From: a virus
Taxonomy: Duplodnaviria > Heunggongvirae > Uroviricota > Caudoviricetes
Virus record (IMG/VR): IMGVR_UViG_3300037089_000535
Length of the DNA stretch: 64,000 nucleotides
Reading direction: 5' to 3' (one strand)
Shown: one piece after another, positions 1-64,000 of the stretch
Layout of the letters: every line of letters starts with the position of its first letter
How positions within the stretch are numbered: position 1 is the first letter of the stretch
Notes under the pieces: generated by a model
The model's database searches: none
Seen by the model: the letters and a program-made list of their open reading frames with translations, nothing else
What the model was told of the DNA's origin: nothing
Translations under genes and position numbers: made by a program

Positions 1-525
1 GGGCGTTTGTGCCTACGTTCCGGCAGAATGGAAAATCAACAAATCTTCTGGTAAAAAATTCGTCCCGCCGCCCGGAGAATTCAGCGGGTGCAGATGTACG
101 CCTTGCCCAGAGCGCGAGGGGACTGGCGAGTGTGCGTGCTGCGCTGAGCGGCGCGATGAAGAACGAAACCCAGACCCAGAACCATTTGTGTGAAATTATG
201 GACGCAAACAAACTTCAAACGCTTAGGGATATTGGTTACACGATTCCTAGAAGCTGTGCGCTTTGTGCTCATTCTACATGGCAAGGAGCAAGCGAATGGG
301 GGTCATGTAAATTATGGACCTACAAACACAACAAGCATACAGGAGACCCACGACAGCTGAGCATTTATCGAGGCGGCCATTGCTATAAGTTTGAGTTGAG
401 TGTGTCAATGGCAGAGATGCTTGGGGCCTATATAGTCTTTGTAAGATAGATGGCCGGACTTCCGAATGGCCGGACAGACATTTTTGTCTTGACATTTACC
501 ACTGTTTAAATGTATTAGTGGCATT

Positions 526-1374
526 ATGAAGAGTCACGAATTCGCTTCTGGAGTTTTACAGGGAGCTGATCACCGATACATTAGAACAAATTGTCAAGAT
601 GCAGTTCGTGTATTTAGCCGAACACTCCATGACAAGCTTTGGGGGAACAATACAGTTGTTGTCGGCGTTTGCGCTGACGGTTGCGGAACAGGCGAACACA
701 CAGAAGTTGGGGCGCAGCTTGGTGTTAATATTGCAACAGATGTAATATCAACAGAATATTTATCAGCTGCAAGTTTAGGTAATGAGGTTGATTGGAATAC
801 CATAAAAGACGATATTGTTGCTAGGGTTGGAAATATTGCACAGTCAGTATGGTCTCTTGAACAAGATTACAATGCGCTAATTATCGAGTACTTCTTTTTC
901 ACGATAATTGGTTTCGCAATGACCTCTGAAGAAACCACGTTCTTCCGTGCCGGCGATGGTGTTCTGATTGTCAATGGAGAAGATATCCCAATCAAAACGC
1001 CAGATGGTAACAGGCCAGAATATCTTGGCTACAATCTGTTGAGCAGTTCGATTCGACCTGATATCGAAATACTATTTAAAATTCCAACTGATAAAATTGA
1101 TCACTTCTTACTAGGCTCAGATGGATTGAAAGACATTTGCGCCGCAGAAGAAAAGCTCATCCCTAAGAAACAAGTGGGAACTCGCATCCCGAAGGAAGAA
1201 TTGGTTGGCCCTCTCAGTCAGTTCTGGACCGGGGATCAATACTTCGACGATCCCCAGGCGGTGCGCCGCAGACTGATGATGTTCAATGGTGGCCTTTGTG
1301 CTGATGCCAGGGCCGGCATTGCTCGCGATGACACTTCATTAGTTGTCTGCCGCCGCAGGAATTCAGAGCCATGA
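526..1374 (+). CDS. PP2C-family Ser/Thr phosphatase-like protein
   Basis: PP2C motifs are present: VCADGCGTG..GAQLG (DGxGG), RAGDGVLIV (GDSR-like) and LLGSDGLKD (SDGLwD). The stop overlaps the start of the next gene (ATGA). Confidence 0.5.
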   Translation: MKSHEFASGVLQGADHRYIRTNCQDAVRVFSRTLHDKLWGNNTVVVGVCADGCGTGEHTEVGAQLGVNIATDVISTEYLSAASLGNEVDWNTIKDDIVARVGNIAQSVWSLEQDYNALIIEYFFFTIIGFAMTSEETTFFRAGDGVLIVNGEDIPIKTPDGNRPEYLGYNLLSSSIRPDIEILFKIPTDKIDHFLLGSDGLKDICAAEEKLIPKKQVGTRIPKEELVGPLSQFWTGDQYFDDPQAVRRRLMMFNGGLCADARAGIARDDTSLVVCRRRNSEP

Positions 1375-3251
1375 TCAAAGAGGTCATTGTCGAAGCAGAC
1401 ATAATTAGACTGACGCCAAACTCAGTCAAGGGCGAGGGCGGCGAAGCAATAATCTATGGCTTGCCTGGAAAAAAAGCCCTGAAGATATTCAAGGAACCCG
1501 ATCATCCTGACTTTGCTGGAAAGCCAGAAGCTCAGCAAGCGGCATTGGCGAGAATCAATCAGCACCAAAAGAAGCTTCCCGCCATCCCAAAGAGTTTACC
1601 AAGTAGTGTTATCGTTCCGGATGCGCTTGCATTTACAACCGATCATTCAAAGAAGATAGCCGGTTACCGCATGCCATTCATTAGCGGCACAAACGTTCTG
1701 CTTGAATACGGCGATCAGGAATTCAGAGCTGGCATCTCAAATGATCGTGTTCGAAACGTCTTTGCAAAGATCCACGAGGCATTTGTTGGACTCCATGCGC
1801 ATAGAGTTATCCTTGGTGACGTCAACCCGCTGAACATCTTGGTGTTGGCGAAGTCGGATACGCCGTACATTATCGACATTGATAGTGCATCGATTGATGG
1901 CTTCCCGTCATTCATGTTCACGCAGGCCTATATCGATCCATTGCTGTGCGATCCGAGCCTGAAAGAACCAAAGCTAGTCAAGCATCACACTACCGATTCT
2001 GATTGGTATTCGTTCTGCGTCATGCTCATGCAGTGCATGCTCTTCGTTCATCCGTATGGCGGCATCTATAAGCCAGTTGACAAGACCAAAAAGATTGCGC
2101 ACACGGCAAGATGTCTGCACAAGATAAGCGTGTTCAATCCTGAAGTTGGGTATCCAAAGACAGCGATACATTACAGCGCGCTATCGGATGAATTGTGCCA
2201 CTATCTAATTGGCATCTTCGAGCAGGGAAAGCGTAGTGTCTTTCCGGTGAAGTGTTTAGAGGAAATGCGCTGGACAAAGTGCAACGTATGCGGACAAGAA
2301 TACTCTCGTTCCGCCTGCCCCAACTGCGTGAAGGCTCCGCCAATTGCCGTCATTCAAACCGTGACGGTTAGGAAGAGTGTCACCGTGACGCAGATGTTTA
2401 ATACCACCGGGTCTATCGTATTTGCAACGGTTCAAAGGGGAAGGATGCTCTGGCTCTACCACGAAGCAGATGCGTTCAGGCGCGAAGATCGTACCATCGC
2501 TCTTAAGCATGAGATCGATCCTCGGTTCAAGTACCGAATAAATGGCATCTCAACTGTCATCGGAAGGGATGGGTCCGTTGTCGTTCTCACCCCAAACAAA
2601 ACACCGGTACCGCTCCAGACTGACATCGTTGGTGAACGACCGGCATTCGACGCAAATGCCGACAGCATATTCTGGACAACCAATGATCGGCTGAATAGAA
2701 ACGCGCCATTAGGGCCTGAATATATTGGCGCAGTAATTTCTGGGTTGACACATATCTGGGTTGGTTCAACATTCGGATTTGGATTCTATCGCGCTGGAGA
2801 ATTGAACATAGCCTTCATCTTCAGGACGAATTCAAGAGGCATCAACGATAGTGTAAAGGTACCCAGGATTCGAGGACAACTCATAGATGCAACCTGTTCG
2901 TTTACCGAGAAGCTCTGTTGGTTCTTTACATCCTCCCAAGAGAGTGGACAGACCATCAATCGCTGCGCAGTCATTCAACATGATGGAACTGTCTTGGCTT
3001 CGGCCGAGGCCATTCATGGAGATGGTTCGTGGCTATCGGGAATTCGCGGAGCAACGGCGGCAGGTAATGTCTTGCTTGCTCCAACCGATGATGGTGTAGT
3101 TCAAGTGAAGTGCAACGGAAACCAAATTGTCATCGTAAAGGAATTCCCTGATACAGAACCGTTTGTCAATTCAGGATCAAGACTTTTCGCCGCAGCAGAT
3201 GGGCTTTACGTAGTCGGGCGGCGCGACATTGTAAAACTTAAGATCAGTTGA
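1371..3251 (+). CDS. Hanks-type protein kinase-like protein with C-terminal Zn-ribbon and beta-rich domain
   Basis: Kinase motifs are present: a Gly-rich loop plus Lys (VKGEGGEAIIYGL...ALKIFK), a catalytic-loop-like HAHRVILGDVNPLNILV and IIDIDSA (DFG-like). A CNVCGQEY...CPNC zinc ribbon follows. Translationally coupled to the upstream PP2C gene. Confidence 0.5.
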   Translation: MIKEVIVEADIIRLTPNSVKGEGGEAIIYGLPGKKALKIFKEPDHPDFAGKPEAQQAALARINQHQKKLPAIPKSLPSSVIVPDALAFTTDHSKKIAGYRMPFISGTNVLLEYGDQEFRAGISNDRVRNVFAKIHEAFVGLHAHRVILGDVNPLNILVLAKSDTPYIIDIDSASIDGFPSFMFTQAYIDPLLCDPSLKEPKLVKHHTTDSDWYSFCVMLMQCMLFVHPYGGIYKPVDKTKKIAHTARCLHKISVFNPEVGYPKTAIHYSALSDELCHYLIGIFEQGKRSVFPVKCLEEMRWTKCNVCGQEYSRSACPNCVKAPPIAVIQTVTVRKSVTVTQMFNTTGSIVFATVQRGRMLWLYHEADAFRREDRTIALKHEIDPRFKYRINGISTVIGRDGSVVVLTPNKTPVPLQTDIVGERPAFDANADSIFWTTNDRLNRNAPLGPEYIGAVISGLTHIWVGSTFGFGFYRAGELNIAFIFRTNSRGINDSVKVPRIRGQLIDATCSFTEKLCWFFTSSQESGQTINRCAVIQHDGTVLASAEAIHGDGSWLSGIRGATAAGNVLLAPTDDGVVQVKCNGNQIVIVKEFPDTEPFVNSGSRLFAAADGLYVVGRRDIVKLKIS

Positions 3252-3279
3252 TTGGATAGTATAGAAAGGTAAAACACAA

Positions 3280-4338
3280 ATGCAACGTTCTCTTCTTCCA
3301 CTACCGCCATTTTTCAACACAGCAAATGCGAACAACTGGGATTATAGTCCAAGCCTAGATAAGCTTCGACTCTTCGCAGAAGAGTGGCGTAGAGATCAAA
3401 AGATCAAAGCGTCTGCTGCGGCGAAGACGAAGGTCACCGCTCTCATCATCGATGCCAACAAAGACTTCTGCCATCCGCGCGGGACCTTGTTTGTCAGCGG
3501 GAGATCGGGAACCGGCGCTGTCGATGATAGCAATCGCATTGCTAAGTTCGTGTACGAAAATCTCGACGTGATTACGGACATCGTTCCTACGATGGATACC
3601 CATAAGCGTTACCAGATCTTCACACCAACCTTTTGGCAATGGGCCGATGGGACTCCAGTTCCGCAGAACCAGATCATCCCCACGGATCTTGTTGCCTCTG
3701 GGAAGATCAAGGTCATCCCCTCAATGGTCAACTTCATTCCAGGTGCAACAAGCACTTGGATCAATGACTATGTTGTGTACTATGCGCGCAAACTCGAAGC
3801 CGATGGCAAGAAAGTTCTCATTGCTTTCGCTCCGCATTGCGTTCTCGGAAGCGATGGCCATCCGATCATCGGAACCGTTTTCGAAGCCATCTCGTTTCAC
3901 TCCTTCGTGCGCCGCGTGGAGAATGATCCAGAAGTCAAGGGCGGCAACGTCCTCACTGAGTGTTTCAGTGTCCTTGGCCCAGAGGTGAAGGTTGCGCACG
4001 ACGGAACCATTCTAGACAACGGTGAGAATCGCATGCGCATGATCAAGGCATTGCTGGCCGCCAACTACGTCGTTATCATGGGTCAAGCATCAAGCCATTG
4101 CGTGGCAAGTACAATCGACGATCTGCTTACGTGGATCTTGGCTAACGATCCAAGCCTGGCCCAGAAGGTATATATTGCCGAGGATGGTATGTCGGCTGTT
4201 AACCTCAGCGCATACGGCGGGCCAGACTTTACCGATGCGGCCACAGCTGCGCTTGACAAGTTCCGCAATGCGGGAATGCATGTCGTTCGTCTGAGCGAAC
4301 GAATGGAAACCTGGCCCGGCTTTCAACTGGCAGCCTAA
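3280..4338 (+). CDS. Isochorismatase-family cysteine hydrolase, nicotinamidase (PncA)-like with insertions
   Basis: ALIIDANKDFCHPRGTLFVSG matches the PncA N-terminal motif. TMDTH and APHC are candidate metal ligands. VVIMGQASSHCVASTIDD matches the catalytic-Cys motif of the isochorismatase family. Confidence 0.55.
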   Translation: MQRSLLPLPPFFNTANANNWDYSPSLDKLRLFAEEWRRDQKIKASAAAKTKVTALIIDANKDFCHPRGTLFVSGRSGTGAVDDSNRIAKFVYENLDVITDIVPTMDTHKRYQIFTPTFWQWADGTPVPQNQIIPTDLVASGKIKVIPSMVNFIPGATSTWINDYVVYYARKLEADGKKVLIAFAPHCVLGSDGHPIIGTVFEAISFHSFVRRVENDPEVKGGNVLTECFSVLGPEVKVAHDGTILDNGENRMRMIKALLAANYVVIMGQASSHCVASTIDDLLTWILANDPSLAQKVYIAEDGMSAVNLSAYGGPDFTDAATAALDKFRNAGMHVVRLSERMETWPGFQLAA

Positions 4339-4380
4339 ATTGATTCGATCTAATAGAAACACAAAACAAGGAATACGAAT

Positions 4381-5202
4381 ATGAGTTCTAGCTCTAGTTT
4401 ATTTACGTCCTCAACACAGGATAAGAATGTCACGGCGGCTCTAGTCCAAATCCCAGACTTGACCGCCAAGATCCAAGCTGGGCAAGGAATGCCCGCGGTC
4501 AATGCAAAGGTAAGTACCGCATTGCTTATCCAGCTGCTTCTCGATGATTCTGGTTCTATGCAAAGAAAAGACCCAGACCCCAATGTAACAAAGTGCAACG
4601 CAGAGCTTCTCTGCGATGGACACAACCTAATTCGCAACACCCTGTTGAATAGCAAACAGGGCGCTGATGTGTTCATGGCCGCGCGTACCCTCAGTGGAGA
4701 GGTGGTCTATCCATTCCGTAAGCTCAAGGAAGTTCCCGAGCTAGTTTATCGGCAGAACTTCTATGCGAATGGTGGCACGCCGCTCTATGATGAAATCGCA
4801 GTCACCTACGAAATCGTTGCCAAGCAGGTGGATGATTACGAAGAGGCCTGTATTCCGTGCCGAACAATCACGGTATTCATCACCGATGGCAGGGACGAAC
4901 ATTCCAGGGCTTTCAATGCAGCTAAGGAGCTTCTTCCATTGACGGTGGCACGCATGAATCACGAGATGGACGTAATCGCTGGCGTCGGGATTAGCGACGG
5001 ATACTACGACTTCCGCAAGATGTTCTTGGAGATGGGTCTGTCTGACAATTGGATCTTGACACCAAAGAACACCGAGCACGAATTCCGTGAAGTCTTTCGT
5101 GTGCTCTCGCAGTCGGCACTGAACGTCAGCCAAGCCGGCGTGGGTGGGTTTAGCCAAGCAACTTCTAGTGGCCTAAGCCAAGCTGCTGGCGGCTTCATTT
5201 GA
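4381..5202 (+). CDS. von Willebrand factor A (vWA) domain protein
   Basis: MIDAS motif LLDDSGSM (DxSxS), GGTPLYD and VFITDGRD. A strong hairpin at 5212-5250 follows the gene. Confidence 0.55.
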   Translation: MSSSSSLFTSSTQDKNVTAALVQIPDLTAKIQAGQGMPAVNAKVSTALLIQLLLDDSGSMQRKDPDPNVTKCNAELLCDGHNLIRNTLLNSKQGADVFMAARTLSGEVVYPFRKLKEVPELVYRQNFYANGGTPLYDEIAVTYEIVAKQVDDYEEACIPCRTITVFITDGRDEHSRAFNAAKELLPLTVARMNHEMDVIAGVGISDGYYDFRKMFLEMGLSDNWILTPKNTEHEFREVFRVLSQSALNVSQAGVGGFSQATSSGLSQAAGGFI

Positions 5203-5261
5203 CAGTTGTTCATTCTGTTCGGCATCATTAAATTGGTGCCGAACAGAATCAGAGGTGAAAA

Positions 5262-6776
5262 ATGAAACTAGCCGGTACACTAAAGTGTGAAATAATCAAG
5301 CCGATTAATTCGGATGGAAAATCAATTTGGAACGAAGTCGGCCCAAGATTAATGGCCTTGAGAAAAACTTTAGCTCCGGCATTGACAATGACGATGCGGG
5401 AATTATATCCGCAAGCGGTTGGTGTCATTTACCTTTTTAAGTCGGGCAATAAGGACGAGGCTCGAACAGCTCAACAACAATGGACCGGCTTAGTTGAGAA
5501 GACATTGCGCAAGCATTGGAATGAAGAACTATTTGGGCGGCTCAATCACCTGAAAAGCAAACTTAAGGAAGAAGATGGAGAGGAACGTCTCAAAACCATT
5601 ACTTCTGCCAACGGTCCAATTCAGGAGTATTTATCTTCCGAGACACGCCACAACATCATATCCCGATGGAAGGGTGAACCATTTAAAGATCTGTTGGTTT
5701 CGAAAGTTTCGGTTCCATCATGGACAACTGGGTGTGCATTCTACGCCAGGAATCGCGAGTGCCCTGTTAGTGGAGACCCCGATAAGGCCCGATTGGGATT
5801 TCCTCTTTTCGGTGGTGGCAACAAACGAACAACACTGGTGGTGGCTCCCTGCGGTGATGGGCATGAAGCACTTTGGAAGAGGTTAGTTGCCGGCGAGATC
5901 AAGCTCGGTCATGTTGGAATTAGTTACAATCTTCGAAAACATAAGTGGTATGCATTAATCTCGTGGTTGGAGGAACGTGAAGAGAATATTTCTGGCTCAC
6001 ATGTTGCTGCGGTCAATATGGGAATCAATGTATTTTTGCAGGCGGTGTCAGATGACGGATCTGAATTCCATGTTGATGGCGGAGATATATTAGCTACCAG
6101 AAGACGATTTTATGGTCGTCGCAAGAGCATTCAGAAGTCTTTGGATAAGATGGGGAGAGGAGCACATGGACATGGGCGCAATCGATTGCTCCGTCCAATT
6201 ACGAATCTTGGCGATTGCGAATCAAGGTACATGTCCAGTAAGTGCAGAACAGTGGCGGCTGAACTCATCAAGTGGTGTGTTAGGCACAACATTGGTCGAT
6301 TGATTTTGGAGGATCTGAGTAGGATAAGGGAGACAGACGAAGCCAAAGATACTCATGAGGAAGTCAAGCGACTAATTCATTCATGGCCTTATGCTGAATT
6401 AACTGCTGCGATTACCAGACAAGGTGCTGAGTTTGGAGTCTCCATCGAAACTCGGGAAGCCTACTATAATAGTCAGCGATGTCCTATTTGCGGACACACC
6501 CATCAGGACAATGTTCGAATCATTGAAGACCGCAGAGACATCATGGTTGATTCCGAGGGAAGGAGATGGGAAAGAAGTTTGAGCAAAAGATCATTCTTCA
6601 CTTGTAAAAAGTGTGACTTCGATGCAAGTGGAGATTTGGTTTCGGCGTCTAATCTACTTCAATCTGTAACAGGATATAGCTCTATTCTCACGACTAAAAA
6701 TAAGGCTAACCACAAGGCCACTAACAAAAGCAAAGCCAAGGGTGATCGGGCTATGGAGTCACCAGGAGAATCATGA
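5262..6776 (+). CDS. TnpB/Cas12-like RuvC-fold protein (compact type V-like effector candidate); RuvC-I Asp apparently replaced by Asn
   Basis: RuvC-I-like AAVNMGINV aligns to the GIDLG motif with N in place of D. RuvC-II RLILEDLS has the Glu. A Zn finger CPICGH...CKKC is present. RuvC-III FDASGDLVSASNL is ADxNAAxNI-like. The Arg/Lys-rich RRRFYGRRKSIQKSL...HGHGRNRLL is typical of TnpB. A GGTGA ribosome-binding site lies upstream. The gene sits immediately upstream of a CRISPR array. Confidence 0.7.
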   Translation: MKLAGTLKCEIIKPINSDGKSIWNEVGPRLMALRKTLAPALTMTMRELYPQAVGVIYLFKSGNKDEARTAQQQWTGLVEKTLRKHWNEELFGRLNHLKSKLKEEDGEERLKTITSANGPIQEYLSSETRHNIISRWKGEPFKDLLVSKVSVPSWTTGCAFYARNRECPVSGDPDKARLGFPLFGGGNKRTTLVVAPCGDGHEALWKRLVAGEIKLGHVGISYNLRKHKWYALISWLEEREENISGSHVAAVNMGINVFLQAVSDDGSEFHVDGGDILATRRRFYGRRKSIQKSLDKMGRGAHGHGRNRLLRPITNLGDCESRYMSSKCRTVAAELIKWCVRHNIGRLILEDLSRIRETDEAKDTHEEVKRLIHSWPYAELTAAITRQGAEFGVSIETREAYYNSQRCPICGHTHQDNVRIIEDRRDIMVDSEGRRWERSLSKRSFFTCKKCDFDASGDLVSASNLLQSVTGYSSILTTKNKANHKATNKSKAKGDRAMESPGES

Positions 6777-7396
6777 CCGAACTAACAAACGAAGAAAAAC
6801 TTAAACTGGAACGACTTCGTGAGCGATGTATTATAATTCAAGGACTCTTGAAGCGATGGCATGAGTCTGCGGTTGAAATTGTGATTGCCCTCAAAGAAGT
6901 TGATGATGAAGGTGATTGGAAGCTGTCCTATCCCAGCTTTGATAATTTTTTGGAGCGTAACTTTCCGAATTCTGGTTTTGGGCTTAAGAGATATCAGCAC
7001 ACACTGCTTTCGATTCAAGAGTATGGTGAGGAGCTGGTTAGAAAGATTGGCCCTGAAGCGGCCCATGTGATGTCGCACCCAAGAATTACCGAGGAGCCAG
7101 CACGAAAGAATGAAATAATTTCGAATGTTAATAACTACATGGAGGCCAATGGTAACGCCCCTAATGCGGATTGGGTGCGCGAACAGCGAAAGAGAATAGC
7201 ACCCGAAACAAATCAGCCACCAAGATCCACTATAGCAATGTCTGCGCTGGGAAGGACCTGCAAAGAGCGTGATGAATGGAGGCGAAAGTTCGAGGAGCTA
7301 CAGGTAAAATACGATAGTGCTGTGAGTGAAATTGAACAACTCCGTAAGCAACTAGGGAAAAATGCGAGCACCTCTACTTCTGATATGGTTTCATAA
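6773..7396 (+). CDS. Hypothetical protein, translationally coupled to Cas12-like gene (possible accessory)
   Basis: ATGA stop/start overlap with the Cas12-like gene. The ORF ends 70 nt before the first CRISPR repeat. No recognisable motif. Confidence 0.4.
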   Translation: MTELTNEEKLKLERLRERCIIIQGLLKRWHESAVEIVIALKEVDDEGDWKLSYPSFDNFLERNFPNSGFGLKRYQHTLLSIQEYGEELVRKIGPEAAHVMSHPRITEEPARKNEIISNVNNYMEANGNAPNADWVREQRKRIAPETNQPPRSTIAMSALGRTCKERDEWRRKFEELQVKYDSAVSEIEQLRKQLGKNASTSTSDMVS

Positions 7397-7465
7397 GGGC
7401 TAATTTTAGCACCGCTCGCAAACCATATTCTAGTTCTTTGAAAATTCAGCGTTTTTGACGGCAGG

Positions 7466-8261
7466 GTATCAGTAACCTTCGAGAGATTCAGTTGATGTGA
7501 GTTGACGAACGTCAGACCTACCGAAGCATTGGCAAAGTATCAGTAACCTTCGAGAGATTCAGTTGATGTGAGATTGAGAGTAGCCGTCGCACACCATCCG
7601 GGGATCTGGTATCAGTAACCTTCGAGAGATTCAGTTGATGTGAGATCAAATGAATGACGACGATGACAACGACGACGAGTATCAGTAACCTTCGAGAGAT
7701 TCAGTTGATGTGAGGCTAAGTCCCAAGGTCACTCTAAATCTTGGAACAAGTATCAGTAACCTTCGAGAGATTCAGTTGATGTGAGCTCCTACAAGCTCCG
7801 GCGACTCCATTGGGGCTGCGATGTATCAGTAACCTTCGAGAGATTCAGTTGATGTGAGTAGTAGTTGTTTCGCCTGTGCAATCCAGCTTTGACAAGTATC
7901 AGTAACCTTCGAGAGATTCAGTTGATGTGAGAATCCGCCGGTAGTGGATCATGCCACGGGGGACACGTATCAGTAACCTTCGAGAGATTCAGTTGATGTG
8001 AGAAAAGAATGGACACATGTATTTGATACGTGTTCTGGTATCAGTAACCTTCGAGAGATTCAGTTGATGTGAGAGCGAAATCGACCCACCCCCCTCCAGA
8101 CGTATCAGTAACCTTCGAGAGATTCAGTTGATGTGAGGTGTTAGAGTGCCCACATTGTCATGATGCTGATGACGTATCAGTAACCTTCGATAGATTCAGT
8201 TGATGTGAGAAGATGGACGCGAATGGTATCAGTAACCTTCGAGAGATTCAGTTGATGTGAG
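7466..8261 (+). CRISPR. CRISPR array: 12 repeats of 36 nt (GTATCAGTAACCTTCGAGAGATTCAGTTGATGTGAG), 11 spacers of 16-37 nt
   Basis: Exact repeats start at 7466, 7537, 7609, 7679, 7750, 7823, 7896, 7967, 8038, 8102, 8174 and 8226. Repeat 11 carries a G->T substitution (cgaTagatt). Spacer 9 is 28 nt and spacer 11 is 16 nt. Confidence 0.93.
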
Positions 8262-8367
8262 ATACATGGAACTGACTGTCGCCAATGTGCGCGCCATGCG
8301 TCACCACAGTTTCCGCAAAGCGGAAACCAAATCATTCCTGGCGGTGATTTGTTTGAGTCCAAATGCA

Positions 8368-10317
8368 CTACTTCAATTGGCTTAGTTCGCTGACGAAGCC
8401 ACCAGACAAAACAGGGAACCTGCACCACGTCTTAGGATCAAGATTATGGTTGTCTACGTGGAACGCTATAGCGTAGCGCTCTCTTTTCCATTGATTGCGC
8501 ACCCACATTGTAAAGAACTTCCTTACATACGAAATTGCCAATGGGTTGTCGGGCCTTTCGCGACGCAGACAATTGAGCACCTCTTGTGGTCCCTTCTTCT
8601 CCAGGATGGCCCACGTTTCAATGGCATCGAGAATATCGTAAGGCATCAGATCATCCTCGTCTGTCTGGCCTTGTCCTGGGCGTAACTCAGCCGTTGGCTT
8701 CTGACTCACGATACCCTTCAGTGATGGATAATCCGTGACCATCGTGTTCAACCATTCGAGCAAGAACGCCTTGTCGATGCCGCCGATAGGGGCAATGGAT
8801 CCTGCGGTGTCTCCATCCATCGTGCAATAACCAACGGCAGCCTCTGAGCGGTTGCTGGTAGTGATTAGAAGCTTGCCCTCTAGGTTAGCTACCATCCAAA
8901 TGCTTGGGGCTCGTGCACGGGCCTGGATATTCTGCAACGCAATATCATCATGCTCCCAGGTCAGAGCGCGGCCCTCAACTTGTTCTGCTAGGGCTATGTA
9001 TTGTTTAACGATGGCATCGATATCGATCACAGAGAATTTGGCACCAATCTCATTAGCCACGGCCCTAGCCGCTTCAAGAGTTGTTGTTGAGCTGTTCGAT
9101 GTGGACTGATACACGCAGGTAAGAAGCTTCTCAACAAGCACTCTTCGACCATGAATCAGGTATTGTTTAATTAAATCTTCATCTATTGGAATGTTGAATT
9201 GATTGAGAGCATCTTCAATGCCTTGAGATTCATTAATAACACGCCTAATCATCAGAGATACCAGCGAGGCACATGCGGCCGAATCAGCGCCTCCGCTAAG
9301 AGAAACCACAAACCCTTTTGAATGTGACTTCTCCAAATAATCAAACAGCCCCAATGTAATTGCGAGGGTAAACTCTTGATGCTTAGTGAATGATTCGCTC
9401 TGTATTGGCTTGGTTGCTTTTTCATCACAGGCAATATTTTTTATTTCATTAACAAGACCTTGAGTATAATCAACTACGCCGCCAGCTTCTAAATCTGGAG
9501 AGAAGCTAGCTGTGGCAATCGCTCTGGTTTTGATTAATGAAAGATCAATGACGGCTGTTGTTAAATTTACCTTGGCCATATTTAGGAATGGGCCGCGAGC
9601 TAGTAAATCGCCGCCGCTTGCGACAATACAATCGCCATCATAAATGGCACGACCCGCTTCATTACCAAGAAGATTTGCATAAATGTAGGCTACATTAAAT
9701 GCCCGCGAGCCCTCAACAACAAGTCTCTCTCTAGTAACTCGTTTTCCGAAAGCAAAGTGAGATGCCGATGGATTCAAAATAATGTTGACGCCTCTTCGCG
9801 CTAAAGCGTTACCCGGCCGCTCTGCAACGAAAGCGTCTTCGCAAATCTCAAAGCCTATATGTACGCCATCGATATAGAAAACCAAATCCCCAATCACATA
9901 ACCAGGACCCTCTATAACCAATTTGGCTGGCCATGGCTTGAACCATCGTGGTTCGTAATGAAGGCCGTCACCCGCTAGGTGTTGCTTGGGAACGATGCCT
10001 ATGATTTTCTCATCATAAACACAGACCATTACGTTGTACAAGCAGTTGCACCACAGAAATGGTATGCCAAAACAAGTAAAGATTCCGCTTGTTTGTGGTA
10101 GTAGATCGCATACTATTTCCCAAGCTGTAGTTATAACTTGCTCTGATAGGAAGTGATCTTCGCAACCATATCCGGTGATTGCCATTTCGGGCAAACAAAG
10201 AACTTTCACGCCAGCTCTTCTGGCTTCACCTAGAGCGTCGATGATGTTATGCTTGTTGCGCTCCCAATCGAGAGGCGTTTGATTCAAGGTCGCCGCACCA
10301 ACTTTGAGGTTTGACAT
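8368..10317 (-). CDS. nadE: Glutamine-dependent NAD+ synthetase (N-terminal CN-hydrolase domain + NAD synthase domain)
   Basis: An N-terminal nitrilase-like domain (LCLPEMAITGYGCED) is followed by the PP-loop SLSGGADSAACASL. 649 aa. Several short opposite-strand ORFs inside it are judged spurious. Confidence 0.85.
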   Translation of the reverse strand: MSNLKVGAATLNQTPLDWERNKHNIIDALGEARRAGVKVLCLPEMAITGYGCEDHFLSEQVITTAWEIVCDLLPQTSGIFTCFGIPFLWCNCLYNVMVCVYDEKIIGIVPKQHLAGDGLHYEPRWFKPWPAKLVIEGPGYVIGDLVFYIDGVHIGFEICEDAFVAERPGNALARRGVNIILNPSASHFAFGKRVTRERLVVEGSRAFNVAYIYANLLGNEAGRAIYDGDCIVASGGDLLARGPFLNMAKVNLTTAVIDLSLIKTRAIATASFSPDLEAGGVVDYTQGLVNEIKNIACDEKATKPIQSESFTKHQEFTLAITLGLFDYLEKSHSKGFVVSLSGGADSAACASLVSLMIRRVINESQGIEDALNQFNIPIDEDLIKQYLIHGRRVLVEKLLTCVYQSTSNSSTTTLEAARAVANEIGAKFSVIDIDAIVKQYIALAEQVEGRALTWEHDDIALQNIQARARAPSIWMVANLEGKLLITTSNRSEAAVGYCTMDGDTAGSIAPIGGIDKAFLLEWLNTMVTDYPSLKGIVSQKPTAELRPGQGQTDEDDLMPYDILDAIETWAILEKKGPQEVLNCLRRERPDNPLAISYVRKFFTMWVRNQWKRERYAIAFHVDNHNLDPKTWCRFPVLSGGFVSELSQLK

Positions 10318-10479
10318 TTTCTATTTTCTCAGGTGATATTGATTTACAATAATAAAACGCAATAGGGCGTGGGCATATTGGCAAGTCATCTAGCTGCAAG
10401 TCCAGCAGCTCTTCTTGAATCTGTAGCTGGAATTTTAGTTCCGCAGCAGGTAGAGCTTCGTCATCGTCCACAGCCAACC

Positions 10480-11973
10480 TCATAGCGAGATGTTAAAGTT
10501 CGCTTGGCGATTCGCTTTGCAGATGTCAACCAATGCTTGTGTAGCTGGCGAATACTGCGGTGGGATGTTGAGTCCCAGAGCTGCCGCTTTGAAGTTTGGT
10601 TCGTAATTTGTAAGACAGTTGCCCGCGTTTAGGCGATAGTAATTCGGAATGACCTCGCCCTCTTGCCCGATGATCCCAACTGGAACCTCCGGACTGATGT
10701 GCATGGGATGCGGGCGATAGACAACTGGGAGCCCCGGCACAGATTGTTTGCCGCTCTCGGCCTCATCTCCGAATTTCATAGTGGCTACGCTACCGCTCTT
10801 CGACAGCTTCCAGACGCCAGCCACATCATCGCGCCTGAATGTTTTCCACGTAGGCTCTACCAAATATCCGCCGTAGCCATATGACTGACGATCAGGCGAC
10901 CACTCCATTGTCTCGCGATACTTCTCGAACCGAATCGTCTTCTCTAGATTCCACCCGCTCTCCAAGATGAGTTGCGGCAACAGACCAAGGCGCAAGCATT
11001 CTGTTATGGTATAGAAGTAGTGGTTCTTGATTCGTTCTTCTGAGTCGAAACGAATGCCAGCGTTTCGATCAGGACGCTCTTGAATTGCGAGCAGTGCCGC
11101 CGGGATTCCAGATCGAATTGAATCAAACGTATCTGGTAAGTATGAAATGAAACCCGGGAATCGATCGCGCATTGTGATGAATGAATGGTAGTCACTGCCA
11201 AAGCGTTGAATGTGCTCGTGCCCCATCGTGCCTACCGGAATCATTCCAAGCTCTTTGGCTAGGTAGACATTCGATGTGCGCAGGATACCGGCCTCTTTGA
11301 TAGCGCTGAGGGCAATTTTGTGTTGTGCCATGCACGACACGGCACGCATTCCAACCTCAAAGATGCGATCAGGATTACCGCCAACAGCTTCCACCAAGGC
11401 TTTGGCTTTGGCCAAGATGCTTTGATAGTACTCGTCGGTTCGCACTTCAACCTCTGGTATTTTGCTACCGGCAAACAGACAAGCATTGAGAATGAGTTCT
11501 TTCTCTTCTTCGCATGTAGCGAACATCTTGTCTGGCAAGGCTCGAACCTTGGCCTGAGTTGCGACTTGAATAGTGAAGTTGAGCATGAGTGCTGTTGGCT
11601 CTAGCCAGCTTGAAACAGCCGATGGGCCAGTAACGGAGAAGGCCGGCTCTCGGCTATAGAACCAAGAACCCTCGGGAATGGACGATACCTTTACCGTATC
11701 GACCATTGAGAATGCTTTGCGATACGCCGCGCCAACTGCATAGGAGTTGGCTTCGAGGTATGAATAATCTTCGGCAAGCTCTTTCATTGGCTGGTGTGCA
11801 TCCGGAAGAAGGCCTTTGACGTACTTCGCTGCATCTATCGGCAGGAAATGCCAGCCGTAATGCCCGCCGCGCCGATGGGTGTAGTAAAATGTTTCCGTCC
11901 TTAACGGAAAGCCAGCTTCGGCCATCGAGAATTTGTACCCATCTGTCATTGTTATTCTCACATCAACTCGCAT
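10480..11973 (-). CDS. Nicotinate phosphoribosyltransferase-family protein (PncB-like; NAMPT not excluded)
   Basis: TDGYKFSM N-terminal motif and IPVGTMGHEHIQRF (cf. NAPRT GTMAHS). The first 6-8 codons of the tracked ORF fall inside a CRISPR-repeat relic. A more plausible start is Met9 (ATG at 11949-11947) with a GTGAGA SD-like sequence 7 nt upstream. Confidence 0.65.
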   Translation of the reverse strand: MRVDVRITMTDGYKFSMAEAGFPLRTETFYYTHRRGGHYGWHFLPIDAAKYVKGLLPDAHQPMKELAEDYSYLEANSYAVGAAYRKAFSMVDTVKVSSIPEGSWFYSREPAFSVTGPSAVSSWLEPTALMLNFTIQVATQAKVRALPDKMFATCEEEKELILNACLFAGSKIPEVEVRTDEYYQSILAKAKALVEAVGGNPDRIFEVGMRAVSCMAQHKIALSAIKEAGILRTSNVYLAKELGMIPVGTMGHEHIQRFGSDYHSFITMRDRFPGFISYLPDTFDSIRSGIPAALLAIQERPDRNAGIRFDSEERIKNHYFYTITECLRLGLLPQLILESGWNLEKTIRFEKYRETMEWSPDRQSYGYGGYLVEPTWKTFRRDDVAGVWKLSKSGSVATMKFGDEAESGKQSVPGLPVVYRPHPMHISPEVPVGIIGQEGEVIPNYYRLNAGNCLTNYEPNFKAAALGLNIPPQYSPATQALVDICKANRQANFNISL

Positions 11974-11992
11974 CTCTCGAAGGTTACTGCTT
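11957..11992 (-). repeat. Degenerate inverted copy of the CRISPR repeat (~29/36 nt)
   Basis: ctcacatcaactCGCatctctcgaaggttactgCTTTAC compared with the reverse complement of the repeat, CTCACATCAACTGAATCTCTCGAAGGTTACTGATAC. Confidence 0.7.
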
Positions 11993-12050
11993 TACAGCAA
12001 GCTCTGGATCTGTGCAATTGCAAAGTGTCTTTAGTCAGCTATTAAAGTCA

Positions 12051-12080
12051 AATGGCCCACTGATAAATCAGTGGGCCATT
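12051..12080. other. Perfect 13-bp-stem hairpin (AATGGCCCACTGA-TAAA-TCAGTGGGCCATT)
   Basis: Exact inverted repeat with a 4-nt loop, immediately 5' of a repeat-like copy. No clear U-tract on either strand. Confidence 0.6.
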
Positions 12081-12082
12081 CT

Positions 12083-12120
12083 TCAGTAACCTTCGAGAGA
12101 TCAGTCATTCAACGAGTGAG
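12083..12120 (+). repeat. Degenerate direct-orientation copy of the CRISPR repeat
   Basis: tcagtaaccttcgagaga-tcagtcattcaacgagtgag compared with TCAGTAACCTTCGAGAGATTCAGTTGATGTGAG. Confidence 0.55.
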
Positions 12121-12332
12121 CTTGATCCTCAATTGAGGACTCCTCGCGTTTAGGCCATGTGATTGGCCTGCAAGTAAACCTTACTATAAGATACAAAAAA
12201 GTCAAGTAGTCTTTGCGAAATACTTACACCTACCCACATCAACGCAACTATACCAGCTGAGAGACTATCGTTGATTGTGTACAGCAAGCCCACGCTTCAT
12301 ATCGATCGCGATCATCGTCGTTCCTCCTTACT

Positions 12333-12369
12333 CTCACATCAACTGAAATCTCTCGAAGGTTACTGATAC
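12333..12369 (-). repeat. Near-perfect inverted copy of the CRISPR repeat (one extra A); candidate anti-repeat or solitary repeat unit
   Basis: ctcacatcaactgaAatctctcgaaggttactgatac equals the reverse complement of the repeat plus a 1-nt insertion. It lies 110 nt upstream of the 12479 ORF. Confidence 0.8.
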
Positions 12370-12478
12370 GTACTACGCATCCTTGAGCGGTTCGCATGTA
12401 GTGCCTGGCCCATGTGACTGTCCGGGATATTTGGCCGAACCGGCCGAGTTTGCCTTGGAAGACTTGGAAGAGAAATAG

Positions 12479-13021
12479 ATGCCACACGGACAACTCAACA
12501 TACCCCAGCTGACAGCTTTGAGGCCATTGGTTCATGGCAAAGTAATCCATGACCTAGGCGCTGGAGACTTGGGTCTCGCTCTTGAACTACTTAAGTTGGG
12601 AGCTGCTAAAGTCATTGCGATTGATAAGGGTTACAATCGTACCAATGAGAAATATGATAGCAAGTCTTGGAACGTGCCGCCTGAGATTGAAATACGTCAT
12701 CAATATTTCCAAGATATGAATGAGGAAATCGATACTGCCTTTGTGAGCTGGCCCGCCAATTATGACAACGGCCTGTTGAGAATTCTCATGCAAACAAAAA
12801 CAATAATCTATTTGGGTAAAAATACTGATGGTTCTGCTTGTGGAACCCCAGATCTCTTCAGATACTTTGCCACTCGCAAGATAGATGTACACGTGCCATC
12901 AAGACCCAACACCCTTATCTGTTACACAGATCATTTGGATGAACCAAGACAACTGTTACTGCTGGAAGAGACGGCCGCTATCAATGCTAGCGTAGATAAA
13001 CCTCCAGTCACTTATATCTAA
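12479..13021 (+). CDS. SAM-dependent methyltransferase-like protein (small)
   Basis: Methyltransferase motif I-like VIHDLGAGDLGLALELLKLGAAKVIAIDK. Confidence 0.4.
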   Translation: MPHGQLNIPQLTALRPLVHGKVIHDLGAGDLGLALELLKLGAAKVIAIDKGYNRTNEKYDSKSWNVPPEIEIRHQYFQDMNEEIDTAFVSWPANYDNGLLRILMQTKTIIYLGKNTDGSACGTPDLFRYFATRKIDVHVPSRPNTLICYTDHLDEPRQLLLLEETAAINASVDKPPVTYI

Positions 13022-13758
13022 TCTATTACACACATCTCGTGCCATCTAGCCGAAAGCATTAGGGCAACTATCGCTGGACTCAACCCATAGTGACCGAAGG
13101 CATAGGCATCATTAAGCTCGACCAGTAGTGTTCGTCCGTCATCAGCAACTCCCCAGTCAAGGCAGTATGCTATTGGACTATGGCCCTTCATAGCCTGTAC
13201 GGCAGCCTCCACAATTGACCTATCAGGAACCTTGGACCAATCCCCTTTGTAATGCCGGCAATCAAGCACTTGGCCATCCAGAATGAATGCACGATATTCT
13301 GAAACGAAGTTGACCAGATCAGACACCCAGACATCAATGTCATCGGCTTGAGTTACAAGCAAGCGGCGAGACATTTCATCATTGTGCCAGCACATTCCAT
13401 TGAAAAGCTTGTGCTGAACCGGCTTGATGAAATATGAATCTGCCCGTGAGCGAATCTCACCCAGCTTCATTTGGCGCAAGGAACGTCCAAGAAAGTCTGT
13501 GAGTTCTTCTGGATAATCCATGCTCTTTGGTATTGGGATTCCGAGTTTTGTCAGGGCTCTGTGGATATCTTCTATGTAGCCAGCCACGCCAACGGTTGGG
13601 CTCAGGTCTCCAATATCTGAAATCTCTTCGGTGGATTCAAAGGTAGAGGTCTCTACACCTAACAGCCAAAAGCCTCGGCGAGAATAGTCCAGTACTTCCG
13701 TCTCGGGGAATCCATCACGGTGTCTGATATAGAATTTGACGGCCTTAAGATCATACAT
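13018..13758 (-). CDS. ATP-grasp-fold protein (putative)
   Basis: EYRAFILDGQVLD and LLVELNDAYAFGHYGL resemble the C-terminal lobe of ATP-grasp enzymes. Confidence 0.35.
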   Translation of the reverse strand: MYDLKAVKFYIRHRDGFPETEVLDYSRRGFWLLGVETSTFESTEEISDIGDLSPTVGVAGYIEDIHRALTKLGIPIPKSMDYPEELTDFLGRSLRQMKLGEIRSRADSYFIKPVQHKLFNGMCWHNDEMSRRLLVTQADDIDVWVSDLVNFVSEYRAFILDGQVLDCRHYKGDWSKVPDRSIVEAAVQAMKGHSPIAYCLDWGVADDGRTLLVELNDAYAFGHYGLSPAIVALMLSARWHEMCVID

Positions 13759-13793
13759 AGATTAGTTAAGTAAGTTGTTACCAAAGAATGTTT

Positions 13794-14324
13794 TTATTTG
13801 TTCCAATTAAAATCTGGCGAGCCAACAAGTAGTGCAGCTGGGTCTACCCATTCCTGAAGTCTGCGGCTTGGTTGCGCGCTCCAGGTAATGTCGCTCGTGC
13901 CGGAGCCTATCTCGTTCTTGTCTCTTCCGCCGCCGGCATGAAGCGCAATGTGTTTGTTCGGATTCTCCAGAAGAAACTCAACATGGTTGTTGTTTGTACC
14001 TGGAGTATAATAATGCATCAGAGCGCCAGCAACCGGCGGGCCATCTTTGGGGTATGATCTAAGCGCTCCTTTTGCGAGTGCGATCTTTCGAACCCAGGCG
14101 ATTGCTTGACCACTAATATATTTTATCTTCAACAGATCGTGTTGCACACCTACTGCATACCAGATTCCTAGCGCAAATAATCCACAGTTGGTTTTGATTT
14201 GAACAATTTGATTTGGGTCATCGACTTGTCTTGCAACCAACAAAGCCAAATCTTCTTTCTTGTTAACTAAAGAGTCACCAACATATGAATTTACTAATTC
14301 GATAATATTTTCTGGTGTTGCCAT
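13794..14324 (-). CDS. Hypothetical protein (possible Cys/His peptidase-like)
   Basis: Clean ORF. TNCGLFALG followed by His-containing NHVEFLLENPNKHIALH; weak. Confidence 0.25.
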   Translation of the reverse strand: MATPENIIELVNSYVGDSLVNKKEDLALLVARQVDDPNQIVQIKTNCGLFALGIWYAVGVQHDLLKIKYISGQAIAWVRKIALAKGALRSYPKDGPPVAGALMHYYTPGTNNNHVEFLLENPNKHIALHAGGGRDKNEIGSGTSDITWSAQPSRRLQEWVDPAALLVGSPDFNWNK

Positions 14325-14358
14325 ATACTAAATGCAACAATAATAGTCGATCTTTTAT

Positions 14359-14901
14359 ATGGCCAATTCATCCAATATAGTGAAGACAATTCAACTAACT
14401 CAAGATAAAGTGGCATTTGTTGACGATGAAGACTTTGAAAGCCTTAATGTATTCAAATGGTATGCACATAAATACAAACATACCTATTATGCACAGCGCG
14501 CCATTAGAGTTGGAGACAGACAGAGAATAATAAAAATGCACAGGGTAATTTTAGATTTACAAAACAAATATCCATGGGTAGACCATGAAGACGGAAATGG
14601 CCTGAATAACCAAAGGTGTAACCTTAGAGTGGCTACATATTTACAAAACCAAATGAATAAAAGAAAGAAGGCTAATTGTTCAAGTATATTTAAAGGAGTT
14701 TCTTGGCATTTGCGTACAGGTAAATATCAAACAAGAATAGCGGCTGGCGAATTGATTAATAATGGTAATCATAAGACTATAAGTCTTGGATATTTTGATG
14801 ATGAAATAGAGGCTGCTTATGCTTATGACGCTGCAGCCAGGAAATACTTTGGTGAGTTCGCCAAGCTCAACTTTCCTGTTGACAATCCAGGCGGCTTTTA
14901 A
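14359..14901 (+). CDS. HNH homing endonuclease with AP2 DNA-binding domain
   Basis: HNH core HEDGNGLNNQRCNLR plus an AP2-like segment FKGVSWHLRTGKYQTRI...YFDDEIEAAYAYDAAARKYFGEFA. Confidence 0.7.
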   Translation: MANSSNIVKTIQLTQDKVAFVDDEDFESLNVFKWYAHKYKHTYYAQRAIRVGDRQRIIKMHRVILDLQNKYPWVDHEDGNGLNNQRCNLRVATYLQNQMNKRKKANCSSIFKGVSWHLRTGKYQTRIAAGELINNGNHKTISLGYFDDEIEAAYAYDAAARKYFGEFAKLNFPVDNPGGF

Positions 14902-14999
14902 GAGATCGCTTGGTAAGCATGATTCATTTGTACGAACCATTATGAATTAAGATGCCCGTGTTTAGGCACGGGCATCTTCAGCTCCTACCTACCAACCTC

Positions 15000-15425
15000 T
15001 CAAGCATCCAGTTTCATGCCGCCAACAGCTCTCATCTTTTCCAGAGTGGCTTTGAAAATGATCTCGGCGCGGACAGCTCCCATCTCAATAATGATCGGGA
15101 CAAATTTAGCCGCCAGATCTTTACCATTACCACCGTACCGTTTGGATATTCCATTGTGATTGGCGGTACTGATCCTGGATTTCTTAACAGACATTTGCCT
15201 CTTGGCAGACATCTTCTTTGAAACCTTGTGCTTGCGTGACGGCCTGTTCTTTTCCGTCCAACGAATTTGCCAGATTTGCTTCTTGCTTAGATCACTTATA
15301 GTATCAAGCCCCGAAGCTTTGGCCAGCTTGATGAGTTCACCAGCGTCCACTTTGGGGTGTCGTCGAACGAAATCAGCCTTTGTTAATGGTTGAAGAGTTT
15401 GGGGGACTAACTTTGGTTTTGCCAT
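15000..15425 (-). CDS. Lys-rich basic protein (possible DNA-binding/nucleoid-associated)
   Basis: 141 aa, very basic central region (KHKVSKKMSAKRQMSVKKSRIS). Confidence 0.35.
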   Translation of the reverse strand: MAKPKLVPQTLQPLTKADFVRRHPKVDAGELIKLAKASGLDTISDLSKKQIWQIRWTEKNRPSRKHKVSKKMSAKRQMSVKKSRISTANHNGISKRYGGNGKDLAAKFVPIIIEMGAVRAEIIFKATLEKMRAVGGMKLDA

Positions 15426-15598
15426 GCTACGAACACTAGCCTAGTGACCGGCTGATTGTCAACAAAAATGTTGTGGTAGAAGAGTAATTTCAGTGAAGAT
15501 GAAATTTTAACCTGATCGTGCAAGAAATCCCCTTGCTTTAGCTGGGGATGAATTGCCGTCTGAAATAAGTCGAGAAATCTATCAACGAACAGTTCACT

Positions 15599-15901
15599 CT
15601 AATCTGAACACTTCGGCTGCATCTCGCGGCCACGCCACCCAAGCAACCTGATGAACTCGTGAAACTTACAACCGGGACGCACGCACACTACAGACGGCGA
15701 GACTGTCCCGTCCTGAGCAATCTTATGCTTCGTATCGACAAGTCTCGCCTGATGACCAAAGGCGCATGTTACCTCGACCATCGTCTCTGGAAAAGCACAT
15801 GGATCTTGACCACAACAACAGTTTGGATAGCTCCAACTGTTCGGAGTTATCACCATCCCTACCTGCAACGCCTCTACAAATTCTACCATCGGTTCCATCA
15901 T
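15599..15901 (-). CDS. Hypothetical Cys-rich small protein
   Basis: ORF with a CCCGQDPC...C...C pattern. Confidence 0.3.
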   Translation of the reverse strand: MMEPMVEFVEALQVGMVITPNSWSYPNCCCGQDPCAFPETMVEVTCAFGHQARLVDTKHKIAQDGTVSPSVVCVRPGCKFHEFIRLLGWRGREMQPKCSD

Positions 15902-15926
15902 TTTATGCTGAATCTAATTTCAGGAC

Positions 15927-18344
15927 TTATTTCGTTGCTACCCTAACTCCATCTAATGTTATTGAGGTTGCTCCTGTAATAACAATCGTATGGGTTGCTG
16001 GTGCCGGTGTTGGTACCGGGGCGGGTGGAGTTGGAACTGGCACCGGCGCTGGAGGCGGCGTTGGGGTTGGGGCTGGTGGTGCAGGCGTAGGCGTAACCGT
16101 TTGCAACGCTGCCAACAACTTGGTCCCAACTGGGACACCAACACCAGTACAGGCATCCCAACCTACACGAGCGGCATAGGTTCCGTTGTTGCCGGTGATA
16201 ATATCTCTATACCATCCTGTCAATGAATAGAGTGCTGAGTTTAGATAGCCAACATTCTTTCCAAGGGCCTGTGTTAAACAGGCCGCTAAAGCCGCCCATA
16301 GAGGCGCTACTGCACTCGTTCCACCGATAACATAGTTCTGACCATCGACAATAACATTCCAACCGCTATTTGGATCTGCATTACCGGCAACGTCAGGAAC
16401 GCCACGATACTTTCCGCCAGGAACATTTGCTTTTGCTTGATAGGTTGGAATGGCAAACAGGGAACTAACGCCACCGCCAGTTGCCTCTCCTCCTCCATCA
16501 TTCCATACAACTTCAGTTGTCGTGTTCAAAGCAGGAAGGCTGGTACCTCCACAGGCCAGAACAAGTGGCGATGATGATGGAAAGTCAACGTGGTTTCCAG
16601 ATTCGCCATCACCTGAACCTCCGTCGCCGGCTGCCACTGTTACAGTAATCCCGGCAGTAGCTGCACGCTGGAATGCGGTATTGAAATTGGCAATCGATGT
16701 AGAACTCCATTGATCTTCAGGTGAGTTGCCACACCATGAAACCATGCCCTTTCTACGAACAAACATGATATGGTTGGGCACTGTCAAACAGTATACAAAG
16801 TCATCATAATCAGCTTCATAGCGCTTAGTGAGGCGTTCTGTTTTGTATGTCTCTTTGATATTTACTCGATATTCTATATGTCTGGTTATACCCTTTGCGT
16901 TTTTCCTGCCTCGACGATCAATTGTTTTGATAGACCCAACAAAGCCGAGTTTCAAAAGCAACTCTTGTACACCATCTGCAAGCATCTTTGAAGATGTATA
17001 GTACGCCTGCTTGCCTTTTCCATTCCGAGTCCCATCTCCCAACATAAGAGCATCATATAATATTCTTAATTGTTGTGGGCAGGCCGATAAAATATGAGGT
17101 GGAATAAATTTTTCCCATGACTTACCAAACTTAGCTAGCCCCAAACACAATTCACGATTGCAACAACTCCATCCGTGTCCATTACGGTTGAATTTGAATG
17201 GCATTTTATCAAGACAACGTTGAATCTGCGCAACCTTTTCTGGATTTGAAATTTGTGATATTCCGGTCGAATATGTTTGCTCATCAAATGCCTTGGCTTG
17301 ATATTCTGTTTGTATTATTTCTATTGGTGTATCCTTATGGCGTTTTGCAAAAGTGCCATCGTGCATTCGCTCTATTCTTTGGTTTAGGAATCGTGGTCGT
17401 TTTTTGACAAAGGTGCGTTCTTTATGGTGTGTAACTCCAATACTGGTGTGTCCTTCGGATAGAAAGTAGCCCATGAATTCAAGGTAAAGATCTGCATTAA
17501 TATTTTTACCACCTAAAGTTACCGTCTTTAGCTCCTCACCATTCCATAACGCCGTCTTAGGCACATAACACCAATTATTAGAGAAAATCTCTTCTGATGG
17601 ATATAAATCAGCTTGATGCTTCGCACGTTTCACATACATCATATGATTAGGTGTAACCATCAAATCGGTGCAACTCCCTTGGTAATGGTGCATTTTACCT
17701 TTGTAATGATACTTGTGAGTTTTTTGAATAGGTTGATATTCTAATTCTCCTGTACTGGGATTTAATGTAGCAATCAGCTCATCTCCGTTAATATTCTGGA
17801 AATAACGCCATCCTGTATTTGTTAACACTTCGGTCTCGTTGTCATAACAACCCCAAGAGATACTGATTGCGGTCATATCATCAGTAATAGCCTGGTTGAT
17901 TGCGTCCAAGAAGCCAGCGTCTGTATTTGGGGCCATGTAGCAGTGAAGCTCTGCACCAGGGGCCATTGCACCAATGATACATAGGTCGAGCATTACTTCG
18001 CCATCAGCTCCATTAGGATCGCCGGGAGCGTTCTTTGCCCCATCGATGCCATGAAATACTACTGGCTTTACTGTTAGTCCAAGGGAAGTAAAATACTTAT
18101 TTAGATCTGCTTGAACGTAGCCACCTCCCAATTCAATAACTGCAACTTTGGTTCCAACTCCTGTTGCGTTCGTTGGGAAGCCATAAAATGTGGCCAATTG
18201 CTTTGGGTTATAGCTAACGCTTGTAGCGCGAGATCCGGCGAATGGTCTATGTCCAATCTGTGGAGGAATTGGTGGGCGTCTATTACCTGTGGTGGGTAAT
18301 GCTGCTGCGCCTTTAAATCTCCTGATATATGATATTAGTTGCAT
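15927..18344 (-). CDS. Sedolisin/subtilase-like (S53/S8) serine peptidase interrupted by an intein; C-terminal Pro/Thr-rich linker plus small domain
   Basis: Extein motifs ISISWG|SPEDQW (SxSWGxxE), AAGDGGSGDG and GGTSAVAPLWAAL (catalytic Ser). The insertion begins with Cys right after SWG and ends ..WCGN before Ser. The C-terminus is PTPAPPAPTPTPPPAPVPVPTPPAPVPTPAP. Confidence 0.75.
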   Translation of the reverse strand: MQLISYIRRFKGAAALPTTGNRRPPIPPQIGHRPFAGSRATSVSYNPKQLATFYGFPTNATGVGTKVAVIELGGGYVQADLNKYFTSLGLTVKPVVFHGIDGAKNAPGDPNGADGEVMLDLCIIGAMAPGAELHCYMAPNTDAGFLDAINQAITDDMTAISISWGCYDNETEVLTNTGWRYFQNINGDELIATLNPSTGELEYQPIQKTHKYHYKGKMHHYQGSCTDLMVTPNHMMYVKRAKHQADLYPSEEIFSNNWCYVPKTALWNGEELKTVTLGGKNINADLYLEFMGYFLSEGHTSIGVTHHKERTFVKKRPRFLNQRIERMHDGTFAKRHKDTPIEIIQTEYQAKAFDEQTYSTGISQISNPEKVAQIQRCLDKMPFKFNRNGHGWSCCNRELCLGLAKFGKSWEKFIPPHILSACPQQLRILYDALMLGDGTRNGKGKQAYYTSSKMLADGVQELLLKLGFVGSIKTIDRRGRKNAKGITRHIEYRVNIKETYKTERLTKRYEADYDDFVYCLTVPNHIMFVRRKGMVSWCGNSPEDQWSSTSIANFNTAFQRAATAGITVTVAAGDGGSGDGESGNHVDFPSSSPLVLACGGTSLPALNTTTEVVWNDGGGEATGGGVSSLFAIPTYQAKANVPGGKYRGVPDVAGNADPNSGWNVIVDGQNYVIGGTSAVAPLWAALAACLTQALGKNVGYLNSALYSLTGWYRDIITGNNGTYAARVGWDACTGVGVPVGTKLLAALQTVTPTPAPPAPTPTPPPAPVPVPTPPAPVPTPAPATHTIVITGATSITLDGVRVATK
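16725..17849 (-). mobile_element. Intein (~375 aa) with LAGLIDADG homing-endonuclease domain inside the peptidase gene
   Basis: Begins with Cys (CYDNETEVL) after SWG and ends GN before Ser. Internal LEFMGYFLSEGHTS and LYDALMLGDGTRNG are LAGLIDADG-like blocks. Removing it restores the sedolisin SWGSPE motif. Confidence 0.65.
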
Positions 18345-18385
18345 AATTTATCCTCCAGGCCCAAATTGGGTTCAAAATTATGCTG

Positions 18386-18419
18386 AGTTATGAGCAGATC
18401 TATTTATATCAAAGGAAGT
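18386..18419 (-). promoter_or_regulatory. T4-like late promoter element (TATAAATA box), copy 1, upstream of the peptidase/intein gene
   Basis: The ~34-nt sequence aaattatgagcagatctatttatatcaaaggaag recurs at 19146-19179. On the minus strand it reads ..cctttgaTATAAATAgatctgctcat.. about 45 nt before the ATG. Confidence 0.5.
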
Positions 18420-19120
18420 ATAATTATACAGTGTGGTTTGGGGGTACGGCTTAGATTGTAAAACGTATTAGCAAACTTACTTAGCCGATCTATACGCAAA
18501 GCAAATCTACTACCTGAGATGTTACTAACATGATCTTTCATATTGAAAGCAACCGCATCTCTCTTAGCCTTTTCCGATATATACATTCCGGCCTGTCTCT
18601 CTTGCGGAGTTAGATCGGTATATTGCGGAACTGAAAAGAATTGAGCCGGGTCTTGTATTTGGTTATCTTTCCACACCTGTAAATGACAATGCGGCCATGT
18701 CTTACTAGCATTGCCTGTATTACCAACGGTTCCAAGCGCCGTATTACCATCTACCCTCTGTCCTATTTGAACATTAGCTGTTGCCAAATGAGCATAGTAA
18801 CTCTTAAATCCATTAGCATGCTGAACATTAACGACATTTCCACCCAATGGATCGGTGCCAACGTTAGTGACAGTACCTGGTGCTATGGGGTATAGTTGCG
18901 TTCCACTTTGAGCACGAAGGTCAACTCCCTTGTGCTTGCCACTAAACCCTCCAGAATTATACCAGGTGCCTTTGATTGGAGATTGAAATGCAGAGTTTCC
19001 TGAGGCTGGTAAATGTTGAGAAGCCGGCGCTTGACTCTTAATTGTAGGCTCAAGAAGACCAATCATATCAGAGTCAATCTGATTCTGTAGGTTCTGCGGA
19101 TTGTCATTTGGAAACTGCAT
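18404..19120 (-). CDS. M23-family (lysostaphin-like) metallopeptidase
   Basis: HKGVDLRA (HxxxD), VNVQHANGFKSYYAHL and PHCHLQVW (HxH). Confidence 0.75.
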   Translation of the reverse strand: MQFPNDNPQNLQNQIDSDMIGLLEPTIKSQAPASQHLPASGNSAFQSPIKGTWYNSGGFSGKHKGVDLRAQSGTQLYPIAPGTVTNVGTDPLGGNVVNVQHANGFKSYYAHLATANVQIGQRVDGNTALGTVGNTGNASKTWPHCHLQVWKDNQIQDPAQFFSVPQYTDLTPQERQAGMYISEKAKRDAVAFNMKDHVSNISGSRFALRIDRLSKFANTFYNLSRTPKPHCIIILPLI

Positions 19121-19145
19121 TATTAGGATTGGCCTCGGACGTAGA

Positions 19146-19179
19146 AAATTATGAGCAGATCTATTTATATCAAAGGAAG
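19146..19179 (-). promoter_or_regulatory. T4-like late promoter element (TATAAATA box), copy 2, upstream of the M23 peptidase gene
   Basis: Same 34-nt element as at 18386-18419. The TATAAATA box sits ~35 nt upstream of the minus-strand ATG at 19120. Confidence 0.5.
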
Positions 19180-19661
19180 CTTAATTTGATTGTTTTCGTG
19201 TCTAGATGAGCACGTACTTTTGATTTTCTTAATATCATCTTCAAGAGATGAAATTCTCTCAGATAGTTTTTCAAACAGCTTTACTATCCATGGCGGTGGT
19301 TCTTCAGATACCAATTGCGATTCAATACGTTGTACTGCACCAACCATGTGTTGGTTTTTCTGAGTCCATTTATTTCCTTAAGATCAAAAGAAACTATACA
19401 CTTGAGATACAAAGTTATCCCATGCTAATTAACACATAATTATGAACATAAACTAATATTTTGTACGGCCACCCGGCTTGTTTCTTTGTACGAGCTAGGC
19501 TCCATCTGTAGTTATATATCCTTGCAAATTGCGAATTAGATTCGCAAAAAGCTTGACCCTGGACGTTCGATGAGTACCATGCGTCAGGACCAGGGATGAG
19601 GCTTTGGTTACCTTGGTGACTCTTCATCCAAGGTAGGAACTGAAGGACGTAGGAGGCCACA

Positions 19662-19964
19662 TTGGATACGTATACATTATTTGTAATAAGCAGTTTTGAT
19701 CTTACTAAATTTGGTTGTCCTCATTGTGGATCTATAAATGGTAGTGTCTTATTAATCAATGGAACTTGCTTCATATGGAACTGTGATGATTGCGCCGAAG
19801 AATGTGCAGTTGTTGGAAAATCAGTTGATAAAATGTCTCAGTTTGTAATTAGAAACACTGATATCAAAGACCTTATTGGCCAACATCCTTACCAAGAAGA
19901 TTACAAAATAAACACTTTCGCTCTTAGGGTTAACAATATTCCACTTAACGGAGTTGTTCAATAA
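19662..19964 (+). CDS. Small Cys-rich (Zn-ribbon-like) hypothetical protein; stop codon lies inside mini-array repeat
   Basis: CPHCGS...CFIWNCDDCAEEC. Its TAA stop is part of the degenerate first repeat of the mini-array. Confidence 0.3.
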   Translation: MDTYTLFVISSFDLTKFGCPHCGSINGSVLLINGTCFIWNCDDCAEECAVVGKSVDKMSQFVIRNTDIKDLIGQHPYQEDYKINTFALRVNNIPLNGVVQ

Positions 19965-20062
19965 CCTTCGAGAGATTCAGTTGATGTGAGGTGTTAGAGT
20001 GCCCACATTGTCATGATGCTGATGACGTATCAGTAACCTTCGAGAGATTCAGTTGATGTGAG
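19955..20062 (+). CRISPR. Mini CRISPR array: degenerate repeat, 36-nt spacer identical to main-array spacer 10, then a perfect repeat
   Basis: R1' is 19955-19990 with a divergent 5' part. The spacer at 19991-20026 is gtgttagagtgcccacattgtcatgatgctgatgac, identical to 8138-8173. R2 at 20027-20062 is an exact copy of the repeat. Confidence 0.8.
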
Positions 20063-20113
20063 TGCAAGAAACCATTCAAAGCCAAGGCGGTGGCAAGAAG
20101 TAAAAAATTGGTT

Positions 20114-20148
20114 GAGGGGCGGAAATAAACCGCCCCTCGATTTGTTTG
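20114..20148 (+). terminator. Rho-independent terminator
   Basis: Stem GAGGGGCGG-aaataaa-CCGCCCCTC followed by gatttgtttg. Confidence 0.7.
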
Positions 20149-20149
20149 A

Positions 20150-20344
20150 TTGACAGGAACGTCCTCAATGAATAGTATGCGTGACGAAATCATTGCCCGG
20201 CACATTATGACGCCAGCTGGTAAACGTAAGCTAGCTGCGGCAATCTTCAGGCCGATGGGTAAAGCTATGGGTTTCGATGATGAAACCGTAGAGTGGGCCA
20301 TTCAAAAAACTCTTGAGAAAATGCGCGAAAAGGAAGGCGACTAA
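20150..20344 (+). CDS. Hypothetical small protein
   Basis: ORF whose stop overlaps the start of the next gene (TAATG). Confidence 0.3.
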   Translation: MTGTSSMNSMRDEIIARHIMTPAGKRKLAAAIFRPMGKAMGFDDETVEWAIQKTLEKMREKEGD

Positions 20345-21078
20345 TGCCAAAGCTCAATCAGATAATTGCTATTGAAGACGGCTCAAAGAAGAATGGTTAT
20401 GCAGATCTTTCTAAGACACATCATGTCTTACAGAAGCCAGATTTGTTCTCTGGATTTGTGGCAACGTATGCTCCACACACCGAAGATCCAACACTGAAGC
20501 AACCCGAACAGCGCAAGGTCATCCAGCAAAACGCCCCAGAAATTGTCAAGTTGGCGCAAGTTGGCCTGGCAGAGATGTGGAATATCGTTGCAACCAAAGA
20601 CATTGGCAACTGTTCTGCTAAAGCTGATGTAATTGTTGATGGTGTAACTCTGGCGGCTCAAGTTCCAGTTACTCATCTGCTTTTCTTAGAGAAGCAATTG
20701 ACAGACATCAGAACATTCATTGCCAAACTTCCGGTGCTGGATCCGTCTAAAGAATGGATATATGATTCTAATAAGGGAATGTATCAATCGAAGTTCCCAG
20801 AGCAGCGCATCAAGACTCGCAAAGTTCACAAGTCATTGGTGAAGATTGAACCCGGGCCCCATTCTCCTGGGCAGGCAGATATCATTACTGTAGATGAATC
20901 TGAAGGGTTGTGGACTCAGGTTGACATGTCAACATGTTATCCTCAAGATGCAATCAAGAATATGCTTGACCGTGTCTCGAAGCTATCGGCTGCTGTGAAA
21001 TCGGCGCGCGAGGAAGCCAACTCAATTGTTGTTGAGAAGGCCGCGATAGCTGAAAAGCTCCTAGATTTTATCTTCTAA
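20344..21078 (+). CDS. Hypothetical protein
   Basis: 244-aa clean ORF with no recognisable motif. Confidence 0.4.
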   Translation: MPKLNQIIAIEDGSKKNGYADLSKTHHVLQKPDLFSGFVATYAPHTEDPTLKQPEQRKVIQQNAPEIVKLAQVGLAEMWNIVATKDIGNCSAKADVIVDGVTLAAQVPVTHLLFLEKQLTDIRTFIAKLPVLDPSKEWIYDSNKGMYQSKFPEQRIKTRKVHKSLVKIEPGPHSPGQADIITVDESEGLWTQVDMSTCYPQDAIKNMLDRVSKLSAAVKSAREEANSIVVEKAAIAEKLLDFIF

Positions 21079-21189
21079 TGACTCCGAAACTCTCTTCGGC
21101 TGTGAAAGGCTTGAGAGGGACCGCCCCCTAAGTGGGGGCTTTAGCAGACAATCTGAATCTCAATCTGAATCTCAATCTGAAAGCATAAG

Positions 21190-21237
21190 CGCGCGGGAGC
21201 AATCCCATTGCAGGTTCGAGCCCTGCCCCGGCGACCG
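21190..21237 (+). ncRNA. tRNA-like minihelix (T-arm GCAGG-TTCGAGC-CCTGC plus acceptor-like CCCGGCG-A-CC) without D/anticodon arms
   Basis: Perfect 5-bp T-arm with a TTCGAGC loop. The upstream gcgcgcggg partially complements the 3' acceptor-like strand. Confidence 0.35.
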
Positions 21238-21558
21238 GGCATTAAGCCCTTTCAAAAACGTCGGGTACCCGAATTGGCATAGGGGCGCGTGAGCAAATCA
21301 ATCTATTCTGCTAATCTCAATAAAACCGAGTCAGCCTAATCAAGTTGTAGTAATTATGTAGAGGAGATGCCGATTCGATTTCGGCCCTCCCGGCAAGGTT
21401 TATCAGTCTCTAGTAGATCTTGCCGGGAGGTGGTTCAAGGGAAAAACGCCTCACTTCAAAATCAGTACTACATTAAACGCCGTAGGTTGAAGAGCGGATG
21501 GGCGATGAGGGAATTAGGCTACAACTCCCGAGTCGCCCTTTCTTATTAAGGCTCAGTT

Positions 21559-21810
21559 ATGTATGATGAATTTGATACAAGCGATGACGTTATCTTGTGG
21601 CTAAAAGCCAGAAGTAAAAACAATATCAGAGTGGCTTCAAACCCAATGAAGCTTGTGCTTTGCTTTGTAGACATTGATAGTGGTGATCATATCAAATTCA
21701 AAGTGAGAGAAGCTAAAGATAAGCGCATAGCAAAGGCGTGTCATAAACTTCAGAAGTTTCCAATTGAAGGCGGGGCAATGTTCCAAGATTGGTTGAATAA
21801 CATATTATAA
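21559..21810 (+). CDS. Hypothetical protein
   Basis: ORF following a structured 480-nt intergenic region. Confidence 0.35.
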   Translation: MYDEFDTSDDVILWLKARSKNNIRVASNPMKLVLCFVDIDSGDHIKFKVREAKDKRIAKACHKLQKFPIEGGAMFQDWLNNIL

Positions 21811-21815
21811 TAATA

Positions 21816-22175
21816 GTGCATATCATAGAGGTCAAAATGGTTGATATGCTACTCGTGTCATTGATGGATGCAATTAAATCGCAGAACGATCTTCAAACCG
21901 GCAATGCCGATCTTGAATACGCAAATATTTCATCAGCTCGTTTTGTAAAATCAATGTATGAACTAATAGACCAACGCATCAATACTAACATTGAAGAGCG
22001 TCGAAGGCTAAGGTCACAAGAGAAAGCTAGTATAAAAAGCCTAACTGCATTGAACTCTGCCCCGCCTGCGTTGGAAGAAACAGATCTAGACGATGCTGAC
22101 TATGTTCGAGAATGGTTCGCCCAATACAAGCACTGGTATGATACAAAAAGGAAAGCTGCAATTGTTACGGGTTGA
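21816..22175 (+). CDS. Hypothetical protein
   Basis: ORF. Confidence 0.35.
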   Translation: MHIIEVKMVDMLLVSLMDAIKSQNDLQTGNADLEYANISSARFVKSMYELIDQRINTNIEERRRLRSQEKASIKSLTALNSAPPALEETDLDDADYVREWFAQYKHWYDTKRKAAIVTG

Positions 22176-23415
22176 ATACCTTATTGTACATCTTTGCAGT
22201 ATTCTCCCATGAATACCTATCCACATATTCTTTTTGTCTATTTACTTGAGCAACAACCAGAGACTCATCTTCGAACAAGGTTTCGATTGCCTTTGCAATT
22301 TCTTCTGGCGAATCTGCTTTGATTGTTGGAACGTCTGAGAAGTGAGCGCTAGAACTTGAAATCACAGGAATTCCTTTTGACATTGCTATTCTAGAAATCC
22401 CCGTCGCAGCATGAACCTCATGTCCCTTCTGGGCTACATATGGGAATATCGCAACTTTATTTGTTTTCATGTAAGAATGAATAACGTTGTCCGACTGGAA
22501 CCCTCTAATAATAGCTACATGTTTTTTCAGCTCAAGTTCCTTTACAAGAGCAATTAGTTCATCATAATACTTCTGATGATCCATTCTACCAAACGGAGAC
22601 TCTGAAAACAATGCTGTGAAGAATATGTCATCGTATTTTTCCTTCAGTATTGCTGTTGCTTTTATTGAGTCTTGGAAGTTCTTGTATCGTAACCCAAACC
22701 CAACCTGCAATATACAATGCTTGGTATGATATAAATTCCATAACCTTTCGTCATCGTAGTTACCACATCCATGTGGAATTACAGTAACGGTTCCAGATAT
22801 ACACTTCTCTTCTTTGAGAACCCTTTTGCCGCTCTCGGAGTGGGTAACAATCTCTGGCATGGCGGCTTCACAAATTGTCTTGTCTGCGTGATGAAATACG
22901 CTATGCAATACAACAACAACTCTATAGTCATTAAGTTGAGTCATTAGCGATAGCCAAATTGTTGCGCTTGGGAACAATCCCCACTCGTGATTTATGAGTA
23001 TAATATCAGGATCATATTCCTTTAGTTTATCTATTAGTTCTGAAGGATCCTTTCCTCTCTTCCAACACGGAACTATGTTGTCGCCGGTCGTTCCATTGTC
23101 TTCAATGAACAGCCTATAATCCTTGAACTGCTTAGCTATCTTTGGGAACAACGCTTCAGCATAGGTTGAAATTCCGCACGGCATGTTCCAATTGGTTACG
23201 AAGGCAATCTTTAAATCAGCTGTGTTGCCAAAAGGTTTCTTGATTGCTAGCTGATTATTCTTTATGCGATAGTTGCAAAAGATATCCTCTCCAGATATTC
23301 CGTCATCAGCTTTGATAATGCTTAAATCGTTGGAGCTGAACGGCTGATCTGAGATTACTTTTATTTCATTATTCGAATGACCAACAAACATACTTGTCCT
23401 AAAGAATCTTTGCAA
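22165..23415 (-). CDS. Glycosyltransferase family 1 (GT-B fold, GT4-like)
   Basis: C-terminal GIPVISS and an EX7E-like region (KGHEVHAATGISRIAMSKG). Confidence 0.65.
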   Translation of the reverse strand: MQRFFRTSMFVGHSNNEIKVISDQPFSSNDLSIIKADDGISGEDIFCNYRIKNNQLAIKKPFGNTADLKIAFVTNWNMPCGISTYAEALFPKIAKQFKDYRLFIEDNGTTGDNIVPCWKRGKDPSELIDKLKEYDPDIILINHEWGLFPSATIWLSLMTQLNDYRVVVVLHSVFHHADKTICEAAMPEIVTHSESGKRVLKEEKCISGTVTVIPHGCGNYDDERLWNLYHTKHCILQVGFGLRYKNFQDSIKATAILKEKYDDIFFTALFSESPFGRMDHQKYYDELIALVKELELKKHVAIIRGFQSDNVIHSYMKTNKVAIFPYVAQKGHEVHAATGISRIAMSKGIPVISSSSAHFSDVPTIKADSPEEIAKAIETLFEDESLVVAQVNRQKEYVDRYSWENTAKMYNKVFNP

Positions 23416-24313
23416 CTTCTTCCTTCAATATATCAAAACTCCTAACATAATTGGTGGTATTCTTTTTGGATTTGATAAGATCATGAAGATCTTTTTTATG
23501 TATTCCAAAGTAAGAAACATCAGGCACAATTTTGTCATGATGACTTATCGAAACAAAAGGTCTGTTGGCTAAGTCTGATAAAACAATCCCGTGGTATCTC
23601 TGAGTTAAGATTATGGAGTTTCTTGAAAACATTCTAATGACAGAGCCAATATCGTGCAGCTCATCTTTAATTAGCAAAGACCGGCGGCCATGCTTCATCA
23701 TGCTTATGATCTCATTGGCCGCCCAACTGTCATCAACCGCCTCAGATTGACACATAGGATAGAAACTAACCTTCCAATTATCCTCAATTAGCTCGTCTAG
23801 AAATTGTGACACTTCTGACTTGAAATAGTTCCATGCAATAAACTTACAATTATAATCCCTATTCTTTGGTAACAAAAATGCATTCGGCAAAAACAATAAC
23901 GTCTTCTGTATCATCTCCGAAGGCTCAACATCGTTTAGTGCATAAACTAAATCCGGAATCTTTATTGATGATATTTTGCCGTCATTTCTTGAAGCAACTA
24001 GCTTGGCCATTGATAACAACATACCGTGGTCTTGATGTATAGATGTCTCAAGACCAACTCCAATATATAATATTGGTTTATCAAGAAGCTTTCTCTTATC
24101 AATCGTAGTTTGTATCTTATTATCTAAGAAAGATCCTCCTCCAAAAAATATAGCATCGCAATTTTGGATATGATAATCTTCTATGTTATTAACAAATGTA
24201 AATGTATATTGCGGGAATAACTTTTTGAAAGCTGGTTTAAATAATTCGTCACCCAAATTAGATACATTATACCAACCGTACACCAAAATATTCTTAGTGG
24301 TAGATGTATTCAA
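23399..24313 (-). CDS. Polysaccharide pyruvyl transferase-like protein
   Basis: N-terminal ILVYGWYNVSNLGDELF and AIFFGGGSFLD, as in CsaB/WcaK-type enzymes. Overlaps the GT1 gene. Confidence 0.4.
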   Translation of the reverse strand: MNTSTTKNILVYGWYNVSNLGDELFKPAFKKLFPQYTFTFVNNIEDYHIQNCDAIFFGGGSFLDNKIQTTIDKRKLLDKPILYIGVGLETSIHQDHGMLLSMAKLVASRNDGKISSIKIPDLVYALNDVEPSEMIQKTLLFLPNAFLLPKNRDYNCKFIAWNYFKSEVSQFLDELIEDNWKVSFYPMCQSEAVDDSWAANEIISMMKHGRRSLLIKDELHDIGSVIRMFSRNSIILTQRYHGIVLSDLANRPFVSISHHDKIVPDVSYFGIHKKDLHDLIKSKKNTTNYVRSFDILKEEVAKIL

Positions 24314-24614
24314 TTTCCCTTACTCCGCCGACATGCCATTTGATAATTAGATCTGTTTTATGATCAAATATATGCCTGTGGACTTTGTGTTCCAAATGGT
24401 CATGCTTGTTTCCATCGCATGGAACTGGGTGATCTGCAAAGAACACCTCTACGTGATTAGGTTTACGAACCTTCATTTGAATTATTATTTCGCCCTTTCC
24501 AGAGACGAACATTTTTCCAGACTCTTTTTTCGACATAAAAAATACCTCAAGTGGAAGAGGAGCGCAGAACAGATTTAGTATTGCTCGTATAATGTTGAGA
24601 ATCCATGTGAACAT
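24294..24614 (-). CDS. Hypothetical small protein (possible cupin-like)
   Basis: ORF with probable internal start MSKKESGK. Confidence 0.25.
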   Translation of the reverse strand: MFTWILNIIRAILNLFCAPLPLEVFFMSKKESGKMFVSGKGEIIIQMKVRKPNHVEVFFADHPVPCDGNKHDHLEHKVHRHIFDHKTDLIIKWHVGGVREIEYIYH

Positions 24615-24668
24615 TTGCAGTCCTTTGCCTAGGTATATATCAATGATTGCCTATTATTAATATGGCAT

Positions 24669-25352
24669 TTGAGTATGCCCGCAGAACTTACCGCGCAAAA
24701 AACCCCAGTCGCAAAAGAAGACCTAATCAAGGCCCTATATAACGCTTGGACTCATCTATTTAATGAGACGCCAAAGAAGGAATCTATCTGGTGCCTTGCC
24801 TCTCAGTGGGCATTAGAAACCGGGTACGGCAAAGACATGTGGTGCTATAATCTTGGCAACGTAAAATCCAAAGACGGCGATGGCCATGATTTCTGCTACT
24901 TTGCTTGCAACGAGATACTCAAGAAGGCTGTAGCGGACGCCTACGCCGCCAAGGATCCATCGACCGCCAAGGTCACTCAGTACCGCGGTGATGGGACGGC
25001 TATCATCTGGTTCTATCCGAAACATCCTGGATGCAGATTTAGAGCGTTCAATACTCTACTTGAAGGTTGCATTGATTATATTGGCCTGCTGAATAAACGC
25101 TTCACAAATGCATGGCCAGCTGTATGCGCAGGTAACCCCGCACAATTTTCACATATGCTTAGAACGCAAGGCTATTATACAGCTGACGAATCTAGCTATA
25201 CAAAAACATTAACATCAGTATTTGTAACAATATCAAAACTGAATATTGATTATTATCAGCTGGAATTGAATAATCTAACGGACGATGATAAGAATAGAAT
25301 ATTAAATCTAGTAGCAATGACCGCGGCACAAAGTTTAAATGAAAATATATAG
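24669..25352 (+). CDS. Glucosaminidase (GH73/FlgJ-like) cell-wall hydrolase, endolysin candidate
   Basis: ASQWALETGYGKDMWCYNLGNVK matches the glucosaminidase motif ..ESGWGKS....NNLFGIK. Confidence 0.45.
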   Translation: MSMPAELTAQKTPVAKEDLIKALYNAWTHLFNETPKKESIWCLASQWALETGYGKDMWCYNLGNVKSKDGDGHDFCYFACNEILKKAVADAYAAKDPSTAKVTQYRGDGTAIIWFYPKHPGCRFRAFNTLLEGCIDYIGLLNKRFTNAWPAVCAGNPAQFSHMLRTQGYYTADESSYTKTLTSVFVTISKLNIDYYQLELNNLTDDDKNRILNLVAMTAAQSLNENI

Positions 25353-25546
25353 GAAGTAATTATGTCACATGAAGTTCACGATACAGATCCTTCACCGCCA
25401 CCTATAGAAACAATTCCGCCAATAGATACTATAGCTAATAATCCTATTCCAGAAATGATAGATCCTGATAATGAGTGTGATCAAACTAATTAATTATCGT
25501 TGCTGTGCCGTTTTATTTCTTGCCACCAGGCTAGCAGTCAGGTACG

Positions 25547-25870
25547 ATGGTAGGACTGAAGGGCACGCTCAGGGGTGGCATGCTTAGCCGGACAATCAAA
25601 GTAGGAACAATTACCCTTACATTGGGTCTCAATAAAGGAGCCAATCGTTACGAAGGTTTCTCGGAAAATTCCAGGGTTCTTATACGCCAAGAACCATGGG
25701 GCGCTTGGAGTGCGTGCATCGTAAAGAGGCATGAGAAGGGCGCAATGATTTCCGCACATGGTGATTATGATAGCCCAGAAAAAGCTGGCCAAGCTTTGAT
25801 TGAAGAGACAATCAAATTCAATAAAACTATGGATGAATTCATAGGCGAACATGAAATGCCCAAAGTGTAA
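25547..25870 (+). CDS. Hypothetical protein
   Basis: ORF. Confidence 0.3.
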   Translation: MVGLKGTLRGGMLSRTIKVGTITLTLGLNKGANRYEGFSENSRVLIRQEPWGAWSACIVKRHEKGAMISAHGDYDSPEKAGQALIEETIKFNKTMDEFIGEHEMPKV

Positions 25871-26132
25871 TAGTCATAATACTAAGCGCCCAAGTGTGAT
25901 GAGTAAACGATGGCGTTTAGGAACTCAAATTTGTTTAGATTGTGATTACCAAGGAGATTGGATTGATTTCTTGGAAGATATAGCTTCGGAAATAATAGCC
26001 AATGTACATCGCATCGCAGATCCGATACTAGATCCTATGAAGAAGGCTTTTGATAAGAATGCTAATAGCATAGAATTATTAGCTGCCATTGATGAAACAG
26101 CACAGAGGGCAGCTGGAAAGCAACCAGAATAA
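25851..26132 (+). CDS. Hypothetical Zn-ribbon protein
   Basis: KCPKCNSH...CLDCDY. Confidence 0.3.
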   Translation: MKCPKCNSHNTKRPSVMSKRWRLGTQICLDCDYQGDWIDFLEDIASEIIANVHRIADPILDPMKKAFDKNANSIELLAAIDETAQRAAGKQPE

Positions 26133-26328
26133 TGAATCCTGATACGAACAGTTAATATGTTTGAAGTATTGACATTTGCGCCTGGGAGTATCGAACCTCA
26201 TATAAGCGGGCCCTTTGAATCAAGGGATTCTGCTGAGCGCTTTGCAACAGCCGCAATGTCAACTGGCAAATTCTATCAGGTAATAATTCGATTTAACGAG
26301 AAGTATTCTAAATAAAGGTATTTTAATC

Positions 26329-27192
26329 ATGAAATCATATCTAGATATCGTTAAAAAAATCTTTGACGTTGGAGTTTGTAAACAGAACAGAACCGGTGTT
26401 GATGCTATTACATTGCCAGGAGCAATGTTCGAACATGATATGAGCGAGGGTTTTCCTTTGCTGACAACCAAGTCAGTGCCATTGCGTCTCATCTCGTCTG
26501 AGCTTGAGTTCTTTATCAAAGGAATCACTGATAAAGAATGGCTTCAAGAGCGCAACAATCACATTTGGGATGAGTGGTGTAATCCAGATCTGGTTCCGTA
26601 TGGTCACGATGAAGAAACTAAAGCCAAGATGAAAGCCGAGAGAGATCTTGGATGTGTGTATGGTTTTCAATGGCGTAACTTCGGGGCACAATATATAGAT
26701 TATAAAACTCCGCCTGTTGGTGGGTTTGATCAGCTTGGCAGCATGGTCAAGAAGCTGAAGTCTGATCCATCTGATCGAAGAATGATTGTATCAGCGTGGA
26801 GCCCGAAAGACTTCCACAGCATGGCGCTGCCACCTTGTCACTACGGATTTCAAGTAACTGTTGTTGATGGCAAGCTTAACCTGCTTTGGAACCAACGCAG
26901 CGTAGATACAGCTCTTGGTTTGCCATTCAACATCGCAAGTTACGGTTTGCTACTTCATCTTCTAGCCAAGGAATCAAACCTTCAAGAAGGTCGGTTGGTT
27001 GGATTTCTTGCTGATACACACATCTATGTCAATCATATTGATGGTATGAAGATGCAATTGCGGCGCGAACCTTACAAGTTGCCGCACATTGTTACGGACA
27101 ATTTCTCAGACATCTTCTCTTGGAGCTACACAGATTCTAAAGTTGAAGATTACCGTCATCACGAGAAGATTGCTTTCGAAATAGCAGTATGA
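26329..27192 (+). CDS. thyA: Thymidylate synthase
   Basis: RMIVSAWSPKDFHSMALPPCHYGFQ (active-site Cys) and DTALGLPFNIASYGLLLHLLA. Confidence 0.9.
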   Translation: MKSYLDIVKKIFDVGVCKQNRTGVDAITLPGAMFEHDMSEGFPLLTTKSVPLRLISSELEFFIKGITDKEWLQERNNHIWDEWCNPDLVPYGHDEETKAKMKAERDLGCVYGFQWRNFGAQYIDYKTPPVGGFDQLGSMVKKLKSDPSDRRMIVSAWSPKDFHSMALPPCHYGFQVTVVDGKLNLLWNQRSVDTALGLPFNIASYGLLLHLLAKESNLQEGRLVGFLADTHIYVNHIDGMKMQLRREPYKLPHIVTDNFSDIFSWSYTDSKVEDYRHHEKIAFEIAV

Positions 27193-27704
27193 CCGACATC
27201 ATTATCATTGCTGCTGTTGCGCAGAACGGAGTCATCGGTAGGAAGAATGATATACCGTGGCGCATCAGTGAAGACTTTAAACACTTCAAAGACCTGACGT
27301 TAGGTTTCCCATGCATCATGGGTGAGCCCACCTATCGATCACTGCCTGATAAATCAAGACCATTGCCAGGCAGAGAGAACGTTGTTCTAACACTAGACCG
27401 CGGTTACAGAAACCCAGACGTTACGATCTTCTATGACTTCAATGATGCAATCTCTTATGTGCGTGCCACAGATGTCGATAAGGCATTCATTATTGGCGGG
27501 GCCACAATTTATAGATTGGGAATTGATGTTGCAGATTACATGGAGTTGACACTCATTCACAGAAACTTTGAGGGTGATGTGTTCTTCCCTGATTACGATA
27601 ATAGTAAGTGGGAATTGATGGCAGCATCCACCAAGGAAGCAATTGATCGTATCAGCGATACACAAATATGTTTTACATACGAAACTCTTCGTAGAAGGAA
27701 ATAG
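27189..27704 (+). CDS. folA: Dihydrofolate reductase
   Basis: IIAAVAQNGVIGRKNDIPWRISEDFKHFKDLT. Overlaps the thyA stop (ATGA). Confidence 0.85.
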   Translation: MTDIIIIAAVAQNGVIGRKNDIPWRISEDFKHFKDLTLGFPCIMGEPTYRSLPDKSRPLPGRENVVLTLDRGYRNPDVTIFYDFNDAISYVRATDVDKAFIIGGATIYRLGIDVADYMELTLIHRNFEGDVFFPDYDNSKWELMAASTKEAIDRISDTQICFTYETLRRRK

Positions 27705-27706
27705 CA

Positions 27707-28003
27707 ATGCCAGGCGGAGCCCCTAGAATCAAGCCGCGTAAGTATGTATTCGTTTCAGAATCACAGCACATTGAGGTTAACTCTCATAGTGTTTGGAATG
27801 ATGGTGAACTGTGGCGTATTGTTGGAATTCCTAAACACGTACCAACCGGACTGAGATTCAAGGTAACTCTTGAGCAAGTTCCAAATGATACTCCATTCGA
27901 TACAGAATTCGAAGATGAAAAAACAATTGAATCTCTAAAGCAAAAGGTATCCGAGCTAACCAATCTACTTAATAGCGTATACAAACCACCAGGTATTATA
28001 TAA
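27707..28003 (+). CDS. Hypothetical protein
   Basis: ORF with a TATAAATA box immediately downstream at ~27996. Confidence 0.3.
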
Positions 28004-28005
28004 AT

Positions 28006-28572
28006 ATGGAACTATATTTCTCCGTAGACATTGAGTCGGACGGTCCCATCCCTGGCCGTAATTCTATGCTTTCATTTGGCTGCGCTGCATTCACTGGCAA
28101 AGGCGAAATGATTGAGACTTATTCTGCCAACTTGGATACGCTCGAAGGGGCTCTACAAGATCCATCAACTATGGAATGGTGGAAGGGCCAACCGGCGGCC
28201 TGGGATGCTTGCCGGCAGAATACTCGTCCAGCTGAAGTTGTCATGCCAGAGTTCGTTCAGTGGGTAAATAAAGTCTCTGGTAAAGATAAGCCTGTATTCG
28301 TTGGATACCCAACTGGATACGACTTCACTTTCGTCTATTGGTATTTACGTGCCTTCGCTGGCGAGTCTCCATTCTCATTCTCGGCTTTAGATATCAAGTC
28401 ATTTGCAATGGCAGTACTGAATACAGATTTCAGAAACACTACCAAGAAGAACTTTCCAAAATCTTGGTTTGGAAAGTCTCGCCATACTCATGTTGCACTT
28501 GATGATGCAATTGAACAGGGCGAATTGTTTTGCAATATCTTGGCCGAAGTGCGTCGGAAACCCAGAAGGTAA
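28006..28572 (+). CDS. DEDDh-family 3'-5' exonuclease
   Basis: Exo I motif [10 protein letters not shown] and Exo III motif [14 protein letters not shown]. Confidence 0.55.
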
Positions 28573-28574
28573 TT

Positions 28575-28868
28575 ATGGATATTGGAGATTTAGTAGTTCT
28601 AAAAGTTGGCGGCCCAATAATGGCAGTTAGTATTTCACCATCGCCTGGCCTACATAATGAACAATATGTTCGTTGTGTATGGTTCAATACGCGCAACGAA
28701 AAACAAGAGGGCGATTTCAAAAAAGAACTTCTCGAACCATCTGGAACTATGGTATGTAATGCGTGCGGTACTCAATTCATCGCGGCGAGATCATCCCTCT
28801 TGAAAGAGAGGCCAGCTGTCCAAGGGTTTTGCCAGGATTATCACATACGCGCAAGGCGTTCTAGGTGA
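28575..28868 (+). CDS. Hypothetical small protein with Zn-ribbon (CNACGTQF)
   Basis: ORF. The upstream part of the tracked ORF overlaps the exonuclease gene, so an internal Met start was chosen. Confidence 0.3.
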   Translation: MDIGDLVVLKVGGPIMAVSISPSPGLHNEQYVRCVWFNTRNEKQEGDFKKELLEPSGTMVCNACGTQFIAARSSLLKERPAVQGFCQDYHIRARRSR

Positions 28869-28872
28869 TTAA

Positions 28873-30357
28873 ATGTTTATTCATAATGTTAGATATGGGT
28901 TTGCAACAAACTCAAGCAGTACTCACTCAATTGTTTTAATCAACAATGGTGATACAATCCGCGACAGCGATGATTCCGCGGAATATGGGTGGGACTTCTT
29001 CACTTGCGCTAGCGAAGCGGCCAAGCGTCAATACTTAGGACAAACGGCCAAACATTGTTTGTCTAGCGTTCATCACCTATCACAAAGAGATGCAGCCATC
29101 ATAGCCTCTAGCTGGGCCGGCGTTGAAGTTGATCCTGAAGGATACATCGATCATCAAAGTATGATAGCCATTCCAAGTTCTATAAATTGGAATGAGTATG
29201 TTGTAAACAAAGATTACTTTGACGATCTTCTTAAGTTTGTTTTGAGAAGTGATATTGCCATTCTTGGTGGAAATGATAACGAAGAACATAGCCACCCGCT
29301 TATACGAGATGGGCGTGCAAAAAATCTTATTCATTCACGCTGGGATGACGAAGAGATTGGTAACCCAGCCCTGAAACTTCTAAGAGAAGAAGATAGCAAA
29401 CATCTACGTGCCAGATATGATACTGCCGGAAAGTTCTGGTCATTATTTTCTAGCAAGAGCGGTACGAAAATCAGAACCTCTTTTGTAGAAGATGCCAATG
29501 CAGATAAGTCTGAAGTGCCTGAATTGATAGATATAAAGATTACTGACTATTGTAAAAAAGGTTGCCATTATTGCTATCAAGGATCAACTCCTAAGGGCAA
29601 GCATGCAGACAAGAGATTGCTTAGCAGTCTTGCTTATGCTGTGAAGGATATGGAAACATTTGAGGTTGCCCTCGGTGGTGGCGAACCAACCGAACATCCA
29701 GATTTATTAGAAATCATAGACAGCTTTCATCATATGGGCATTGTTGTCAATCTAACCACAAGGAATGAAGGTTGGGTAATTGATAATTTACCAAAGATAA
29801 GGGACAAGATTGGTGGCATTGGGTTTAGCGTTGATAATAGCCAAAAATTAGTTGACCAGCTATCACGGCTGCGCGTCGCTATTCCAGAGGCCTATGAGGC
29901 TCCCAGTATAACTGTGCAGGTCGTCATTGGATCTTGTTCACAAAGTGAACTGAAACAGATCCTTGATGTATGCAAGACATTCCGTATCACGGTTCTTTTA
30001 CTGGGGTGGAAGAACACTCATCGTGGTTCCAAGGGACCAAGAGATAATATCGATCTTGTAAAGCTTCTTGATAGTTTCTGGGGAGTTCCGGAAGAAACAT
30101 ATACTCCATGGAACGGGCCGAACATTTCGTTTGATACCACTTTGGTAAATCAGATGAAGGGTTGGTTGGATGATCATGCCAATCAATGGCGCTTCACCAC
30201 TCGTGAGGGCGCTCATTCAATGTACATTGATTGCGTCAACGAGACGATGCATAGGTCATCTTATGAGGGAGACCCTGGCGTTTCCTTAATAACTGCTCGA
30301 ACAGACTGTGTAACCAATTTTCACACTCATATCAAAAATTACTTTGCTACCATTTAG
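28873..30357 (+). CDS. Radical SAM enzyme with N-terminal domain of unknown function
   Basis: CxxxCxxC motif ITDYCKKGCHYCYQG near residue ~230, with a Gly-rich GGGEPT downstream. Confidence 0.5.
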   Translation: MFIHNVRYGFATNSSSTHSIVLINNGDTIRDSDDSAEYGWDFFTCASEAAKRQYLGQTAKHCLSSVHHLSQRDAAIIASSWAGVEVDPEGYIDHQSMIAIPSSINWNEYVVNKDYFDDLLKFVLRSDIAILGGNDNEEHSHPLIRDGRAKNLIHSRWDDEEIGNPALKLLREEDSKHLRARYDTAGKFWSLFSSKSGTKIRTSFVEDANADKSEVPELIDIKITDYCKKGCHYCYQGSTPKGKHADKRLLSSLAYAVKDMETFEVALGGGEPTEHPDLLEIIDSFHHMGIVVNLTTRNEGWVIDNLPKIRDKIGGIGFSVDNSQKLVDQLSRLRVAIPEAYEAPSITVQVVIGSCSQSELKQILDVCKTFRITVLLLGWKNTHRGSKGPRDNIDLVKLLDSFWGVPEETYTPWNGPNISFDTTLVNQMKGWLDDHANQWRFTTREGAHSMYIDCVNETMHRSSYEGDPGVSLITARTDCVTNFHTHIKNYFATI

Positions 30358-31042
30358 GTTACATATGGAACAATTCATTGAGTGGTACAATCTCATATTC
30401 TATCTTCCGCTCGCCATTGGCTTGTTGTTTGCATTAGGAGCCGGCGTTGATTTCGGGCATGACATTCCTCATGGTGATGTTCATGCAGACATACATGCAG
30501 ATGCCGATCATGATGCAGAACATGACCATGATGGAGAGGGAACGCAGAATAGTATATTGGGATTCTTAGGAATTGGAAGAGTTCCATTAGCAATATCATT
30601 TATGGCTTTGTTTTTGATATTCGCTGGTACTGGTTTAATATGCAATATCGTCATTGGTTTCCTAATCAAAGCATGGAGTGGCTTTGCGTTAATCTCCATA
30701 GGCGTTGCATTGATTGCCTCGTTCTTTGGTACTGCATTCGTTAGCCGCATGGTATCGCGTGTTATGCCAACAACCGAAACCGATTCTGTTACAAAGCATG
30801 ACTTGTTAGGTTGTGCAGGTACGATTACCCTCGATTGTGTTGGGGCATCGTCAGCATCCCCTGATGGGCGTGTACAGAAAACAAATGCGCTGGGCATGGC
30901 CCAAATCACAAATAGCAAAGGGACAATGTATCAGATTCGATGCGTATCTGATAAGCCACTTTTATACGGAACCAAGATCATAACAATAGATTATGATTCG
31001 AAAGCAGATTGTTTCACAGTTGACGTAGACCCAATTGGGTAA
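30344..31042 (+). CDS. NfeD-like membrane protein with His/Asp-rich N-terminal segment and C-terminal OB-fold
   Basis: TM helices, HDIPHGDVHADIHADADHDAEHDHDGEG, and a C-terminal beta-rich domain. Sits immediately upstream of the flotillin gene, as in nfeD-floT operons. Confidence 0.45.
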   Translation: MLPFRLHMEQFIEWYNLIFYLPLAIGLLFALGAGVDFGHDIPHGDVHADIHADADHDAEHDHDGEGTQNSILGFLGIGRVPLAISFMALFLIFAGTGLICNIVIGFLIKAWSGFALISIGVALIASFFGTAFVSRMVSRVMPTTETDSVTKHDLLGCAGTITLDCVGASSASPDGRVQKTNALGMAQITNSKGTMYQIRCVSDKPLLYGTKIITIDYDSKADCFTVDVDPIG

Positions 31043-32975
31043 GAATGGAGTTTCATCAATGAGTTTGTTTTTTCTATTGCTATTCGCAATAATTCTAATC
31101 GCAGCGCCAATCGGAATTGGAGCCTTTACTCACGTTCATCTCAGCGGCCTGTCATCTATTTTGATGACTGGAGTTGGTATAATCTTGGTATTGGTTTGTG
31201 CAATTCTAATTACAATTACTAAACTCTATGTGCGAACAAAGGCCAGCGAGGCTTTCGTTCGTACCGGTATGGGAGGCCTGAAGGTCATTCGAGACGGCGG
31301 CTCTTTAGTGCTACCTGTTGTACATCAAATAGTAAAGGTCTCTCTTGAAACTTTGAAGCTGGAAGTTTCAAGAATCGGAGCCGATGCTCTCATCACAAGC
31401 GACAAGCTAAGGGCTGATATCAAGGCAGAATTCTTCGTAAGAATTCAGCCAGAAGATAAAGACATTCAGGCTGCCGCACGATCTCTTGGTGACAAGGTAA
31501 GTGAAACAAACTCTCAGCGTACTGGCCCTAGTTCCGATTACAGATCAAGCGTTGCTGCCTTGATTGAAGACAAGTTGGTATCTGCCTTAAGAACTAGTGC
31601 AGCTTGCAAAACACTTGAGCAGCTCAATAGCGAACGCGATGAGTTCCTCAAGGAAGTTATGAAGCTGGTCACTAATGACCTGAACCATAACGGGTTTACA
31701 TTGGAGACTGTTACAATCTCTAAGCTAGACCAAACTGATGTTTCAATGCTAAAGGACAGCAACATCTTCGATGCACAAGGCGCACGAACGATTGCTGAAA
31801 TCACACAGAAGAACTTGACTGAAAAGAATAAGATTATGCGAGAGGGTGATCAGGCTCGTAAGGATCAGGACGTTCAAACTCGCACTGCCGTTCTTGATCT
31901 AGAACGAAAGCAAGCAGAAGCCGAAGCCACTCAGGCAGCGCAAATTGCCATGATCAAAGCTGAGCAAGATCGTATTACTAAAGAGAAGCAGATGGAAGCT
32001 CAGCGAGCCGTTGATGTGGCTCAGGCTGACAACGCCAAGCAAACTGAAGTTGCCAAGATTGCTCAGAAGCAAGCGATTGAAGTTTCTCAGCGTCAACAGC
32101 AGGAAGCCATCGTCGAAGCTGATAAGAAGGTTGAAATCGCCAAGCGTAATCAACTCAAGGCTATTGCCGATTCCGATGCACAGAAGGCCCAGGCCGAAGC
32201 CAAGTTGGCAGATGCCGAAGCCGAGCGCGCAAAGGCTCGTCAGAATATCACCACTGTTGAGTTGGTAGCTGCAGCCGATCGTGAAAAGCAAAAGGCAATC
32301 ATCGAAGCGCAGGCCGCAGCAGAGCGCACCTTTGTTACCGCGCAAAAGGCAGCGGATGGCGATGCCTACCGCATCAAGGTAGAAGCCGATGCTAAGAAAG
32401 CAAGCGCTGATGCTGAGGCAGAGGCAACCACAAAGAAGGCAACCGCCGAAGCTACAGCCAACCAACGCAAAGCTGAAGGTAACAAGGCCTTGTTGGTTGC
32501 TGAGGCAGAAGGTATGCAAGCTAAAGCCCTCGCCGAAGCTGCTGGTCAGAAAGCCCTCGCCATGGTTCCTGTCGAAGTCAATGCACGTCAGGTTGAAGTT
32601 GACAAGCAGCGAGTCGAAGAAGTCTTGGTGCCTGAGTTGAAAGCCCGTTCCGAGAACGGTGAGGCTGCCCAAAACTTCGAGCTAGCAAAGATTCGTATCG
32701 AGCAAGAGGCTCACGTACGCATTGCCGCTGCAAATGCCACAGCACAATTCTACGGCAAGATCTCGGCGAATGTCTATGGAACACCAGAAGATGTCGCCAA
32801 GATGAGCCAGCACTTCAGCGCTGGTATGGGTTTGTCACAAGCCTTCGGAGGTTTTATGGCTGGTGCTGATGCATCAACTGTTGAAACTGTGAAGAGGGTT
32901 GTTGGTGCGGTTGATAGTTTGGCAACCGCTGCAGCAAGTAAGATGTCTGGCAAAACTAAAACTTCTGACATTTAG
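31035..32975 (+). CDS. Flotillin-like SPFH/band-7 protein with long Ala/Glu/Lys-rich coiled-coil
   Basis: N-terminal TM followed by an SPFH core (VHQIVKVSLETLKLEVSRIGADALITSDKLRADIKAEFFVRIQP), then an extended AEA/KA-repeat coiled coil. Confidence 0.65.
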   Translation: MGKNGVSSMSLFFLLLFAIILIAAPIGIGAFTHVHLSGLSSILMTGVGIILVLVCAILITITKLYVRTKASEAFVRTGMGGLKVIRDGGSLVLPVVHQIVKVSLETLKLEVSRIGADALITSDKLRADIKAEFFVRIQPEDKDIQAAARSLGDKVSETNSQRTGPSSDYRSSVAALIEDKLVSALRTSAACKTLEQLNSERDEFLKEVMKLVTNDLNHNGFTLETVTISKLDQTDVSMLKDSNIFDAQGARTIAEITQKNLTEKNKIMREGDQARKDQDVQTRTAVLDLERKQAEAEATQAAQIAMIKAEQDRITKEKQMEAQRAVDVAQADNAKQTEVAKIAQKQAIEVSQRQQQEAIVEADKKVEIAKRNQLKAIADSDAQKAQAEAKLADAEAERAKARQNITTVELVAAADREKQKAIIEAQAAAERTFVTAQKAADGDAYRIKVEADAKKASADAEAEATTKKATAEATANQRKAEGNKALLVAEAEGMQAKALAEAAGQKALAMVPVEVNARQVEVDKQRVEEVLVPELKARSENGEAAQNFELAKIRIEQEAHVRIAAANATAQFYGKISANVYGTPEDVAKMSQHFSAGMGLSQAFGGFMAGADASTVETVKRVVGAVDSLATAAASKMSGKTKTSDI

Positions 32976-33112
32976 TAATTACGGCATCTCTCATGTAACT
33001 CGGCAATTCCAAGCTGGGGCATGTGGAACTGTAAGTAGTGTAGAAGTAGGAGCCGTGTGGCCCCGAGCGGTTTGGGTTTCGGGGCAATCTTGTAGACAGG
33101 AATATATTATCA

Positions 33113-35041
33113 ATGGACGAATCATTGCGACGAAGAGACTCTGAGTTGATCATTGTTGGTGACAAACTAAAGGAAAAATTCGTAGGTATAGATGGCATAA
33201 TCGATCAGTTTATCGACTCGGTTCGTGTTTGGTACTTGATGCCAGAGTTGATGATACGTCCAGTGATCGTCAATCTTTGGGGCCTAACTGGATCTGGAAA
33301 AACAGATTTGGTTCGTACCTTTGTTAGACTAATCAAGATGTCAGATTCGTTTGTAGAACTACAAATGGACACCGAAAGTTACATCGACAAGATCCAATCC
33401 TACATTGAATATGCTGACATTCAGCCTGATAAGCCGTCAATCTTATTGCTCGATGAGATGCAAAGATTTAGGACGGTTGGCGAAGATGGCTTGGAGATTC
33501 AAAGGAAAAGGCTCCAAGATGTGTGGATGCTATTATCTGATGGCAAGTTCCAATCAGCTTCAGATAAGAAAAAAGAGATTATGGAAATACTCTTCAATGA
33601 TCTCTATTACAATCACAATGAAGTAGTAGATGAGGGAGAAGAGCCGGATAAGCCAGAAGAAGCAACATCAGCAACATCACCTGGTGGTGAGAAGAAGAAA
33701 GATGCGCGTCCGAAAAAGTTCAAGTACAAGAACTCCTATTGGACAGCACAACGATTGAGGAAGCTTCTCAATTATAGCGGCCCTGCTGAAGAAATTATGT
33801 TGTGGGATCAAGAAACAAAGATCAAGAAAGGCCAAGAGGCTTTAAATAACGACGCCACCTTCGAAGGGGTATCGTATTCTAAAATGCTAATCATCATAGC
33901 TGGCAATATAGATGAAGCATATTCTATGGCCGGTGATGTGTCGAACGCCGATATTGATGCAGACATCTTCCACGAATTCTCAAAGAAGATAAATGTAGTA
34001 ACGATCAAAAGCGCATTGCTGAAGAGATTCAAACCAGAACAAGTTGCTAGGTTCGGAAACAACCACATCATTTATCCATCTCTAAACAAAACAAGCTATA
34101 AAGCCATCATCAAGCGCAATGTATATGATACGGTTAATAGGGTATACGATCTCAACGGGATACGTGTAGTCCCAGATGACTCTGTGTTCTCAACCATTTA
34201 TCAGAATGGCGTGTTCCCAGTTCAAGGGGTTCGGCCAGTTCATAGTACGATCTCAAGTATCTTTGATAACTACATACCAATTTTCCTTTTCAAGGCAATT
34301 GAGAACGGCTTGGATACCGTCTCAGTGCGTTACACACAAGATGAAATAATTGGTGTCGTTGGAGATGAAACAATTGCCAGAAAGGTAGAATTATCAATCT
34401 CCAAGATAAAGAAGGAGAAAGACATCAATGATACCGTTCTAGTTTCAATACATGAAGCCGGACACGCTATTGTATATTCTTTGTTGCACAAGATACCACC
34501 AACACAGATGACTAGTATTACTTCAAACATAAACTCAGAAGGGTTTGTCGGTCAGCATAGGTATAGTGGTAACAAAAAGATTATCAAAGATGAAATGGCT
34601 GTTTGTTTGGCCGGACAAGCCGCCGAAGAGATATTCTTTGGTGATGAAATGAAATCAACTGGTGCGGCCTCTGATATTCAAAGAGCCACTGCCCTTGCTG
34701 CATATTATATTAGGCAGTGTGGTTTTGATGGAATCCAAAGCAGAGTTATCCATCACACTTCTGCACACAATGACACATCAAATACTGACATTGAACGCAC
34801 AAACGTTACAATTGAGGATATGGTAAAAGAGGCCAAGTGTCTGGCTATTGATATGATCAACGATCATAAGCCGCTATTTAGAGAAATTGCTAAAAAGCTT
34901 ATCGATGCCGGAGAACTGTTGCCAGAAGAAATTGTTGAGATGTTCAAGAAGCACGGCGAGACAATTGTTAATGTGCCAATAAATCAAATGGTTGTTGGTA
35001 ATTATCAAGAAAAATGGAATAGTTACATAGAGAAAACATGA
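33113..35041 (+). CDS. FtsH-like AAA+ ATPase / M41 zinc metalloprotease (no TM segment evident)
   Basis: Walker A GLTGSGKT, Walker B ILLLDEMQ, HEXXH HEAGHAIV, and TGAASDIQRATALA (FtsH-like). Confidence 0.65.
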   Translation: MDESLRRRDSELIIVGDKLKEKFVGIDGIIDQFIDSVRVWYLMPELMIRPVIVNLWGLTGSGKTDLVRTFVRLIKMSDSFVELQMDTESYIDKIQSYIEYADIQPDKPSILLLDEMQRFRTVGEDGLEIQRKRLQDVWMLLSDGKFQSASDKKKEIMEILFNDLYYNHNEVVDEGEEPDKPEEATSATSPGGEKKKDARPKKFKYKNSYWTAQRLRKLLNYSGPAEEIMLWDQETKIKKGQEALNNDATFEGVSYSKMLIIIAGNIDEAYSMAGDVSNADIDADIFHEFSKKINVVTIKSALLKRFKPEQVARFGNNHIIYPSLNKTSYKAIIKRNVYDTVNRVYDLNGIRVVPDDSVFSTIYQNGVFPVQGVRPVHSTISSIFDNYIPIFLFKAIENGLDTVSVRYTQDEIIGVVGDETIARKVELSISKIKKEKDINDTVLVSIHEAGHAIVYSLLHKIPPTQMTSITSNINSEGFVGQHRYSGNKKIIKDEMAVCLAGQAAEEIFFGDEMKSTGAASDIQRATALAAYYIRQCGFDGIQSRVIHHTSAHNDTSNTDIERTNVTIEDMVKEAKCLAIDMINDHKPLFREIAKKLIDAGELLPEEIVEMFKKHGETIVNVPINQMVVGNYQEKWNSYIEKT

Positions 35042-35433
35042 AAAAGAAAAATCTATGCAGCTATAGGGTATGGGATAACGGAGACACGACAGATTGCGCA
35101 ACTGCCACTGTAAAGAATGGAAGGTGCAAAGAACATTTATATCTGCCAAATTACCAAAATGATTGGGTTGATGTTAACGTTACCTGGTTAGAGTTTATGG
35201 TTGGAGCTACACTAAATCTTGCCAGCCTAAGAAAGCCAGGTGTTCTAATTGAGGTGCAAGACGAAGATTATGATGGTAATAAGCTTCCTATAAAGAGATA
35301 TCTTATAGGAGATATAAACCGTGTTGCCGGAGTTTGTGATGATTGTTCAGCGTTCGAAGATAAAGCAATAATACTTCGCGCAAAGATTATGGTAATCGAA
35401 AGCGATCTAAAGAAGGCCAAAGATGGAACCTGA
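35038..35433 (+). CDS. Hypothetical protein
   Basis: ORF. Confidence 0.3.
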   Translation: MKKKNLCSYRVWDNGDTTDCATATVKNGRCKEHLYLPNYQNDWVDVNVTWLEFMVGATLNLASLRKPGVLIEVQDEDYDGNKLPIKRYLIGDINRVAGVCDDCSAFEDKAIILRAKIMVIESDLKKAKDGT

Positions 35434-35435
35434 GG

Positions 35436-35957
35436 CTATTGTCTATATCTAAGCATTTTGTGTAGTTCTTTGAGTCGTTTATTTTTCTGATCTTGTCGCC
35501 ACTCTTTTTGCTTATCTGTATAAGCTTTTATACATGCAGGGCATCGACAACGATATTTCCTAAACATCCAATAACTACCATGGGTTGGTTTGTTTATATT
35601 GCCTGCATAATCCCATTGCTCGTTCGTTTTCCTTTTGTGACAATCGGCACAAAGCACTTGCAAATTCTTAATCTCATCTTCAAATCGTTTATCATTAACA
35701 CTATGCAGGTCTGATGCTCTCATTGTCTTTTTAGATTTATCCTTATGATCAAGATGGAGTGGGCCTTCATTAGTTCCACAGCGCACACATTTTCCACCTA
35801 GCCGATCAATAACCCTTTGGCGAGTATTATGATACCTATTCGCCATATACTCTCGCATGTAATCTGCGCGAGGATGATTTGCCGCCTCAGAATATAGCTG
35901 GGCATACTTGATTAACTGTTCAATCGAAATCACTAATATATAGTAGAGTATTGCCAT
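35436..35957 (-). CDS. HNH homing endonuclease
   Basis: CVRCGTNEGPLHLDHKDKS...VLCADCHKRKT. Confidence 0.65.
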   Translation of the reverse strand: MAILYYILVISIEQLIKYAQLYSEAANHPRADYMREYMANRYHNTRQRVIDRLGGKCVRCGTNEGPLHLDHKDKSKKTMRASDLHSVNDKRFEDEIKNLQVLCADCHKRKTNEQWDYAGNINKPTHGSYWMFRKYRCRCPACIKAYTDKQKEWRQDQKNKRLKELHKMLRYRQ

Positions 35958-36048
35958 AGCGGCTATTGGGCCAAAAAACCTTCTGGCCGGCCTATGTCAC
36001 TATTATTAATGAGGTATTATATTGACTGATTAATTCATTTGATATAGA

Positions 36049-36444
36049 TTGGTGATCATGACAAAACGCCCAACCAAATTTGGAACAACTGTCCCTGAAT
36101 TGAAGGAAGTGATTGCCAAATACGGCTGTGGATTAGGTAGTGATCCACCTTATGTAGTGGTTGGCGAGTTCAATTCCAAGACAAAAGGGCCGTATGCGGG
36201 CATCCTGGCGGCCGCCCTAAACCAATTCCACGCCTACCTTATATGGCGTGAGGTCAACAAGAACGGCCGGGCGGACGTCAAGAGATCAGAATTCCATCCA
36301 AAGACAAATTTCTCCATCGCCCGCTACAAGCAACAACTTCGGGAAAAGATGGAAGCCGCCAAGCTGGCAGAGCAACAGCCAACAGAACCACGGCCCCGCC
36401 CGCGGATTGTATCGTGGTCTGGTAAAGAGAAAGAAAACGCATAA
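36049..36444 (+). CDS. Hypothetical protein
   Basis: ORF. Confidence 0.3.
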   Translation: MVIMTKRPTKFGTTVPELKEVIAKYGCGLGSDPPYVVVGEFNSKTKGPYAGILAAALNQFHAYLIWREVNKNGRADVKRSEFHPKTNFSIARYKQQLREKMEAAKLAEQQPTEPRPRPRIVSWSGKEKENA

Positions 36445-38360
36445 TGCCGAGTCTTAAAGAATTAATTGATCAGATTGATAAGCACGACAATTCTTACTAT
36501 AACGATTTCGTTTCGCTTATCTCTGATCAAGAATATGATGGCCTGAAAGATCAGTTAGCTTCACAGTCCAAAGACTTCCTGGCCAAAGATCATAAAGCTA
36601 AAGTAGATGTTTTGCTGGCTGAGCGCATTCGCGATGCGCTTACTCGCATCGGGGCTCCGCCGCCTGCCGATGGAAATTGGCCAAAATACCAACACGAAGT
36701 TCCCATGGCTTCCCTTAATAAGGCGAACACACCGGAAGAACTTGATGTTTGGTTTAAGAAATGCAAAGGCCCAAAGCTCATTCTTCTAACCGAGAAGATG
36801 GATGGGATGAGCATTAGCCTGAAGTACGAAAAGGGGAAACTGATCTGTGCTGCCACTCGTGGCGATGGCGATGTTGGGGAAAACATCACGCGCAATGTGC
36901 GGAAGATGTCCCGAGTTCCTTTTGAGATCAAAGGTTTCTCTGGGCACATCAGGGGAGAGATCGTTCTTCTGCGATCGGTTTGGAAGAAGTCTTTGCCGGA
37001 AATGGCAAACACGCGCAACGCAACCGGCATGTCAAAGCGCTCTGATGGTGACGGCTGCGAACATCTCACCATCTTTGCATACACCATCGAAGGCAAGGAG
37101 TTCAAAACAGAAGTCGAAGCCTACAATTGGTTGAAGAGCGTTGGTTTCAAGACACCCAATTTCGTGGTGGGCACTGCCGAAGATCTCAAAAAGATGTGGC
37201 AGAAGTACATGGATGAGACGCGAGATAGCCTTGACTGGGACATTGATGGTCTCGTTGGCCACATCAATGACCGAGCTGAGCGATACGCCCTTGGCGATGA
37301 AGGCCGAGGCCCAAAGGGATCCATCGCCTTCAAATTCGAAGCTCCCGAGGCGCGCACCATTGTTACAGACATCGTATGCCAGACCGGCGATACTGGTATC
37401 ATCACGCCGGTTTCAGAATTCGAAGAAATTGAATTGCTCGGCGCAAAAATTAAGAGAGCATCTCTACATAACTTCTCTTTGGTAAAAGAACTCGGCGTAA
37501 ACATTGGCGCTGAAATTCTAGTAACCCGGGCCAATGACGTAATTCCGTACGTCAAAGAAGTTACCAAGCCGAACAACGGATATTTTGGAATCCCAGAACA
37601 CTGCCCTTCTTGCGGTACCAAGCCCGTGCGCGTTGGCGAATACGTTCGTTGCCCCAACAAAAAGACCTGCCCAGCTCAAGTCATCGGCAGATTGAACAAG
37701 TGGATCAAGGAACTTGGCATTCTTGAATGGGGCGAATCAATTCTAACGAAGCTCATCGCAGCCGGCAAGGTCACTGACATCGCTGACCTGTATCGACTCA
37801 AAGCGTCAGACATCACTAGTCTCGAACGCATGGGCGATAAAGGGGCCGAGAAGCTTTTGAAGGAACTTGACAAGTACCGAGCAGTGACCCTGGAGAACTT
37901 CCTCGGCGGTCTCTGTATTGATGGCGTGGCAACCTCTACAGTGAAATCTGTCATGAATGCCGGCCACGATACTCTTGACAAGATACGTGCACTCTCTCCA
38001 TATCGGTTGGAGCAGGTTTCTGGATTCGGACCGAAGCGGGCCAATGCGCTTCTAGATGGGCTGGAAGAAAACGAAGAAAGAATAGCGGATATCCTCAGCG
38101 CCGGGGTGACCATCAAAGTAAAGATCAGGGGCGCACTCAGCGGCAAACGCTTTGCATTCACAGGAACAATGGCCACGCCGCGTAAGCAACTTCAGAATAT
38201 GGTGACAGAAGCAGGCGGCGAGGTTGATAAATCAGTAGGTGCAAAAACCACATACCTCGTTATAGATGATGTTGCCAGTACAAGTAGCAAGGCCGTGGCA
38301 GCGCGTAAGCTGGGCACGGAACTAATATCTGAGGCAGACTTCCTCGCAATGGCTCAATAG
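36444..38360 (+). CDS. ligA: NAD+-dependent DNA ligase
   Basis: Adenylation motif EKMDGMSISLKY (KxDG), a CPSCGT...C Zn finger, and a C-terminal BRCT-like domain. Confidence 0.88.
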   Translation: MPSLKELIDQIDKHDNSYYNDFVSLISDQEYDGLKDQLASQSKDFLAKDHKAKVDVLLAERIRDALTRIGAPPPADGNWPKYQHEVPMASLNKANTPEELDVWFKKCKGPKLILLTEKMDGMSISLKYEKGKLICAATRGDGDVGENITRNVRKMSRVPFEIKGFSGHIRGEIVLLRSVWKKSLPEMANTRNATGMSKRSDGDGCEHLTIFAYTIEGKEFKTEVEAYNWLKSVGFKTPNFVVGTAEDLKKMWQKYMDETRDSLDWDIDGLVGHINDRAERYALGDEGRGPKGSIAFKFEAPEARTIVTDIVCQTGDTGIITPVSEFEEIELLGAKIKRASLHNFSLVKELGVNIGAEILVTRANDVIPYVKEVTKPNNGYFGIPEHCPSCGTKPVRVGEYVRCPNKKTCPAQVIGRLNKWIKELGILEWGESILTKLIAAGKVTDIADLYRLKASDITSLERMGDKGAEKLLKELDKYRAVTLENFLGGLCIDGVATSTVKSVMNAGHDTLDKIRALSPYRLEQVSGFGPKRANALLDGLEENEERIADILSAGVTIKVKIRGALSGKRFAFTGTMATPRKQLQNMVTEAGGEVDKSVGAKTTYLVIDDVASTSSKAVAARKLGTELISEADFLAMAQ

Positions 38361-39647
38361 GTGCGGGGAGATTGGACCTCCCTAAGGACACCAATGAAAC
38401 GTTCGAGTAGAGAAGCGACCCGGGATTGGGTCAATTCGCAACGTGCCAAGGAGCGCGAACAAAAGCTGCGCCTCGAAGCTGAGGCTGAGAAAAAGCTCTG
38501 GCTCGTCCAAGAGGCCATTGCGAAAAACAACAAGCATAAATCACTTCTGGATTATGTTGGCGAAGAGCCGACTGAGTTCTGGCTAGCTATCGAGAAAAAA
38601 TCTCCGAAGATTTTGGACAAAGAATATCTGCACGCGGTTCGCATTGTGAACACGCTAGAACATCAACGATCAATTACAGATTGGGAGCCGCGTGGTAAAG
38701 GAAAGACTACCATCTTCAACTCTCTTTGTGATCACCTGTTAGCCAAGTTTCCCACGCCACAATTCATTTGGTCTGCATTCTGGGAACAGGACGTTGCTCA
38801 CAGCCTTGGAGTTCGTGATACTGGAAAAATAATAATCCAAACGGTAGTTGGAATTGCTCGGGGTGATAGTTTCGCCAAGATGTGCAAGTCTGGCGAATTT
38901 CCGATAACCTTCACCAACAAACAATGCCATCAGTTCCTAAACTCAACTTCCGATAGTTCATTCATGAGCGCGCTTCGGCGTGTACAAATCCAAACTCACG
39001 GCGGAGATAGGCGCTTGCTGACGGCCTTGATGGCACGCGATGCTGGTAAGAAGTTGGCAAGCACTAGGGACGAAACCTTTCTTGACTCTGTGATTCATTG
39101 GTTCGCCAAGAACCCAATGATGGACATGCAGCAGTTCGGCCCTCTCTGCGACTACATCTGGTTTCGTTACGGAGCCGGAGCGGCTGGGAATGACTTCTCC
39201 ATGAAGGGGCGCAGCGTCCTTGCAATGATGCGCGGGATGGAAGAATGGCACGCCGATCTTGCTAAGAGGAAGGCCGTCGTAGGCAAAGAGTACAAACCAT
39301 CTGGCATCAAGGCTGGACATTACGAATTCAAGCACCGCACAGCAGAAGGAAATTTCGTTACTTTAACTTGTGATATCAATGAAATCCTCACGTCAAAACT
39401 ACTCCATGCCGAGGGCTCTGCGCTCAAGCACTGCGTGCTTTCCTATTCGTGGTCTATCGAACAAGGCAACTGTTCTATATGGTCAATGACATTTAACGGT
39501 GACAGAGCAGTTACGATTGAAGTTAGGGGTCGGCAAATTTCACAAGTGCGCGGCATGCGCAACAGGCAATCAACTTCTGAAGAATTCAAAATCATTCAGA
39601 AATGGGCTCAAGAAAACCAACTCTCAATATCTCTATCGAGGTGGTAA
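38361..39647 (+). CDS. Hypothetical protein
   Basis: 428-aa ORF. Confidence 0.35.
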   Translation: MRGDWTSLRTPMKRSSREATRDWVNSQRAKEREQKLRLEAEAEKKLWLVQEAIAKNNKHKSLLDYVGEEPTEFWLAIEKKSPKILDKEYLHAVRIVNTLEHQRSITDWEPRGKGKTTIFNSLCDHLLAKFPTPQFIWSAFWEQDVAHSLGVRDTGKIIIQTVVGIARGDSFAKMCKSGEFPITFTNKQCHQFLNSTSDSSFMSALRRVQIQTHGGDRRLLTALMARDAGKKLASTRDETFLDSVIHWFAKNPMMDMQQFGPLCDYIWFRYGAGAAGNDFSMKGRSVLAMMRGMEEWHADLAKRKAVVGKEYKPSGIKAGHYEFKHRTAEGNFVTLTCDINEILTSKLLHAEGSALKHCVLSYSWSIEQGNCSIWSMTFNGDRAVTIEVRGRQISQVRGMRNRQSTSEEFKIIQKWAQENQLSISLSRW

Positions 39648-40046
39648 ATGGGAAGAAAACTAACGGAAGTTCCGGCAGCAATAATTGGCAAAATGAGCTG
39701 CGTAGAAACTTTGATGATTCAAATTGATCGCGTTTTACATTTTACCAAAAGGATTCAAGAGCTTGGTAAATCTCCTGACGAGGTGGTTATTACACTTCTA
39801 AATGTTGATGATGATTTTGGTAGATATTTGGCTGATGAATTAATGCCCGGCTATGATTGGCAGGCTATCAGGGATACTGGCGCAACACCATACGCCAGAG
39901 GTTTAGCCGGCCGCGAAGGCATACAAAATATGTTGGATGAATTAGATTATGATGCGGGTCAGAAGCTGCGCAAAGCCGGCTCTGTGGTAACTGTAGTGGT
40001 CATGGACCATGGGGCGATTGAAGTATTCAAAGAAGGAGATTGGTAA
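39648..40046 (+). CDS. Hypothetical protein
   Basis: ORF. Confidence 0.3.
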   Translation: MGRKLTEVPAAIIGKMSCVETLMIQIDRVLHFTKRIQELGKSPDEVVITLLNVDDDFGRYLADELMPGYDWQAIRDTGATPYARGLAGREGIQNMLDELDYDAGQKLRKAGSVVTVVVMDHGAIEVFKEGDW

Positions 40047-40300
40047 AATGATACTGAATCTATTTGACGCAACTCCAGAATCTGAACCAATGGAAAAGCG
40101 CGCTATCGAAAAGGGAGCGTTGAGTTCGGCACACGCAGCGCGAGTGGAGGTTGATTATGAATACCAGGTTGAACAATGGGTGATTGATATTGCCAATGAT
40201 CAGCCAGATATAGTGCGTGCTGAATGCCCAGACATTGGCCGCAAATGGGTTCGGGATTCAGCAACAACTATGGCCGAGGTGAAGTGATGAGGTATGGGTA

Positions 40301-40831
40301 ATGGAATCAAAAGAACTAGTTAAGAAGAGCAAATATCTGAGTCTTATTCTTCGGCATGATCCTGCTAAAGCCAATCTAACTCTAGATGAACATGGTTGGG
40401 TTTTGGTAAATACTCTTCTTAAATCTATAGGATGGGGATTGTTCGAGCTAGTAGAGGTTGTTCAGGAAAACGACAAGAAACGTTTTGAGTTCAGTGAAAA
40501 TGGAAAGAAGATTCGTGCTAGCCAAGGACATTCTGTTTATGTTGATCTTGGTTATGAGATAAAGGAACCTCCAGAGTTTCTTTATCACGGAACATCTAGT
40601 GACAACAATAAATCAATATCAGAGCGTGGTCTGTTGAAAAGAGATCGCCATGATGTTCATCTGTTCGATGATAAGGATAAGGCATTTGACATTGCAAAGA
40701 ATCGCCGTAGGAATCATTGTGTCTTGACAATTAGCGCAAAGCAAATGTCAGAAGATGGATTTCAATTCAGGCTTTCGACCAACAATGTTTGGCTAACAGA
40801 GACAGTGCCGCCGAAGTACATTGTCTGGTAA
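40301..40831 (+). CDS. kptA: RNA 2'-phosphotransferase (Tpt1/KptA family)
   Basis: LSLILRHDP, LYHGTSS and RDRHDVHL motifs. Confidence 0.8.
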   Translation: MESKELVKKSKYLSLILRHDPAKANLTLDEHGWVLVNTLLKSIGWGLFELVEVVQENDKKRFEFSENGKKIRASQGHSVYVDLGYEIKEPPEFLYHGTSSDNNKSISERGLLKRDRHDVHLFDDKDKAFDIAKNRRRNHCVLTISAKQMSEDGFQFRLSTNNVWLTETVPPKYIVW

Positions 40832-41064
40832 ATTTGGCCTAGTGGCCTGCAACGCCCAATTGCCTTGACATATGGCATGCTCTATGCCAGAGTAAAATCA
40901 ACATATGGCATCAAAAGGACTATTGTCTTGCAGTATTTGTGGTAGTGAAATTAAACAAGACCATGGAAAAGACAGCGCAATCGCGCGCATCGAATGTCAA
41001 GGCTGCGGCATATCATCTGATATTCCCAAAAAAGCCAAAGAGATAGAGATATATTATAGAAGGC

Positions 41065-41850
41065 ATGGCTCAAACACTAAAACAGAGAATGATATCATAT
41101 GAGGAGTCTACATCTCAAAGAATAATAAGTAGAATCCCAATAATAATCAAAATTGATGGCCGTTCATTCTTAAGGGCCACGCAAAACATACACAAGCCGT
41201 TTTGTCATAAGACAATGGCAATGTTTAATGGAACCATGTTATCTCTTGTCAAGAAAATTGATGGCGCAACATTTGGTTATCAATACTCGGACAAGATTAT
41301 AATCGTCCTACGCAATGACCGCAGCGAATCCGAGGACCCTTGGTTTGGAAATGAGGTCCAGGATATGTGCTCGGCATCGGCGTCGATGGCCACCTACGAG
41401 TTCATGAACCAGCTATGGGAAATAGATAGCCCGCCAGATCTCGAAGGAAGCATAACCTTCAAGGCAAGTGTATTTGGTGTACCGACTATCAGTGAGGTAA
41501 TAAACTACATCATATACAGACAGTATTGCTGCATGCAATACGCCATTGACGAGGCGATTTATTCGCTTCTCGGGCGAAACTCTGCCTTGGATGGCGTTGG
41601 CGTTGAGGAGCGCAAAAAAATACTTGACGATGCCGGCATATCGCTAAATAATTTTCCAGCGTCGTTCCATCACGGGTCTGCCGCTTACGTAACCCCAAAA
41701 TTAATTAGTACAGCACAGGGAGAAGTTACGCACCATAAATGGATGTTGGATTTTGATGTCCCCCTGTTCGTTGATAAGAAAGAAAGGGAAAGGCTTCGAA
41801 CAATCCTAACAACAGGGTGTGATATTTTCAAACCGGAACGTGATTTTTGA
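41065..41850 (+). CDS. tRNA-His guanylyltransferase (Thg1)-like protein (TLP), tRNA 5'-end repair
   Basis: IIIKIDGRSF catalytic motif and the overall Thg1 layout. Confidence 0.7.
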   Translation: MAQTLKQRMISYEESTSQRIISRIPIIIKIDGRSFLRATQNIHKPFCHKTMAMFNGTMLSLVKKIDGATFGYQYSDKIIIVLRNDRSESEDPWFGNEVQDMCSASASMATYEFMNQLWEIDSPPDLEGSITFKASVFGVPTISEVINYIIYRQYCCMQYAIDEAIYSLLGRNSALDGVGVEERKKILDDAGISLNNFPASFHHGSAAYVTPKLISTAQGEVTHHKWMLDFDVPLFVDKKERERLRTILTTGCDIFKPERDF

Positions 41851-42191
41851 TGCAAGACTTTCATCTAGAAATTCTCCTATCCGTACTACAAGATTCTTGT
41901 AAAGAAGGAAAGGTAGTTCCTCGCTCTGTACTGTTCTCAAAATTCGAGAACATAGCAAGATCAGGTTTGGAGATAGATAAGTTCAAAAGATCTCTGTCTT
42001 ATTGTATTAACAACGTAAAAATTAGTGGATACAAGATAAGACACGGGAGAGGAGGCGGAGTGTATAAGGTATCAGAAACAGAAAAGGTTACTATTATTTG
42101 TTACTCTGGTAAATTCACCGGACAAATCCCATCAAAAACTCTAAACAGACTCATCGTTGGTCTTAAGAAACAAACAAAGAATGGAAAGTAA
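41847..42191 (+). CDS. Hypothetical protein
   Basis: ORF, coupled to the upstream gene. Confidence 0.3.
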   Translation: MMQDFHLEILLSVLQDSCKEGKVVPRSVLFSKFENIARSGLEIDKFKRSLSYCINNVKISGYKIRHGRGGGVYKVSETEKVTIICYSGKFTGQIPSKTLNRLIVGLKKQTKNGK

Positions 42192-42193
42192 CA

Positions 42194-42709
42194 ATGGAAA
42201 CTGCTAGAGCGCAGGCTGAAGAATTTCATATACAAGAAACTTTTTTCATTGATCCTGAAGCCAAGCCACATATTAATCTAATCAAAGTTCCAGATGCAGC
42301 TGGGCGTCCTTACTTCATCGGAAAGCTTCAATTTCCGGCGATAATGAAATTTGAACGCGGAGCTTCATTTATGGTGTTCCTAGCCGAAACTGGCATTGAA
42401 GAGCTTCAAATAGCTCCAATCGATCCGTCGCGGCGCAGTAAAGCAAGGGCCAATTGCGGGGCCTCTATAACCAATGGTAAGTTCTCGATCGACCTACGCC
42501 CAATGATTGATTTTAATGGATCAGTCTATTATGTTGGAGAGGCGATTGGGTTCTTTGAGATGGATCTAGAACCTGGAATATTCTTCACAATTTTCACATC
42601 AATTCCAGGTCAAGAAAGAATCCAAATCTCAAAACTACAATTCAAGCCAAAACCAAGATACGACGCCCCTAGAAATACATTCAACCCAAGACATTTCGAA
42701 AATATTTAA
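42194..42709 (+). CDS. Hypothetical protein
   Basis: ORF. Confidence 0.3.
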   Translation: METARAQAEEFHIQETFFIDPEAKPHINLIKVPDAAGRPYFIGKLQFPAIMKFERGASFMVFLAETGIEELQIAPIDPSRRSKARANCGASITNGKFSIDLRPMIDFNGSVYYVGEAIGFFEMDLEPGIFFTIFTSIPGQERIQISKLQFKPKPRYDAPRNTFNPRHFENI

Positions 42710-42990
42710 GTCGAGGCCAGAGCCGGCGTCCTCTGAAGGCTCAGAGGACATATGCGAATACACCTAATTAGTCTGATACTATTGACGTCTTGCGGAACAA
42801 CTCCGCCAAAATCACCAGAACCAATAGAAGTAGATACAAGGTCTACAATAGATTATACGACACCTAATGAAAATGTTGGGATTGTTTTTGAAGACAATCG
42901 AGATAGCGAACGCACAGAGCATGCTCCGCCACCAACATCTACATATAAGATTTCAAGCAAAACAAAAGAAACTTCAGCGAAGTAGGCTAT

Positions 42991-43464
42991 ATGAAAAAGC
43001 CACTTCGTATTATCTTTTTGGATTTCGACGGTGTGATGAATAACGCCGGATCATTAGACAAAATAGATCCGTTAGATTCTAAAGCAATACAATTACTCAA
43101 TGATCTTGTCAATGCAACAGATGCTTGCATTGTAATTTCTTCTTCGTGGAGGATTGGTAATACGCTGCACTGGATTCAGCTGATGATGGCAAGGGCCGGC
43201 TTCAAGTTCCCTGAGAAAATCATCGGGGCAACAATGGAGATTTCGGACAAGACCAATGGTGGTATTTGGGTTTCTAAAACTCGCGGTCAAGAAATTGCTC
43301 TATGGCTTGAACAGGTTTCGGTTGACTCGTTTGTAATATTTGACGACGAAAGTGATATGGATCCCGTTACAGATCATCTTGTAAAAACAACATTTGAAAC
43401 AGGTCTTTTGGAAGAGCATATTGAACGAGCAAAGAAACTACTATTACCGTTCGGGTTGATATGA
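42991..43464 (+). CDS. HAD-superfamily phosphatase-like protein
   Basis: Motif I IIFLDFDGVMN (DxDGV). Confidence 0.45.
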   Translation: MKKPLRIIFLDFDGVMNNAGSLDKIDPLDSKAIQLLNDLVNATDACIVISSSWRIGNTLHWIQLMMARAGFKFPEKIIGATMEISDKTNGGIWVSKTRGQEIALWLEQVSVDSFVIFDDESDMDPVTDHLVKTTFETGLLEEHIERAKKLLLPFGLI

Positions 43465-43652
43465 AATTATTAGATATTCAAAGAGACTCTAAAGTTATAT
43501 GCCAATGTTCAGACGGATCAGATTATTTGACGTTTAAGCATATTGATGGTATGTACAGCTTCTGTGTCACTGAAAATGGAAATGTAGTACACCTGTACTG
43601 TATGACCGAATTGTCCCTACAACCGGACGGTTCATATAAGCTCGATCCGCTA

Positions 43653-44441
43653 TCAAGCGGCCAATCGTAATCTCCAGGCTCTAGTTTTGATACTACTTTC
43701 CGTTCTGCCCAATTTCTCAGCTGCTTTTTTGTATGGGAATTTTAATACAATCGCGTCTTCTCTCGGAGTCCATCTGCGAACTTCCCATGTTCTCTTTACC
43801 ATGCTAGCTGGGCGCACCCAGGCCTTAGCAACATCGGCTGATGCAAGCTTCCTATCCAAACAAAGACATCCAGGATAATATAGTTCGCTAATTAGCTTTT
43901 GAGCATCTTCACAAAAAACACATATATTATAAGCATTATCTCGCTTATTTGGCTTACTAACTTTTATCTGACCAGTTTTTCTGAATATGAAATCAATATA
44001 TGCGCGGCACAAAACAGGACTTGTTGTTACCAAAGATATGAATGGTTGCCTGGCTGTCATTCCCAGAGAGCCATCGCCGTCAATTACACCTCTCCAATAA
44101 TCAATCTCTGAAAATTTAACTATTGGCGGAGCAATGATTTTCGACTTCTTACCATATGGTAGGCCTAATGAATTCAATGTTGTTCTAAATTCCAAATCAT
44201 ACACTGTCCAAACTACCGATGTGTAATTTTTCTTGAAATTAGTATTGCGCGTTCTTTCTCTAATAGAAGAATTTACAGATATTAACCGTTGAAAACGTTC
44301 AAGTAAAGGCAGGTCTTCTTTTTGAATTTCGATTTCTGCGTGCCCGCGATTTCTAGTATTTTGAGATAGATGTCCATCAGTCTGTAAGAACCCAAAAAGA
44401 TAGGCCAACTCAGGATTTGTAAGATTAAAATGATATACCAT
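43653..44441 (-). CDS. LAGLIDADG homing endonuclease
   Basis: Two LAGLIDADG-like blocks: YLFGFLQTDGHL and WRGVIDGDGSLG. Confidence 0.6.
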   Translation of the reverse strand: MVYHFNLTNPELAYLFGFLQTDGHLSQNTRNRGHAEIEIQKEDLPLLERFQRLISVNSSIRERTRNTNFKKNYTSVVWTVYDLEFRTTLNSLGLPYGKKSKIIAPPIVKFSEIDYWRGVIDGDGSLGMTARQPFISLVTTSPVLCRAYIDFIFRKTGQIKVSKPNKRDNAYNICVFCEDAQKLISELYYPGCLCLDRKLASADVAKAWVRPASMVKRTWEVRRWTPREDAIVLKFPYKKAAEKLGRTESSIKTRAWRLRLAA

Positions 44442-44463
44442 AATTATATGATATATCCACTTT

Positions 44464-45879
44464 ATGGAGACCGATGTGTCTTTTAAATATATTGCTCAAA
44501 AAATTAGTGATTCTCAGTACGTTCTTCCTAAAGTTGGAACTATGAAAACTGATGCTAAAGTATTTTTCTCAGAGGAGCTTTATGAAGCCTCCGAGGAAAA
44601 TTACTGGAAGCAACTTCATGATGCCGCTTCATATGAAGGTGTCACCGGAGTATATGGATTGCCAGATGGCCATTCTGGGTTTGGTGTTCCAATTGGTTGC
44701 GTTATTGTTACTGATGGAACGCTAATACAAGCCGGCTCTGGCTATGATATAAATTGTGGAATAATTTGTTTGAAGGTAAATCTTACGGCCAATTCTGTTA
44801 AAAGTTTTTACAAAAGAGAGCAATGGATTCGTGAAGTTGAAAAAAGGGTATCTTCAGGAATCGGATCTGGGCGACCTAAACTAATGCCAACCTTTAGCGA
44901 TAAGAAGGTTCAGGAAATTCTTCGCTATGGAGCCAAGGCTCTAGGTGCACACAAAGAAATTTGTGAAAGACAATATATCCCTGTGCCAGACGAAATGGAC
45001 TTTACAGTCATTGAAAAGGCTTATGCTAAGGTATCGTCTCAGCTCGGCTCTGCCGGCGGCGGAAATCATCATTGTGAGCTACAAGTAGATCAGGATAGTG
45101 GTGATGTATATGTAATGGTTCATTGCGGTTCGCGTGGATATGGATATCAGACAGCGAAACACTTCTTCTATGCCGGAGCCGAACTTCGTGGATTACCAAA
45201 AAATAGACGTGAAGATTCATGGCTTAGAATAGACGAACCTCTTGGTAAAGAATATTGGGCTTATCACAATAGCGCGGCAAACTTCGCAATTGCTAATCGT
45301 CACATTATAATCAGCGGAATTAAAGATGCTCTTCAAGAAGTTTTTAATGCAGACTCAGAAGTATATTACGAAATTAGCCACAATCTAATTCAGGAAGAAA
45401 CTTTAATTCTTCCAGATGGAAGTACAACAAAAGGATTTGTCCATCGTAAAGGGGCAACTAGAGCCTTTCCAGCAGGTCACCCAGATCTTATTGGTACAAT
45501 ATGGGAAAAGACAGGCCACCCTTGTTTAATTCCAGGATCAATGTACGATGGAGCGGCTATTCTCTTTGCCGAACCAGGGGCGCATCAATCCGCTTGTTCT
45601 GTAAACCATGGATCTGGTAGAAAGATGGCTCGTGGAGAAGCTCGTCGCAAACTAGAACATAAACAATTAAAAATTGATGATGATATGAAAACGGTTAAGC
45701 GTAAACTTGGAGGAGTTGAGATCGAGGGTATAGCAATTAACAACAAGCACACGCCACTTGATGAATGTAGTCATGTATATAAGGATCTTGATACTGTGCT
45801 TGAGGTATTGACAACAAACAATATAGCAAGAATAGATAAAAGGCTTTATCCTGTAGCAAATATCAAGGGAGTTGATTAA
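44464..45879 (+). CDS. rtcB: RNA-splicing ligase RtcB
   Basis: GYDINCGI, AGGGNHHCELQ, YHNSAANFAIANR, VHRKGATRAF and IPGSM motifs. Confidence 0.88.
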   Translation: METDVSFKYIAQKISDSQYVLPKVGTMKTDAKVFFSEELYEASEENYWKQLHDAASYEGVTGVYGLPDGHSGFGVPIGCVIVTDGTLIQAGSGYDINCGIICLKVNLTANSVKSFYKREQWIREVEKRVSSGIGSGRPKLMPTFSDKKVQEILRYGAKALGAHKEICERQYIPVPDEMDFTVIEKAYAKVSSQLGSAGGGNHHCELQVDQDSGDVYVMVHCGSRGYGYQTAKHFFYAGAELRGLPKNRREDSWLRIDEPLGKEYWAYHNSAANFAIANRHIIISGIKDALQEVFNADSEVYYEISHNLIQEETLILPDGSTTKGFVHRKGATRAFPAGHPDLIGTIWEKTGHPCLIPGSMYDGAAILFAEPGAHQSACSVNHGSGRKMARGEARRKLEHKQLKIDDDMKTVKRKLGGVEIEGIAINNKHTPLDECSHVYKDLDTVLEVLTTNNIARIDKRLYPVANIKGVD

Positions 45880-46677
45880 TGGAACATCTGTTCGGCGAAG
45901 TTATATGTGAGGCAACTCAGAAGTTGAAAGATGTCGGTTTGTATGCCAGGACTGTGAGTGGCAGTAAAATTCGTGGCGGCTCGCACAAGAGGTATGATGG
46001 TAGCGATATCGGAGTTGTCTACGGATACTTTACACTGGAGGTTCTAGAACATGGCGGAGTTGTTATTACGATTGCTAAAGATTCATTAGAGGAAGCCACG
46101 CAATTCCTGATTGATAATATCAAGCCTGGAGTTTCTGATGAGCCTCCGATAATACTCCACCGAGGCTGGCCACAGGATTATTAAAGATTGAAGGACACAT
46201 AGCTGATGTCAATAAACAATTATGTTTCTAGAGGCTAGGAAATATGCATATCAAGATGTACTTAAAATGATTTCCGAGATTGAGGATAAAGCAAGTCACG
46301 GCTGTTATAATGACTAGTGAGATTTAATGTATTGCGACTTCTGCACCTGCACCATGTGTCAGAACGGATGTTCTGATGTCATCGCTTATCATGTAGACGA
46401 TCCTCCAACTAGAATCTTGGGCGATTACGAACTTTGGCATGCGCAATGCGAAGATGGCCGATGGATCTGTGATACATGCTACCATTACGAATGCTGTGTG
46501 GATGCCGGCAGCGATCCTTGCGACGGTCTCTGCGGCCAGTATAAGTGTGAGCACCGGCCGAAACTTATGTCAGAATGGACATTTTGGACGTATCATCCAG
46601 TGGTTGAGTGTGAGATAGCCACAGACAAACAAATTACATTGACTAATTTAGTCTCTTGAATTATCATCAGATCAATT

Positions 46678-46977
46678 ATGATTCACTTCGAAACTATCTG
46701 GAACGCGGCCGAGAGCGTAGTGAAGAGCTACACCGACCTCGGACGCAAGGAGATCCTTGGCCAAGTCAGAGCCGGAGTTGACAATCTGGCAGACTCCGAC
46801 TCAATAGCCGAGTACAACGACGCCCTTGGCGACGTCCTGTTCGGACTATGTGCGCTCTGTGCCCACCTCGAAGAGAAGAAGAACTTGCAGCTAAACTCGG
46901 CCGCAGCGCTGGCGCAAGCCATCGAACGAAAGCGCGCCGAGATTCTTGCCCTAACCGCAAAGGAACCGGAAAGATAA
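46678..46977 (+). CDS. MazG-like nucleotide pyrophosphohydrolase (small)
   Basis: EYNDALGDVLFGLCALCAHLE resembles the MazG EExxE/D helix. Confidence 0.4.
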   Translation: MIHFETIWNAAESVVKSYTDLGRKEILGQVRAGVDNLADSDSIAEYNDALGDVLFGLCALCAHLEEKKNLQLNSAAALAQAIERKRAEILALTAKEPER

Positions 46978-46981
46978 GCTC

Positions 46982-57411: not shown

Positions 57412-57537
57412 CTTCACAGAGGGTTGGTCCCTCGCCTACTACATAAGTTGGAAAACATCAGCTTTATGCCTCGCGTCCCGAAACGGATGCACTTTTGTGA
57501 AGCTTACACGCCGTGGTTCGAATCCACAAAGCGGCTC
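57412..57537 (+). ncRNA. Structured RNA repeat unit U1 (hairpins A, C and a T-arm-like hairpin D)
   Basis: gaggg-ttggt-ccctc; gcgtcc-cgaaac-ggatgc; CTTACAC box; cgtgg-TTCGAAT-ccaca. Homologous to U2-U4 with compensatory stem changes. Confidence 0.6.
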
Positions 57538-57690
57538 TAAAACTATCAAACAACAGCGCTTACACGCTCATAACGTACGTTCAGGGCTGATTCAAGTACC
57601 TGAACAACCCAAAAGCACTGTTACTCGATAGGTTTAATTTTCAATGGAAATGCTTCCATTGTGTGTTGAAAATATTGTGTGTTGAAAATG

Positions 57691-57792
57691 GGGCTAAAGG
57701 TAAAATTAGTAATTAGCGTTACCACTCGTATCAGAAATGATGCATCCTTTAATGCTTACACGAAAGACGGTTCGATTCCGTTAAGCTCCACT
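57691..57792 (+). ncRNA. Partial or degenerate structured RNA unit U5 (CTTACAC box and T-arm-like gacgg-TTCGATT-ccgtt)
   Basis: Shares the cactcg...gatgcatc, cttacacg and T-arm-like modules. Confidence 0.45.
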
Positions 57793-57828
57793 GAGAAGAA
57801 ATTCTCATCATGCGGGAATATAGAGGCT

Positions 57829-57945
57829 CGGTGCCTCACCTGAAATTTAACTCAGATATATTCAGCTTTTTCACTCGCGTCCCCTCAGAAGGATGCATCT
57901 CGCAAGGCTTACAAGCTGTGGTTCAACTCCACATTCCCGCGCAAA
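57829..57945 (+). ncRNA. Structured RNA repeat unit U2
   Basis: gaggc-tcggt-gcctc; ctga-aatttaac-tcag; gcgtcc-cctcagaa-ggatgc; cttacaa; tgtgg-TTCAACT-ccaca. Confidence 0.6.
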
Positions 57946-57968
57946 AGCAGTCAATCAGAAGTGCATAC

Positions 57969-58041
57969 ACGCAATTATGTTCAATGGTAGAACATTTCTC
58001 TTGAAAAGAAAAAATAGTAAGTTCGATTCTTACATTTGCAA
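57969..58041 (+). tRNA. tRNA-like gene B: good D-, anticodon- (anticodon UGA, short variable loop) and T-arms, acceptor stem not pairable (pseudo or atypical)
   Basis: gttc-aatggta-gaac; tttct-CTTGAAA-agaaa; gtaag-TTCGATT-cttac. The flanks acgcaat and atttgca are not complementary. Confidence 0.4.
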
Positions 58042-58085
58042 TCAAACAAGCATTTCAACTCGACTGCTTATTTATTTCGGCCAGT

Positions 58086-58218
58086 TATAGAGGATCGGTT
58101 CCTCGCCAGTTATGTTAAACTGGAGCCAAAAGCTCTTCAGGTTTATCACTCGCTTTCGCAAGAAAGCATAAGATGATTCTTACACGCAAACCTTGTTCGA
58201 CTCAAGGACTGGCCACCG
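58086..58218 (+). ncRNA. Structured RNA repeat unit U3
   Basis: gagga-tcggt-tcctc; ccagtt-atgtta-aactgg; gagc-caaaa-gctc; gctttc-GCAA-gaaagc; cttacacgcaaa; ccttg-TTCGACT-caagg. Confidence 0.65.
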
Positions 58219-58393
58219 GTAATATTTCATATTGACAGTTCGGCGTACAGGTCCTAACTGCTGACCTAACCCGTGAATGTACCCATCTGCAGATGGACGG
58301 ACTAAGCTTAGGAATCTTTATGAAATATTACTTGTCATTCAAATACAGGAATGTATTTGAATGAGCTAGCGCAATCAAATTCGAAGTGCTTAC

Positions 58394-58467
58394 ACGCAAT
58401 TAGCTCAGTGGTTGAGCGTTTTCCTATCACGAAAAAATCATGGGTTCAATTCCCATATTACGTACCA
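58394..58467 (+). tRNA. tRNA gene A with encoded CCA; cloverleaf complete but anticodon reads AUC (unusual)
   Basis: Acceptor acgcaat/attacgt (one C-A mismatch); D-arm gctc-agtggtt-gagc; anticodon arm ttttc-CTATCAC-gaaaa; T-arm atggg-TTCAATT-cccat; discriminator a then CCA. Confidence 0.6.
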
Positions 58468-58509
58468 AAACAAGCATTTCACCTCGATTGCGCAAACCTT
58501 AATGACCCT

Positions 58510-58640
58510 GATAGAGGATCGGTTCCTCACCAGCCATCGAAGCTGGAGCCAAAAGCTCTTCAGGTTTGCACCTCGCCCTCACAAGAGGGCAAATAGCAGT
58601 CCTTACACGCAAAGGTGTTCGACTCACCACAGGGTCACTA
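58510..58640 (+). ncRNA. Structured RNA repeat unit U4
   Basis: gagga-tcggt-tcctc; ccagc-catcgaa-gctgg; gagc-caaaa-gctc; gccctc-ACAA-gagggc; cttacacgcaaa; ggtg-TTCGACT-cacc. Confidence 0.65.
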
Positions 58641-58829
58641 AATGTTAGCTTCAGAACTTATTAACAAACTCATCGAGCTTATTGCTAAGCACGACGATCG
58701 TCCCCTCTTTCTTTCAGAAGAGGGTAATGATTATTCGCCATCAAACATTGAAGTTATCACCCAACAACCTCTTCCACCAAATTGCCAAGGTGTAGTAGAG
58801 GTTGGTGACACTTACTTCTATATTTCATA

Positions 58830-59090
58830 ATGTCATTCTTAGCTGTATGTGGATGGGTTGGAACATTTTGCCTAATGATATGTGGCGTTCCTCAGGCAAT
58901 ATATTCTTTAATAAATGGGAACTCTAATGGCGTAACCCGTTCGTTTCTAATACTGTGGGGTATTGGCGATGTGTCTATGGGTTGGTACACGTACAAGATG
59001 TACCATGACGCCTTTCTAACTTTCAATTATTCTTTCTGCCTTATTACTCTTTTTATAATATCTTACTACAAGGCCTGGCCTCGTTCATAA
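58830..59090 (+). CDS. Small membrane protein
   Basis: Two or three hydrophobic helices. Confidence 0.3.
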   Translation: MSFLAVCGWVGTFCLMICGVPQAIYSLINGNSNGVTRSFLILWGIGDVSMGWYTYKMYHDAFLTFNYSFCLITLFIISYYKAWPRS

Positions 59091-60023
59091 TGTCAGACTT
59101 TACTAATCGTCTCAAGGAAGCCATAGAATCATCCGATGCCGCTTGGACAGCGATGTCCGAGGATGAAAAATCACTAAGACGTAGGCTGTACCCAGACGTT
59201 CCGATTACCGACCCAATCCCCACTCCGGAAGAGTATGAGAAAATTGTTCGCAAGAGGCAACTGCGTAGTGACCATAATGAACGGATCCGGAGGCTAGCCT
59301 CTGCCTATAGAGACTTTGGATATGAGGTAGATGTGGCGTATGATTCTGAAAATGGATTGAGAATTTACGTTTATAACCTACCACGAAAGTTACAGATTAA
59401 CCTACCCCCAACACATTTTTATGACACCAAACTGGTCTGAGAATGATGATCTGTTCTTCTCTCAACTAAAAGAGGGTTTCGAATGGCAGAAATTGCCGAA
59501 ACTCTTTTTCGAGTTGCACGGTTTGAAGGTTGAAATGCCCGAGCTTACAATTCGGGATTCGATCAAAGATGCCGGCGCGTACATGTCTTCCAAAGACTTG
59601 ATTGTCAATGGACACATAATTGAAACGAAAAGCCGCAACGAAGCATTTACATATCCATTATCTTTTCCGTACAGAACATTGTTCGTAGATACTGTATCTG
59701 GATTTGATGGAAAGAAAGTAAAGCCATTAGCATATGTGTTCATCTCCAGACCTACTGGATGTATGATCTGCTTAATGACTTCAACATTCTCTTCGTGGAC
59801 AATAGAAGAGAAGTTTGATAGGGTGAGGGGAATTACTGACAAGTTCTATCTGGCGGATAGGCGGATCTGCTCCGAACTCGACGAGCTGATCGAGGTTTTG
59901 AAGTCTTCCGACCGGCCAGTTTGTAACACATAGTGGTTGACTAACCCCAACTTTTGAACTATCGTCACGCCCGCAAAGTTGCGCCGATGGTTCGCGCACA
60001 ACTCATTGAAAGTAAAGTCAAAA

Positions 60024-60224
60024 ATGAAAAGTAAACTACTCACAATCCTATCCCTGCTTCTACTTAATTGTGGCGGCTCATCGTGCCCAGCTTCTGCTCC
60101 GGCTCCAATCGCTTCCGCAGATGCATCGGTCCCAGCTGCAAGCGCCCCTGTGGCTGCTCCAGCTCCCGTAGCCAACACTCCCGCCCCTGCGGCGAGCGCA
60201 GCTCCGGCAGATGCCAAAAAGTAG
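60024..60224 (+). CDS. Putative lipoprotein, Ala/Pro-rich
   Basis: MKSKLLTILSLLLLNCGG lipobox followed by an AP-rich low-complexity tail. A terminator follows. Confidence 0.4.
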   Translation: MKSKLLTILSLLLLNCGGSSCPASAPAPIASADASVPAASAPVAAPAPVANTPAPAASAAPADAKK

Positions 60225-60243
60225 CAGTTGTCTCAATTAACCA

Positions 60244-60281
60244 AAGGCTGCCAGTAAGAAACTGGCAGCCTTTGTCATTTA
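60244..60281 (+). terminator. Rho-independent terminator
   Basis: aaaggctgccagt-aagaa-actggcagccttt followed by gtcattt. Confidence 0.65.
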
Positions 60282-60287
60282 AGCTTC

Positions 60288-60947
60288 ATGCCAATAAACC
60301 AACATGGATACATGGATGTTGAAAGGATATTGAAATTAGTAGCCGCATTGAATAATAATATCTCTTTGGTAACAAAAGGTTCCCTATTAAATGAACAGGG
60401 AACTGAGTTAGCAAAACTTATCAATGTTGGGAAAATGATTTTTGATTCAATGCGAGGCGTTGAACGGCCAGATAATCATTGGGTAAAGGCCATCCTCACA
60501 CTACAAAAAATAAAAGACAAAGCAGGTGATAATGTAGTCAATTTTTATTTGGATGACCTTGGACGTGAAACAAAACCAGACAAGTTTGAGGGCTTTATGG
60601 TGGAATGGAATAAATGGTGTTCAAAAGATTCTGGTATGAATCTTCCAGAGAGAAAAACAGCATCCATAAATAGGTTATTGAAAGCTGCTGAATATATTCA
60701 GAAATCGGCGGATGGGAACGTGGCAACAAAGATTAGATTAGCAAGGCTCATTGAAAGTCACATAGGGCACATCATCGGACTTATCCAGAAGGGTAGTCTT
60801 GATAAGGCCAAGGAGTACCTTGAAGTTATCCGCCCAGAAGGCTGGGAACGAAATAATGAACGAAATGTGGATAAGTTGTACGAGCAAGTAATCAAGGGGT
60901 TGGCAGAAAAACTACCGCCAGAAGAATTTCAAGCCCTGGGCCTGTAA
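60288..60947 (+). CDS. Hypothetical protein
   Basis: ORF. Confidence 0.35.
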   Translation: MPINQHGYMDVERILKLVAALNNNISLVTKGSLLNEQGTELAKLINVGKMIFDSMRGVERPDNHWVKAILTLQKIKDKAGDNVVNFYLDDLGRETKPDKFEGFMVEWNKWCSKDSGMNLPERKTASINRLLKAAEYIQKSADGNVATKIRLARLIESHIGHIIGLIQKGSLDKAKEYLEVIRPEGWERNNERNVDKLYEQVIKGLAEKLPPEEFQALGL

Positions 60948-60968
60948 GTAATTATATGGCATAACTAC

Positions 60969-63233
60969 ATGCTGGATAGGTATGCGCTGTTAAATAATCT
61001 GCTCGAAAGTATGAGCGGAGCTGTTTCGAAAAGGGCGTCGGAAGAAGATGAAGACTTCGATTTCCCTTTGTACACTCCGCCTAAGCCCACTGGTGCACCC
61101 AAGGCCATGCCCGCAATGGTTCCAATACCTCCGCCTGCACCTATGCCAGCCCCAATCCAAGAACCTGCGGTGGCGAAGCCGGGACGGTTTACAACCGAAC
61201 CAATTGTTCAACCAATTGCAGAGCAGCCGATAAAGAGAGAACTGCCGTCATGGTTTGATCCAAGTTGGACGCCTATCAAGAAATTCAAAATCGAAGAGTC
61301 GTTCCCAACTTCTCATTGGACAAAACTTCCTGACGAAGAAGAGCTAAAGCCGGCTCAAACCCCCGAACCTCCGAAACCCGTTGAGGTTGAACCAAAACCC
61401 GAACCAGAACCAGCGATGTCTGTTGAAGAAGCGCAGCGATATCTGGAATCTTTGCCGGACGAGCCTCACCTAACCGAAGCGATAACTGCATTGAACTATG
61501 CCGATGAGGAAATTAGGAGCAACTATCGCAACAAAAAGCTTATCTCCACAGTACTAGCATTGGTTACGGCTCATCTTATGGGCTTGATGAATCATGCCGA
61601 TGTGGTTTTTGGTGAGAGTAAGGATAAGGGAATATCTGCGGTTCAAATATTGCGCGATCATTTTGCGGAAGAAGCAAAGAAATTACCTGTACGATATCAA
61701 GAGCGTTTCGATTCAGAAGTATCCAAGCTGACAATAGGCCGCAAGCGTGGCCCGATAAGGGAATTGAAAAGCCAATGGTATGGACCGGAACTGGTCTTTG
61801 TAAATAATAGGGCTATTCGATTGATGAAGTCACAAGGAATTACTGTTGCTGAAGCCGAACAAACCGCACAAACCGAATGGGAAAACATTTCAGAACTTGT
61901 TAATGGTTTAGCGCCAGAATTTAGTGATACAGATAAGAATAACCTGAAAAATATTGGTGCTCAAAAGCTTCTTGCTGGTGGAGAATTTGTTGATGCTAAG
62001 AAATCAATAGTTCAATATGCTGAGGCAATTGAATCTGGAAGCTTATCAACCGCAGCACTAAACGTCTCGGATGAACAATTAGATAAAATCTTTCCAGATA
62101 TTAAGACAGATCCAGATGAGGAATTAGAAGTTACAGCGCAGCCACTTAGTGAAGGCGATATTGACCTATCAGGACTTCCTGAAGAAGTTTCAAACAATCT
62201 AACACCAATTATTTCTGAATTTGGAAGACAAGCACTAAAATTTGATAAGGTAAAAGACTTTCTTGAATTGAAGGTTGGGAAAGGTGACGAGAGAACTGCT
62301 GCTGCAGAAGATGCTTTACAGGATATCTTTGATGTTATCAAGGATCTAGTGCGTCAAATCTTTATCATAAATCCAAAATATATAAAATTGGCTTACGAAC
62401 AATTCTCTGATATCTACATGCTTTGGAAGAATATTCAAGTTAGAGCTTCGGATAGTGGCGTTGAGAATATGTCAATTGCTGAAAGCGCAGAAGCTGAATT
62501 ACACTCAGATCAAGCCGCCCCCATGATAACATCACCAGACCCGATGTTTGGAAAGCAAAATCCAAGACATAAGAGAATAGATGAATCTGAAGAGGATTAC
62601 AAAGCCAGACAGGAACATGAGAAGGAACTCGCAGACTTCTCTCGACATCGTTATTTACAAAGAATCTTGGCTCGCGGAGACGCTCTTGGTTATCTTGAGC
62701 GAAAGAGACAATATCGATTAGCTCAAAGACCAAAAGAGACTTATGCTGAATACGATAAGAGAATTAAAGCAGAAGAAGAAATGGATCGGATTAGAAAGCC
62801 TGAGTACAAGAAAAATAAATGGGAACTTGTCAAATGGAGAAAGTTGGCCGCTATGAAGCCAGAGAATGTTCCTGACCTAAGAAATCAACTACTGAATTTA
62901 TTAAGACTACAAGAAGACAGAACAAATGAATTATATAAGCGTATTGGAGAGTCTTGGTTATCAGCTGATGTATTAGATAAAATAGAAGAATCATTACTTG
63001 ATGCAAGGATTCAGAAATTCCAACATGAATATGATGAGATCAAAAATATTGAAGGAATGAATCCATTTGTAATTAAGGCACTTGGACATACGATAACCAA
63101 GATTCCAGAATACTTTGATAAGGCGAAAGCAAAGCTCAATCAAGAAAAATTCAGTTCTGCTAGAATGACTCTTGAGATGGCTTCTATTTTCTCGAAGCAG
63201 GCGGCGTCTAAGGGCGTGCATCTGCTAGCATGA
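60969..63233 (+). CDS. Large hypothetical protein with Pro-rich N-terminal region
   Basis: 754-aa ORF. Confidence 0.4.
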   Translation: MLDRYALLNNLLESMSGAVSKRASEEDEDFDFPLYTPPKPTGAPKAMPAMVPIPPPAPMPAPIQEPAVAKPGRFTTEPIVQPIAEQPIKRELPSWFDPSWTPIKKFKIEESFPTSHWTKLPDEEELKPAQTPEPPKPVEVEPKPEPEPAMSVEEAQRYLESLPDEPHLTEAITALNYADEEIRSNYRNKKLISTVLALVTAHLMGLMNHADVVFGESKDKGISAVQILRDHFAEEAKKLPVRYQERFDSEVSKLTIGRKRGPIRELKSQWYGPELVFVNNRAIRLMKSQGITVAEAEQTAQTEWENISELVNGLAPEFSDTDKNNLKNIGAQKLLAGGEFVDAKKSIVQYAEAIESGSLSTAALNVSDEQLDKIFPDIKTDPDEELEVTAQPLSEGDIDLSGLPEEVSNNLTPIISEFGRQALKFDKVKDFLELKVGKGDERTAAAEDALQDIFDVIKDLVRQIFIINPKYIKLAYEQFSDIYMLWKNIQVRASDSGVENMSIAESAEAELHSDQAAPMITSPDPMFGKQNPRHKRIDESEEDYKARQEHEKELADFSRHRYLQRILARGDALGYLERKRQYRLAQRPKETYAEYDKRIKAEEEMDRIRKPEYKKNKWELVKWRKLAAMKPENVPDLRNQLLNLLRLQEDRTNELYKRIGESWLSADVLDKIEESLLDARIQKFQHEYDEIKNIEGMNPFVIKALGHTITKIPEYFDKAKAKLNQEKFSSARMTLEMASIFSKQAASKGVHLLA

Positions 63234-63570
63234 CCCAGTGGACGGTCTAATGTCTAATCGCCATTCCTAGCGAATCGTGGATAGCTCTAAGAGGCATTCT
63301 CCGCTGGGCCTGGTGGCAGGATTGGCCAGCCGATCTGACCCAGATATTTGTTCTGATTATATATTGGTGATGAAAATACTTTTTAGTCGAGGAAGCTTAG
63401 GATCCCTAGATCTTATAAAAGGGGATTTGGAAGGGAGATCTTAATTAAGATCTTAATTAAAGAATATTAATTAAATTAATTAATCATAATTACCGAAGGT
63501 AATTATAGCGCTAGTTTGAAGCAGTTTTTAATATGTTGTTACCAAAGAGTATATTATTTTATAAGGACAA

Positions 63571-63885
63571 ATGGAATTTCAAGGCCTACCAGGAATAGAA
63601 GAATACTTAGCATCTCAGGGAAACGGATGTCCTGTAGATGTATCTGAACTAGATCATATTTCAGAAGCTATAGTTGCATATTGTGGTTTCACTAAAGATC
63701 AGGCGCAAAGAATATTATCTCTATTCTTCCAGGAGATTCGTACTGCTATGCTAGGTGGGAAGGTTGTTGATATAAGAGGATTTGGATCGTTCTTAATATC
63801 TAGCCCAAACGTTACATCAAATACTAAGAAAGTGTTTCCGAAATTTAAGTGTAAGAAATCATTATCAAAGAGATTGAATGGATAA
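63571..63885 (+). CDS. HU/IHF-family (bacterial histone-like) DNA-binding protein
   Basis: KDQAQRILSLFFQEIRTAMLGGKVVDIRGFGSF and a C-terminal arm KKVFPKFKCKKSL. Confidence 0.7.
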   Translation: MEFQGLPGIEEYLASQGNGCPVDVSELDHISEAIVAYCGFTKDQAQRILSLFFQEIRTAMLGGKVVDIRGFGSFLISSPNVTSNTKKVFPKFKCKKSLSKRLNG

Positions 63886-64000
63886 ACCAACTTCAGAATC
63901 ATTAGCGGCAATTATTATTAGCAATAGAGTTCTCGGATTGTATACGGAAGAGGCGAAATTCTGTATGAGTGAACTCATGCGCCGCAGAGAAGATGAAAAG

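What the first reader, a model, noticed from the sequence alone, without database searches (positions are those of the whole stretch)
3280..11973. Phage-encoded Preiss-Handler NAD+ salvage set (PncA-like, PncB-like, NadE) flanking the CRISPR locus
A nicotinamidase-like isochorismatase-family enzyme, a nicotinate phosphoribosyltransferase-family enzyme and a glutamine-dependent NAD synthetase are all present. No NaMN adenylyltransferase is seen in the window.

Phage NAD+ reconstitution pathways are known counter-measures against NAD-depleting defences. This particular PncA/PncB/NadE combination differs from the described Adps/Namat and Nampt/Nmnat pairs.
Basis: partly seen in the sequence, partly recalled or inferred. 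Interest (0 to 1): 0.6.

Follow-up and report, generated by a model that had tools for sequence, protein, structure and literature searches.

The report
Phage NAD salvage genes with phospho-switch
A probable giant-phage fragment carries three of the four enzymes that rebuild NAD+ from nicotinamide via nicotinic acid, and its nicotinamidase sits in a widely conserved, apparently undescribed four-gene cassette with a protein kinase, a phosphatase and a vWA protein.

Summary
ORF 3280-4338 is a long-form nicotinamidase, by fold and catalytic and metal residues. ORF 10480-11973 is a divergent nicotinate phosphoribosyltransferase (NAPRT), not NAMPT. ORF 8368-10317 is a full-length glutamine-dependent NAD+ synthetase. 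No NMNAT/NadD or Prs/Adps was found in the window. No NMNAT/NadD was found in about 20 kb of extra flank.

Preiss-Handler gene sets (pncB-nadD-nadE) have already been reported bioinformatically in jumbo phages (PMC11662467). Relatives with the same PncB-NadE pair carry a NadD-like gene nearby. The anti-defence role is untested.

The cassette is PP2C phosphatase (526-1374), Ser/Thr kinase with Zn-ribbon and beta-propeller (1371-3251), nicotinamidase, and a vWA/MIDAS protein (4381-5202). It recurs in 13 large IMG/VR contigs and in about 60% of sampled metagenomic loci of this nicotinamidase family. It also occurs in Myxococcota (between PncB and PncA) and in a candidate-phylum bacterium (Uhrbacteria), often next to NrtR or NAPRT genes.

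In the closest relative the cassette and PncB-NadE form one co-directional block. Here a Cas12f-like gene and a CRISPR array are inserted and PncB-NadE is inverted.

Verdict: a new variant of a known kind, of moderate interest.

The parts
526..1374 (+). PP2C-family Ser/Thr phosphatase (282 aa), first gene of the conserved four-gene cassette
   Evidence: Pfam PF13672 PP2C_2, E 1.1e-12, above the cut-off. A homologue lies directly upstream of the kinase in Myxococcota, Uhrbacteria, IMG/VR and metagenome loci.
1371..3251 (+). Hanks-type Ser/Thr protein kinase (about residues 1-300) + C4 zinc ribbon (about 304-319) + seven-bladed beta-propeller (329-626)
3280..4338 (+). Long-form nicotinamidase (PncA-like, 352 aa): nicotinamide to nicotinate + NH3 (predicted)
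   Evidence: The fold's best matches are solved nicotinamidases (E about 1e-8, target TM-score 0.69-0.79). The invariant residues D58/K220/C274 and D106/H108/H186 fit the nicotinamidase catalytic and metal sites. It lies directly downstream of a NAPRT-type gene in about 45 Myxococcota genomes.
4381..5202 (+). vWA-like protein with a complete MIDAS motif (273 aa), last gene of the cassette
   Evidence: D55-x-S57-x-S59, T133 and D169 are invariant in 18 homologues. The profile weakly matches a solved double-vWA protein at the MIDAS segments (4cn8, E 1.2e-3). NCBIfam gives a hint to the cobaltochelatase vWA region (E 0.059). phrog_7371 (unknown function), E 3.6e-7. Always follows the nicotinamidase in cassette loci.
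5262..6776 (+). Cas12f/Cas12u3-like effector (504 aa). It is an insertion inside the NAD block, not part of the pathway.
   Evidence: PADLOC Cas12u3 E 3.4e-40 and Cas12f E 2e-38. Pfam Cas12f1-like_TNB. The segment 5207-8481 has no counterpart in the closest relative L104.
7466..8261 (.). CRISPR array: 12 copies of a 36-nt repeat (GTATCAGTAACCTTCGAGAGATTCAGTTGATGTGAG), start-to-start spacing 64-73 nt for 10 of 11 intervals (last interval 52 nt)
   Evidence: the repeat finder family D1. The reported 52-nt copies include 16 nt of spacer.
8368..10317 (-). Glutamine-dependent NAD+ synthetase NadE (649 aa): NaAD + ATP + Gln to NAD+
   Evidence: Pfam CN_hydrolase 5.7e-17 and NAD_synthase 1.1e-36. TIGR00552 111 bits, above its cut-off of 63.65. 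PDB 3ilv E 3.9e-167, both domains. The SGGADS ATP-pyrophosphatase loop and the FEICED nitrilase-type cysteine segment are visible in the sequence.
10480..11973 (-). Divergent nicotinate phosphoribosyltransferase (PncB-like, 497 aa; 489 aa from the ATG at 11949): nicotinate + PRPP to NaMN (predicted)
   Evidence: The invariant G248-T249-x-G251-H252 aligns with GTHAHS of Enterococcus NAPRT; the role of this histidine as the phospho-acceptor rests on prior knowledge. Followed by a nicotinamidase gene in 69 of 80 bacterial loci, and by NadE in the window's relatives.
36444..38360 (+). NAD+-dependent DNA ligase (LigA): an NAD+ consumer encoded by the same element (context)
   Evidence: Pfam DNA_ligase_aden 3.1e-37, OB, HhH and BRCT domains.
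40301..40831 (+). Tpt1/KptA RNA 2'-phosphotransferase: consumes NAD+ and releases nicotinamide (context)
   Evidence: Pfam PTS_2-RNA 3.2e-42. The reaction chemistry is from established knowledge of the family.

Best explanation
A large, probably viral element carries a deamidated (Preiss-Handler type) NAD+ replenishment module.

The long-form nicotinamidase would convert nicotinamide to nicotinate. Nicotinamide is the product of SIR2/TIR-type NADases and of the element's own Tpt1. The divergent NAPRT would join nicotinate to PRPP to give NaMN. An adenylyltransferase not seen here would make NaAD. This is most simply the host's essential NadD, or a copy elsewhere in the roughly 390-kb genome. 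The glutamine-dependent NadE would amidate NaAD to NAD+.

The nicotinamidase is embedded in a TerY-P-like triad: PP2C phosphatase, Ser/Thr kinase with Zn ribbon and beta-propeller, and a vWA/MIDAS protein. I infer that this triad acts as a phosphorylation switch on the nicotinamide-to-nicotinate step or on the module as a whole.

Shown: the enzyme families, conserved catalytic residues, gene order and its conservation. Inferred: substrates, dependence on host NadD, regulation by the triad, and the benefit (NAD+ for phage LigA/Tpt1 and/or resistance to NAD+-depleting defence).
For: Enzyme identities.

Nicotinate specificity is supported by context. The PncB-like gene is followed by the long nicotinamidase in 69 of 80 bacterial loci, 22 of them with PP2C and the kinase in between. 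It is followed by NadE in the window, L010/L104, L011 and L014.

The cassette PP2C-kinase-nicotinamidase-vWA is conserved:
- in 13 of 14 IMG/VR loci found with the kinase, on contigs of 42-545 kb;
- in an Uhrbacteria genome, a 7.25-Mb genome and a contig binned as Aenigmarchaeota;
- in 36 of 61 evaluable metagenomic loci of the nicotinamidase family.

Links to NAD metabolism. NrtR (NUDIX + NrtR winged-helix domain) lies next to the cassette in L100 and L101. Canonical NAPRTase plus SLOG/LSDAT genes lie next to it in L102. Neighbours of the PncB-like gene in IMG/VR loci are enriched in NUDIX/NrtR, NAD_synthase, ADP-ribosylglycohydrolase, CTP_transf_like and NADAR. Canonical NAPRTase occurs near the cassette in several phage loci.

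The kinase keeps invariant residues matching the catalytic K, D, N and D of Hanks-type kinases. The vWA keeps a complete MIDAS.

The element encodes the NAD+ consumers LigA and Tpt1. In the closest relative, the cassette and PncB-NadE lie together on one strand.
Against: No adenylyltransferase was found in about 84 kb, so the pathway as encoded here is incomplete.

The PncB-like protein scores far below every curated NAPRT cut-off and has no Pfam hit. Its substrate is therefore inferred. No structure was modelled for it.

The nicotinamidase has no residues specific to cassette-type loci (71 cassette versus 47 non-cassette sequences; only position 254 differs). So nothing in it points to it being the kinase's substrate.

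Most phage loci with the cassette lack PncB and NadE within 10 kb. The cassette and the PncB-NadE pair are therefore separable units.

No PADLOC TerY-P model matched. No experiment links any of this to defence. Virion hallmark genes were not seen in the window.
Confidence: 0.6

Rival explanations
1. The four-gene cassette is a self-contained TerY-P-type conflict or signalling system, for example defence or superinfection exclusion. The isochorismatase-fold enzyme would be its effector or sensor. It might remove nicotinamide or act on a larger pyridine nucleotide. PncB-NadE would be an independent metabolic pair that merely lies nearby.
For: The architecture matches the published description of TerY-P: vWA, PP2C, and an STK fused to a C-terminal Zn ribbon (PMC11090510). 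The cassette occurs without PncB or NadE in most IMG/VR loci and in more than half of metagenomic loci. A NACHT NTPase and SLOG/LSDAT genes are neighbours in L101 and L102. The 352-aa enzyme has about 140 residues more than classical PncA proteins.
Against: The same nicotinamidase family, with no cassette-specific residues, is the direct downstream partner of NAPRT genes in about 45 Myxococcota genomes and several metagenome loci. NrtR, a regulator of NAD synthesis genes (role from prior knowledge), flanks the cassette. There are no PADLOC hits for the PP2C, vWA or nicotinamidase proteins.
Confidence: 0.2
2. The genes are ordinary auxiliary metabolic genes. They raise NAD+ supply for the element's own NAD+-dependent ligase and RNA-repair enzymes and have no counter-defence role.
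For: LigA, Tpt1/KptA and an RtcB/Thg1/HAD RNA-repair block are encoded in the same window. The 'NAD-jumbo phage' survey describes joint NAD+ synthesis and consumption genes in large phages (PMC11662467).
Against: This reading is not exclusive of counter-defence. Nicotinamide, the entry substrate, is the product of NADase defences, and the described NARP pathways show this selective pressure exists. Nothing here discriminates between the two roles.
Confidence: 0.35
3. A NadD-independent shortcut analogous to NARP1. The divergent PncB-like enzyme would couple nicotinate to ADPR-pyrophosphate to give NaAD directly, and NadE would finish the job.
For: No NadD was found in about 84 kb. The PncB-like protein is divergent from all curated NAPRT models. 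It is tightly paired with NadE. There is a precedent for a PRT homologue switching to ADPR-PP (Namat).
Against: No Prs/Adps homologue is present in the window. NadD-like genes lie within 10 kb of the PncB-NadE pair in L011 and L014 and near PncB-like genes in other IMG/VR loci. The same PncB-like family lies in a PncB-nicotinamidase gene pair across Myxococcota genomes, the usual arrangement for salvage NAPRT (inference).
Confidence: 0.05
4. It is the already described NARP2 (Nampt + Nmnat) or NARP1 (Adps + Namat) pathway, misread.
For: The only PHROG hit of the 497-aa protein is a family annotated as nicotinamide phosphoribosyltransferase (phrog_448, E 8e-9, N-terminal region only).
Against: The NAPRT models and structures beat NAMPT by about 14 orders of magnitude. 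The Pfam hits reported for Namat/Nampt (PF18127, PF04095) are absent. No NMNAT and no Prs-like gene was found. The presence of a nicotinamidase and a NadE only makes sense for the deamidated route.
Confidence: 0.03

Closest known systems
Bacterial Preiss-Handler salvage (PncA, PncB, NadD, NadE)
   Same: Three of the four enzyme families are present with conserved catalytic residues. pncB-pncA operon logic is seen in the bacterial relatives.
   Different: NadD is not encoded in the 84 kb examined. PncA is a 352-aa long form and PncB a divergent clade below all curated cut-offs. The genes are carried on a probable huge phage. The nicotinamidase is wired into a kinase/phosphatase/vWA cassette.
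'NAD-jumbo phage' NAD+ synthesis clusters (e.g. the Kuafu_71 pncB-nadD-nadE cluster; PMC11662467)
   Same: Large uncultivated phages carrying Preiss-Handler genes together with NAD+-consuming enzymes, described from metagenomes.
   Different: That cluster includes nadD. It is not reported with PP2C, kinase or vWA genes (no paper holds nicotinamidase + PP2C + vWA). Here pncA is included and nadD is missing. The source sample is labelled 'WOOD18', not an animal gut metagenome.
NARP1 (Adps + Namat), NARP2 (Nampt + Nmnat), NARP3 (PnuC + NadR)
   Same: Mobile-element-encoded routes that rebuild NAD+, starting from products or precursors available after NADase attack.
   Different: The enzymes and intermediates differ. 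This route is deamidated, via nicotinate, NaMN and NaAD. It needs glutamine and more ATP. None of the defining proteins of NARP1-3 is present. There is no experimental evidence of counter-defence.
TerY-P triad (TerY-like vWA + PP2C + Ser/Thr kinase-Zn ribbon)
   Same: The same three domain types, including a Zn ribbon C-terminal to the kinase, arranged as one operon.
   Different: A nicotinamidase gene is inserted between the kinase and the vWA gene. The kinase carries an extra seven-bladed propeller. No PADLOC defence model matches the PP2C or vWA proteins. Known TerY-P associations are with tellurite resistance, DNA-processing and restriction systems (as summarised in PMC11090510), not NAD salvage.

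Membership tests
Nicotinamidase (PncA/Pnc1, isochorismatase-like cysteine hydrolase) | Isochorismatase-like fold closest to solved nicotinamidases | tested here: met
   AF2 model pLDDT 91.8. Foldseek ranks 1-12 are all nicotinamidases (9u8m, 3r2j, 2wta, 3pl1, 2h0r, 1ilw, 3o93), E 9e-9 to 3e-6, target TM-score 0.69-0.79 for the single-domain targets.
Nicotinamidase (PncA/Pnc1, isochorismatase-like cysteine hydrolase) | Catalytic Asp-Lys-Cys triad and Asp/His/His metal site | tested here: met
   D58, K220, C274, D106, H108 and H186 are invariant in 31 sequences. HMMER aligns D58 with the D8 region and C274 with the C138 region of M. tuberculosis PncA. It aligns WPPHC (H186) with Leishmania Pnc1. 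Residue roles are from prior knowledge. Spatial proximity in the model was not measured.
Nicotinamidase (PncA/Pnc1, isochorismatase-like cysteine hydrolase) | Match to the Pfam Isochorismatase model PF00857 or an NCBIfam nicotinamidase model | tested here: not met
   No Pfam hit at E <= 0.01 and no NCBIfam hit at E <= 1 for the window protein. Some homologues at 45-49% identity do carry PF00857.
Nicotinamidase (PncA/Pnc1, isochorismatase-like cysteine hydrolase) | Hydrolysis of nicotinamide to nicotinate | not testable with these tools
   Needs an enzyme assay or pncA complementation.
Nicotinate phosphoribosyltransferase (PncB/NAPRT) | Sequence closer to NAPRT than to NAMPT or QAPRT | tested here: met
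   Eleven NCBIfam NAPRT models hit (best 9.5e-21) and no NAMPT model. Profile against PDB: NAPRT 2f7f 2.6e-19, 4yub 4e-13; NAMPT 5e-3.
Nicotinate phosphoribosyltransferase (PncB/NAPRT) | Reaches the curated family cut-offs (NCBIfam equivalogs; Pfam PF04095/PF17767) | tested here: not met
   74 bits against a cut-off of 469 (NF006695). 73 bits against 297 (TIGR01513). No Pfam hit. It is a separate divergent clade (at least 800 homologues at E <= 0.001; none of the 120 listed has a precomputed Pfam domain).
Nicotinate phosphoribosyltransferase (PncB/NAPRT) | Conserved active-site histidine (the phospho-histidine of ATP-coupled NAPRT) | tested here: met
   The invariant G248-T249-x-G251-H252 aligns with GTHAHS of Enterococcus NAPRT and GTLAHS of human NAPRT. 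The role of the histidine is from prior knowledge.
Nicotinate phosphoribosyltransferase (PncB/NAPRT) | Operon partnership with nicotinamidase | tested here: met
   69 of 80 bacterial loci have the long nicotinamidase downstream on the same strand.
Glutamine-dependent NAD+ synthetase (NadE) | N-terminal nitrilase-type glutaminase domain plus C-terminal ATP-pyrophosphatase synthetase domain | tested here: met
   PF00795 and PF02540. TIGR00552 is above its cut-off. The full-length equivalogs NF010588 and NF002730 are below theirs (254 against 479 bits). PDB 3ilv matches at 3.9e-167 over both domains.
Complete phage-encoded Preiss-Handler pathway | NaMN adenylyltransferase (NadD/NadM/NadR, PF01467) | tested here: not met
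   Absent from the window ORFs scanned or precomputed against Pfam, from the flanks and from an HMM search of the window, flanks and the relative's locus. The rest of the genome is not available. A pattern scan found none on the 392-kb relative, but the pattern was narrow.
NARP2 (Nampt + Nmnat) | NAMPT-family enzyme and an NMNAT in the same genome | tested here: not met
NARP1 (Adps + Namat) | Prs-like Adps adjacent to a NAMPT-like Namat (PF14572; PF18127 + PF04095) | tested here: not met
   None of these Pfam families was found in the window.
NARP3 (PnuC + NadR) | PnuC-like transporter plus bifunctional NadR-like enzyme | tested here: not met
   No such Pfam hits.
TerY-P triad | Co-operonic vWA (TerY-like), PP2C and Ser/Thr kinase with a C-terminal Zn ribbon | tested here: met
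   The definition is quoted from PMC11090510. The vWA assignment rests on the MIDAS motif and weak profile hits.
TerY-P triad | Sequence membership in known TerY-P or defence models | tested here: inconclusive
   PADLOC gave only generic kinase hits (PD-T4-6, mad6, MkoA; E >= 5.5e-6) and nothing for the PP2C or vWA proteins. I did not verify which TerY-P models that library holds.

The most novel reading that the evidence does not exclude
The PP2C / kinase(Zn-ribbon, propeller) / long nicotinamidase / vWA-MIDAS cassette is an undescribed, widely distributed phosphorylation-gated module. It would control, or sense through, the nicotinamide-to-nicotinate step. The kinase's propeller domain defines a family of hundreds of sequence clusters. 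The cassette occurs in Myxococcota, a candidate-phylum bacterium (Uhrbacteria) and at least 13 large IMG/VR contigs. In huge phages it would be combined with a divergent NAPRT and NadE into a regulated, deamidated NAD+ reconstitution pathway. That pathway would use the host's NadD and counter NAD+-depleting immunity, making it a fourth type next to NARP1-3.
Probability: 0.3. Interest if true: 0.75.

Novelty: new variant of a known kind. Interest (0 to 1): 0.55.

Why it matters
NAD+ depletion is a common end-point of bacterial immunity. The phage counter-pathways validated so far (NARP1-3) all use the amidated route.

A deamidated route would show that phages can reinforce selected steps of a host pathway: nicotinamidase, NAPRT and NadE, with NadD left to the host. 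It would also explain why nicotinamidase, which is absent from NARP1-3, is carried by large phages.

Independently, the tight and widespread coupling of a nicotinamidase to a kinase/phosphatase/vWA triad suggests post-translational control of NAD salvage, or sensing of nicotinamide, that I did not find described. It gives a concrete enzymatic partner to a TerY-P-like triad, a module described in the source read here only as a hypothesised signalling switch (PMC11090510). The cassette is compact (about 4.7 kb) and should be testable by heterologous expression.

Tried and rejected
- NAMPT/NARP2 and Namat/NARP1 readings: rejected on HMM and profile evidence and on the lack of partner genes.
- NARP3: rejected.
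- Search for NadD/NMNAT: Pfam scans of nearly all window ORFs of 130 aa or more, a regex for the GxFxPxHxGH motif, a custom HMM from five NadD-like neighbours, and precomputed Pfam for 10 kb beyond both ends. All were negative. A scan of IMG/VR with the NadD alignment returned no locus on the 392-kb closest relative. The peptide pattern was narrow, so this is inconclusive.
- Megablast of window 1-24000 against GenBank phages: no match. tblastn found only about 30%-identical nicotinamidase-like genes in uncultured huge phages and distant NAPRT-like genes in cultured phages, so no cultured model is available.
- PADLOC: no TerY-P or other defence-model hits apart from generic kinase and Cas12 hits.
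- Cassette-specific residues in the nicotinamidase, as possible phospho-sites: none found.
- Promoter and terminator scan of 1-12600: counts at chance level, uninformative.
- Tandem Repeats Finder missed the CRISPR array; the repeat finder found it.
- PHROGs on 18 window proteins gave no virion hallmark, so viral identity could not be confirmed from the window itself.
- The 2012 paper that defined the TerY-P triad (PMC4104200) could not be read. I therefore cannot exclude that it mentions a nicotinamidase association.

Full report
**What is there**

The window is the reverse complement of part of a 108.5-kb metagenomic scaffold (ENA ERZ28656093, WOOD18-1 scaffold_117).

Between 526 and 11973 the long ORFs are as follows:
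- PP2C phosphatase, 526-1374 (+).
- A 626-aa kinase-like protein, 1371-3251 (+).
- A 352-aa protein, 3280-4338 (+).
- A 273-aa protein, 4381-5202 (+).
- A Cas12f-like protein, 5262-6776 (+).
- A 207-aa protein of unknown function, 6773-7396 (+).
- A CRISPR array of 12 x 36-nt repeats, 7466-8261.
- A 649-aa NAD synthetase, 8368-10317 (-).
- A 497-aa protein, 10480-11973 (-).

NadE is unambiguous. It has CN_hydrolase and NAD_synthase domains. It aligns over its full length with the solved glutamine-dependent NAD+ synthetase 3ilv at E 3.9e-167.

The 497-aa protein has no Pfam hit. It matches eleven NCBIfam NAPRT models (best 9.5e-21), all far below their cut-offs, and no NAMPT model. A profile of 30 family members matches solved NAPRTs at 2.6e-19 and 4e-13, but NAMPT only at 5e-3. 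The invariant GTxGH segment aligns with the active-site histidine segment of NAPRTs. It is a divergent NAPRT clade, not NAMPT or Namat. Both of those carry PF18127 and PF04095 according to the NARP paper.

The 352-aa protein has no Pfam or NCBIfam hit of its own. It belongs to a family of about 350-aa proteins that sources call nicotinamidase. Its AF2 model (pLDDT 91.8) finds solved nicotinamidases as its twelve best PDB matches. Invariant family residues fit the Asp-Lys-Cys triad and the Asp/His/His metal site.

**The missing step**

No cytidylyltransferase-like enzyme (NadD/NMNAT) was found by any of these searches:
- Pfam scans of nearly all window ORFs of 130 aa or more. The three ORFs not scanned carry no precomputed Pfam hit.
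- Precomputed Pfam for 10 kb beyond each end of the window.
- A motif search.
- An HMM built from five NadD-like genes of related loci.

No Prs/Adps, PnuC or NadR gene is present either.

However, in IMG/VR contigs that carry the same PncB-NadE pair at 49-54% identity (L011, L014), a NadD-like gene lies 5-9 kb away. Half of the IMG/VR loci with a PncB-like gene have one within 10 kb. The closest relative is a 392-kb contig, so most of this genome is unseen. A NadD elsewhere in the genome and use of the host's NadD are both open.

Homologues of the 626-aa kinase turned up next to the nicotinamidase everywhere I looked.

- Myxococcota. In 80 bacterial loci (mostly Myxococcota) found with the PncB-like profile, 69 have the long nicotinamidase downstream. 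In 22 of them the order is PncB-like, PP2C, kinase, nicotinamidase, vWA. In most of the rest PncB-like is directly followed by the nicotinamidase.
- Other lineages. Starting from the kinase instead, I found the same PP2C-kinase-nicotinamidase-vWA order at 30-46% identity. It occurs in an Uhrbacteria genome, a 7.25-Mb genome and a contig binned as Aenigmarchaeota. NrtR lies next door in two of these. SLOG/LSDAT genes plus a canonical NAPRTase lie next door in the third.
- Viral contigs. The kinase profile finds 14 IMG/VR loci on contigs of 42-545 kb. Thirteen show the full order.
- Metagenomes. In a metagenome sample taken with the nicotinamidase profile, 36 of 61 evaluable loci have the kinase upstream and 34 of 56 have the vWA downstream. 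Several of the others have an NAPRT-like gene directly upstream.

**The triad proteins**

The propeller domain alone defines a family of 553 representative clusters. Nearly all members share the same length of about 620 aa.

The 273-aa protein keeps an invariant DxSxS...T...D MIDAS motif and weakly matches vWA domains.

This is the architecture described for TerY-P triads: vWA + PP2C + kinase-Zn ribbon (PMC11090510). Here a nicotinamidase gene is inserted and a propeller added. I found no paper containing nicotinamidase, PP2C and vWA together. I could not read the 2012 paper that defined the triad.

**Local history**

In the closest relative (IMGVR_UViG_3300021077_000115) all six genes lie on one strand. 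The order is PP2C, kinase, nicotinamidase, vWA, a short ORF, PncB, NadE. Amino-acid identity to the window is 72-92%.

At the DNA level, window 467-5206 is collinear with the relative. Window 8482-11937 is the inverted PncB-NadE block. Window 5207-8481 (Cas12f-like gene, the 207-aa ORF and the CRISPR array) has no counterpart.

So the CRISPR locus is a recent insertion into an NAD block rather than a functional partner of it.

**Most likely function**

The enzymes fit the deamidated salvage route: nicotinamide to nicotinate (352-aa enzyme), nicotinate + PRPP to NaMN (497-aa enzyme), NaMN to NaAD (not encoded here), and NaAD to NAD+ (NadE).

Context supports nicotinate specificity. NAPRT-nicotinamidase operons and NAPRT-NadE adjacency would make little sense for a nicotinamide-using enzyme.

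The element also encodes two NAD+ consumers, LigA and Tpt1/KptA, within an RNA-repair block. The benefit could therefore be self-supply, counter-defence, or both. Nothing here separates these roles.

The triad most plausibly gates the module by phosphorylation, but this is inference. The nicotinamidase shows no residues specific to cassette-type loci, and most phage cassettes lack PncB and NadE nearby.

**Comparison and novelty**

Phage Preiss-Handler clusters (pncB-nadD-nadE) and phage pncA were already reported from gut jumbo-phage metagenomes (PMC11662467). PHROGs already holds phage NAD synthetase families. The bare statement 'phage with PncA/PncB/NadE' is therefore a new member of a known kind.

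The new elements are the divergent NAPRT clade, the long nicotinamidase, the lack of NadD, and above all the conserved kinase/phosphatase/vWA cassette around the nicotinamidase. I rate the whole as a new variant of a known kind, with moderate interest.

**Caveats**
- Viral identity rests on the IMG/VR membership of relatives and on gene content: inteins, HNH endonucleases, ThyA/DHFR, RNR, a sigma factor and a mini CRISPR-Cas. No virion hallmark gene was found.
- Some IMG/VR loci that carry NrtR may be bacterial or prophage-flanking DNA.
- All substrate assignments are predictions.

Noticed in passing
window 5262-8261: A compact Cas12f/Cas12u3-like effector (504 aa; PADLOC E 3.4e-40), a 207-aa ORF of unknown function and a 12-repeat CRISPR array. 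No other cas gene was recognised next to them. The whole 5207-8481 segment is absent from the closest relative, and the adjacent PncB-NadE block is inverted relative to it.
   Followed up: partly
window 36444-45879: An RNA/DNA repair block: NAD+-dependent ligase LigA, a PcfJ-like protein, Tpt1/KptA 2'-phosphotransferase, a Thg1-like guanylyltransferase, a HAD 'Swiss army knife' RNA-repair domain, a LAGLIDADG endonuclease and RtcB. Two of these consume NAD+.
   Followed up: partly
window 15927-18344 (-): An 805-aa ORF with a LAGLIDADG domain and a weak intein-splicing signal, so probably an intein-containing gene. The host protein was not identified.
   Followed up: no
window 55013-59090: A short ThiF-like E1 (199 aa), an inosine-uridine-preferring nucleoside hydrolase (297 aa) and an 86-aa PQ-loop (semiSWEET-like) membrane protein. 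A nucleoside hydrolase could in principle release nicotinamide from nicotinamide riboside. This is speculative and untested.
   Followed up: no
window 30344-35041: A YqiJ/NfeD-like protein, a 646-aa SPFH/Band-7 protein and a 642-aa FtsH-like AAA+/M41 protease in a row. This membrane-protein quality-control trio is unusual on a mobile element.
   Followed up: no
window 26329-30357 and L008:13934-16441: Nucleotide-metabolism genes: thymidylate synthase, DHFR, an Rv2179c-like exoribonuclease and a radical-SAM enzyme. A ribonucleotide reductase and a sigma-70-like factor lie just beyond the 3' end of the window.
   Followed up: no
L100:1922-2635, L101:4249-4941, L102:9981-12942: In unrelated genomes the four-gene cassette sits next to NrtR (NUDIX + NrtR winged helix), or next to two SLOG/LSDAT proteins and a canonical NAPRTase. 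A NACHT NTPase follows it in L101.
   Followed up: partly
L012-L019 (IMG/VR loci with a PncB-like gene): The neighbourhoods are rich in ADP-ribose-related genes: ADP-ribosylglycohydrolase (3), NADAR (1), YAcAr/SLOG (2) and NUDIX/NrtR (5-6). These contigs may be bacterial or proviral rather than strictly viral.
   Followed up: no
window 13018-13758 (-) and 12479-13021 (+): An R2K-clade ATP-grasp protein (PF18299, E 8e-40) and a small methyltransferase-like ORF lie next to the NAD block. Both are conserved in the closest relative.
   Followed up: no

Follow-up and report, generated by a model that had tools for sequence, protein, structure and literature searches.

The window analysed here, 64 kb of DNA from what appears, judging by its genes, to be a large phage-like genome, carries a compact CRISPR system that probably silences rival viruses by binding to their DNA instead of cutting it. 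Silencing by binding is proposed because the RuvC-I catalytic residue of the effector has been lost, a partner gene is always present, and at least one spacer is directed against another phage. In full, the best reading of the locus is a type V system that is encoded by a phage, lacks an adaptation module and binds the DNA of rival phages without cleavage, in the manner of Cas12m, with the partner protein as a cofactor; we hold this reading tentatively, at a little less than an even chance.

The locus and its effector

The locus comprises the following features (positions are those of the window):

5199-5228, + strand: candidate sigma-70-like promoter (TTGACA-18-CATCAT) 5' of the effector gene; a weak hit from a consensus scan
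5213-5248: perfect 12-bp inverted repeat, TTCTGTTCGGCA-N12-TGCCGAACAGAA, read from the sequence
5262-6776, + strand: effector gene, encoding a 504-aa Cas12f-like protein with the RuvC triad Asn252/Glu350/Asp458 and a zinc finger (C407, C410, C448, C451)
6773-7396, + strand: partner gene (207 aa), whose start overlaps the effector stop codon (ATGA)
7397-7465, + strand: leader region, from the partner stop codon to repeat 1
7466-8261, + strand: CRISPR array of 12 repeats of 36 nt and 11 spacers
7932-7966, + strand: spacer 7, with a 35/35 match in IMGVR_UViG_3300046505_000054

The effector is a Cas12f/TnpB-family protein of compact architecture, as the sequence-only reading had supposed from its motifs. 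It matched Pfam PF07282 (E 1e-7; 32.3 bits against a cut-off of 26.3), the PADLOC models for Cas12u3 (E 3e-40) and Cas12f (E 2e-38) over nearly its full length, and AsCas12f in a phmmer search of the PDB (E 3e-19). The top Foldseek matches of its AF2 model (pLDDT 81.8) were AsCas12f structures (E ~1e-22). The motifs quoted previously are all present, namely C407-x2-C410...C448-x2-C451, LILE350DL and GD458LVSASNL, and both the zinc finger and the overall RuvC architecture are intact.

Ahead of the effector gene, the consensus scan returned one promoter-like site in a region where about five would be expected by chance, so this site is no evidence by itself. The inverted repeat overlaps the candidate promoter and its 3' end lies 14 nt from the start of the effector gene; it may serve as an operator or as the terminator of the upstream gene, and its sequence is not conserved at other loci. 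Downstream, the effector had been described as lying directly upstream of the array; it does lie upstream, but the 207-aa gene at 6773-7396 intervenes. Neither Cas1, Cas2 nor tnpA was found among the recorded Pfam families of called genes within 10 kb on each side, at the window locus and four homologous loci; the earlier statement that none is present in the window thus holds for that interval. That the window is phage DNA is judged from its gene content, as no virion genes lie within the 64 kb. Homologues of the effector occur in viral or prophage-like contigs, including one prophage-like region; three of the homologous loci are IMG/VR viral contigs, and the one with listed genes has a terminase and a portal gene.

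The RuvC-I position across the family

In nucleases of the RNase H fold, the RuvC-I Asp binds metal, and replacing it inactivates them. In HMMER alignments to three solved Cas12f proteins, the segment VAAVN252MGIN aligned on imgiDlgv with high posterior support, so the catalytic RuvC-I position of the effector is Asn252, and the Asp-to-Asn replacement noticed from the sequence is real. The nearby SDDGSEF segment was considered as another source of the catalytic residue and rejected: it forms an ordinary turn after the first RuvC strand, and since its acidic residue is S, K or G in some family members, it provides no catalytic substitute.

We compared 17 homologues with 34-58% identity. The RuvC-I residue is Asn in 14 of them and His in the other three, and in none is it Asp or Glu; by this comparison, the replacement is a conserved trait of the family and not decay. 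The equivalent of Glu350 is kept in 14 of the 17 (P0008 and P0009 have Pro instead of the RuvC-II Glu, and P0014 has His), while Asp458 is present in all 17 and the four zinc-finger Cys are invariant. The resulting triads are N/E/D, H/E/D, H/P/D and N/H/D. P0008 (His/Pro/Asp, locus L007) keeps both the partner gene and a 3-repeat array. As at least one member without the RuvC-II Glu has thus retained its partner and array, function seems to be independent of canonical two-metal catalysis. The protein may be “nuclease-dead”, as had been stated, but Glu350 and Asp458 are kept, the latter invariantly.

The effector might still be a nuclease that cuts or nicks rival-phage DNA with its Asn/His-Glu-Asp site, perhaps aided by Glu320, which is invariant across the family and is Ile in AsCas12f; the system would then be an ordinary cleaving type V system borne by a phage, like Cas12r. 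We consider this unlikely, though far from negligible. The textbook role of the RuvC-I Asp speaks against it, as do the three members lacking the RuvC-II Glu, at least one of which has partner and array. Moreover, Cas12m2 has His at this position and is a non-cutting protein (PMC10442227). However, the retention of Glu350 in most members and of Asp458 in all, within an otherwise intact RuvC and zinc-finger architecture, would suit an active enzyme, and according to Altae-Tran et al. 2023 (PMC10691335) conserved alterations at catalytic sites often go with retained activity; the same paper calls the V-U24 group “noncanonical”, not inactivated. Cas12r, another compact type V protein from phages, also needs its RuvC activity (bioRxiv 10.64898/2026.04.20.719267).

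The partner protein, the array and a target

The partner gene, which the sequence-only reading had overlooked, is a conserved part of the system. The AF2 model of its product (pLDDT 95) has an all-helical domain (residues 6-142) with a putative fold like that of the ParB/KorB DNA-binding domain, followed by a single long helix (residues 151-200) that matches leucine zippers and would form a coiled coil. The former is thus predicted to be a ParB/KorB-type HTH, DNA-binding-like domain. No Pfam match to ParB_N was found in the partner; an N-terminal ParB/Srx CTPase domain occurs only in a sequence relative, P0049, in which a complete ParB carries the partner-like part at its C-terminus.

At each of the 10 distinct close-family loci, the effector gene is followed by a partner homologue or a gene of similar size. 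The homologue was identified by alignment or family search at L006, L007, L009, L010 and L014 and by eye at L012 and L013, while at L022 and L023 it is only a similar-sized gene after the effector that was counted as the partner. The ATGA overlap of the two genes in the window recurs at L007, and at L009 and L013 the array lies between them. Effector and partner identities drop together (58/38, 52/33, 43/33 and 39/24%).

These observations bear on a second alternative, in which the effector binds without cutting and the 207-aa protein is either a regulator of the locus (an autorepressor, Aca-like) or an unrelated phage DNA-binding protein that is simply linked to the effector. Several observations favour such a role: at dCas12f-sigmaE loci, targeting does not require the linked HTH protein, which binds to an inverted repeat 5' of its own gene (PMC13472631), and in the window the perfect 12-bp inverted repeat covers the candidate promoter just 5' of the effector gene. 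Furthermore, more distant partner-like proteins are found without an adjoining effector, and the virus Rctr197k, which carries a distant relative of the effector (His-Glu-Asp) and an array, has no partner. Against it stand the presence of the pair at 10 of 10 close-family loci over 34-58% effector identity, the joint drop in effector and partner identities, the position of the array between the two genes at L009 and L013, and the lack of sequence conservation of the upstream inverted repeat. We give this alternative a small share of the probability and prefer a cofactor role for the partner.

The array is as had been described. Its 36-nt repeat, GTATCAGTAACCTTCGAGAGATTCAGTTGATGTGAG, is present in 12 copies on the + strand, 11 of them exact and one with a single mismatch, and no such repeats appeared in 100 shuffles of the sequence. 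Spacers 1-11 measure 35, 36, 34, 35, 37, 37, 35, 35, 28, 36 and 16 nt. The degenerate repeat and truncated spacers lie at the far (3') end, in keeping with a 5' leader and transcription in the + direction. In other contigs of the same genome, the array is identical except for a 7-nt deletion in spacer 9, and between samples it is nearly static. Arrays are also present at the homologous loci L007, L009, L012, L013 and L022.

One perfect target was found. The protospacer of spacer 7 lies inside an SPP1 gp7/Mu F-type head-morphogenesis gene, whose template strand would be the one paired with the crRNA. The gene is on an unrelated viral contig, together with genes for portal, protease, major head and tail sheath proteins. 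As targets were found for only 1 of the 11 spacers, neither a PAM nor a strand rule can be derived. It had been suggested that the system silences the host or competitors: the second part agrees with this perfect protospacer in another virus, but for the first no host target was found.

Copies of the repeat also occur outside the array, at about 12 and 20 kb, which the earlier description did not include:

11957-11989, − strand: solitary repeat copy, ~94% identical
12051-12080: strong hairpin, flanked by a long inverted repeat made up of 11957-11989 and 12084-12120
12084-12120, + strand: degenerate repeat copy, its 5' 18 nt exact
12333-12369, − strand: near-full repeat copy with one base inserted
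19955-20062, + strand: second mini-array, in which an exact spacer 10 copy follows a degenerate repeat and precedes a perfect one
20114-20138: hairpin terminator after the second mini-array

The copy at 12333-12369, read on the + strand, is the strongest complement to the repeat within the first 25 kb of the window and is a candidate anti-repeat. The position of the best repeat-complementary site is not conserved among loci, being 5' of the effector at L013 and L022, 3' of the array at L012 and 4 kb away in the window. The repeats on their own fold weakly.

These stray copies are relevant to a third alternative, namely that the system mainly regulates genes of its own phage or host, as TldR and dCas12f do, with guides from both the array and the solitary repeats. 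The copies lie in two intergenic regions, one (11957-11989) stopping 7 nt 5' of the in-frame ATG of a 497-aa ORF and another 5' of a Shine-Dalgarno sequence and a short ORF, and the static array would also suit such a function. On the other hand, neither the spacers nor the sequences 3' of the solitary repeats match anything elsewhere within the 64-kb window, a host-genome scan with spacer 5, the only such scan with a spacer of unknown target, returned no match, and the only target identified, a structural gene, belongs to another virus. We consider this alternative very improbable.

Proposed mode of action and relation to known systems

Our preferred reading, silencing of rival viruses by binding, would involve three conserved parts: the Cas12f-like effector, a small partner that dimerises and binds DNA, and an array with the same direction of transcription. 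The array would be processed into crRNAs, in each of which the conserved 3' portion of the 36-nt repeat precedes a spacer of about 35 nt, possibly with the help of a tracrRNA-like anti-repeat, and these would direct the effector to matching DNA in competing phages. There, the effector would form a stable R-loop and most likely not cut, as Asn, or His in some relatives, takes the place of the RuvC-I Asp. Glu350 and Asp458 may grip the displaced strand via one metal ion, by analogy with Cas12m2. The bound effector would then stop transcription and/or replication of the rival genome, as has been shown for Cas12m, and the partner, most likely a cofactor, would bind to DNA nearby and strengthen, extend or bridge the block. 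A bolder proposal, to which we assign a low probability, is that the crRNA-bound, non-cutting effector serves as an RNA-specified “parS”, a programmable loading site: it would recruit the dimeric partner onto rival DNA, where the partner would spread, or bridge or condense DNA, and so silence or mis-segregate the competitor at a distance.

If the effector binds without cutting, it would be a natural, very small programmable DNA binder (504 aa) from the Cas12f lineage with a complete C-terminus and a normal array, and an example of virus-on-virus silencing by a non-cutting CRISPR effector; it may also be of use as a compact CRISPRi scaffold. The family offers a test case for stepwise RuvC decay (Asn/His first, Glu next, Asp kept). 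Most interesting is the linkage to the partner, which suggests an unstudied two-protein form of RNA-guided silencing or DNA organisation. Should the “parS” proposal be true, it would point to a general principle not yet described, in which partition-type DNA-binding proteins are recruited by guide RNAs when viruses come into conflict.

Several known systems were considered and rejected as identities. TldR proteins are TnpB-derived, lack an array, take the guide from their own 3' region and lie beside fliC- or oppF-type targets, whereas the present system has a CRISPR array and viral or prophage-like neighbours. Cas12k of type V-K CAST was rejected as the NCBIfam Cas12k model gave 14 bits against a cut-off of 150; no Tn7-like tnsB, tnsC or tniQ was found in the recorded Pfam families within 10 kb at five loci. 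dCas12f-sigmaE (PMC13472631; PDB 9n9c) is similar in being Cas12f-derived with a broken RuvC and linked to an HTH protein, and the effector matches 9n9c in Foldseek (E 5e-16). However, dCas12f is truncated at its C-terminus, without RuvC-III or zinc finger, lies beside an ECF sigma factor, has mostly lost its arrays and activates host genes in Bacteroidota, and the HTH protein there is an autoregulator of the locus and no cofactor (PMC13472631). The present family has a complete C-terminus (Asp458 and the four Cys invariant), a full array and no adjacent sigma factor, none being on record in Pfam beside the effector at five loci. The only sigma-family record is a “faint” Sigma70_r4_2 entry at L007, 2.6 kb downstream and beside a terminase gene.

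Cas12r of the Thermus Lalka phages is also similar: it is compact (564 aa), TnpB-derived and phage-encoded, with a short array, no adaptation module and targets in other mobile elements. However, it stems from another branch of TnpB, is not reported to have a partner protein, and has an active RuvC, as D238A ends interference (bioRxiv 10.64898/2026.04.20.719267). For the partner, a parallel is TIGR-TasA, a nuclease-less RNA-guided binder of phages in an operon with the ParB-like TasParB, which dimerises via its C-terminus; TIGR guide arrays lie upstream, downstream or between the genes (PMC12045711). Tas is a Nop-domain protein unrelated to the RuvC/TnpB effector, and TasParB, unlike the partner, is reported to have matches to ParB CTPase domains; the effector-partner pair echoes TasA-TasParB in an unrelated RNA-guided family. 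The independent pairing of nuclease-less TIGR-TasA with a ParB-like protein (PMC12045711) is also the parallel for the “parS” proposal.

By sequence and structure, the best match is Cas12f (V-F, including the former V-U3; PDB 8j12, 7wju, 8dzj), which shares the compact WED-REC-RuvC-zinc-finger architecture and a neighbouring same-strand array with 36-nt repeats. The family differs from Cas12f in having Asn or His throughout in place of the RuvC-I Asp, and thus no canonical Asp-Glu-Asp triad, in an effector longer by about 80-100 aa owing to helical insertions, in the ParB/KorB-like partner gene (10 of 10 close-family loci), in its viral or prophage-like contigs, and in having no evident tracrRNA at a fixed place. 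Cas12f itself cleaves double-stranded DNA under RNA guidance as an asymmetric homodimer, and its tracrRNA pairs with the repeat through an anti-repeat.

Cas12m typically occurs in bacteria or on plasmids. It resembles the present family in its compact type V effector, its non-canonical triad and its graded loss of residues, and the graded catalytic loss seen here resembles that of type V-M: Cas12m clades have HDD (Cas12m2), NED and DND triads and silence mobile elements, and Cas12m2 binds DNA tightly and silences without cutting (PMC10442227; PMC10691335). Membership of that lineage was rejected, as Cas12m2 (PDB 8hhl) ranks 23rd or lower in Foldseek, behind all Cas12f structures (E 1e-10; TM 0.34-0.42, with 0.39 for rank 23). 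Cas12m also has no known partner protein, unlike the present family. Cas12m is nevertheless a closer functional precedent than TldR or Cas12k, with which the effector had originally been compared.

The V-U24 precedent, not noticed in that comparison, was introduced in a single sentence by Altae-Tran et al. 2023 (PMC10691335) as a group of Cas12 proteins in which RuvC-I is non-canonical and an HTH protein is associated. The present family, a CRISPR-associated Cas12 with a non-canonical RuvC-I and a linked protein predicted to be of HTH type, agrees with this and is probably V-U24, matched by the features described and not by sequence. The paper gives no viral context, targets, partner fold or function; with the present analysis, a group never characterised since that one line in 2023 would gain a locus, a partner fold, a viral context and a first target.

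The effector and its catalytic site

5262-6776 (+): effector ORF, 504 aa.

The effector is a member of the Cas12f lineage by sequence and by fold, and it does not carry the canonical catalytic triad. A Cas12/TnpB-type protein at this position had been proposed in an earlier sequence-only reading, and Pfam, PADLOC, HMMER and Foldseek all place it with Cas12f. In Pfam it exceeds the threshold set for the Cas12f1-like TNB domain, the PADLOC matches (Cas12u3, E 3e-40; Cas12f, E 2e-38) cover nearly its entire length, solved Cas12f proteins match it at E ~1e-19, and its NCBIfam guided_TnpB score of 92 bits lies slightly below the 100-bit cut-off. An AlphaFold2 model with 17 homologues as input has a mean pLDDT of 81.8. 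When this model was compared with the PDB using Foldseek, the top matches were AsCas12f ternary complexes (E ~1e-22), followed by other Cas12f entries, the nuclease-dead dCas12f 9n9c (5e-16) and, far later, Cas12m2 and TnpB.

When the effector was aligned by HMMER to three different solved Cas12f proteins, the segment VAAVN252MGIN fell on ..imgiDlgv.. at maximal posterior marks, which puts Asn252 at the RuvC-I catalytic position, as the sequence-only reading had held. In the alignments to solved Cas12f proteins, LILE350DL corresponds to qmEDL and GD458LVSASNL to naDynaarni. The triad of the effector is therefore Asn-Glu-Asp, and the RuvC-II Glu, RuvC-III Asp and zinc-finger cysteines that had been named earlier are all confirmed. 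We collected 17 further effector relatives (34-58% identity), and 16 of them were aligned together with the window protein.

Residues at the catalytic and zinc-finger positions in the 17 aligned sequences
RuvC-I: Asn in 14, His in 3, Asp or Glu in 0
RuvC-II: Glu in 14, Pro in 2 (family members P0008 and P0009), His in 1 (family member P0014)
RuvC-III: Asp in 17/17
Zinc finger: all four Cys invariant

These per-sequence counts indicate that the RuvC-I change is an old, selected trait of the family rather than a recent lesion. The SDDGSEF segment, which had been considered as a possible source of a substitute acidic residue at RuvC-I, was ruled out: it aligns to the standard turn after RuvC strand 1, and it is not conserved as acidic, with S, K or G in some homologues. 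A reservation about the catalytic site concerns Glu320, which is invariant in the effector family and is Ile in AsCas12f.

A conserved partner gene

6773-7396 (+): partner ORF, 207 aa; its ATG overlaps the effector stop codon.

The effector had been described as lying directly upstream of the array; in fact the 207-aa partner gene, which is conserved and had been overlooked, sits between them. In all the distinct close-family loci fetched, the gene after the effector is one of ~190-250 aa; these loci are the window and the homologous loci L006, L007/L008/L011, L009, L010, L012, L013, L014, L022 and L023/L024. Homology to the window partner was found by alignment or family search in L006, L007, L009, L010 and L014 and can be recognised by eye in L012 and L013, while the partner call in L022 and L023 is one of gene size and position only. 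The effector and partner genes show the ATGA overlap in the window and L007; the order in L009 and L013 is effector, array, partner. Searched exhaustively with HMMER, a set of 1.8 billion representatives yielded 43 partner relatives only. The possibility that the 207-aa ORF is spurious and masks a tracrRNA was ruled out by these relatives, by its conserved residues and by the AlphaFold2 pLDDT of 95.

The AlphaFold2 model of the partner comprises a helical N-terminal domain (residues 6-142) and a single long C-terminal helix (151-200) that matches leucine zippers. In Foldseek searches, Noc/ParB DNA-binding domains ranked top without being significant (E ~1). One partner relative, P0049 (E 1e-9), makes up the C-terminal end of a full ParB protein in which the ParB_N and HTH_ParB domains are both present; it is encoded on a phage-like contig from which the effector is absent, and a second distant relative also has no adjoining effector. 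Taken together, the fold, the zipper and the ParB fusion suggest, with moderate confidence and short of certainty, that the partner is best regarded as a ParB/KorB-type helix-turn-helix with a dimerising zipper, lacking the ParB CTPase domain.

The CRISPR array, stray repeat copies and candidate guide RNAs

7466-8261 (+): CRISPR array, twelve 36-nt repeats (GTATCAGTAACCTTCGAGAGATTCAGTTGATGTGAG), preceded by a 69-nt leader.

The window contains 13 copies of the full repeat, against 0 expected by chance. The eleven spacers are 35, 36, 34, 35, 37, 37, 35, 35, 28, 36 and 16 nt long, and the array ends at its 3' side with a single mutated repeat and two shortened spacers, a polarity that fits a 5' leader and transcription along the direction of the genes. 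Spacer 9 (8074-8101) measures 28 nt in the window and 35 nt in another contig of the same genome (L001), owing to a 7-nt deletion, and spacer 11 (8210-8225) has 16 nt only. The exact effector protein is found on at least 16 contigs, those listed being ENA, JGI and Logan metagenome assemblies of which the longest is 108.5 kb; apart from the deletion in spacer 9, the array is common to all effector-bearing contigs of this genome and its samples. Very uneven spacing (45-74 nt from start to start) and near-duplicate spacers were seen in the array of locus L012 (2859-3442), suggesting duplication and deletion rather than acquisition.

Repeat copies are also present outside the array:

11957-11989 (-): solitary repeat copy, ending 7 nt before an in-frame ATG of a 497-aa ORF.
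12084-12120 (+): degenerate repeat copy, forming a long inverted repeat with 11957-11989 around a hairpin at 12051-12080.
12333-12369 (-): solitary repeat copy.
19955-20062 (+): mini-array 12 kb from the main array, in which an exact copy of spacer 10 lies between a degenerate and a perfect repeat.
20114-20138: strong terminator hairpin after the mini-array, with ~50 nt of unique sequence between.

The three solitary copies share one divergent intergenic region (11974-12478), and RNA of the inverted-repeat region folds at -84 kcal/mol (z -7.6). The stray copies may be genes for a tracrRNA or fused guide, leftovers of recombination between arrays, or sites of RNA processing. When translated, spacer 10 gives ...ECPHC..., and GCPHCG is present in the reading frame immediately upstream of the mini-array. 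The 497-aa ORF, downstream of the array, had been considered as a nicotinamide phosphoribosyltransferase, an assignment that was dropped as it has no Pfam match.

The repeats of the window, L009 and L013 all lie on the strand of the effector and have similar 3' ends (TCAG-G/T-TG...GAG), and half-repeats made of the 3' part are present as single units in L009 and L013. These features fit a type V crRNA with its handle 5' of the spacer. Each locus was scanned for the best same-strand RNA duplex partner of its own repeat.

Candidate anti-repeats
L013, 5947-5959: 42-54 nt upstream of the effector, z -4.1
L022, 4701-4713: 93-105 nt upstream of the effector, z -5.2
L012, 3577-3607: downstream of the array, complementary to the 5' part of the repeat, z -8.6
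Window, 12333-12369 and 11957-11989: ~4 kb from the array, z ~-10 to -11

L009 has an 11-nt complement to its repeat at 9911-9921, 80-90 nt upstream of the effector, which is not its top-scoring site. The L013, L022 and L009 sites complement the conserved 3' part of their own repeats. The candidates covary with the repeat, and their position is not fixed between loci; such sites may possibly be tracrRNA anti-repeats, judging from complementarity. A stem shared within the repeats was rejected, as the 5' end and the 3' part pair in differing registers with energies no better than those of shuffles. An Rfam scan of the window returned no known RNA family beyond two tRNAs. A similar hairpin, (G/A)GCGAG(G)-N6-8-(C)CTCGC(C/T), stands ~130-160 nt upstream of the effector start in L009, L013 and L014, and the window has a different inverted repeat, of 12 bp, upstream of its effector, at 5213-5248.

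Viral setting, targets and relation to known systems

The window codes for a glutamine-dependent NAD synthase, an FtsH-like (M41) protease, SPFH and vWA proteins, thymidylate synthase, NAD-dependent DNA ligase, RtcB and a Thg1-like enzyme (tRNA-His guanylyltransferase), together with HNH endonucleases, a LAGLIDADG-containing ORF and two tRNAs (Ser, Asp).

8368-10317 (-), 26329-27192, 33113-35041, 36444-38360, 41065-41850, 44464-45879, 57970-58467: auxiliary genes and tRNAs, as a group.
15927-18344 (-): LAGLIDADG ORF, 805 aa, with LAGLIDADG mid-protein and a weak N-terminal match to a thymidylate-synthase-family PHROG; it may be an intein-containing gene.

Such auxiliary functions are typical of large phages, and from this gene content the window is likely to belong to one; no virion genes were found within its 64 kb. 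A PP2C-type phosphatase and a protein-kinase-like gene (weak Pfam entry) lie at 526-3251 (+), 2-5 kb upstream of the effector. The homologous loci have a viral or prophage-like setting: terminase, portal and protease genes accompany the effector on the 85-kb IMG/VR genome L007/L011, L012 and L013 also come from IMG/VR contigs, and in L009 the surrounding region of a Polyangiaceae MAG carries an integrase gene. The absence of cas1, cas2 and tnpA from the window had been noted previously; in five loci, that of the window among them, the gene records for the surrounding 10 kb list no Cas1, Cas2, Cas4, TnpA or Tn7 family. A more distant effector relative of 467 aa (3498-4901, 28% identity), with a His-Glu-Asp triad, is encoded beside a 4-repeat array (5139-5393) in Virus Rctr197k (KX853510.1), a phage genome of 197 kb that has been deposited; the locus is annotated merely as "transposase-like protein" and "CRISPR", and a partner homologue is absent.

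The spacer searches proposed with the sequence-only reading gave one perfect target in viral DNA and none in host-type DNA (spacers 5 and 7 in genome contigs). Spacer 7 (7932-7966) is identical over 35/35 bases to a site in IMGVR_UViG_3300046505_000054, within a head-morphogenesis gene of the SPP1 gp7 / Mu F type. This virus, which also codes for portal, protease, major head and tail sheath proteins, shares one protein only (52% identity) with the window and is, by sequence comparison, a different phage; attempts to extend it by way of its head protein returned only short contigs or no DNA. Since the spacer runs in the sense of the target gene, the template strand is the one with which its crRNA would pair. 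On its 5' side the protospacer is flanked by ...CTGGGAT, and a single protospacer defines no PAM or strand rule. Matches of spacer 7 in genomes were ruled out as targets, being partials of 20-22 nt with 8 mismatches over the full spacer. In exact-match scans, spacers 1, 2, 4, 5, 6 and 10 were unmatched in viral contigs, spacers 2 and 10 in metagenome contigs (with array-excluding patterns) and spacer 5 in genome contigs. Deposited phages gave only low-complexity chance matches to spacer 3 and none for the L009 array. Apart from the spacer 10 copy in the mini-array, no spacer matches elsewhere in the window. With these results, we consider it very improbable that the system regulates the phage's own or host genes.

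The reading we favor, to which we would give a little under an even chance, is that of a type V system carried by a phage, lacking an adaptation module and aimed at rival phages, whose effector binds without cutting and whose partner is a cofactor. The effector would bind rival-phage DNA and leave it uncleaved, with the invariant Asp458 serving binding instead of catalysis. We prefer non-cutting because the RuvC-I Asp has been lost family-wide; because three members, of which at least one has kept the partner and array, have lost the RuvC-II Glu as well; and because there are precedents. In Cas12m2, an HDD site coordinates one Mg2+ and holds the non-target strand with no cleavage, while other clades have NED (PMC10442227), and type V-M shows gradual inactivation (Altae-Tran et al., PMC10691335). 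That the effector is still an active nuclease, using a non-canonical site that retains Asp458, is unlikely given these losses.

Silencing and the organisation of DNA are known roles of KorB and ParB proteins. Under the binding-only reading, the partner would, most simply, add contacts to double-stranded DNA or bridge DNA near the R-loop. In the TIGR systems of phages, a ParB-like protein is operonised with a nuclease-less TasA (PMC12045711). Alternatively, the partner might merely regulate the locus, as the helix-turn-helix protein of dCas12f-sigmaE loci proved to do (PMC13472631); we regard this as quite improbable.

Unlike dCas12f-sigmaE, the effector has a complete C-terminus, its array is kept and no sigma factor is present; it is not dCas12f-sigmaE, TldR, Cas12k, Cas12m or Cas12r. 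Altae-Tran et al. 2023 (PMC10691335) devoted one sentence to V-U24, a group associated with CRISPR in which RuvC-I is non-canonical and which has an associated HTH protein. Matched on that published description, our family is very probably V-U24, and the effector group thus seems to have been catalogued already; the other literature searched holds no further mention of V-U24. Natural non-cutting Cas12 proteins are now well known. What is new here is the viral or prophage-like setting in which the homologous loci lie, the ParB/KorB-like fold suggested for the partner with its zipper and strict linkage to the effector, the graded decay of the triad within the family, the scattered repeat copies outside the array, and a first target, in another virus.

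Follow-up and report, generated by a model that had tools for sequence, protein, structure and literature searches.

A cluster of three CRISPR repeat-derived elements (A, B and C) in a huge-phage genome may be the distal tail of a Cas12f-like (type V-F-like) locus that was flipped, and a minus-strand RNA derived from element B may serve as the tracrRNA of that locus. We hold this explanation tentatively, at a little under even confidence. It builds on direct observation of the elements themselves, of the fold formed by A and B, of an inversion that carries them and of anti-repeats that recur in related loci. All positions refer to the window, the whole 64-kb stretch of viral DNA that was analysed (Table 1).

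Table 1 Features of the Cas12f-like locus and its surroundings in the 64-kb window
Feature	Position	Strand	Remarks
Cas12f/TnpB-like effector, 504 aa	5262..6776	+	Pfam Cas12f1-like_TNB (PF07282), OrfB_IS605
Partner protein, 207 aa	6773..7396	+	uncharacterised N-terminal domain, C-terminal leucine-zipper-like coiled coil
Main CRISPR array	7466..8261	+	12 repeats, 11 spacers
Array trailer	8262..8343	+	with hairpin GTTTCCGCAAAGCGGAAAC
Inverted segment	8344..12478		NadE-to-180-aa intergenic remnant, NadE, phosphoribosyltransferase gene, A-B-C cluster
NadE, glutamine-dependent NAD synthetase	8368..10317	-	Pfam NAD_synthase + CN_hydrolase
Nicotinate/nicotinamide phosphoribosyltransferase-like gene, 489 aa	10480..11949	-	start ATG 11949-11947
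Element A	11957..11992	-	sense repeat on minus strand; 32/36 identical, one inserted base
Candidate tracrRNA-like transcript	12038..12215	-	extent inferred
13-bp hairpin	12051..12080		perfect stem, 4-nt loop
Element B	12083..12120	+	degenerate repeat on plus strand, anti-repeat on minus strand
16-codon ORF (MIAIDMKRGLAVHNQR)	12265..12315	-	
Element C	12333..12369	-	sense repeat on minus strand; 36/36 identical, one extra base
180-aa gene	12479..13021	+	weakly TlyA/methyltransferase-like; right edge of inversion
Second mini-array	19954..20062	+	two repeats, one spacer

A Cas12f-like locus with three repeat-derived elements outside its arrays

The best PDB matches of the effector family are AsCas12f, Cas12f1 and Un1Cas12f; a family profile matched AsCas12f (8j12/7wju) at E ~1e-35, and Cas12f structures ranged from 1e-35 to 1e-15. 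Judged by sequence, the effector has a Cas12f-like RuvC plus zinc-ribbon (TNB) core and falls within the tracrRNA-using Cas12f clade. Its predicted RuvC triad (D, E, D) is not intact: N replaces the catalytic D of motif I, and the E of motif II and the D of motif III are present. In a residue alignment to 8j12 the window sequence AAVNMGIN lies opposite GIDLGV. The RuvC-I position is N or H in 17 of 17 family members, the motif II glutamate has been lost in some of them and the motif III aspartate is invariant. The effector is probably a nuclease-dead miniature Cas12f-like protein. The family was absent from the genome contigs searched. Arrays or mini-arrays adjoin the effector in the window and in the related loci L007, L013, L024, L025, L026, L027 and L029.

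A homologue of the partner protein follows the effector in 11 loci. Pfam and PDB searches with the partner gave coiled-coil/bZIP-type matches only, with no family or solved relative otherwise and no sigma-factor or HTH match, and a word-indexed search gave no further homologue. Its single-sequence structure model was poor (pLDDT 46).

The 36-nt consensus repeat is GTATCAGTAACCTTCGAGAGATTCAGTTGATGTGAG, and fold prediction on repeats alone indicates weak self-folding. The main array has a fixed content of 12 repeats that does not change across samples; its spacers are identical across four assemblies, except for a 7-nt difference in spacer 9. Its last spacer is only 16 nt long and repeat 11 carries a G-to-T change. 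The sole spacer of the mini-array is an identical copy of spacer 10 of the main array. No adaptation genes were found among the ORFs scanned. A promoter within every repeat was also considered and dropped, as no hexamer-like motif was visible.

The whole window was scanned on both strands by local alignment with the repeat, and five shuffles of the window served as control. Only three repeat-like elements were found outside the two arrays, A (score 54), B (41) and C (67), well above the best scores of 21-24 in the shuffles. Matches to the 3' 13-mer of the repeat with up to two mismatches (16 versus 1.7 expected) were confined to the arrays, A and C. The first-pass annotation had reported the same three elements; exact alignment agrees with its description of C and of the perfect hairpin and raises its figure for A, about 29/36, to that in Table 1. 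A further fragment that it had listed, cccacatcaac (12232-12242), is not significant (a 9-nt match, blastn E ~4, with three mismatches to the 13-mer).

The A-B-C region is base-for-base identical in the assemblies L001 and L002, and L003 has the same three elements, so the cluster is not an assembly artefact. These three are other assemblies of the same phage and are uninformative on conservation. Nor is the cluster an ordinary decayed array, as had already been argued from its irregular spacing: A and C are 376 nt apart and B between them is oppositely oriented, whereas an ordinary array has direct repeats every ~60-75 nt. In the pre-inversion frame described below, C would still lie ~190 nt from repeat 12. 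Similarity between the array and the cluster ends at the repeats, and the flank of C matches spacer 10 at 8/12 positions, which is not significant.

Megablast of positions 5000-13100 gave no match among isolate-phage genomes. A 32-nt core of the repeat was not found in IMG/VR, nor a 21-nt core in 185,579 species-representative genomes, and no diverged orthologue of the cluster region was found in isolate phages, IMG/VR, JGI metagenomes or the 185,579 genomes. An 18-nt core common to A, B and C gave nine single matches in JGI metagenomes, which were rejected as chance because their flanks are dissimilar. The array searched against 50,697 phage records returned low-complexity noise from spacer 3 only, and Rfam, at gathering and E-value thresholds, returned two tRNAs elsewhere, two chance hits and nothing more. 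Within the 64-kb window, neither the spacers nor the sequences following A, B and C have a self-match; the 36 nt after each element reach at best 22-23/36 matches anywhere in the window, the noise level. The earlier proposal that the elements are natural guide-target sites is therefore unsupported.

Inversion of the segment that carries the cluster

Comparison with relatives indicates that a segment of ~4.1 kb (~8344-12478), which carries NadE, the phosphoribosyltransferase gene and the whole A-B-C cluster, is inverted in the window. From the alignment we infer that the left junction lies at ~8343/8344. The 180-aa gene at its right edge is outside the CRISPR system. The phosphoribosyltransferase gene was assigned on NCBIfam NAPRTase models, every one below cut-off, on PHROG 448 and on the gene calls of L001.

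In L031, L032, L033 and the P0023 contig, the phosphoribosyltransferase gene and NadE are co-oriented with their neighbours and no CRISPR module is present. In L031, NadE is followed 22 nt downstream by a gene for a 181-aa protein, to which the 180-aa protein of the window is 72% identical. The L031 intergenic sequence ATTTGGACTCA... matches the minus strand of the window right after the NadE stop, and a second piece of the same NadE-downstream sequence abuts the ATG of the 180-aa gene. L029 has the upstream genes of the window, a distant effector with its partner and a 3-repeat array, followed by a phosphoribosyltransferase gene (85% identical) and NadE, with the array and both genes on the effector strand. 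Its last repeat ends 31 nt ahead of the phosphoribosyltransferase ATG and is the positional counterpart of A, which ends 7 nt (AATAACA) upstream of that ATG in the window. The inverted gene arrangement is identical in three independent assemblies. An invertible switch was considered and dropped, since a single orientation was seen in each of the three assemblies that cover NadE and the phosphoribosyltransferase gene.

Before the flip the cluster would have lain upstream of the phosphoribosyltransferase gene, with A most likely just ahead of it, by analogy with the last repeat of L029. The tail of the array then most likely included A and C as ordinary sense repeats, which look inverted relative to the main array because the 4-kb stretch that carries them was flipped. 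The original order would read: effector, partner, 12-repeat array, ~190 nt, C, small ORF, B, 13-bp hairpin, A, phosphoribosyltransferase gene, NadE, 180-aa gene. The idea of relic array pieces, raised in the first-pass annotation, is partly right as a history of A and C, and our favoured explanation keeps B as a candidate anti-repeat. In a second history, the cluster may have entered the gap between NadE and the 180-aa gene already in the orientation seen today, and homologous recombination between inverted repeats would afterwards have caused the flip. Such a history requires one more event; in it, A and C would be true anti-oriented copies on the strand of the effector.

A local inversion can give rise to an inverted repeat copy near a CRISPR array, and such a copy alone therefore does not amount to an anti-repeat. 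Here synteny with the relatives changes which of the three elements is a credible tracrRNA candidate.

Element B as a candidate tracrRNA

Since the inversion is the simplest explanation for the orientation of A and C, the tracrRNA candidate moves from C to B. We tentatively take B on the minus strand as the only true anti-repeat of the locus and as a better candidate than C. On that strand, 18-19 nt of B are perfectly complementary to the 5' part of every repeat and the rest pairs around a 7-nt bulge. The predicted B:repeat duplex has -43.7 kcal/mol (z = -8.8), the anti-repeat score of B was reached by 0 of 200 shuffles, and B is the only significant minus-strand complement of the repeat. The duplex prediction that had been suggested earlier gives pairing for B, as it does for A (-49.7 kcal/mol) and C (-62.4 kcal/mol), whose plus strands are also complementary to the repeat. 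Read on its plus strand, B is 19/19 identical to the repeat over TCAGTAACCTTCGAGAGAT, and the remainder is indel-rich with the final GTGAG retained. Its changes are unevenly placed: the first 19 positions, at the 5' end, have none (0/19), and the others have ~9/19 (Fisher p = 0.001). Gene conversion or pairing in the A:B stem may instead keep the perfect 19 nt.

The 13-bp hairpin, a candidate terminator of an anti-repeat RNA, starts 2 nt after anti-B on the minus strand and precedes AUUUGACUUUAAU. The candidate transcript has a predicted fold of -59.5 kcal/mol (z = -4.8) with three small stem-loops, anti-B, the terminal 13-bp hairpin and a U-rich tail, and anti-B is unpaired in the centroid structure. 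A scan of 11800-12600 with sigma-70 promoter and terminator consensus, which may not be that of the host, gave nothing useful and did not flag the hairpin, and the lack of a detected promoter or consensus terminator counts against the proposed RNA. The usual site upstream of the window effector has no anti-repeat and only a 13-bp hairpin. Two metabolic genes now separate B from the array, at a distance of 3.8-4.1 kb; before the inversion, B would have been directly after the array. A and B also share ~23 bp of complementarity, in which the 5' part of A forms one arm, and this stem closes a composite hairpin (11972-12104) around the 13-bp hairpin. The composite fold, which the first-pass annotation did not mention, has -72.3 kcal/mol (z = -8.5).

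In the explanation that we favour, a minus-strand RNA of ~110-170 nt would run from the small 5' stem-loops through anti-B to an end at the 13-bp hairpin and would act in trans as a tracrRNA. Its pairing would involve the first 19-23 nt of each repeat and, less tightly, the remainder, in transcripts of the main array, the mini-array, A and C. The duplex would be bound by the Cas12f-like protein and cut by a host RNase, presumably RNase III. A would remain the repeat that heads the phosphoribosyltransferase-NadE operon and could pair with anti-B in cis.

Six related loci (L007, L013, L024, L025, L027 and L029) were found to have an anti-repeat on the effector strand, and none was found in L026. 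Those of L007, L024 and L027 are significant locus-wide. Those of L013, L025 and L029 are short and perfect and occupy one shared architectural position, in which they are unpaired and immediately precede, on the 5' side, the closing stem of a strongly structured RNA that lies directly upstream of the effector (z = -8.3, -6.5 and -7.8, respectively). The order of the window (array, anti-repeat, strong hairpin) is matched by L024 only, where the array is followed by 130 nt, an anti-repeat to repeat positions 2-26, 6 nt and a 15-bp hairpin; the effector lineage of L024 is only ~40% identical. That a single relative has this layout, and that L026 has no anti-repeat, weighs against B. B pairs with the 5' part of the repeat, whereas in four relatives the pairing involves its middle or 3' part and the anti-repeat is located upstream of the effector. 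The upstream RNAs of L013, L025, L027 and L007 do not align with one another, and the L029 scaffold gave no convincing alignment with the A-B module of the window. The last two share a CAGTAACC..TC..AGATT string, possibly by chance.

The earlier proposal of a tracrRNA anti-repeat for a compact Cas12/TnpB relative therefore stands as an idea, in view of the AsCas12f match, the poorly folding repeats and the six loci, and loses ground for C and A as its carriers, whose orientation the inversion explains most simply. Like type V-F (Cas12f/Cas14) systems with a tracrRNA, the locus combines a small effector of the Cas12f clade and repeats that are unstructured alone with a separately encoded repeat complement near the 3' end of an RNA predicted to be rich in stem-loops. 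Unlike them, it has N at the RuvC-I aspartate, a conserved coiled-coil partner gene and no adaptation genes among the scanned ORFs, and its candidate is located within an inversion, on the strand opposite to the array and 3.8 kb away from it, between two full sense repeats.

A second group for comparison is formed by TldR and dCas12f-sigmaE, nuclease-dead TnpB/Cas12f derivatives that regulate transcription (PMC10705468, PMC13472631). The locus resembles them in a RuvC-inactivated Cas12f/TnpB relative that is operonic with a small accessory protein, in fixed guide content and in carriage on a mobile element (cf. prophage-borne TldRs). It differs in that the effector is altered in motif I only and its C-terminus is not truncated, that real multi-spacer arrays are kept and that the partner has no sigma-factor or HTH match. 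The dCas12f-sigmaE relatives use single guide RNAs and no tracrRNA (PMC13472631), a point against a tracrRNA role for B.

Other readings of the solitary repeats

A, B and C may be neutral leftovers of array duplication, inversion and partial decay that have no present role, in a system that is tracrRNA-free or itself decaying. We consider this unlikely, although it fares best among the alternatives. The 376-nt spacing of A and C would suit it, and so would the scars nearby (the 16-nt last spacer, the mutated repeat 11 and the duplication of spacer 10 in the mini-array), the documented inversion, the lack of any spacer or pseudo-spacer target within the window, the array content fixed across samples and the absence of adaptation genes among the scanned ORFs. 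Neutral decay is harder to reconcile with the strongly non-random changes in B, with a copy (C) that is intact except for one base and with the perfection of the A:B stem and of the 13-bp hairpin. A similar anti-repeat plus hairpin in L024, whose effector is so distant, and a repeat of different sequence ahead of the phosphoribosyltransferase gene of L029 also argue against it.

A and/or C could instead be the tracrRNA anti-repeats, transcribed from the plus strand, which is the present strand of the effector. Such an RNA might start near 12197 and run through C toward the 180-aa gene, or it might be an A-hairpin-B RNA in which anti-A is fused to the repeat-like B as a natural single guide. 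The complementarity of A and C to the repeat is the strongest by far, and in all six relatives that have an anti-repeat it lies on the present effector strand. The A-hairpin-B fold resembles the RNAs with a closing stem and hairpins upstream of the L013, L025 and L029 effectors, and a weak promoter-like TTGGCC-16-TATAAG is present at 12163-12190. We nevertheless regard a plus-strand role as improbable. The inversion accounts for the orientation of A and C without any function, and near-perfect complementarity over 36 nt is the outcome of a flipped repeat, whereas long-lived tracrRNA anti-repeats usually have bulges. The plus strand of 12190-12480, which holds C, is no more structured than shuffles (z = +0.98), and an RNA through A would have to begin within the phosphoribosyltransferase coding region.

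About as doubtful is a role of the solitary repeats as built-in regulators, in which the nuclease-dead effector complex would recognise A within the 5' leader of the phosphoribosyltransferase-NadE operon and C within that of the 16-codon ORF. They might act as RNA operators or processing sites, or as natural guides with the 5' end of the gene itself as "spacer"; in the latter case the dead protein would occupy its own locus and adjust transcription or translation there. This reading is compatible with a tracrRNA role for B. Repeats or their 3' parts recur just upstream of start codons: in L025 the partner ATG lies 10 nt past the end of repeat 2, and the next gene 31 nt past the end of a partial repeat, in L013 a partial repeat ends 36 nt ahead of the partner gene, in L007 the degenerate repeat 3 abuts the effector start, and L029 has three solitary copies of the 3' part in three other intergenic gaps. 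In the window and in L029 the phosphoribosyltransferase gene has a repeat directly upstream, though not one of the same sequence; this may hint at a regulatory site bound by the effector. Directly downstream of C, a strong Shine-Dalgarno AAGGAGG (12323-12329) lies 7 nt upstream of the ATG of the 16-codon ORF; the chance of such a pairing in a 530-nt region is ~0.02 by hand arithmetic without a tool. A dead effector would bear no cost of targeting its own genome. However, compact phage operons put everything near start codons, which makes proximity weak evidence, and the PAM/TAM of the effector family is not established. No partial pseudo-spacer match to any promoter was found in the window, and its other intergenic gaps hold no more copies of the 3' part of the repeat.

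CreA/CreR, tracr-L, scaRNA and other crRNA-like RNAs are comparable in having repeats, standalone or degenerate, within or next to a CRISPR locus and near gene starts. CRISPR repeat-like regulatory RNAs carry a pseudo-spacer that partly matches a cas or toxin promoter (e.g. bioRxiv 10.1101/2023.03.03.530964), and here the locus departs from CreA/CreR and crlRNAs, as the pseudo-spacers of A, B and C have no promoter match in the 64-kb window.

The elements are very unlikely to be Racr-like RNA anti-CRISPR decoys that mimic host repeats and sequester the Cas proteins of the host: the hallmark of Racrs is a solitary repeat unit in a phage genome (PMC10651486), and repeats and mini-arrays scattered in a viral genome without adaptation genes recall virus-borne mini-arrays, solitary repeat units and Racrs (PMC10651486, PMC7099407, PMC11656645), but these copies match the phage's own array, which has its own effector, rather than a recognisable host system, and the 21-nt and 32-nt repeat cores were absent from the species-representative genomes and from IMG/VR, respectively.

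The locus is a hot spot: the module differs greatly between related phages and is absent from some. The effector family looks like a further exaptation of Cas12f, here in viruses, for binding DNA without cleaving it. If B is the tracrRNA, the window would hold every part, from effector and partner to crRNA and tracrRNA, of a phage-borne Cas12f-like system that is undescribed and probably nuclease-dead, and this parts list could be used directly for reconstitution. More speculatively, and with a low probability in our view, huge phages might carry a swappable module made up of a nuclease-dead Cas12f-like protein, a dimerising coiled-coil partner, an anti-repeat scaffold RNA and a fixed mini-array, in which solitary repeats before genes (the NAD-salvage operon and the small ORF) are read as RNA operators or self-matching guides that time or tune expression. 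If such a programme of solitary repeats is true, it would be RNA-guided gene control built into a virus and not an immune system.

Repeat-like elements outside the arrays

Repeat-like elements were sought by local alignment over all 64 kb of the window on both strands, with five shuffles of the window as control. Beyond the two CRISPR arrays, only three such elements, A, B and C, were found, with scores of 54, 41 and 67, respectively, against a best shuffle score of 21-24. Together with a perfect hairpin, they bear out the cluster described in the first-pass annotation; the fragment cccacatcaac, counted there as a further repeat piece, is without significance by itself. A and B are complementary over ~23 bp, forming a composite hairpin that encloses the 13-bp stem (-72.3 kcal/mol, z = -8.5) and that the first-pass annotation had not recorded.

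Past TCAGTAACCTTCGAGAGAT, element B is indel-rich, yet it retains the GTGAG end. All of its changes lie in the 3' half (0/19 vs ~9/19, p = 0.001), a distribution that fits a constraint on pairing, although the same unevenness could also result from gene conversion or from the A:B stem. Around C, the plus strand shows no structure (z = +0.98). Directly past C on the minus strand is a 16-codon ORF with a strong Shine-Dalgarno sequence, AAGGAGG, which suggests that the minus strand is expressed at the cluster. Consensus promoter and terminator scans of the cluster gave nothing informative, and no diverged orthologue of the region was present in the collections searched.

Coordinates of features in the window and of structured RNAs in three related loci
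Feature	Coordinates	Strand	Description
Cas12f/TnpB-like gene	5262-6776		504 aa; upstream of main array; Pfam Cas12f1-like_TNB
Partner gene	6773-7396		207 aa; upstream of main array; overlaps effector gene
Main CRISPR array	7466-8261		12 copies of 36-nt repeat GTATCAGTAACCTTCGAGAGATTCAGTTGATGTGAG
NadE	8368-10317	minus	between array and cluster
Nicotinate/nicotinamide phosphoribosyltransferase-like gene	10480-11949	minus	between array and cluster
Element A	11957-11992	minus	32/36 identical, one inserted base
Hairpin	12051-12080		perfect 13-bp stem
Element B	12083-12120	plus	19/19 over TCAGTAACCTTCGAGAGAT
Element C	12333-12369	minus	36/36, one inserted base
180-aa gene	12479-13021		72% identical orthologue of L031 gene 22 nt past NadE
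805-aa ORF	15927-18344		LAGLIDADG; weak intein-splicing match; PHROG thymidylate synthase and ribonucleotide reductase matches
Second mini-array	19954-20062		two repeats
Two tRNA genes	57970-58041; 58394-58464		within repeated flanking units, direct-repeat families D6 and D7
Structured RNA, L013	9788-9956		150-170 nt, directly upstream of effector
Structured RNA, L025	9836-9987		150-170 nt, directly upstream of effector
Structured RNA, L029	5541-5711		150-170 nt, directly upstream of effector

Effector family, partner protein and arrays

The effector family comprises 17 proteins that are 35-58% identical (alignment A1). Its profile matched the solved Cas12f structures best (top AsCas12f 8j12/7wju, E ~1e-35), with further matches to Cas12f1, Un1Cas12f and the nuclease-deactivated Cas12f 9n9c. 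Residue alignment to AsCas12f places an asparagine at the RuvC-I aspartate position of the window effector and leaves motifs II and III intact; motif I is N or H in 17/17 members, and in some the motif II glutamate is also gone. Judged by the state of these conserved catalytic residues, the family is probably nuclease-dead. All homologues come from phage-like contigs or from one prophage in a metagenome-assembled Polyangiaceae genome. These features suggest a Cas12f-like clade, carried by phages and probably nuclease-dead, in which real CRISPR arrays are retained. A partner protein of ~200 aa is kept 3' of the effector in 11 loci (alignment A5), past the array in L013 and past the mini-array in L025. 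It consists of an uncharacterised N-terminal domain with the motif W..GV[DE]...WKL...F.DFL..EFPN..G..RY and a C-terminal leucine-zipper-like coiled coil, beyond which family and structure searches returned no match.

The main-array spacers are the same in four assemblies from different samples. Neither spacers nor pseudo-spacers matched elsewhere within the 64-kb window, and no adaptation genes were found among the ORFs scanned. The end of the main array (8174-8261) is irregular, with a G-to-T change in repeat 11, and the last spacer has 16 nt only; spacer 9 measures 28 nt in the window versus 35 nt in L001, another assembly of the same phage. Left of the window start, L001 carries a borderline repeat-like stretch, TATCAGGCCCTTCGAGAGTTTCA, at a two-gene junction (1255-1277; 19/24 repeat positions, score 26). 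The mini-array has a sole spacer, identical to main-array spacer 10. A zinc-ribbon ORF (19662-19964) runs into the mini-array, its stop codon overlapping the first repeat, and downstream of the mini-array there is a strong terminator at ~20115-20140. Translated in frame, the spacer gives VLECPHCHDADD, and it may therefore derive from a zinc-ribbon gene. Elsewhere in the window, the 805-aa ORF is probably an intein-interrupted nucleotide-metabolism gene, and 57416-58613 looks like a tandemly duplicated tRNA cassette.

Orientation of the NAD-salvage segment

Syntenic relatives were reached via phosphoribosyltransferase homologues. In L029, a related effector-bearing locus with a phosphoribosyltransferase 85% identical to that of the window, the upstream genes match those of the window (PP2C, a kinase-like gene and two unknowns) and are followed by a distantly related effector and partner, a 3-repeat array, the phosphoribosyltransferase gene and NadE. 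The last two share one strand with the preceding effector, partner and array, and 31 nt separate the end of the last repeat from the phosphoribosyltransferase ATG. The two genes are also co-oriented with their neighbours in L031, L032, the P0023 contig and L033 (from a 392-kb viral contig), all of which lack the CRISPR module. The intergenic sequence between NadE and the next gene in L031 (ATTTGGACTCA...) recurs in the window immediately past the NadE stop, on the minus strand, and a second piece of it abuts the ATG of the 180-aa gene. The gene orientations in the relatives, the orthology of this gene and the L031 intergenic pieces at both segment ends show that ~8344-12478, the entire A-B-C cluster included, is inverted in the window phage. 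Since the inverted arrangement is common to three independent assemblies, it is not an assembly artefact.

The most economical history would consist of two events, a single module insertion and a single inversion. Before the flip, the cluster would have lain between the array and the phosphoribosyltransferase gene, in the order array, ~190 nt, C, small ORF, anti-B (element B read on the minus strand, as the complement of the repeat), hairpin, A, phosphoribosyltransferase gene. With this order, A and C would be sense repeats and B the sole anti-repeat, and A would stand ahead of the phosphoribosyltransferase gene, matching the place of the last repeat in L029. Possibly, the cluster instead entered on the downstream side of NadE, oriented as it is today, and the flip occurred via recombination between inverted repeats, in which case A and C would be genuine anti-oriented copies; this costs one event more than insertion followed by inversion.

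Among phages whose phosphoribosyltransferase genes are 79-86% identical, this site has either a greatly different version of the effector-partner-array module, with ~20% protein identity (L029 5694-8381 vs window 5262-8261), or no module (L031, L033). The site looks like a hot spot for swappable cassettes. Among cellular proteins, the closest homologues of the phosphoribosyltransferase share ~48% identity with it and belong to Myxococcota (Archangium, Myxococcaceae), which, with the effector homologue in the Polyangiaceae prophage, gives a weak hint of the host group.

Anti-repeats and a candidate tracrRNA

Seven loci were scanned for complements of their own repeat, each against 200 repeat shuffles, and L029 was treated likewise. 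Significant anti-repeats were found on the effector strand of L007 (72 nt upstream of the mini-array), L024 (130 nt downstream of the array) and L027 (93 nt upstream of the effector ATG). L013, L025 and L029 have short perfect anti-repeats at one shared architectural position, unpaired and just 5' of the closing stem in a strongly structured RNA that directly precedes the effector (z = -8.3, -6.5 and -7.8, respectively). These RNAs have a long closing stem and three or four hairpins and are too diverged for alignment; that of L029 is preceded by a good TTGACA-17-TAAAGT promoter. The scan of L026 found no complement of its own repeat. Repeats from five loci were no more stably folded than their shuffles, as is typical of tracrRNA-dependent systems.

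Upstream of the window effector no scaffold RNA was found, only a 13-bp hairpin (ATTCTGTTCGGCA...TGCCGAACAGAAT) at 5213-5250, just ahead of the effector ribosome-binding site and at the position of the scaffold RNA in relatives. The anti-repeats of the window are confined to the A-B-C cluster. In L029, the 3' part of the repeat also occurs as single sense-oriented copies (3388-3407, 4492-4516 and 5390-5408) in three successive intergenic gaps upstream of the effector module, with no counterpart in the same gaps of the window. In L007, CTGCAATGC occurs three times, together with variants of it, in a 540-nt non-coding stretch past the partner gene (12087-12629), and the final three units are at ~65-nt spacing; the motif is complementary to part of the 3' end of that locus's repeat, and the units are otherwise unlike.

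The closest parallel to the window cluster is L024, where two hairpins come after a degenerate repeat at the array end, followed by the anti-repeat (against repeat positions 2-26), 6 nt and a 15-bp hairpin. The minus strand of the window has the same part order: anti-B, 2 nt, the 13-bp hairpin and a U-rich tail. Anti-B is perfect over 18-19 nt against the 5' part of the repeat; on its 5' side are three small stem-loops, and the centroid fold leaves it unpaired. Because of this L024-like layout, the 3'-confined changes of B, the near-perfect state of A and C, the unstructured flank of C and the minus-strand ORF sign, we favour B and its hairpin, with moderate confidence, as the putative tracrRNA. 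The anti-repeat RNA proposed in the first-pass annotation is thus plausible in kind, since anti-repeats recur in relatives, but element C, which had been singled out for the role, is probably an ordinary repeat in flipped orientation, and B suits the role better; near-perfect A and C are what flipped repeats are expected to look like. In several loci, repeats or 3' repeat parts are positioned shortly before start codons, which would allow A and C to act in regulation, although such proximity is weak evidence in compact operons. Related dCas12f-sigmaE systems function without a tracrRNA (PMC13472631).

The closest known counterpart of the candidate is the tracrRNA of type V-F systems. In contrast to these, the window system has a dead-looking effector and a partner protein and lacks adaptation genes among the ORFs scanned, and its candidate is displaced, inverted and flanked by two sense repeats. 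The interest of the cluster comes mainly from the phage-borne family to which it belongs, in which a probably dead Cas12f is joined by a partner protein.

What the first reader, a model, noticed from the sequence alone, without database searches (positions are those of the whole stretch)
19662..20148. Satellite mini-array duplicating spacer 10, fused to a small Zn-ribbon ORF and followed by a strong terminator
Twelve kilobases from the main array there is a degenerate repeat, then a 36-nt spacer identical to main-array spacer 10, then a perfect repeat. The stop codon of a 100-aa Cys-rich ORF lies inside the first repeat, and a GC-rich terminator follows.

The duplicated repeat-spacer-repeat unit could be a separately regulated guide, perhaps a differently timed single crRNA. 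It could equally be a recombination product or a decoy.
Basis: seen in the sequence. Interest (0 to 1): 0.7.

Follow-up and report, generated by a model that had tools for sequence, protein, structure and literature searches.

The report
Stray CRISPR unit replacing phage gene
One repeat-spacer-repeat unit of a large phage's own CRISPR array was pasted by an untidy DNA-repair event into the place of a conserved gene 12 kb away, where it is probably still transcribed as an extra guide RNA; it is a real recombination scar, not a new kind of system.

Summary
Window 19955-20062 holds a 5'-degenerate repeat, a 36-nt spacer identical to main-array spacer 10 (8138-8173) and a perfect repeat. The stop codon of a conserved 100-aa Zn-ribbon gene lies in the first repeat, and a 13-bp-stem terminator follows. 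Five independent contigs span both junctions, so it is not an assembly artefact.

Related large phages all carry Zn-ribbon gene, then a ~330-aa coiled-coil gene, then DUF7873. Here about 1.1-1.2 kb, including nearly all of the coiled-coil gene, is replaced by 113 nt. Homology resumes at the last bases of the perfect repeat, with the gene's final 13 codons and its terminator.

The insert is a patchwork. Fifteen nt are the reverse complement of 7331-7345, next to the main array; then come repeat 10 (3' 29 nt), spacer 10 and a repeat. Each join has a short microhomology. The best reading is microhomology-mediated template-switch repair.

The unit now lies between a conserved sigma70-like promoter and a terminator, so an extra crRNA-10 is plausible but untested. 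No protospacer for spacer 10 was found. Spacer 7 perfectly matches another phage's head gene.

The Cas12f-like effector has Asn in place of the RuvC-I Asp.

The parts
19553..19580 (+). Sigma70-like promoter TTGACC-16 nt-TACCAT of the Zn-ribbon operon. It is preceded by the palindrome TTGCGAATTAGATTCGCAA (19529-19547).
   Evidence: 9 of 12 consensus positions. The same TTGACC-16-TACGAT sits at the same place in relative L015. Homology to relatives starts at 19507. Function is inferred.
19662..19964 (+). Conserved Zn-ribbon gene, 100 aa, TTG start. The last four codons (GVVQ) and the stop codon were created by the junction.
   Evidence: The family motif is [FYW]GCP[HYS]CG. In relatives the ORF ends ...PLS*/...PIG* at the point where the window reads ...PLN-GVVQ*.
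19948..19962 (+). 15-nt filler ACGGAGTTGTTCAAT, an exact reverse complement of window 7331-7345.
   Evidence: blastn-short E 0.001; the next best hit is 11 nt; a second exact 15-mer is expected 1e-4 times by chance.
19955..19990 (+). First repeat, degenerate at its 5' end. Canonical repeat positions 8-36 run from 19962.
19991..20026 (+). Spacer identical to main-array spacer 10.
   Evidence: 0 mismatches, family D3.
20027..20062 (+). Perfect repeat. Its last two bases (AG) are shared with the resumed homology to relatives.
20061..20103 (+). Remnant of the deleted ~330-aa coiled-coil gene: the last 13 codons, VQETIQSQGGGKK, plus the stop.
   Evidence: 90% identity to L016 1874-1933; identical C-terminal peptide. 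(80% to L024, 76% to L026)..
20110..20142 (+). Intrinsic terminator of the ancestral operon, now closing the Zn-ribbon plus mini-array transcript.
   Evidence: 13 pairs, 8 GC, T-rich tail; the alignment to relatives runs into it.
8102..8209 (+). Donor unit in the main array: repeat 10, spacer 10, repeat 11. Repeat 11 carries a G-to-T change that the copy lacks.
7331..7345 (-). Donor of the 15-nt filler. It lies inside the 3' end of the accessory ORF, 121 nt upstream of repeat 1.
7466..8261 (+). Main CRISPR array: 12 repeats and 11 spacers. Spacer 9 is 28 nt here, and spacer 11 is only 16 nt.
5262..6776 (+). Cas12f-like effector (504 aa) that would use the guides. The RuvC-I Asp is replaced by Asn252.
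   Evidence: (Cas12u3 3e-40, Cas12f 2e-38).
6773..7396 (+). Conserved ~200-aa gene of unknown function that always follows this effector.
11950..12372 (.). Region with three more repeat-related pieces: 11957-11989 (-), 12083-12101 (+) and 12333-12369 (-). It is the likely tracrRNA locus.
   Evidence: The strand and ends of a tracrRNA are not resolved.

Best explanation
The satellite is an ectopic copy of one unit of the phage's own CRISPR array. It was captured during microhomology-mediated, multi-template repair of a break or collapsed fork in the operon 'Zn-ribbon gene, then ~330-aa coiled-coil gene'.

Inferred path of the repairing strand:
1. It left the end of the Zn-ribbon gene at ...CTTAAC.
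2. It copied 13-15 nt from the opposite strand of the accessory ORF just upstream of the main array (microhomology CTTA-C).
3. It switched at TCAAT/TCAGT into repeat 10 and copied the repeat's 3' 29 nt, spacer 10 and a repeat.
4. It rejoined the operon 39 nt before the stop codon of the coiled-coil gene (microhomology AG).

About 1.1-1.2 kb was lost, including nearly the whole conserved gene.

The patch inherited the operon's promoter and terminator, so it should be transcribed on the + strand as the 3' part of the Zn-ribbon mRNA. The repeat portion 5' of the spacer and the region that pairs with candidate anti-repeats are intact. The transcript can therefore probably be matured into a second, differently driven source of crRNA-10 for the phage's Cas12f-like effector.

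Shown: the duplication, the gene replacement, the breakpoints, the filler's donor, and the promoter and terminator motifs. Inferred: the repair mechanism, transcription, processing and any benefit.
For: Duplication:
- 105 nt at 98% identity; the spacer matches 36/36.

Real and stable:
- Identical in five independent contigs that span both junctions.

Gene replacement:
- Relatives L015-L017, L023-L027 and L031 all carry Zn-ribbon ORF, then a 330-332-aa coiled-coil gene, then (o58) DUF7873.
- Window homology runs 19507-19947 and resumes at 20061/20062, with the last 13 codons and the terminator.
- The coiled-coil protein has no tblastn hit in the window.
- It forms a conserved family of 36 clusters with E < 1e-60, on contigs up to 463 kb.

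Patchwork:
- The exact 15-mer at 19948-19962 is the reverse complement of 7331-7345, 121 nt from repeat 1.
- The microhomologies can be read directly.

Expression context:
- Promoter conserved in L015; terminator.

Pairing kept:
- Duplex energies of the candidate anti-repeats with the degenerate repeat are -35 to -51 kcal/mol, against -40 to -62 for the canonical repeat.

System in use:
- Spacer 7 has a 35/35 protospacer in the Mu-F-like head gene of an unrelated phage.

Precedent:
- Standalone mini-arrays are thought to arise by duplication of array units because repeats are recombinogenic (10.1101/2023.03.03.530964, Discussion).
Against: - No transcript or small-RNA data exist.
- The closest relative that keeps the ancestral state is only about 74% identical in DNA. 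A multi-step history cannot be excluded, for example an older array or a solitary repeat at this site.
- The filler match rests on 15 nt.
- Repeat 11 of the main array has a T that the copy lacks. Either the copy predates that mutation or the history is more complex.
- Array orientation and the tracrRNA are unresolved.
- The single known protospacer shows no T-rich PAM on either side.
- No target of spacer 10 was found anywhere.
- The effector lacks the RuvC-I Asp. Even a mature crRNA-10 may therefore guide binding rather than cutting.
- All carriers are near-identical strains, so conservation says nothing about selection.
Confidence: 0.7

Rival explanations
1. Neutral scar. The unit is only debris from a repair event. 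It is either not processed or adds nothing beyond the main-array copy, and it persists because the event is recent.
For: The origin is clearly accidental: patchwork junctions and loss of a conserved gene. All carriers are nearly identical strains. The same guide already exists in the main array. Solitary repeats and mini-arrays are often judged spurious.
Against: The unit lies inside a transcription unit with a conserved promoter and a strong terminator. It keeps every part that a 5'-handle crRNA needs. If the effector and tracrRNA are present, some crRNA output is hard to avoid.
Confidence: 0.35
2. Adaptive, separately timed guide. The mini-array was retained because the Zn-ribbon promoter delivers crRNA-10 earlier or at a higher level than the main array.
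For: The unit has its own sigma70-like promoter with an upstream palindrome, conserved in a 74%-identical relative. The main array has a different, conserved leader with the motif CTCGCAAA. The unit is intact and identical in all strains.
Against: There is no evidence of selection, no known target for spacer 10 and no expression data. The price was the loss of a gene conserved across the whole phage group.
Confidence: 0.3
3. Assembly artefact: a collapsed or chimeric repeat.
For: The two loci share 82 nt exactly, which is longer than many k-mers. One short contig, L013, joins leader, repeat 1, spacers 1-10 and a repeat directly to the mini-array's right flank. Other contigs break inside the unit.
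Against: Both unique junctions, Zn-ORF to filler to repeat and repeat to remnant, recur unchanged in five independent contigs from different samples and assemblers. The main array is separately flanked by its own unique sequence on the same long contigs. Collapse cannot create the 15-nt filler.
Confidence: 0.03
4. Regulatory crRNA-like RNA or decoy. The unit would tune a phage or host gene by partial complementarity, or titrate a Cas protein, as in crlRNA or Racr elements.
For: The phage has further solitary repeat-like pieces at gene starts (11957-11989 lies 7 nt from the NAMPT start codon). Such roles are documented elsewhere.
Against: The spacer is a full-length exact copy of an ordinary spacer. 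Its best other match in the window is 22/36. The guides downstream of the other repeat copies have no significant partial matches. The repeats belong to the phage's own system, so a decoy would work against itself.
Confidence: 0.05
5. Structural role as a recombination substrate. The 105-nt direct repeats bracket 11.8 kb that includes NAD+ salvage genes, an intein-bearing gene, an M23 peptidase and the Zn-ribbon gene. They would allow that block to be looped out.
For: Contig L013 has exactly the predicted deletion joint. It also carries its own repeat variant, GAGAAATT, found in neither parental repeat of the window.
Against: L013 is 2.5 kb from a fragmented assembly. A wrong path through the shared 82 nt explains it equally well. 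No coverage data are available.
Confidence: 0.15

Closest known systems
Standalone mini-arrays formed by duplication of a CRISPR array unit (Shmakov et al. 2023, 10.1101/2023.03.03.530964)
   Same: Two repeats and one spacer, one repeat degenerate, lying away from the main array. They are proposed to arise because repeats are recombinogenic.
   Different: Here the spacer is an exact copy of a normal spacer, with no partial self-target. The degenerate repeat is the upstream one. The junctions show the mechanism: a three-template patch that replaced a gene. The unit lies 12 kb from the cas gene, in an unrelated operon.
Virus-borne mini-CRISPR arrays used in inter-virus conflict (SPV1/SPV2, Medvedeva et al. 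2019, PMC6858448; review PMC11656645)
   Same: A one-spacer array in a viral genome. The parent array of this phage does target another phage (spacer 7).
   Different: Those mini-arrays borrow the host's Cas proteins and repeats. This one matches the phage's own array and its own Cas12f-like effector. Its spacer duplicates one already present, and no target virus was found for it.
Phage-encoded CRISPR-Cas systems without adaptation genes, as in large and huge phages (summarised in PMC11656645)
   Same: A compact effector plus a small static array in a large phage. The array is identical across samples apart from a 7-nt deletion in spacer 9.
   Different: The effector is Cas12f-like with Asn at the RuvC-I Asp position and has a conserved ~200-aa partner gene.
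Microhomology-mediated template switching (MMBIR/FoSTeS-type repair; established knowledge)
   Same: A deletion whose joint contains short templated insertions copied from nearby sequences, one of them inverted, with 2-5 nt microhomologies at each switch.
   Different: This mechanism is known mainly from cellular genomes. Here one captured template happens to be a functional CRISPR unit in a phage.

Membership tests
CRISPR (mini-)array | Two or more direct repeats identical to those of a cas-associated array, separated by a spacer of normal length | tested here: met
   29/29 canonical nt plus a 36-nt spacer plus a 36/36 repeat.
CRISPR (mini-)array | Cognate effector encoded in the same genome | tested here: met
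   The Cas12f-like gene at 5262-6776 is on the same contigs.
CRISPR (mini-)array | Transcribed and processed into a crRNA | not testable with these tools
   Only promoter and terminator motifs and the retained anti-repeat pairing are available.
CRISPR (mini-)array | The spacer matches a protospacer in a target | tested here: inconclusive
   There was no match in IMG/VR, GTDB genomes, INPHARED, one metagenome collection, a 5.8-billion-protein set (as peptides) or any fetched locus. The metagenome collection lacks even this phage's own repeat.
Virus-borne mini-arrays for inter-virus conflict | Repeats identical to the host's CRISPR system | not tested
   The host is unknown. The repeats match the phage's own array.
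Virus-borne mini-arrays for inter-virus conflict | The spacer targets a related or competing virus | tested here: inconclusive
   Spacer 10 has no target. It is absent from the allelic locus of nine relatives. Spacer 7 of the parent array does target another phage.
Regulatory mini-arrays / crRNA-like RNAs | A spacer with partial, seed-type complementarity to a promoter in the same genome | tested here: not met
   The best non-array match of spacer 10 in the window is 22/36. Only 64 kb of the genome could be tested.
RNA anti-CRISPR (solitary repeat units) | A solitary repeat that mimics the host's repeat and has no functional spacer | tested here: not met
   The unit has two repeats and a full spacer, and the repeats match the phage's own system.
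Type V-F (Cas12f) system | Effector matches Cas12f profiles and solved Cas12f structures | tested here: met
   (Cas12u3 3e-40; Cas12f 2e-38). (AsCas12f 3e-19, Un1Cas12f 3e-13).
Type V-F (Cas12f) system | Intact RuvC D-E-D catalytic triad | tested here: not met
   Asn252 aligns with AsCas12f Asp225. Glu350 and Asp458 are kept. The position is Asn or His in 17 of 18 clade members.
Type V-F (Cas12f) system | A tracrRNA with an anti-repeat | tested here: inconclusive
   Three anti-repeat candidates lie at 11957-12369. Structured RNAs are predicted on both strands (z -4.3 and -4.95). None can be assigned.

The most novel reading that the evidence does not exclude
The patch could act as a self-immunising homing cassette.

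The perfect repeat now abuts the retained 3' end of the deleted coiled-coil gene. In a system with a 5' repeat handle, the terminal repeat would therefore yield a second guide. Its 36 nt match the intact gene of related phages (33/36 in L016, 28/36 in L031). The carrier's own copy would be shielded, because the repeat occupies the PAM side.

The flanking homology (Zn-ribbon gene on the left; terminator and DUF7873 on the right) could then copy the mini-array into a co-infecting relative after targeting. That would be a natural, Cas1/Cas2-independent way of making a guide and spreading it.
Probability: 0.05. Interest if true: 0.85.

Novelty: new member of a known kind. Interest (0 to 1): 0.4.

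Why it matters
It is a clear natural example of how a stand-alone mini-array is born. The donor, the breakpoints, the microhomologies and the gene that was lost are all visible. This turns the general idea that repeats are recombinogenic into a specific, checkable mechanism.

It also shows that phages with no adaptation genes can still move guides into new expression contexts.

The duplicated 82-105 nt is a practical hazard for assembly and a possible substrate for an 11.8-kb deletion.

The surrounding system may be worth more attention than the satellite itself. It consists of a Cas12f-like protein without the RuvC-I Asp, a conserved unknown partner gene, and a static array aimed at another phage.

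Tried and rejected
1. Spacer 10 derives from a homologue of the adjacent Zn-ribbon gene. Both encode CPHC. Rejected: all 26 family representatives and 6 syntenic homologues have [FYW]GCP[HYS]CG, none has ECPHCHD, and the best DNA match is 20/36.

2. Spacer 10 targets the sequence it replaced in relatives (homing via spacer 10). There is no match at or below 11 mismatches in nine allelic loci.

3. Protospacer searches for spacer 10 all came back empty:
- exact and wobble-degenerate patterns in IMG/VR, a JGI metagenome set and GTDB genomes;
- blastn against INPHARED;
- the two open-frame peptides against 5.8 billion proteins.
The metagenome set proved uninformative, because the phage's own repeat is absent from it.

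4. The 22-nt spacer-7 seed hit in a Bacteroidota MAG (L036) is only 27/35 overall in 34% GC DNA and is unrelated to L035. It was treated as chance, not as a host clue.

5. Self-regulatory guides. The 40 nt downstream of each extra repeat copy have no significant partial matches in the window.

6. Rfam found only two tRNAs, with no known CRISPR-DR or tracrRNA family.

7. Strand assignment of the tracrRNA from fold z-scores failed. Both strands of 11950-12200 fold well, while 12195-12372 (+) does not.

8. No T-rich PAM lies next to the one known protospacer, whichever way the array is read.

9. It could not be determined whether the JGI 78-kb contig (L004) carries the mini-array, or whether the coiled-coil gene survives elsewhere in the genome outside the window.

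Full report
**1. What is there**

The window carries a CRISPR array at 7466-8261 on the + strand. It has twelve 36-nt repeats (GTATCAGTAACCTTCGAGAGATTCAGTTGATGTGAG) and eleven spacers. Repeat 11 has one change, and spacer 11 is only 16 nt.

The array follows a 504-aa Cas12f-like gene at 5262-6776 (PADLOC Cas12u3 3e-40, Cas12f 2e-38; the closest solved structures are AsCas12f and Un1Cas12f). A 207-aa ORF (6773-7396) lies between them. No adaptation genes were seen.

11.7 kb downstream, at 19955-20062, are a repeat with four mismatches confined to its first eight bases, a 36-nt spacer identical to spacer 10, and a perfect repeat. Positions 19958-20062 are 98% identical to 8105-8209.

The 100-aa ORF 19662-19964 ends with the TAA that forms repeat positions 8-10. 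A 13-bp-stem terminator lies at 20110-20142.

**2. It is real**

The source is a peat or permafrost metagenome phage. The same Zn-ORF, mini-array and right-flank arrangement occurs unchanged in five contigs from different samples and assemblers:
- scaffold_117 (108 kb)
- k141_131710
- scaffold_5318
- k141_252771 (one SNP, in the ORF)
- k141_195273

The main array sits in its own unique flanks on the same long contigs. Short contigs break inside the unit, as expected for a true repeat.

One 2.5-kb contig (L013) runs leader, repeat 1, spacers 1-10, a repeat, and then the right flank of the mini-array. Its repeat carries a private variant. It is either a wrong path through the 82 nt the two loci share exactly, or a real 11.8-kb deletion between the direct repeats. 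I could not decide between these.

**3. What the locus was before**

The Zn-ribbon ORF is a genuine conserved gene. Homologues are 44-73% identical, and 26 representatives share [FYW]GCP[HYS]CG...CxxC.

In every relative with context (L015-17, L023-27, L031, from phage contigs of up to about 390 kb), it is followed by a 330-332-aa coiled-coil gene and then DUF7873. That coiled-coil gene belongs to a family of 36 clusters on contigs up to 463 kb.

In the window, homology to relatives covers the promoter region and the ORF (19507-19947). It resumes at 20061/20062, the last bases of the perfect repeat, with the final 13 codons of the coiled-coil gene (VQETIQSQGGGKK*, identical to L016) and the terminator. 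Identity there is 90% to L016 and 76-80% to L024 and L026.

So 1.1-1.2 kb was replaced by 113 nt. The coiled-coil protein has no tblastn hit elsewhere in the window. The rest of the genome could not be checked.

**4. How the patch was made**

The 113 nt are not all array sequence. Bases 19948-19962 (ACGGAGTTGTTCAAT) are an exact reverse complement of 7331-7345, in the 3' end of the 207-aa ORF and 121 nt upstream of repeat 1. The blastn-short E-value is 0.001, the next best hit is 11 nt, and chance expectation is 1e-4.

Read from left to right, the joints show:
- CTTA(A)C in the Zn-ORF against GCTTAC in the donor;
- TCAAT against TCAGT, where the filler meets repeat positions 4-8;
- AG, where the repeat meets the gene remnant.

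Two templates within 900 nt of each other, one of them inverted, joined by 2-5-nt microhomologies, and a deletion at the recipient: this is the signature of template-switch repair. That part is inference from established knowledge of such repair. The cause of the initial break is unknown.

The native stop codon of the Zn-ORF was lost. Four new codons and the repeat's TAA now end it, so the 'fusion' is incidental.

**5. What it probably does now**

The patch lies between TTGACC-16-TACCAT (19553-19580) and the ancestral terminator. The promoter motif is conserved at the same place in L015 and is preceded by a palindrome.

If the array is read on the + strand, a type V crRNA needs only the 3' part of the upstream repeat plus the spacer. 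Three things favour that strand: the array is co-directional with the effector, relatives share a conserved leader motif, and the degenerate units lie at the far end. All 29 nt of the upstream repeat's 3' part are present.

Candidate anti-repeats at 11957-11989 (+), 12083-12101 (read on -) and 12333-12369 (+) pair with the degenerate repeat almost as well as with the canonical one: -35 to -51 against -40 to -62 kcal/mol.

I therefore expect an extra, differently driven source of crRNA-10 (probability about 0.5). Whether this is useful is unknown.

The parent array is in use in at least one sense. Spacer 7 matches 35/35 the Mu-F-like head-morphogenesis gene of an unrelated 58% GC phage in IMG/VR.

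No target of spacer 10 was found in any collection or in the allelic loci of relatives. The CPHC coincidence with the neighbouring gene is chance.

**6. Caveats on mechanism**

- The tracrRNA cannot be assigned. Both strands of 11950-12200 fold far better than shuffles (z -4.3 and -4.95), and the relative L021 has its anti-repeat on the array strand just upstream of a three-repeat mini-array.
- The spacer-7 protospacer has no T-rich flank.
- The effector has Asn252 where AsCas12f has the catalytic Asp225. Glu350 and Asp458 are kept. The position is Asn or His in 17 of 18 clade members, and two of them also lack the Glu. The system may therefore bind rather than cut. Nuclease-dead Cas12f clusters next to arrays have been mentioned in PMC13472631.

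**7. Comparison and verdict**

This is a mini-array of the kind thought to arise by duplication of array units, located in a virus like the mini-arrays of inter-virus conflict.

It differs from these in four ways:
- it uses the phage's own system;
- it duplicates an existing guide;
- it has replaced a conserved gene;
- it shows its mechanism of origin.

It fails the tests for a regulatory crRNA-like RNA or an RNA anti-CRISPR.

It is a new member of a known kind and of moderate interest.

The most novel reading still open is that the terminal repeat, fused to the gene remnant, makes a guide against relatives that keep the gene. With the flanking homology this would be a homing cassette. It has only the trivial support of homology (33/36 to L016), and the flank there does not resemble the one known protospacer flank. 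I put it at about 5%.

Noticed in passing
window 5262-6776: The Cas12f-like effector has Asn252 at the position of the RuvC-I catalytic Asp (AsCas12f D225). Glu350 and Asp458 are kept. The position is Asn or His in 17 of 18 clade members, and two members also lack the RuvC-II Glu. This may be a binding-only or attenuated Cas12f clade carried by phages.
   Followed up: partly
window 6773-7396; L020 11736-12422; L021 11503-12087; L034 11613-12254: A conserved ~195-230-aa gene always follows this effector. It is 33-39% identical across the four loci and has a globular N-terminal part and a leucine-zipper-like C-terminus. It matches no Pfam, PHROG or PADLOC family. It is a possible partner protein.
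   Followed up: partly
window 7932-7966; L035 2691-2725: Main-array spacer 7 has a perfect 35/35 protospacer in the Phage_Mu_F-like gene of an unrelated 58% GC phage (IMGVR_UViG_3300046505_000054). The flanks are ...CTGGGAT on the 5' side and AGCTTTG... on the 3' side, so there is no T-rich PAM.
   Followed up: yes
window 11950-12372: Three more repeat-related pieces are present:
- 11957-11989 (-), 31/33, ending 7 nt before the ATG of the NAMPT-like gene;
- 12083-12101 (+), 19/19;
- 12333-12369 (-), 36/37.

Positions 11972-11989 and 12084-12101 can form an 18-bp stem around a terminator-like hairpin (12055-12078). This is the likely tracrRNA locus, but the strand is unresolved.
   Followed up: partly
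window 8226-11989: The NAD+ salvage pair, NadE-like (8368-10317, -) and NAMPT-like (10480-11973, -; phrog_448), is bracketed by the last array repeat (+) and an inverted repeat-like copy (-). The cassette looks as if it was inserted or inverted between the array and the tracrRNA region.
   Followed up: no
L013 1-900 (ERZ28654907 scaffold_38382): This contig joins leader, repeat 1, spacers 1-10 and a repeat directly to the mini-array's right flank. The repeat has a private variant, GAGAAATT. It is either a chimeric assembly path or a real 11.8-kb deletion between the duplicated units.
   Followed up: partly
window 8074-8101 vs L003 12813-12847: Spacer 9 is 28 nt in the window, L004 and L005, but 35 nt in scaffold_117 and L013, a 7-nt deletion. 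Otherwise the array is identical in all samples, as expected without adaptation genes.
   Followed up: yes
L021 9717-9998: A 42%-identical effector in a high-GC phage has only a three-repeat mini-array directly upstream of its start codon. The third repeat is degenerate and overlaps the ribosome-binding region. An anti-repeat lies about 70 nt further upstream on the same strand.
   Followed up: partly
window 12102-12136 vs 2968-2979 and 3166-3181: The sequence just after the half repeat has a 12-nt exact match and a 15/16 inverted match to two spots 200 nt apart in the kinase gene. Each has E about 0.09. This may be another templated patch or may be chance.
   Followed up: no
window 15927-18344: An 805-aa gene carries a LAGLIDADG/intein-like insert. 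The otherwise identical JGI contig L004 encodes a 756-aa version.
   Followed up: no
window 18388-18425 and 19149-19186: A 38-nt direct repeat (95% identical) lies on either side of the M23 peptidase gene and just upstream of minus-strand gene starts. It may be a phage promoter or regulatory motif (family D4).
   Followed up: no
window 57400-58620: Two tRNA genes (57970-58041 and 58394-58464) lie in a ~424-nt tandemly duplicated unit.
   Followed up: no
window 526-3251: A PP2C phosphatase gene and a Ser/Thr kinase-like gene lie upstream of the effector. The kinase has weak matches to PD-T4-6-type defence kinases.
   Followed up: no
L024 5760-6000 and L026 5740-6000: In two relatives the spacer between the Zn-ribbon gene and the coiled-coil gene contains a tRNA T-arm-like GGTTCGAATCC motif. 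In L031 the DUF7873 gene is interrupted by a ~750-nt insertion.
   Followed up: no
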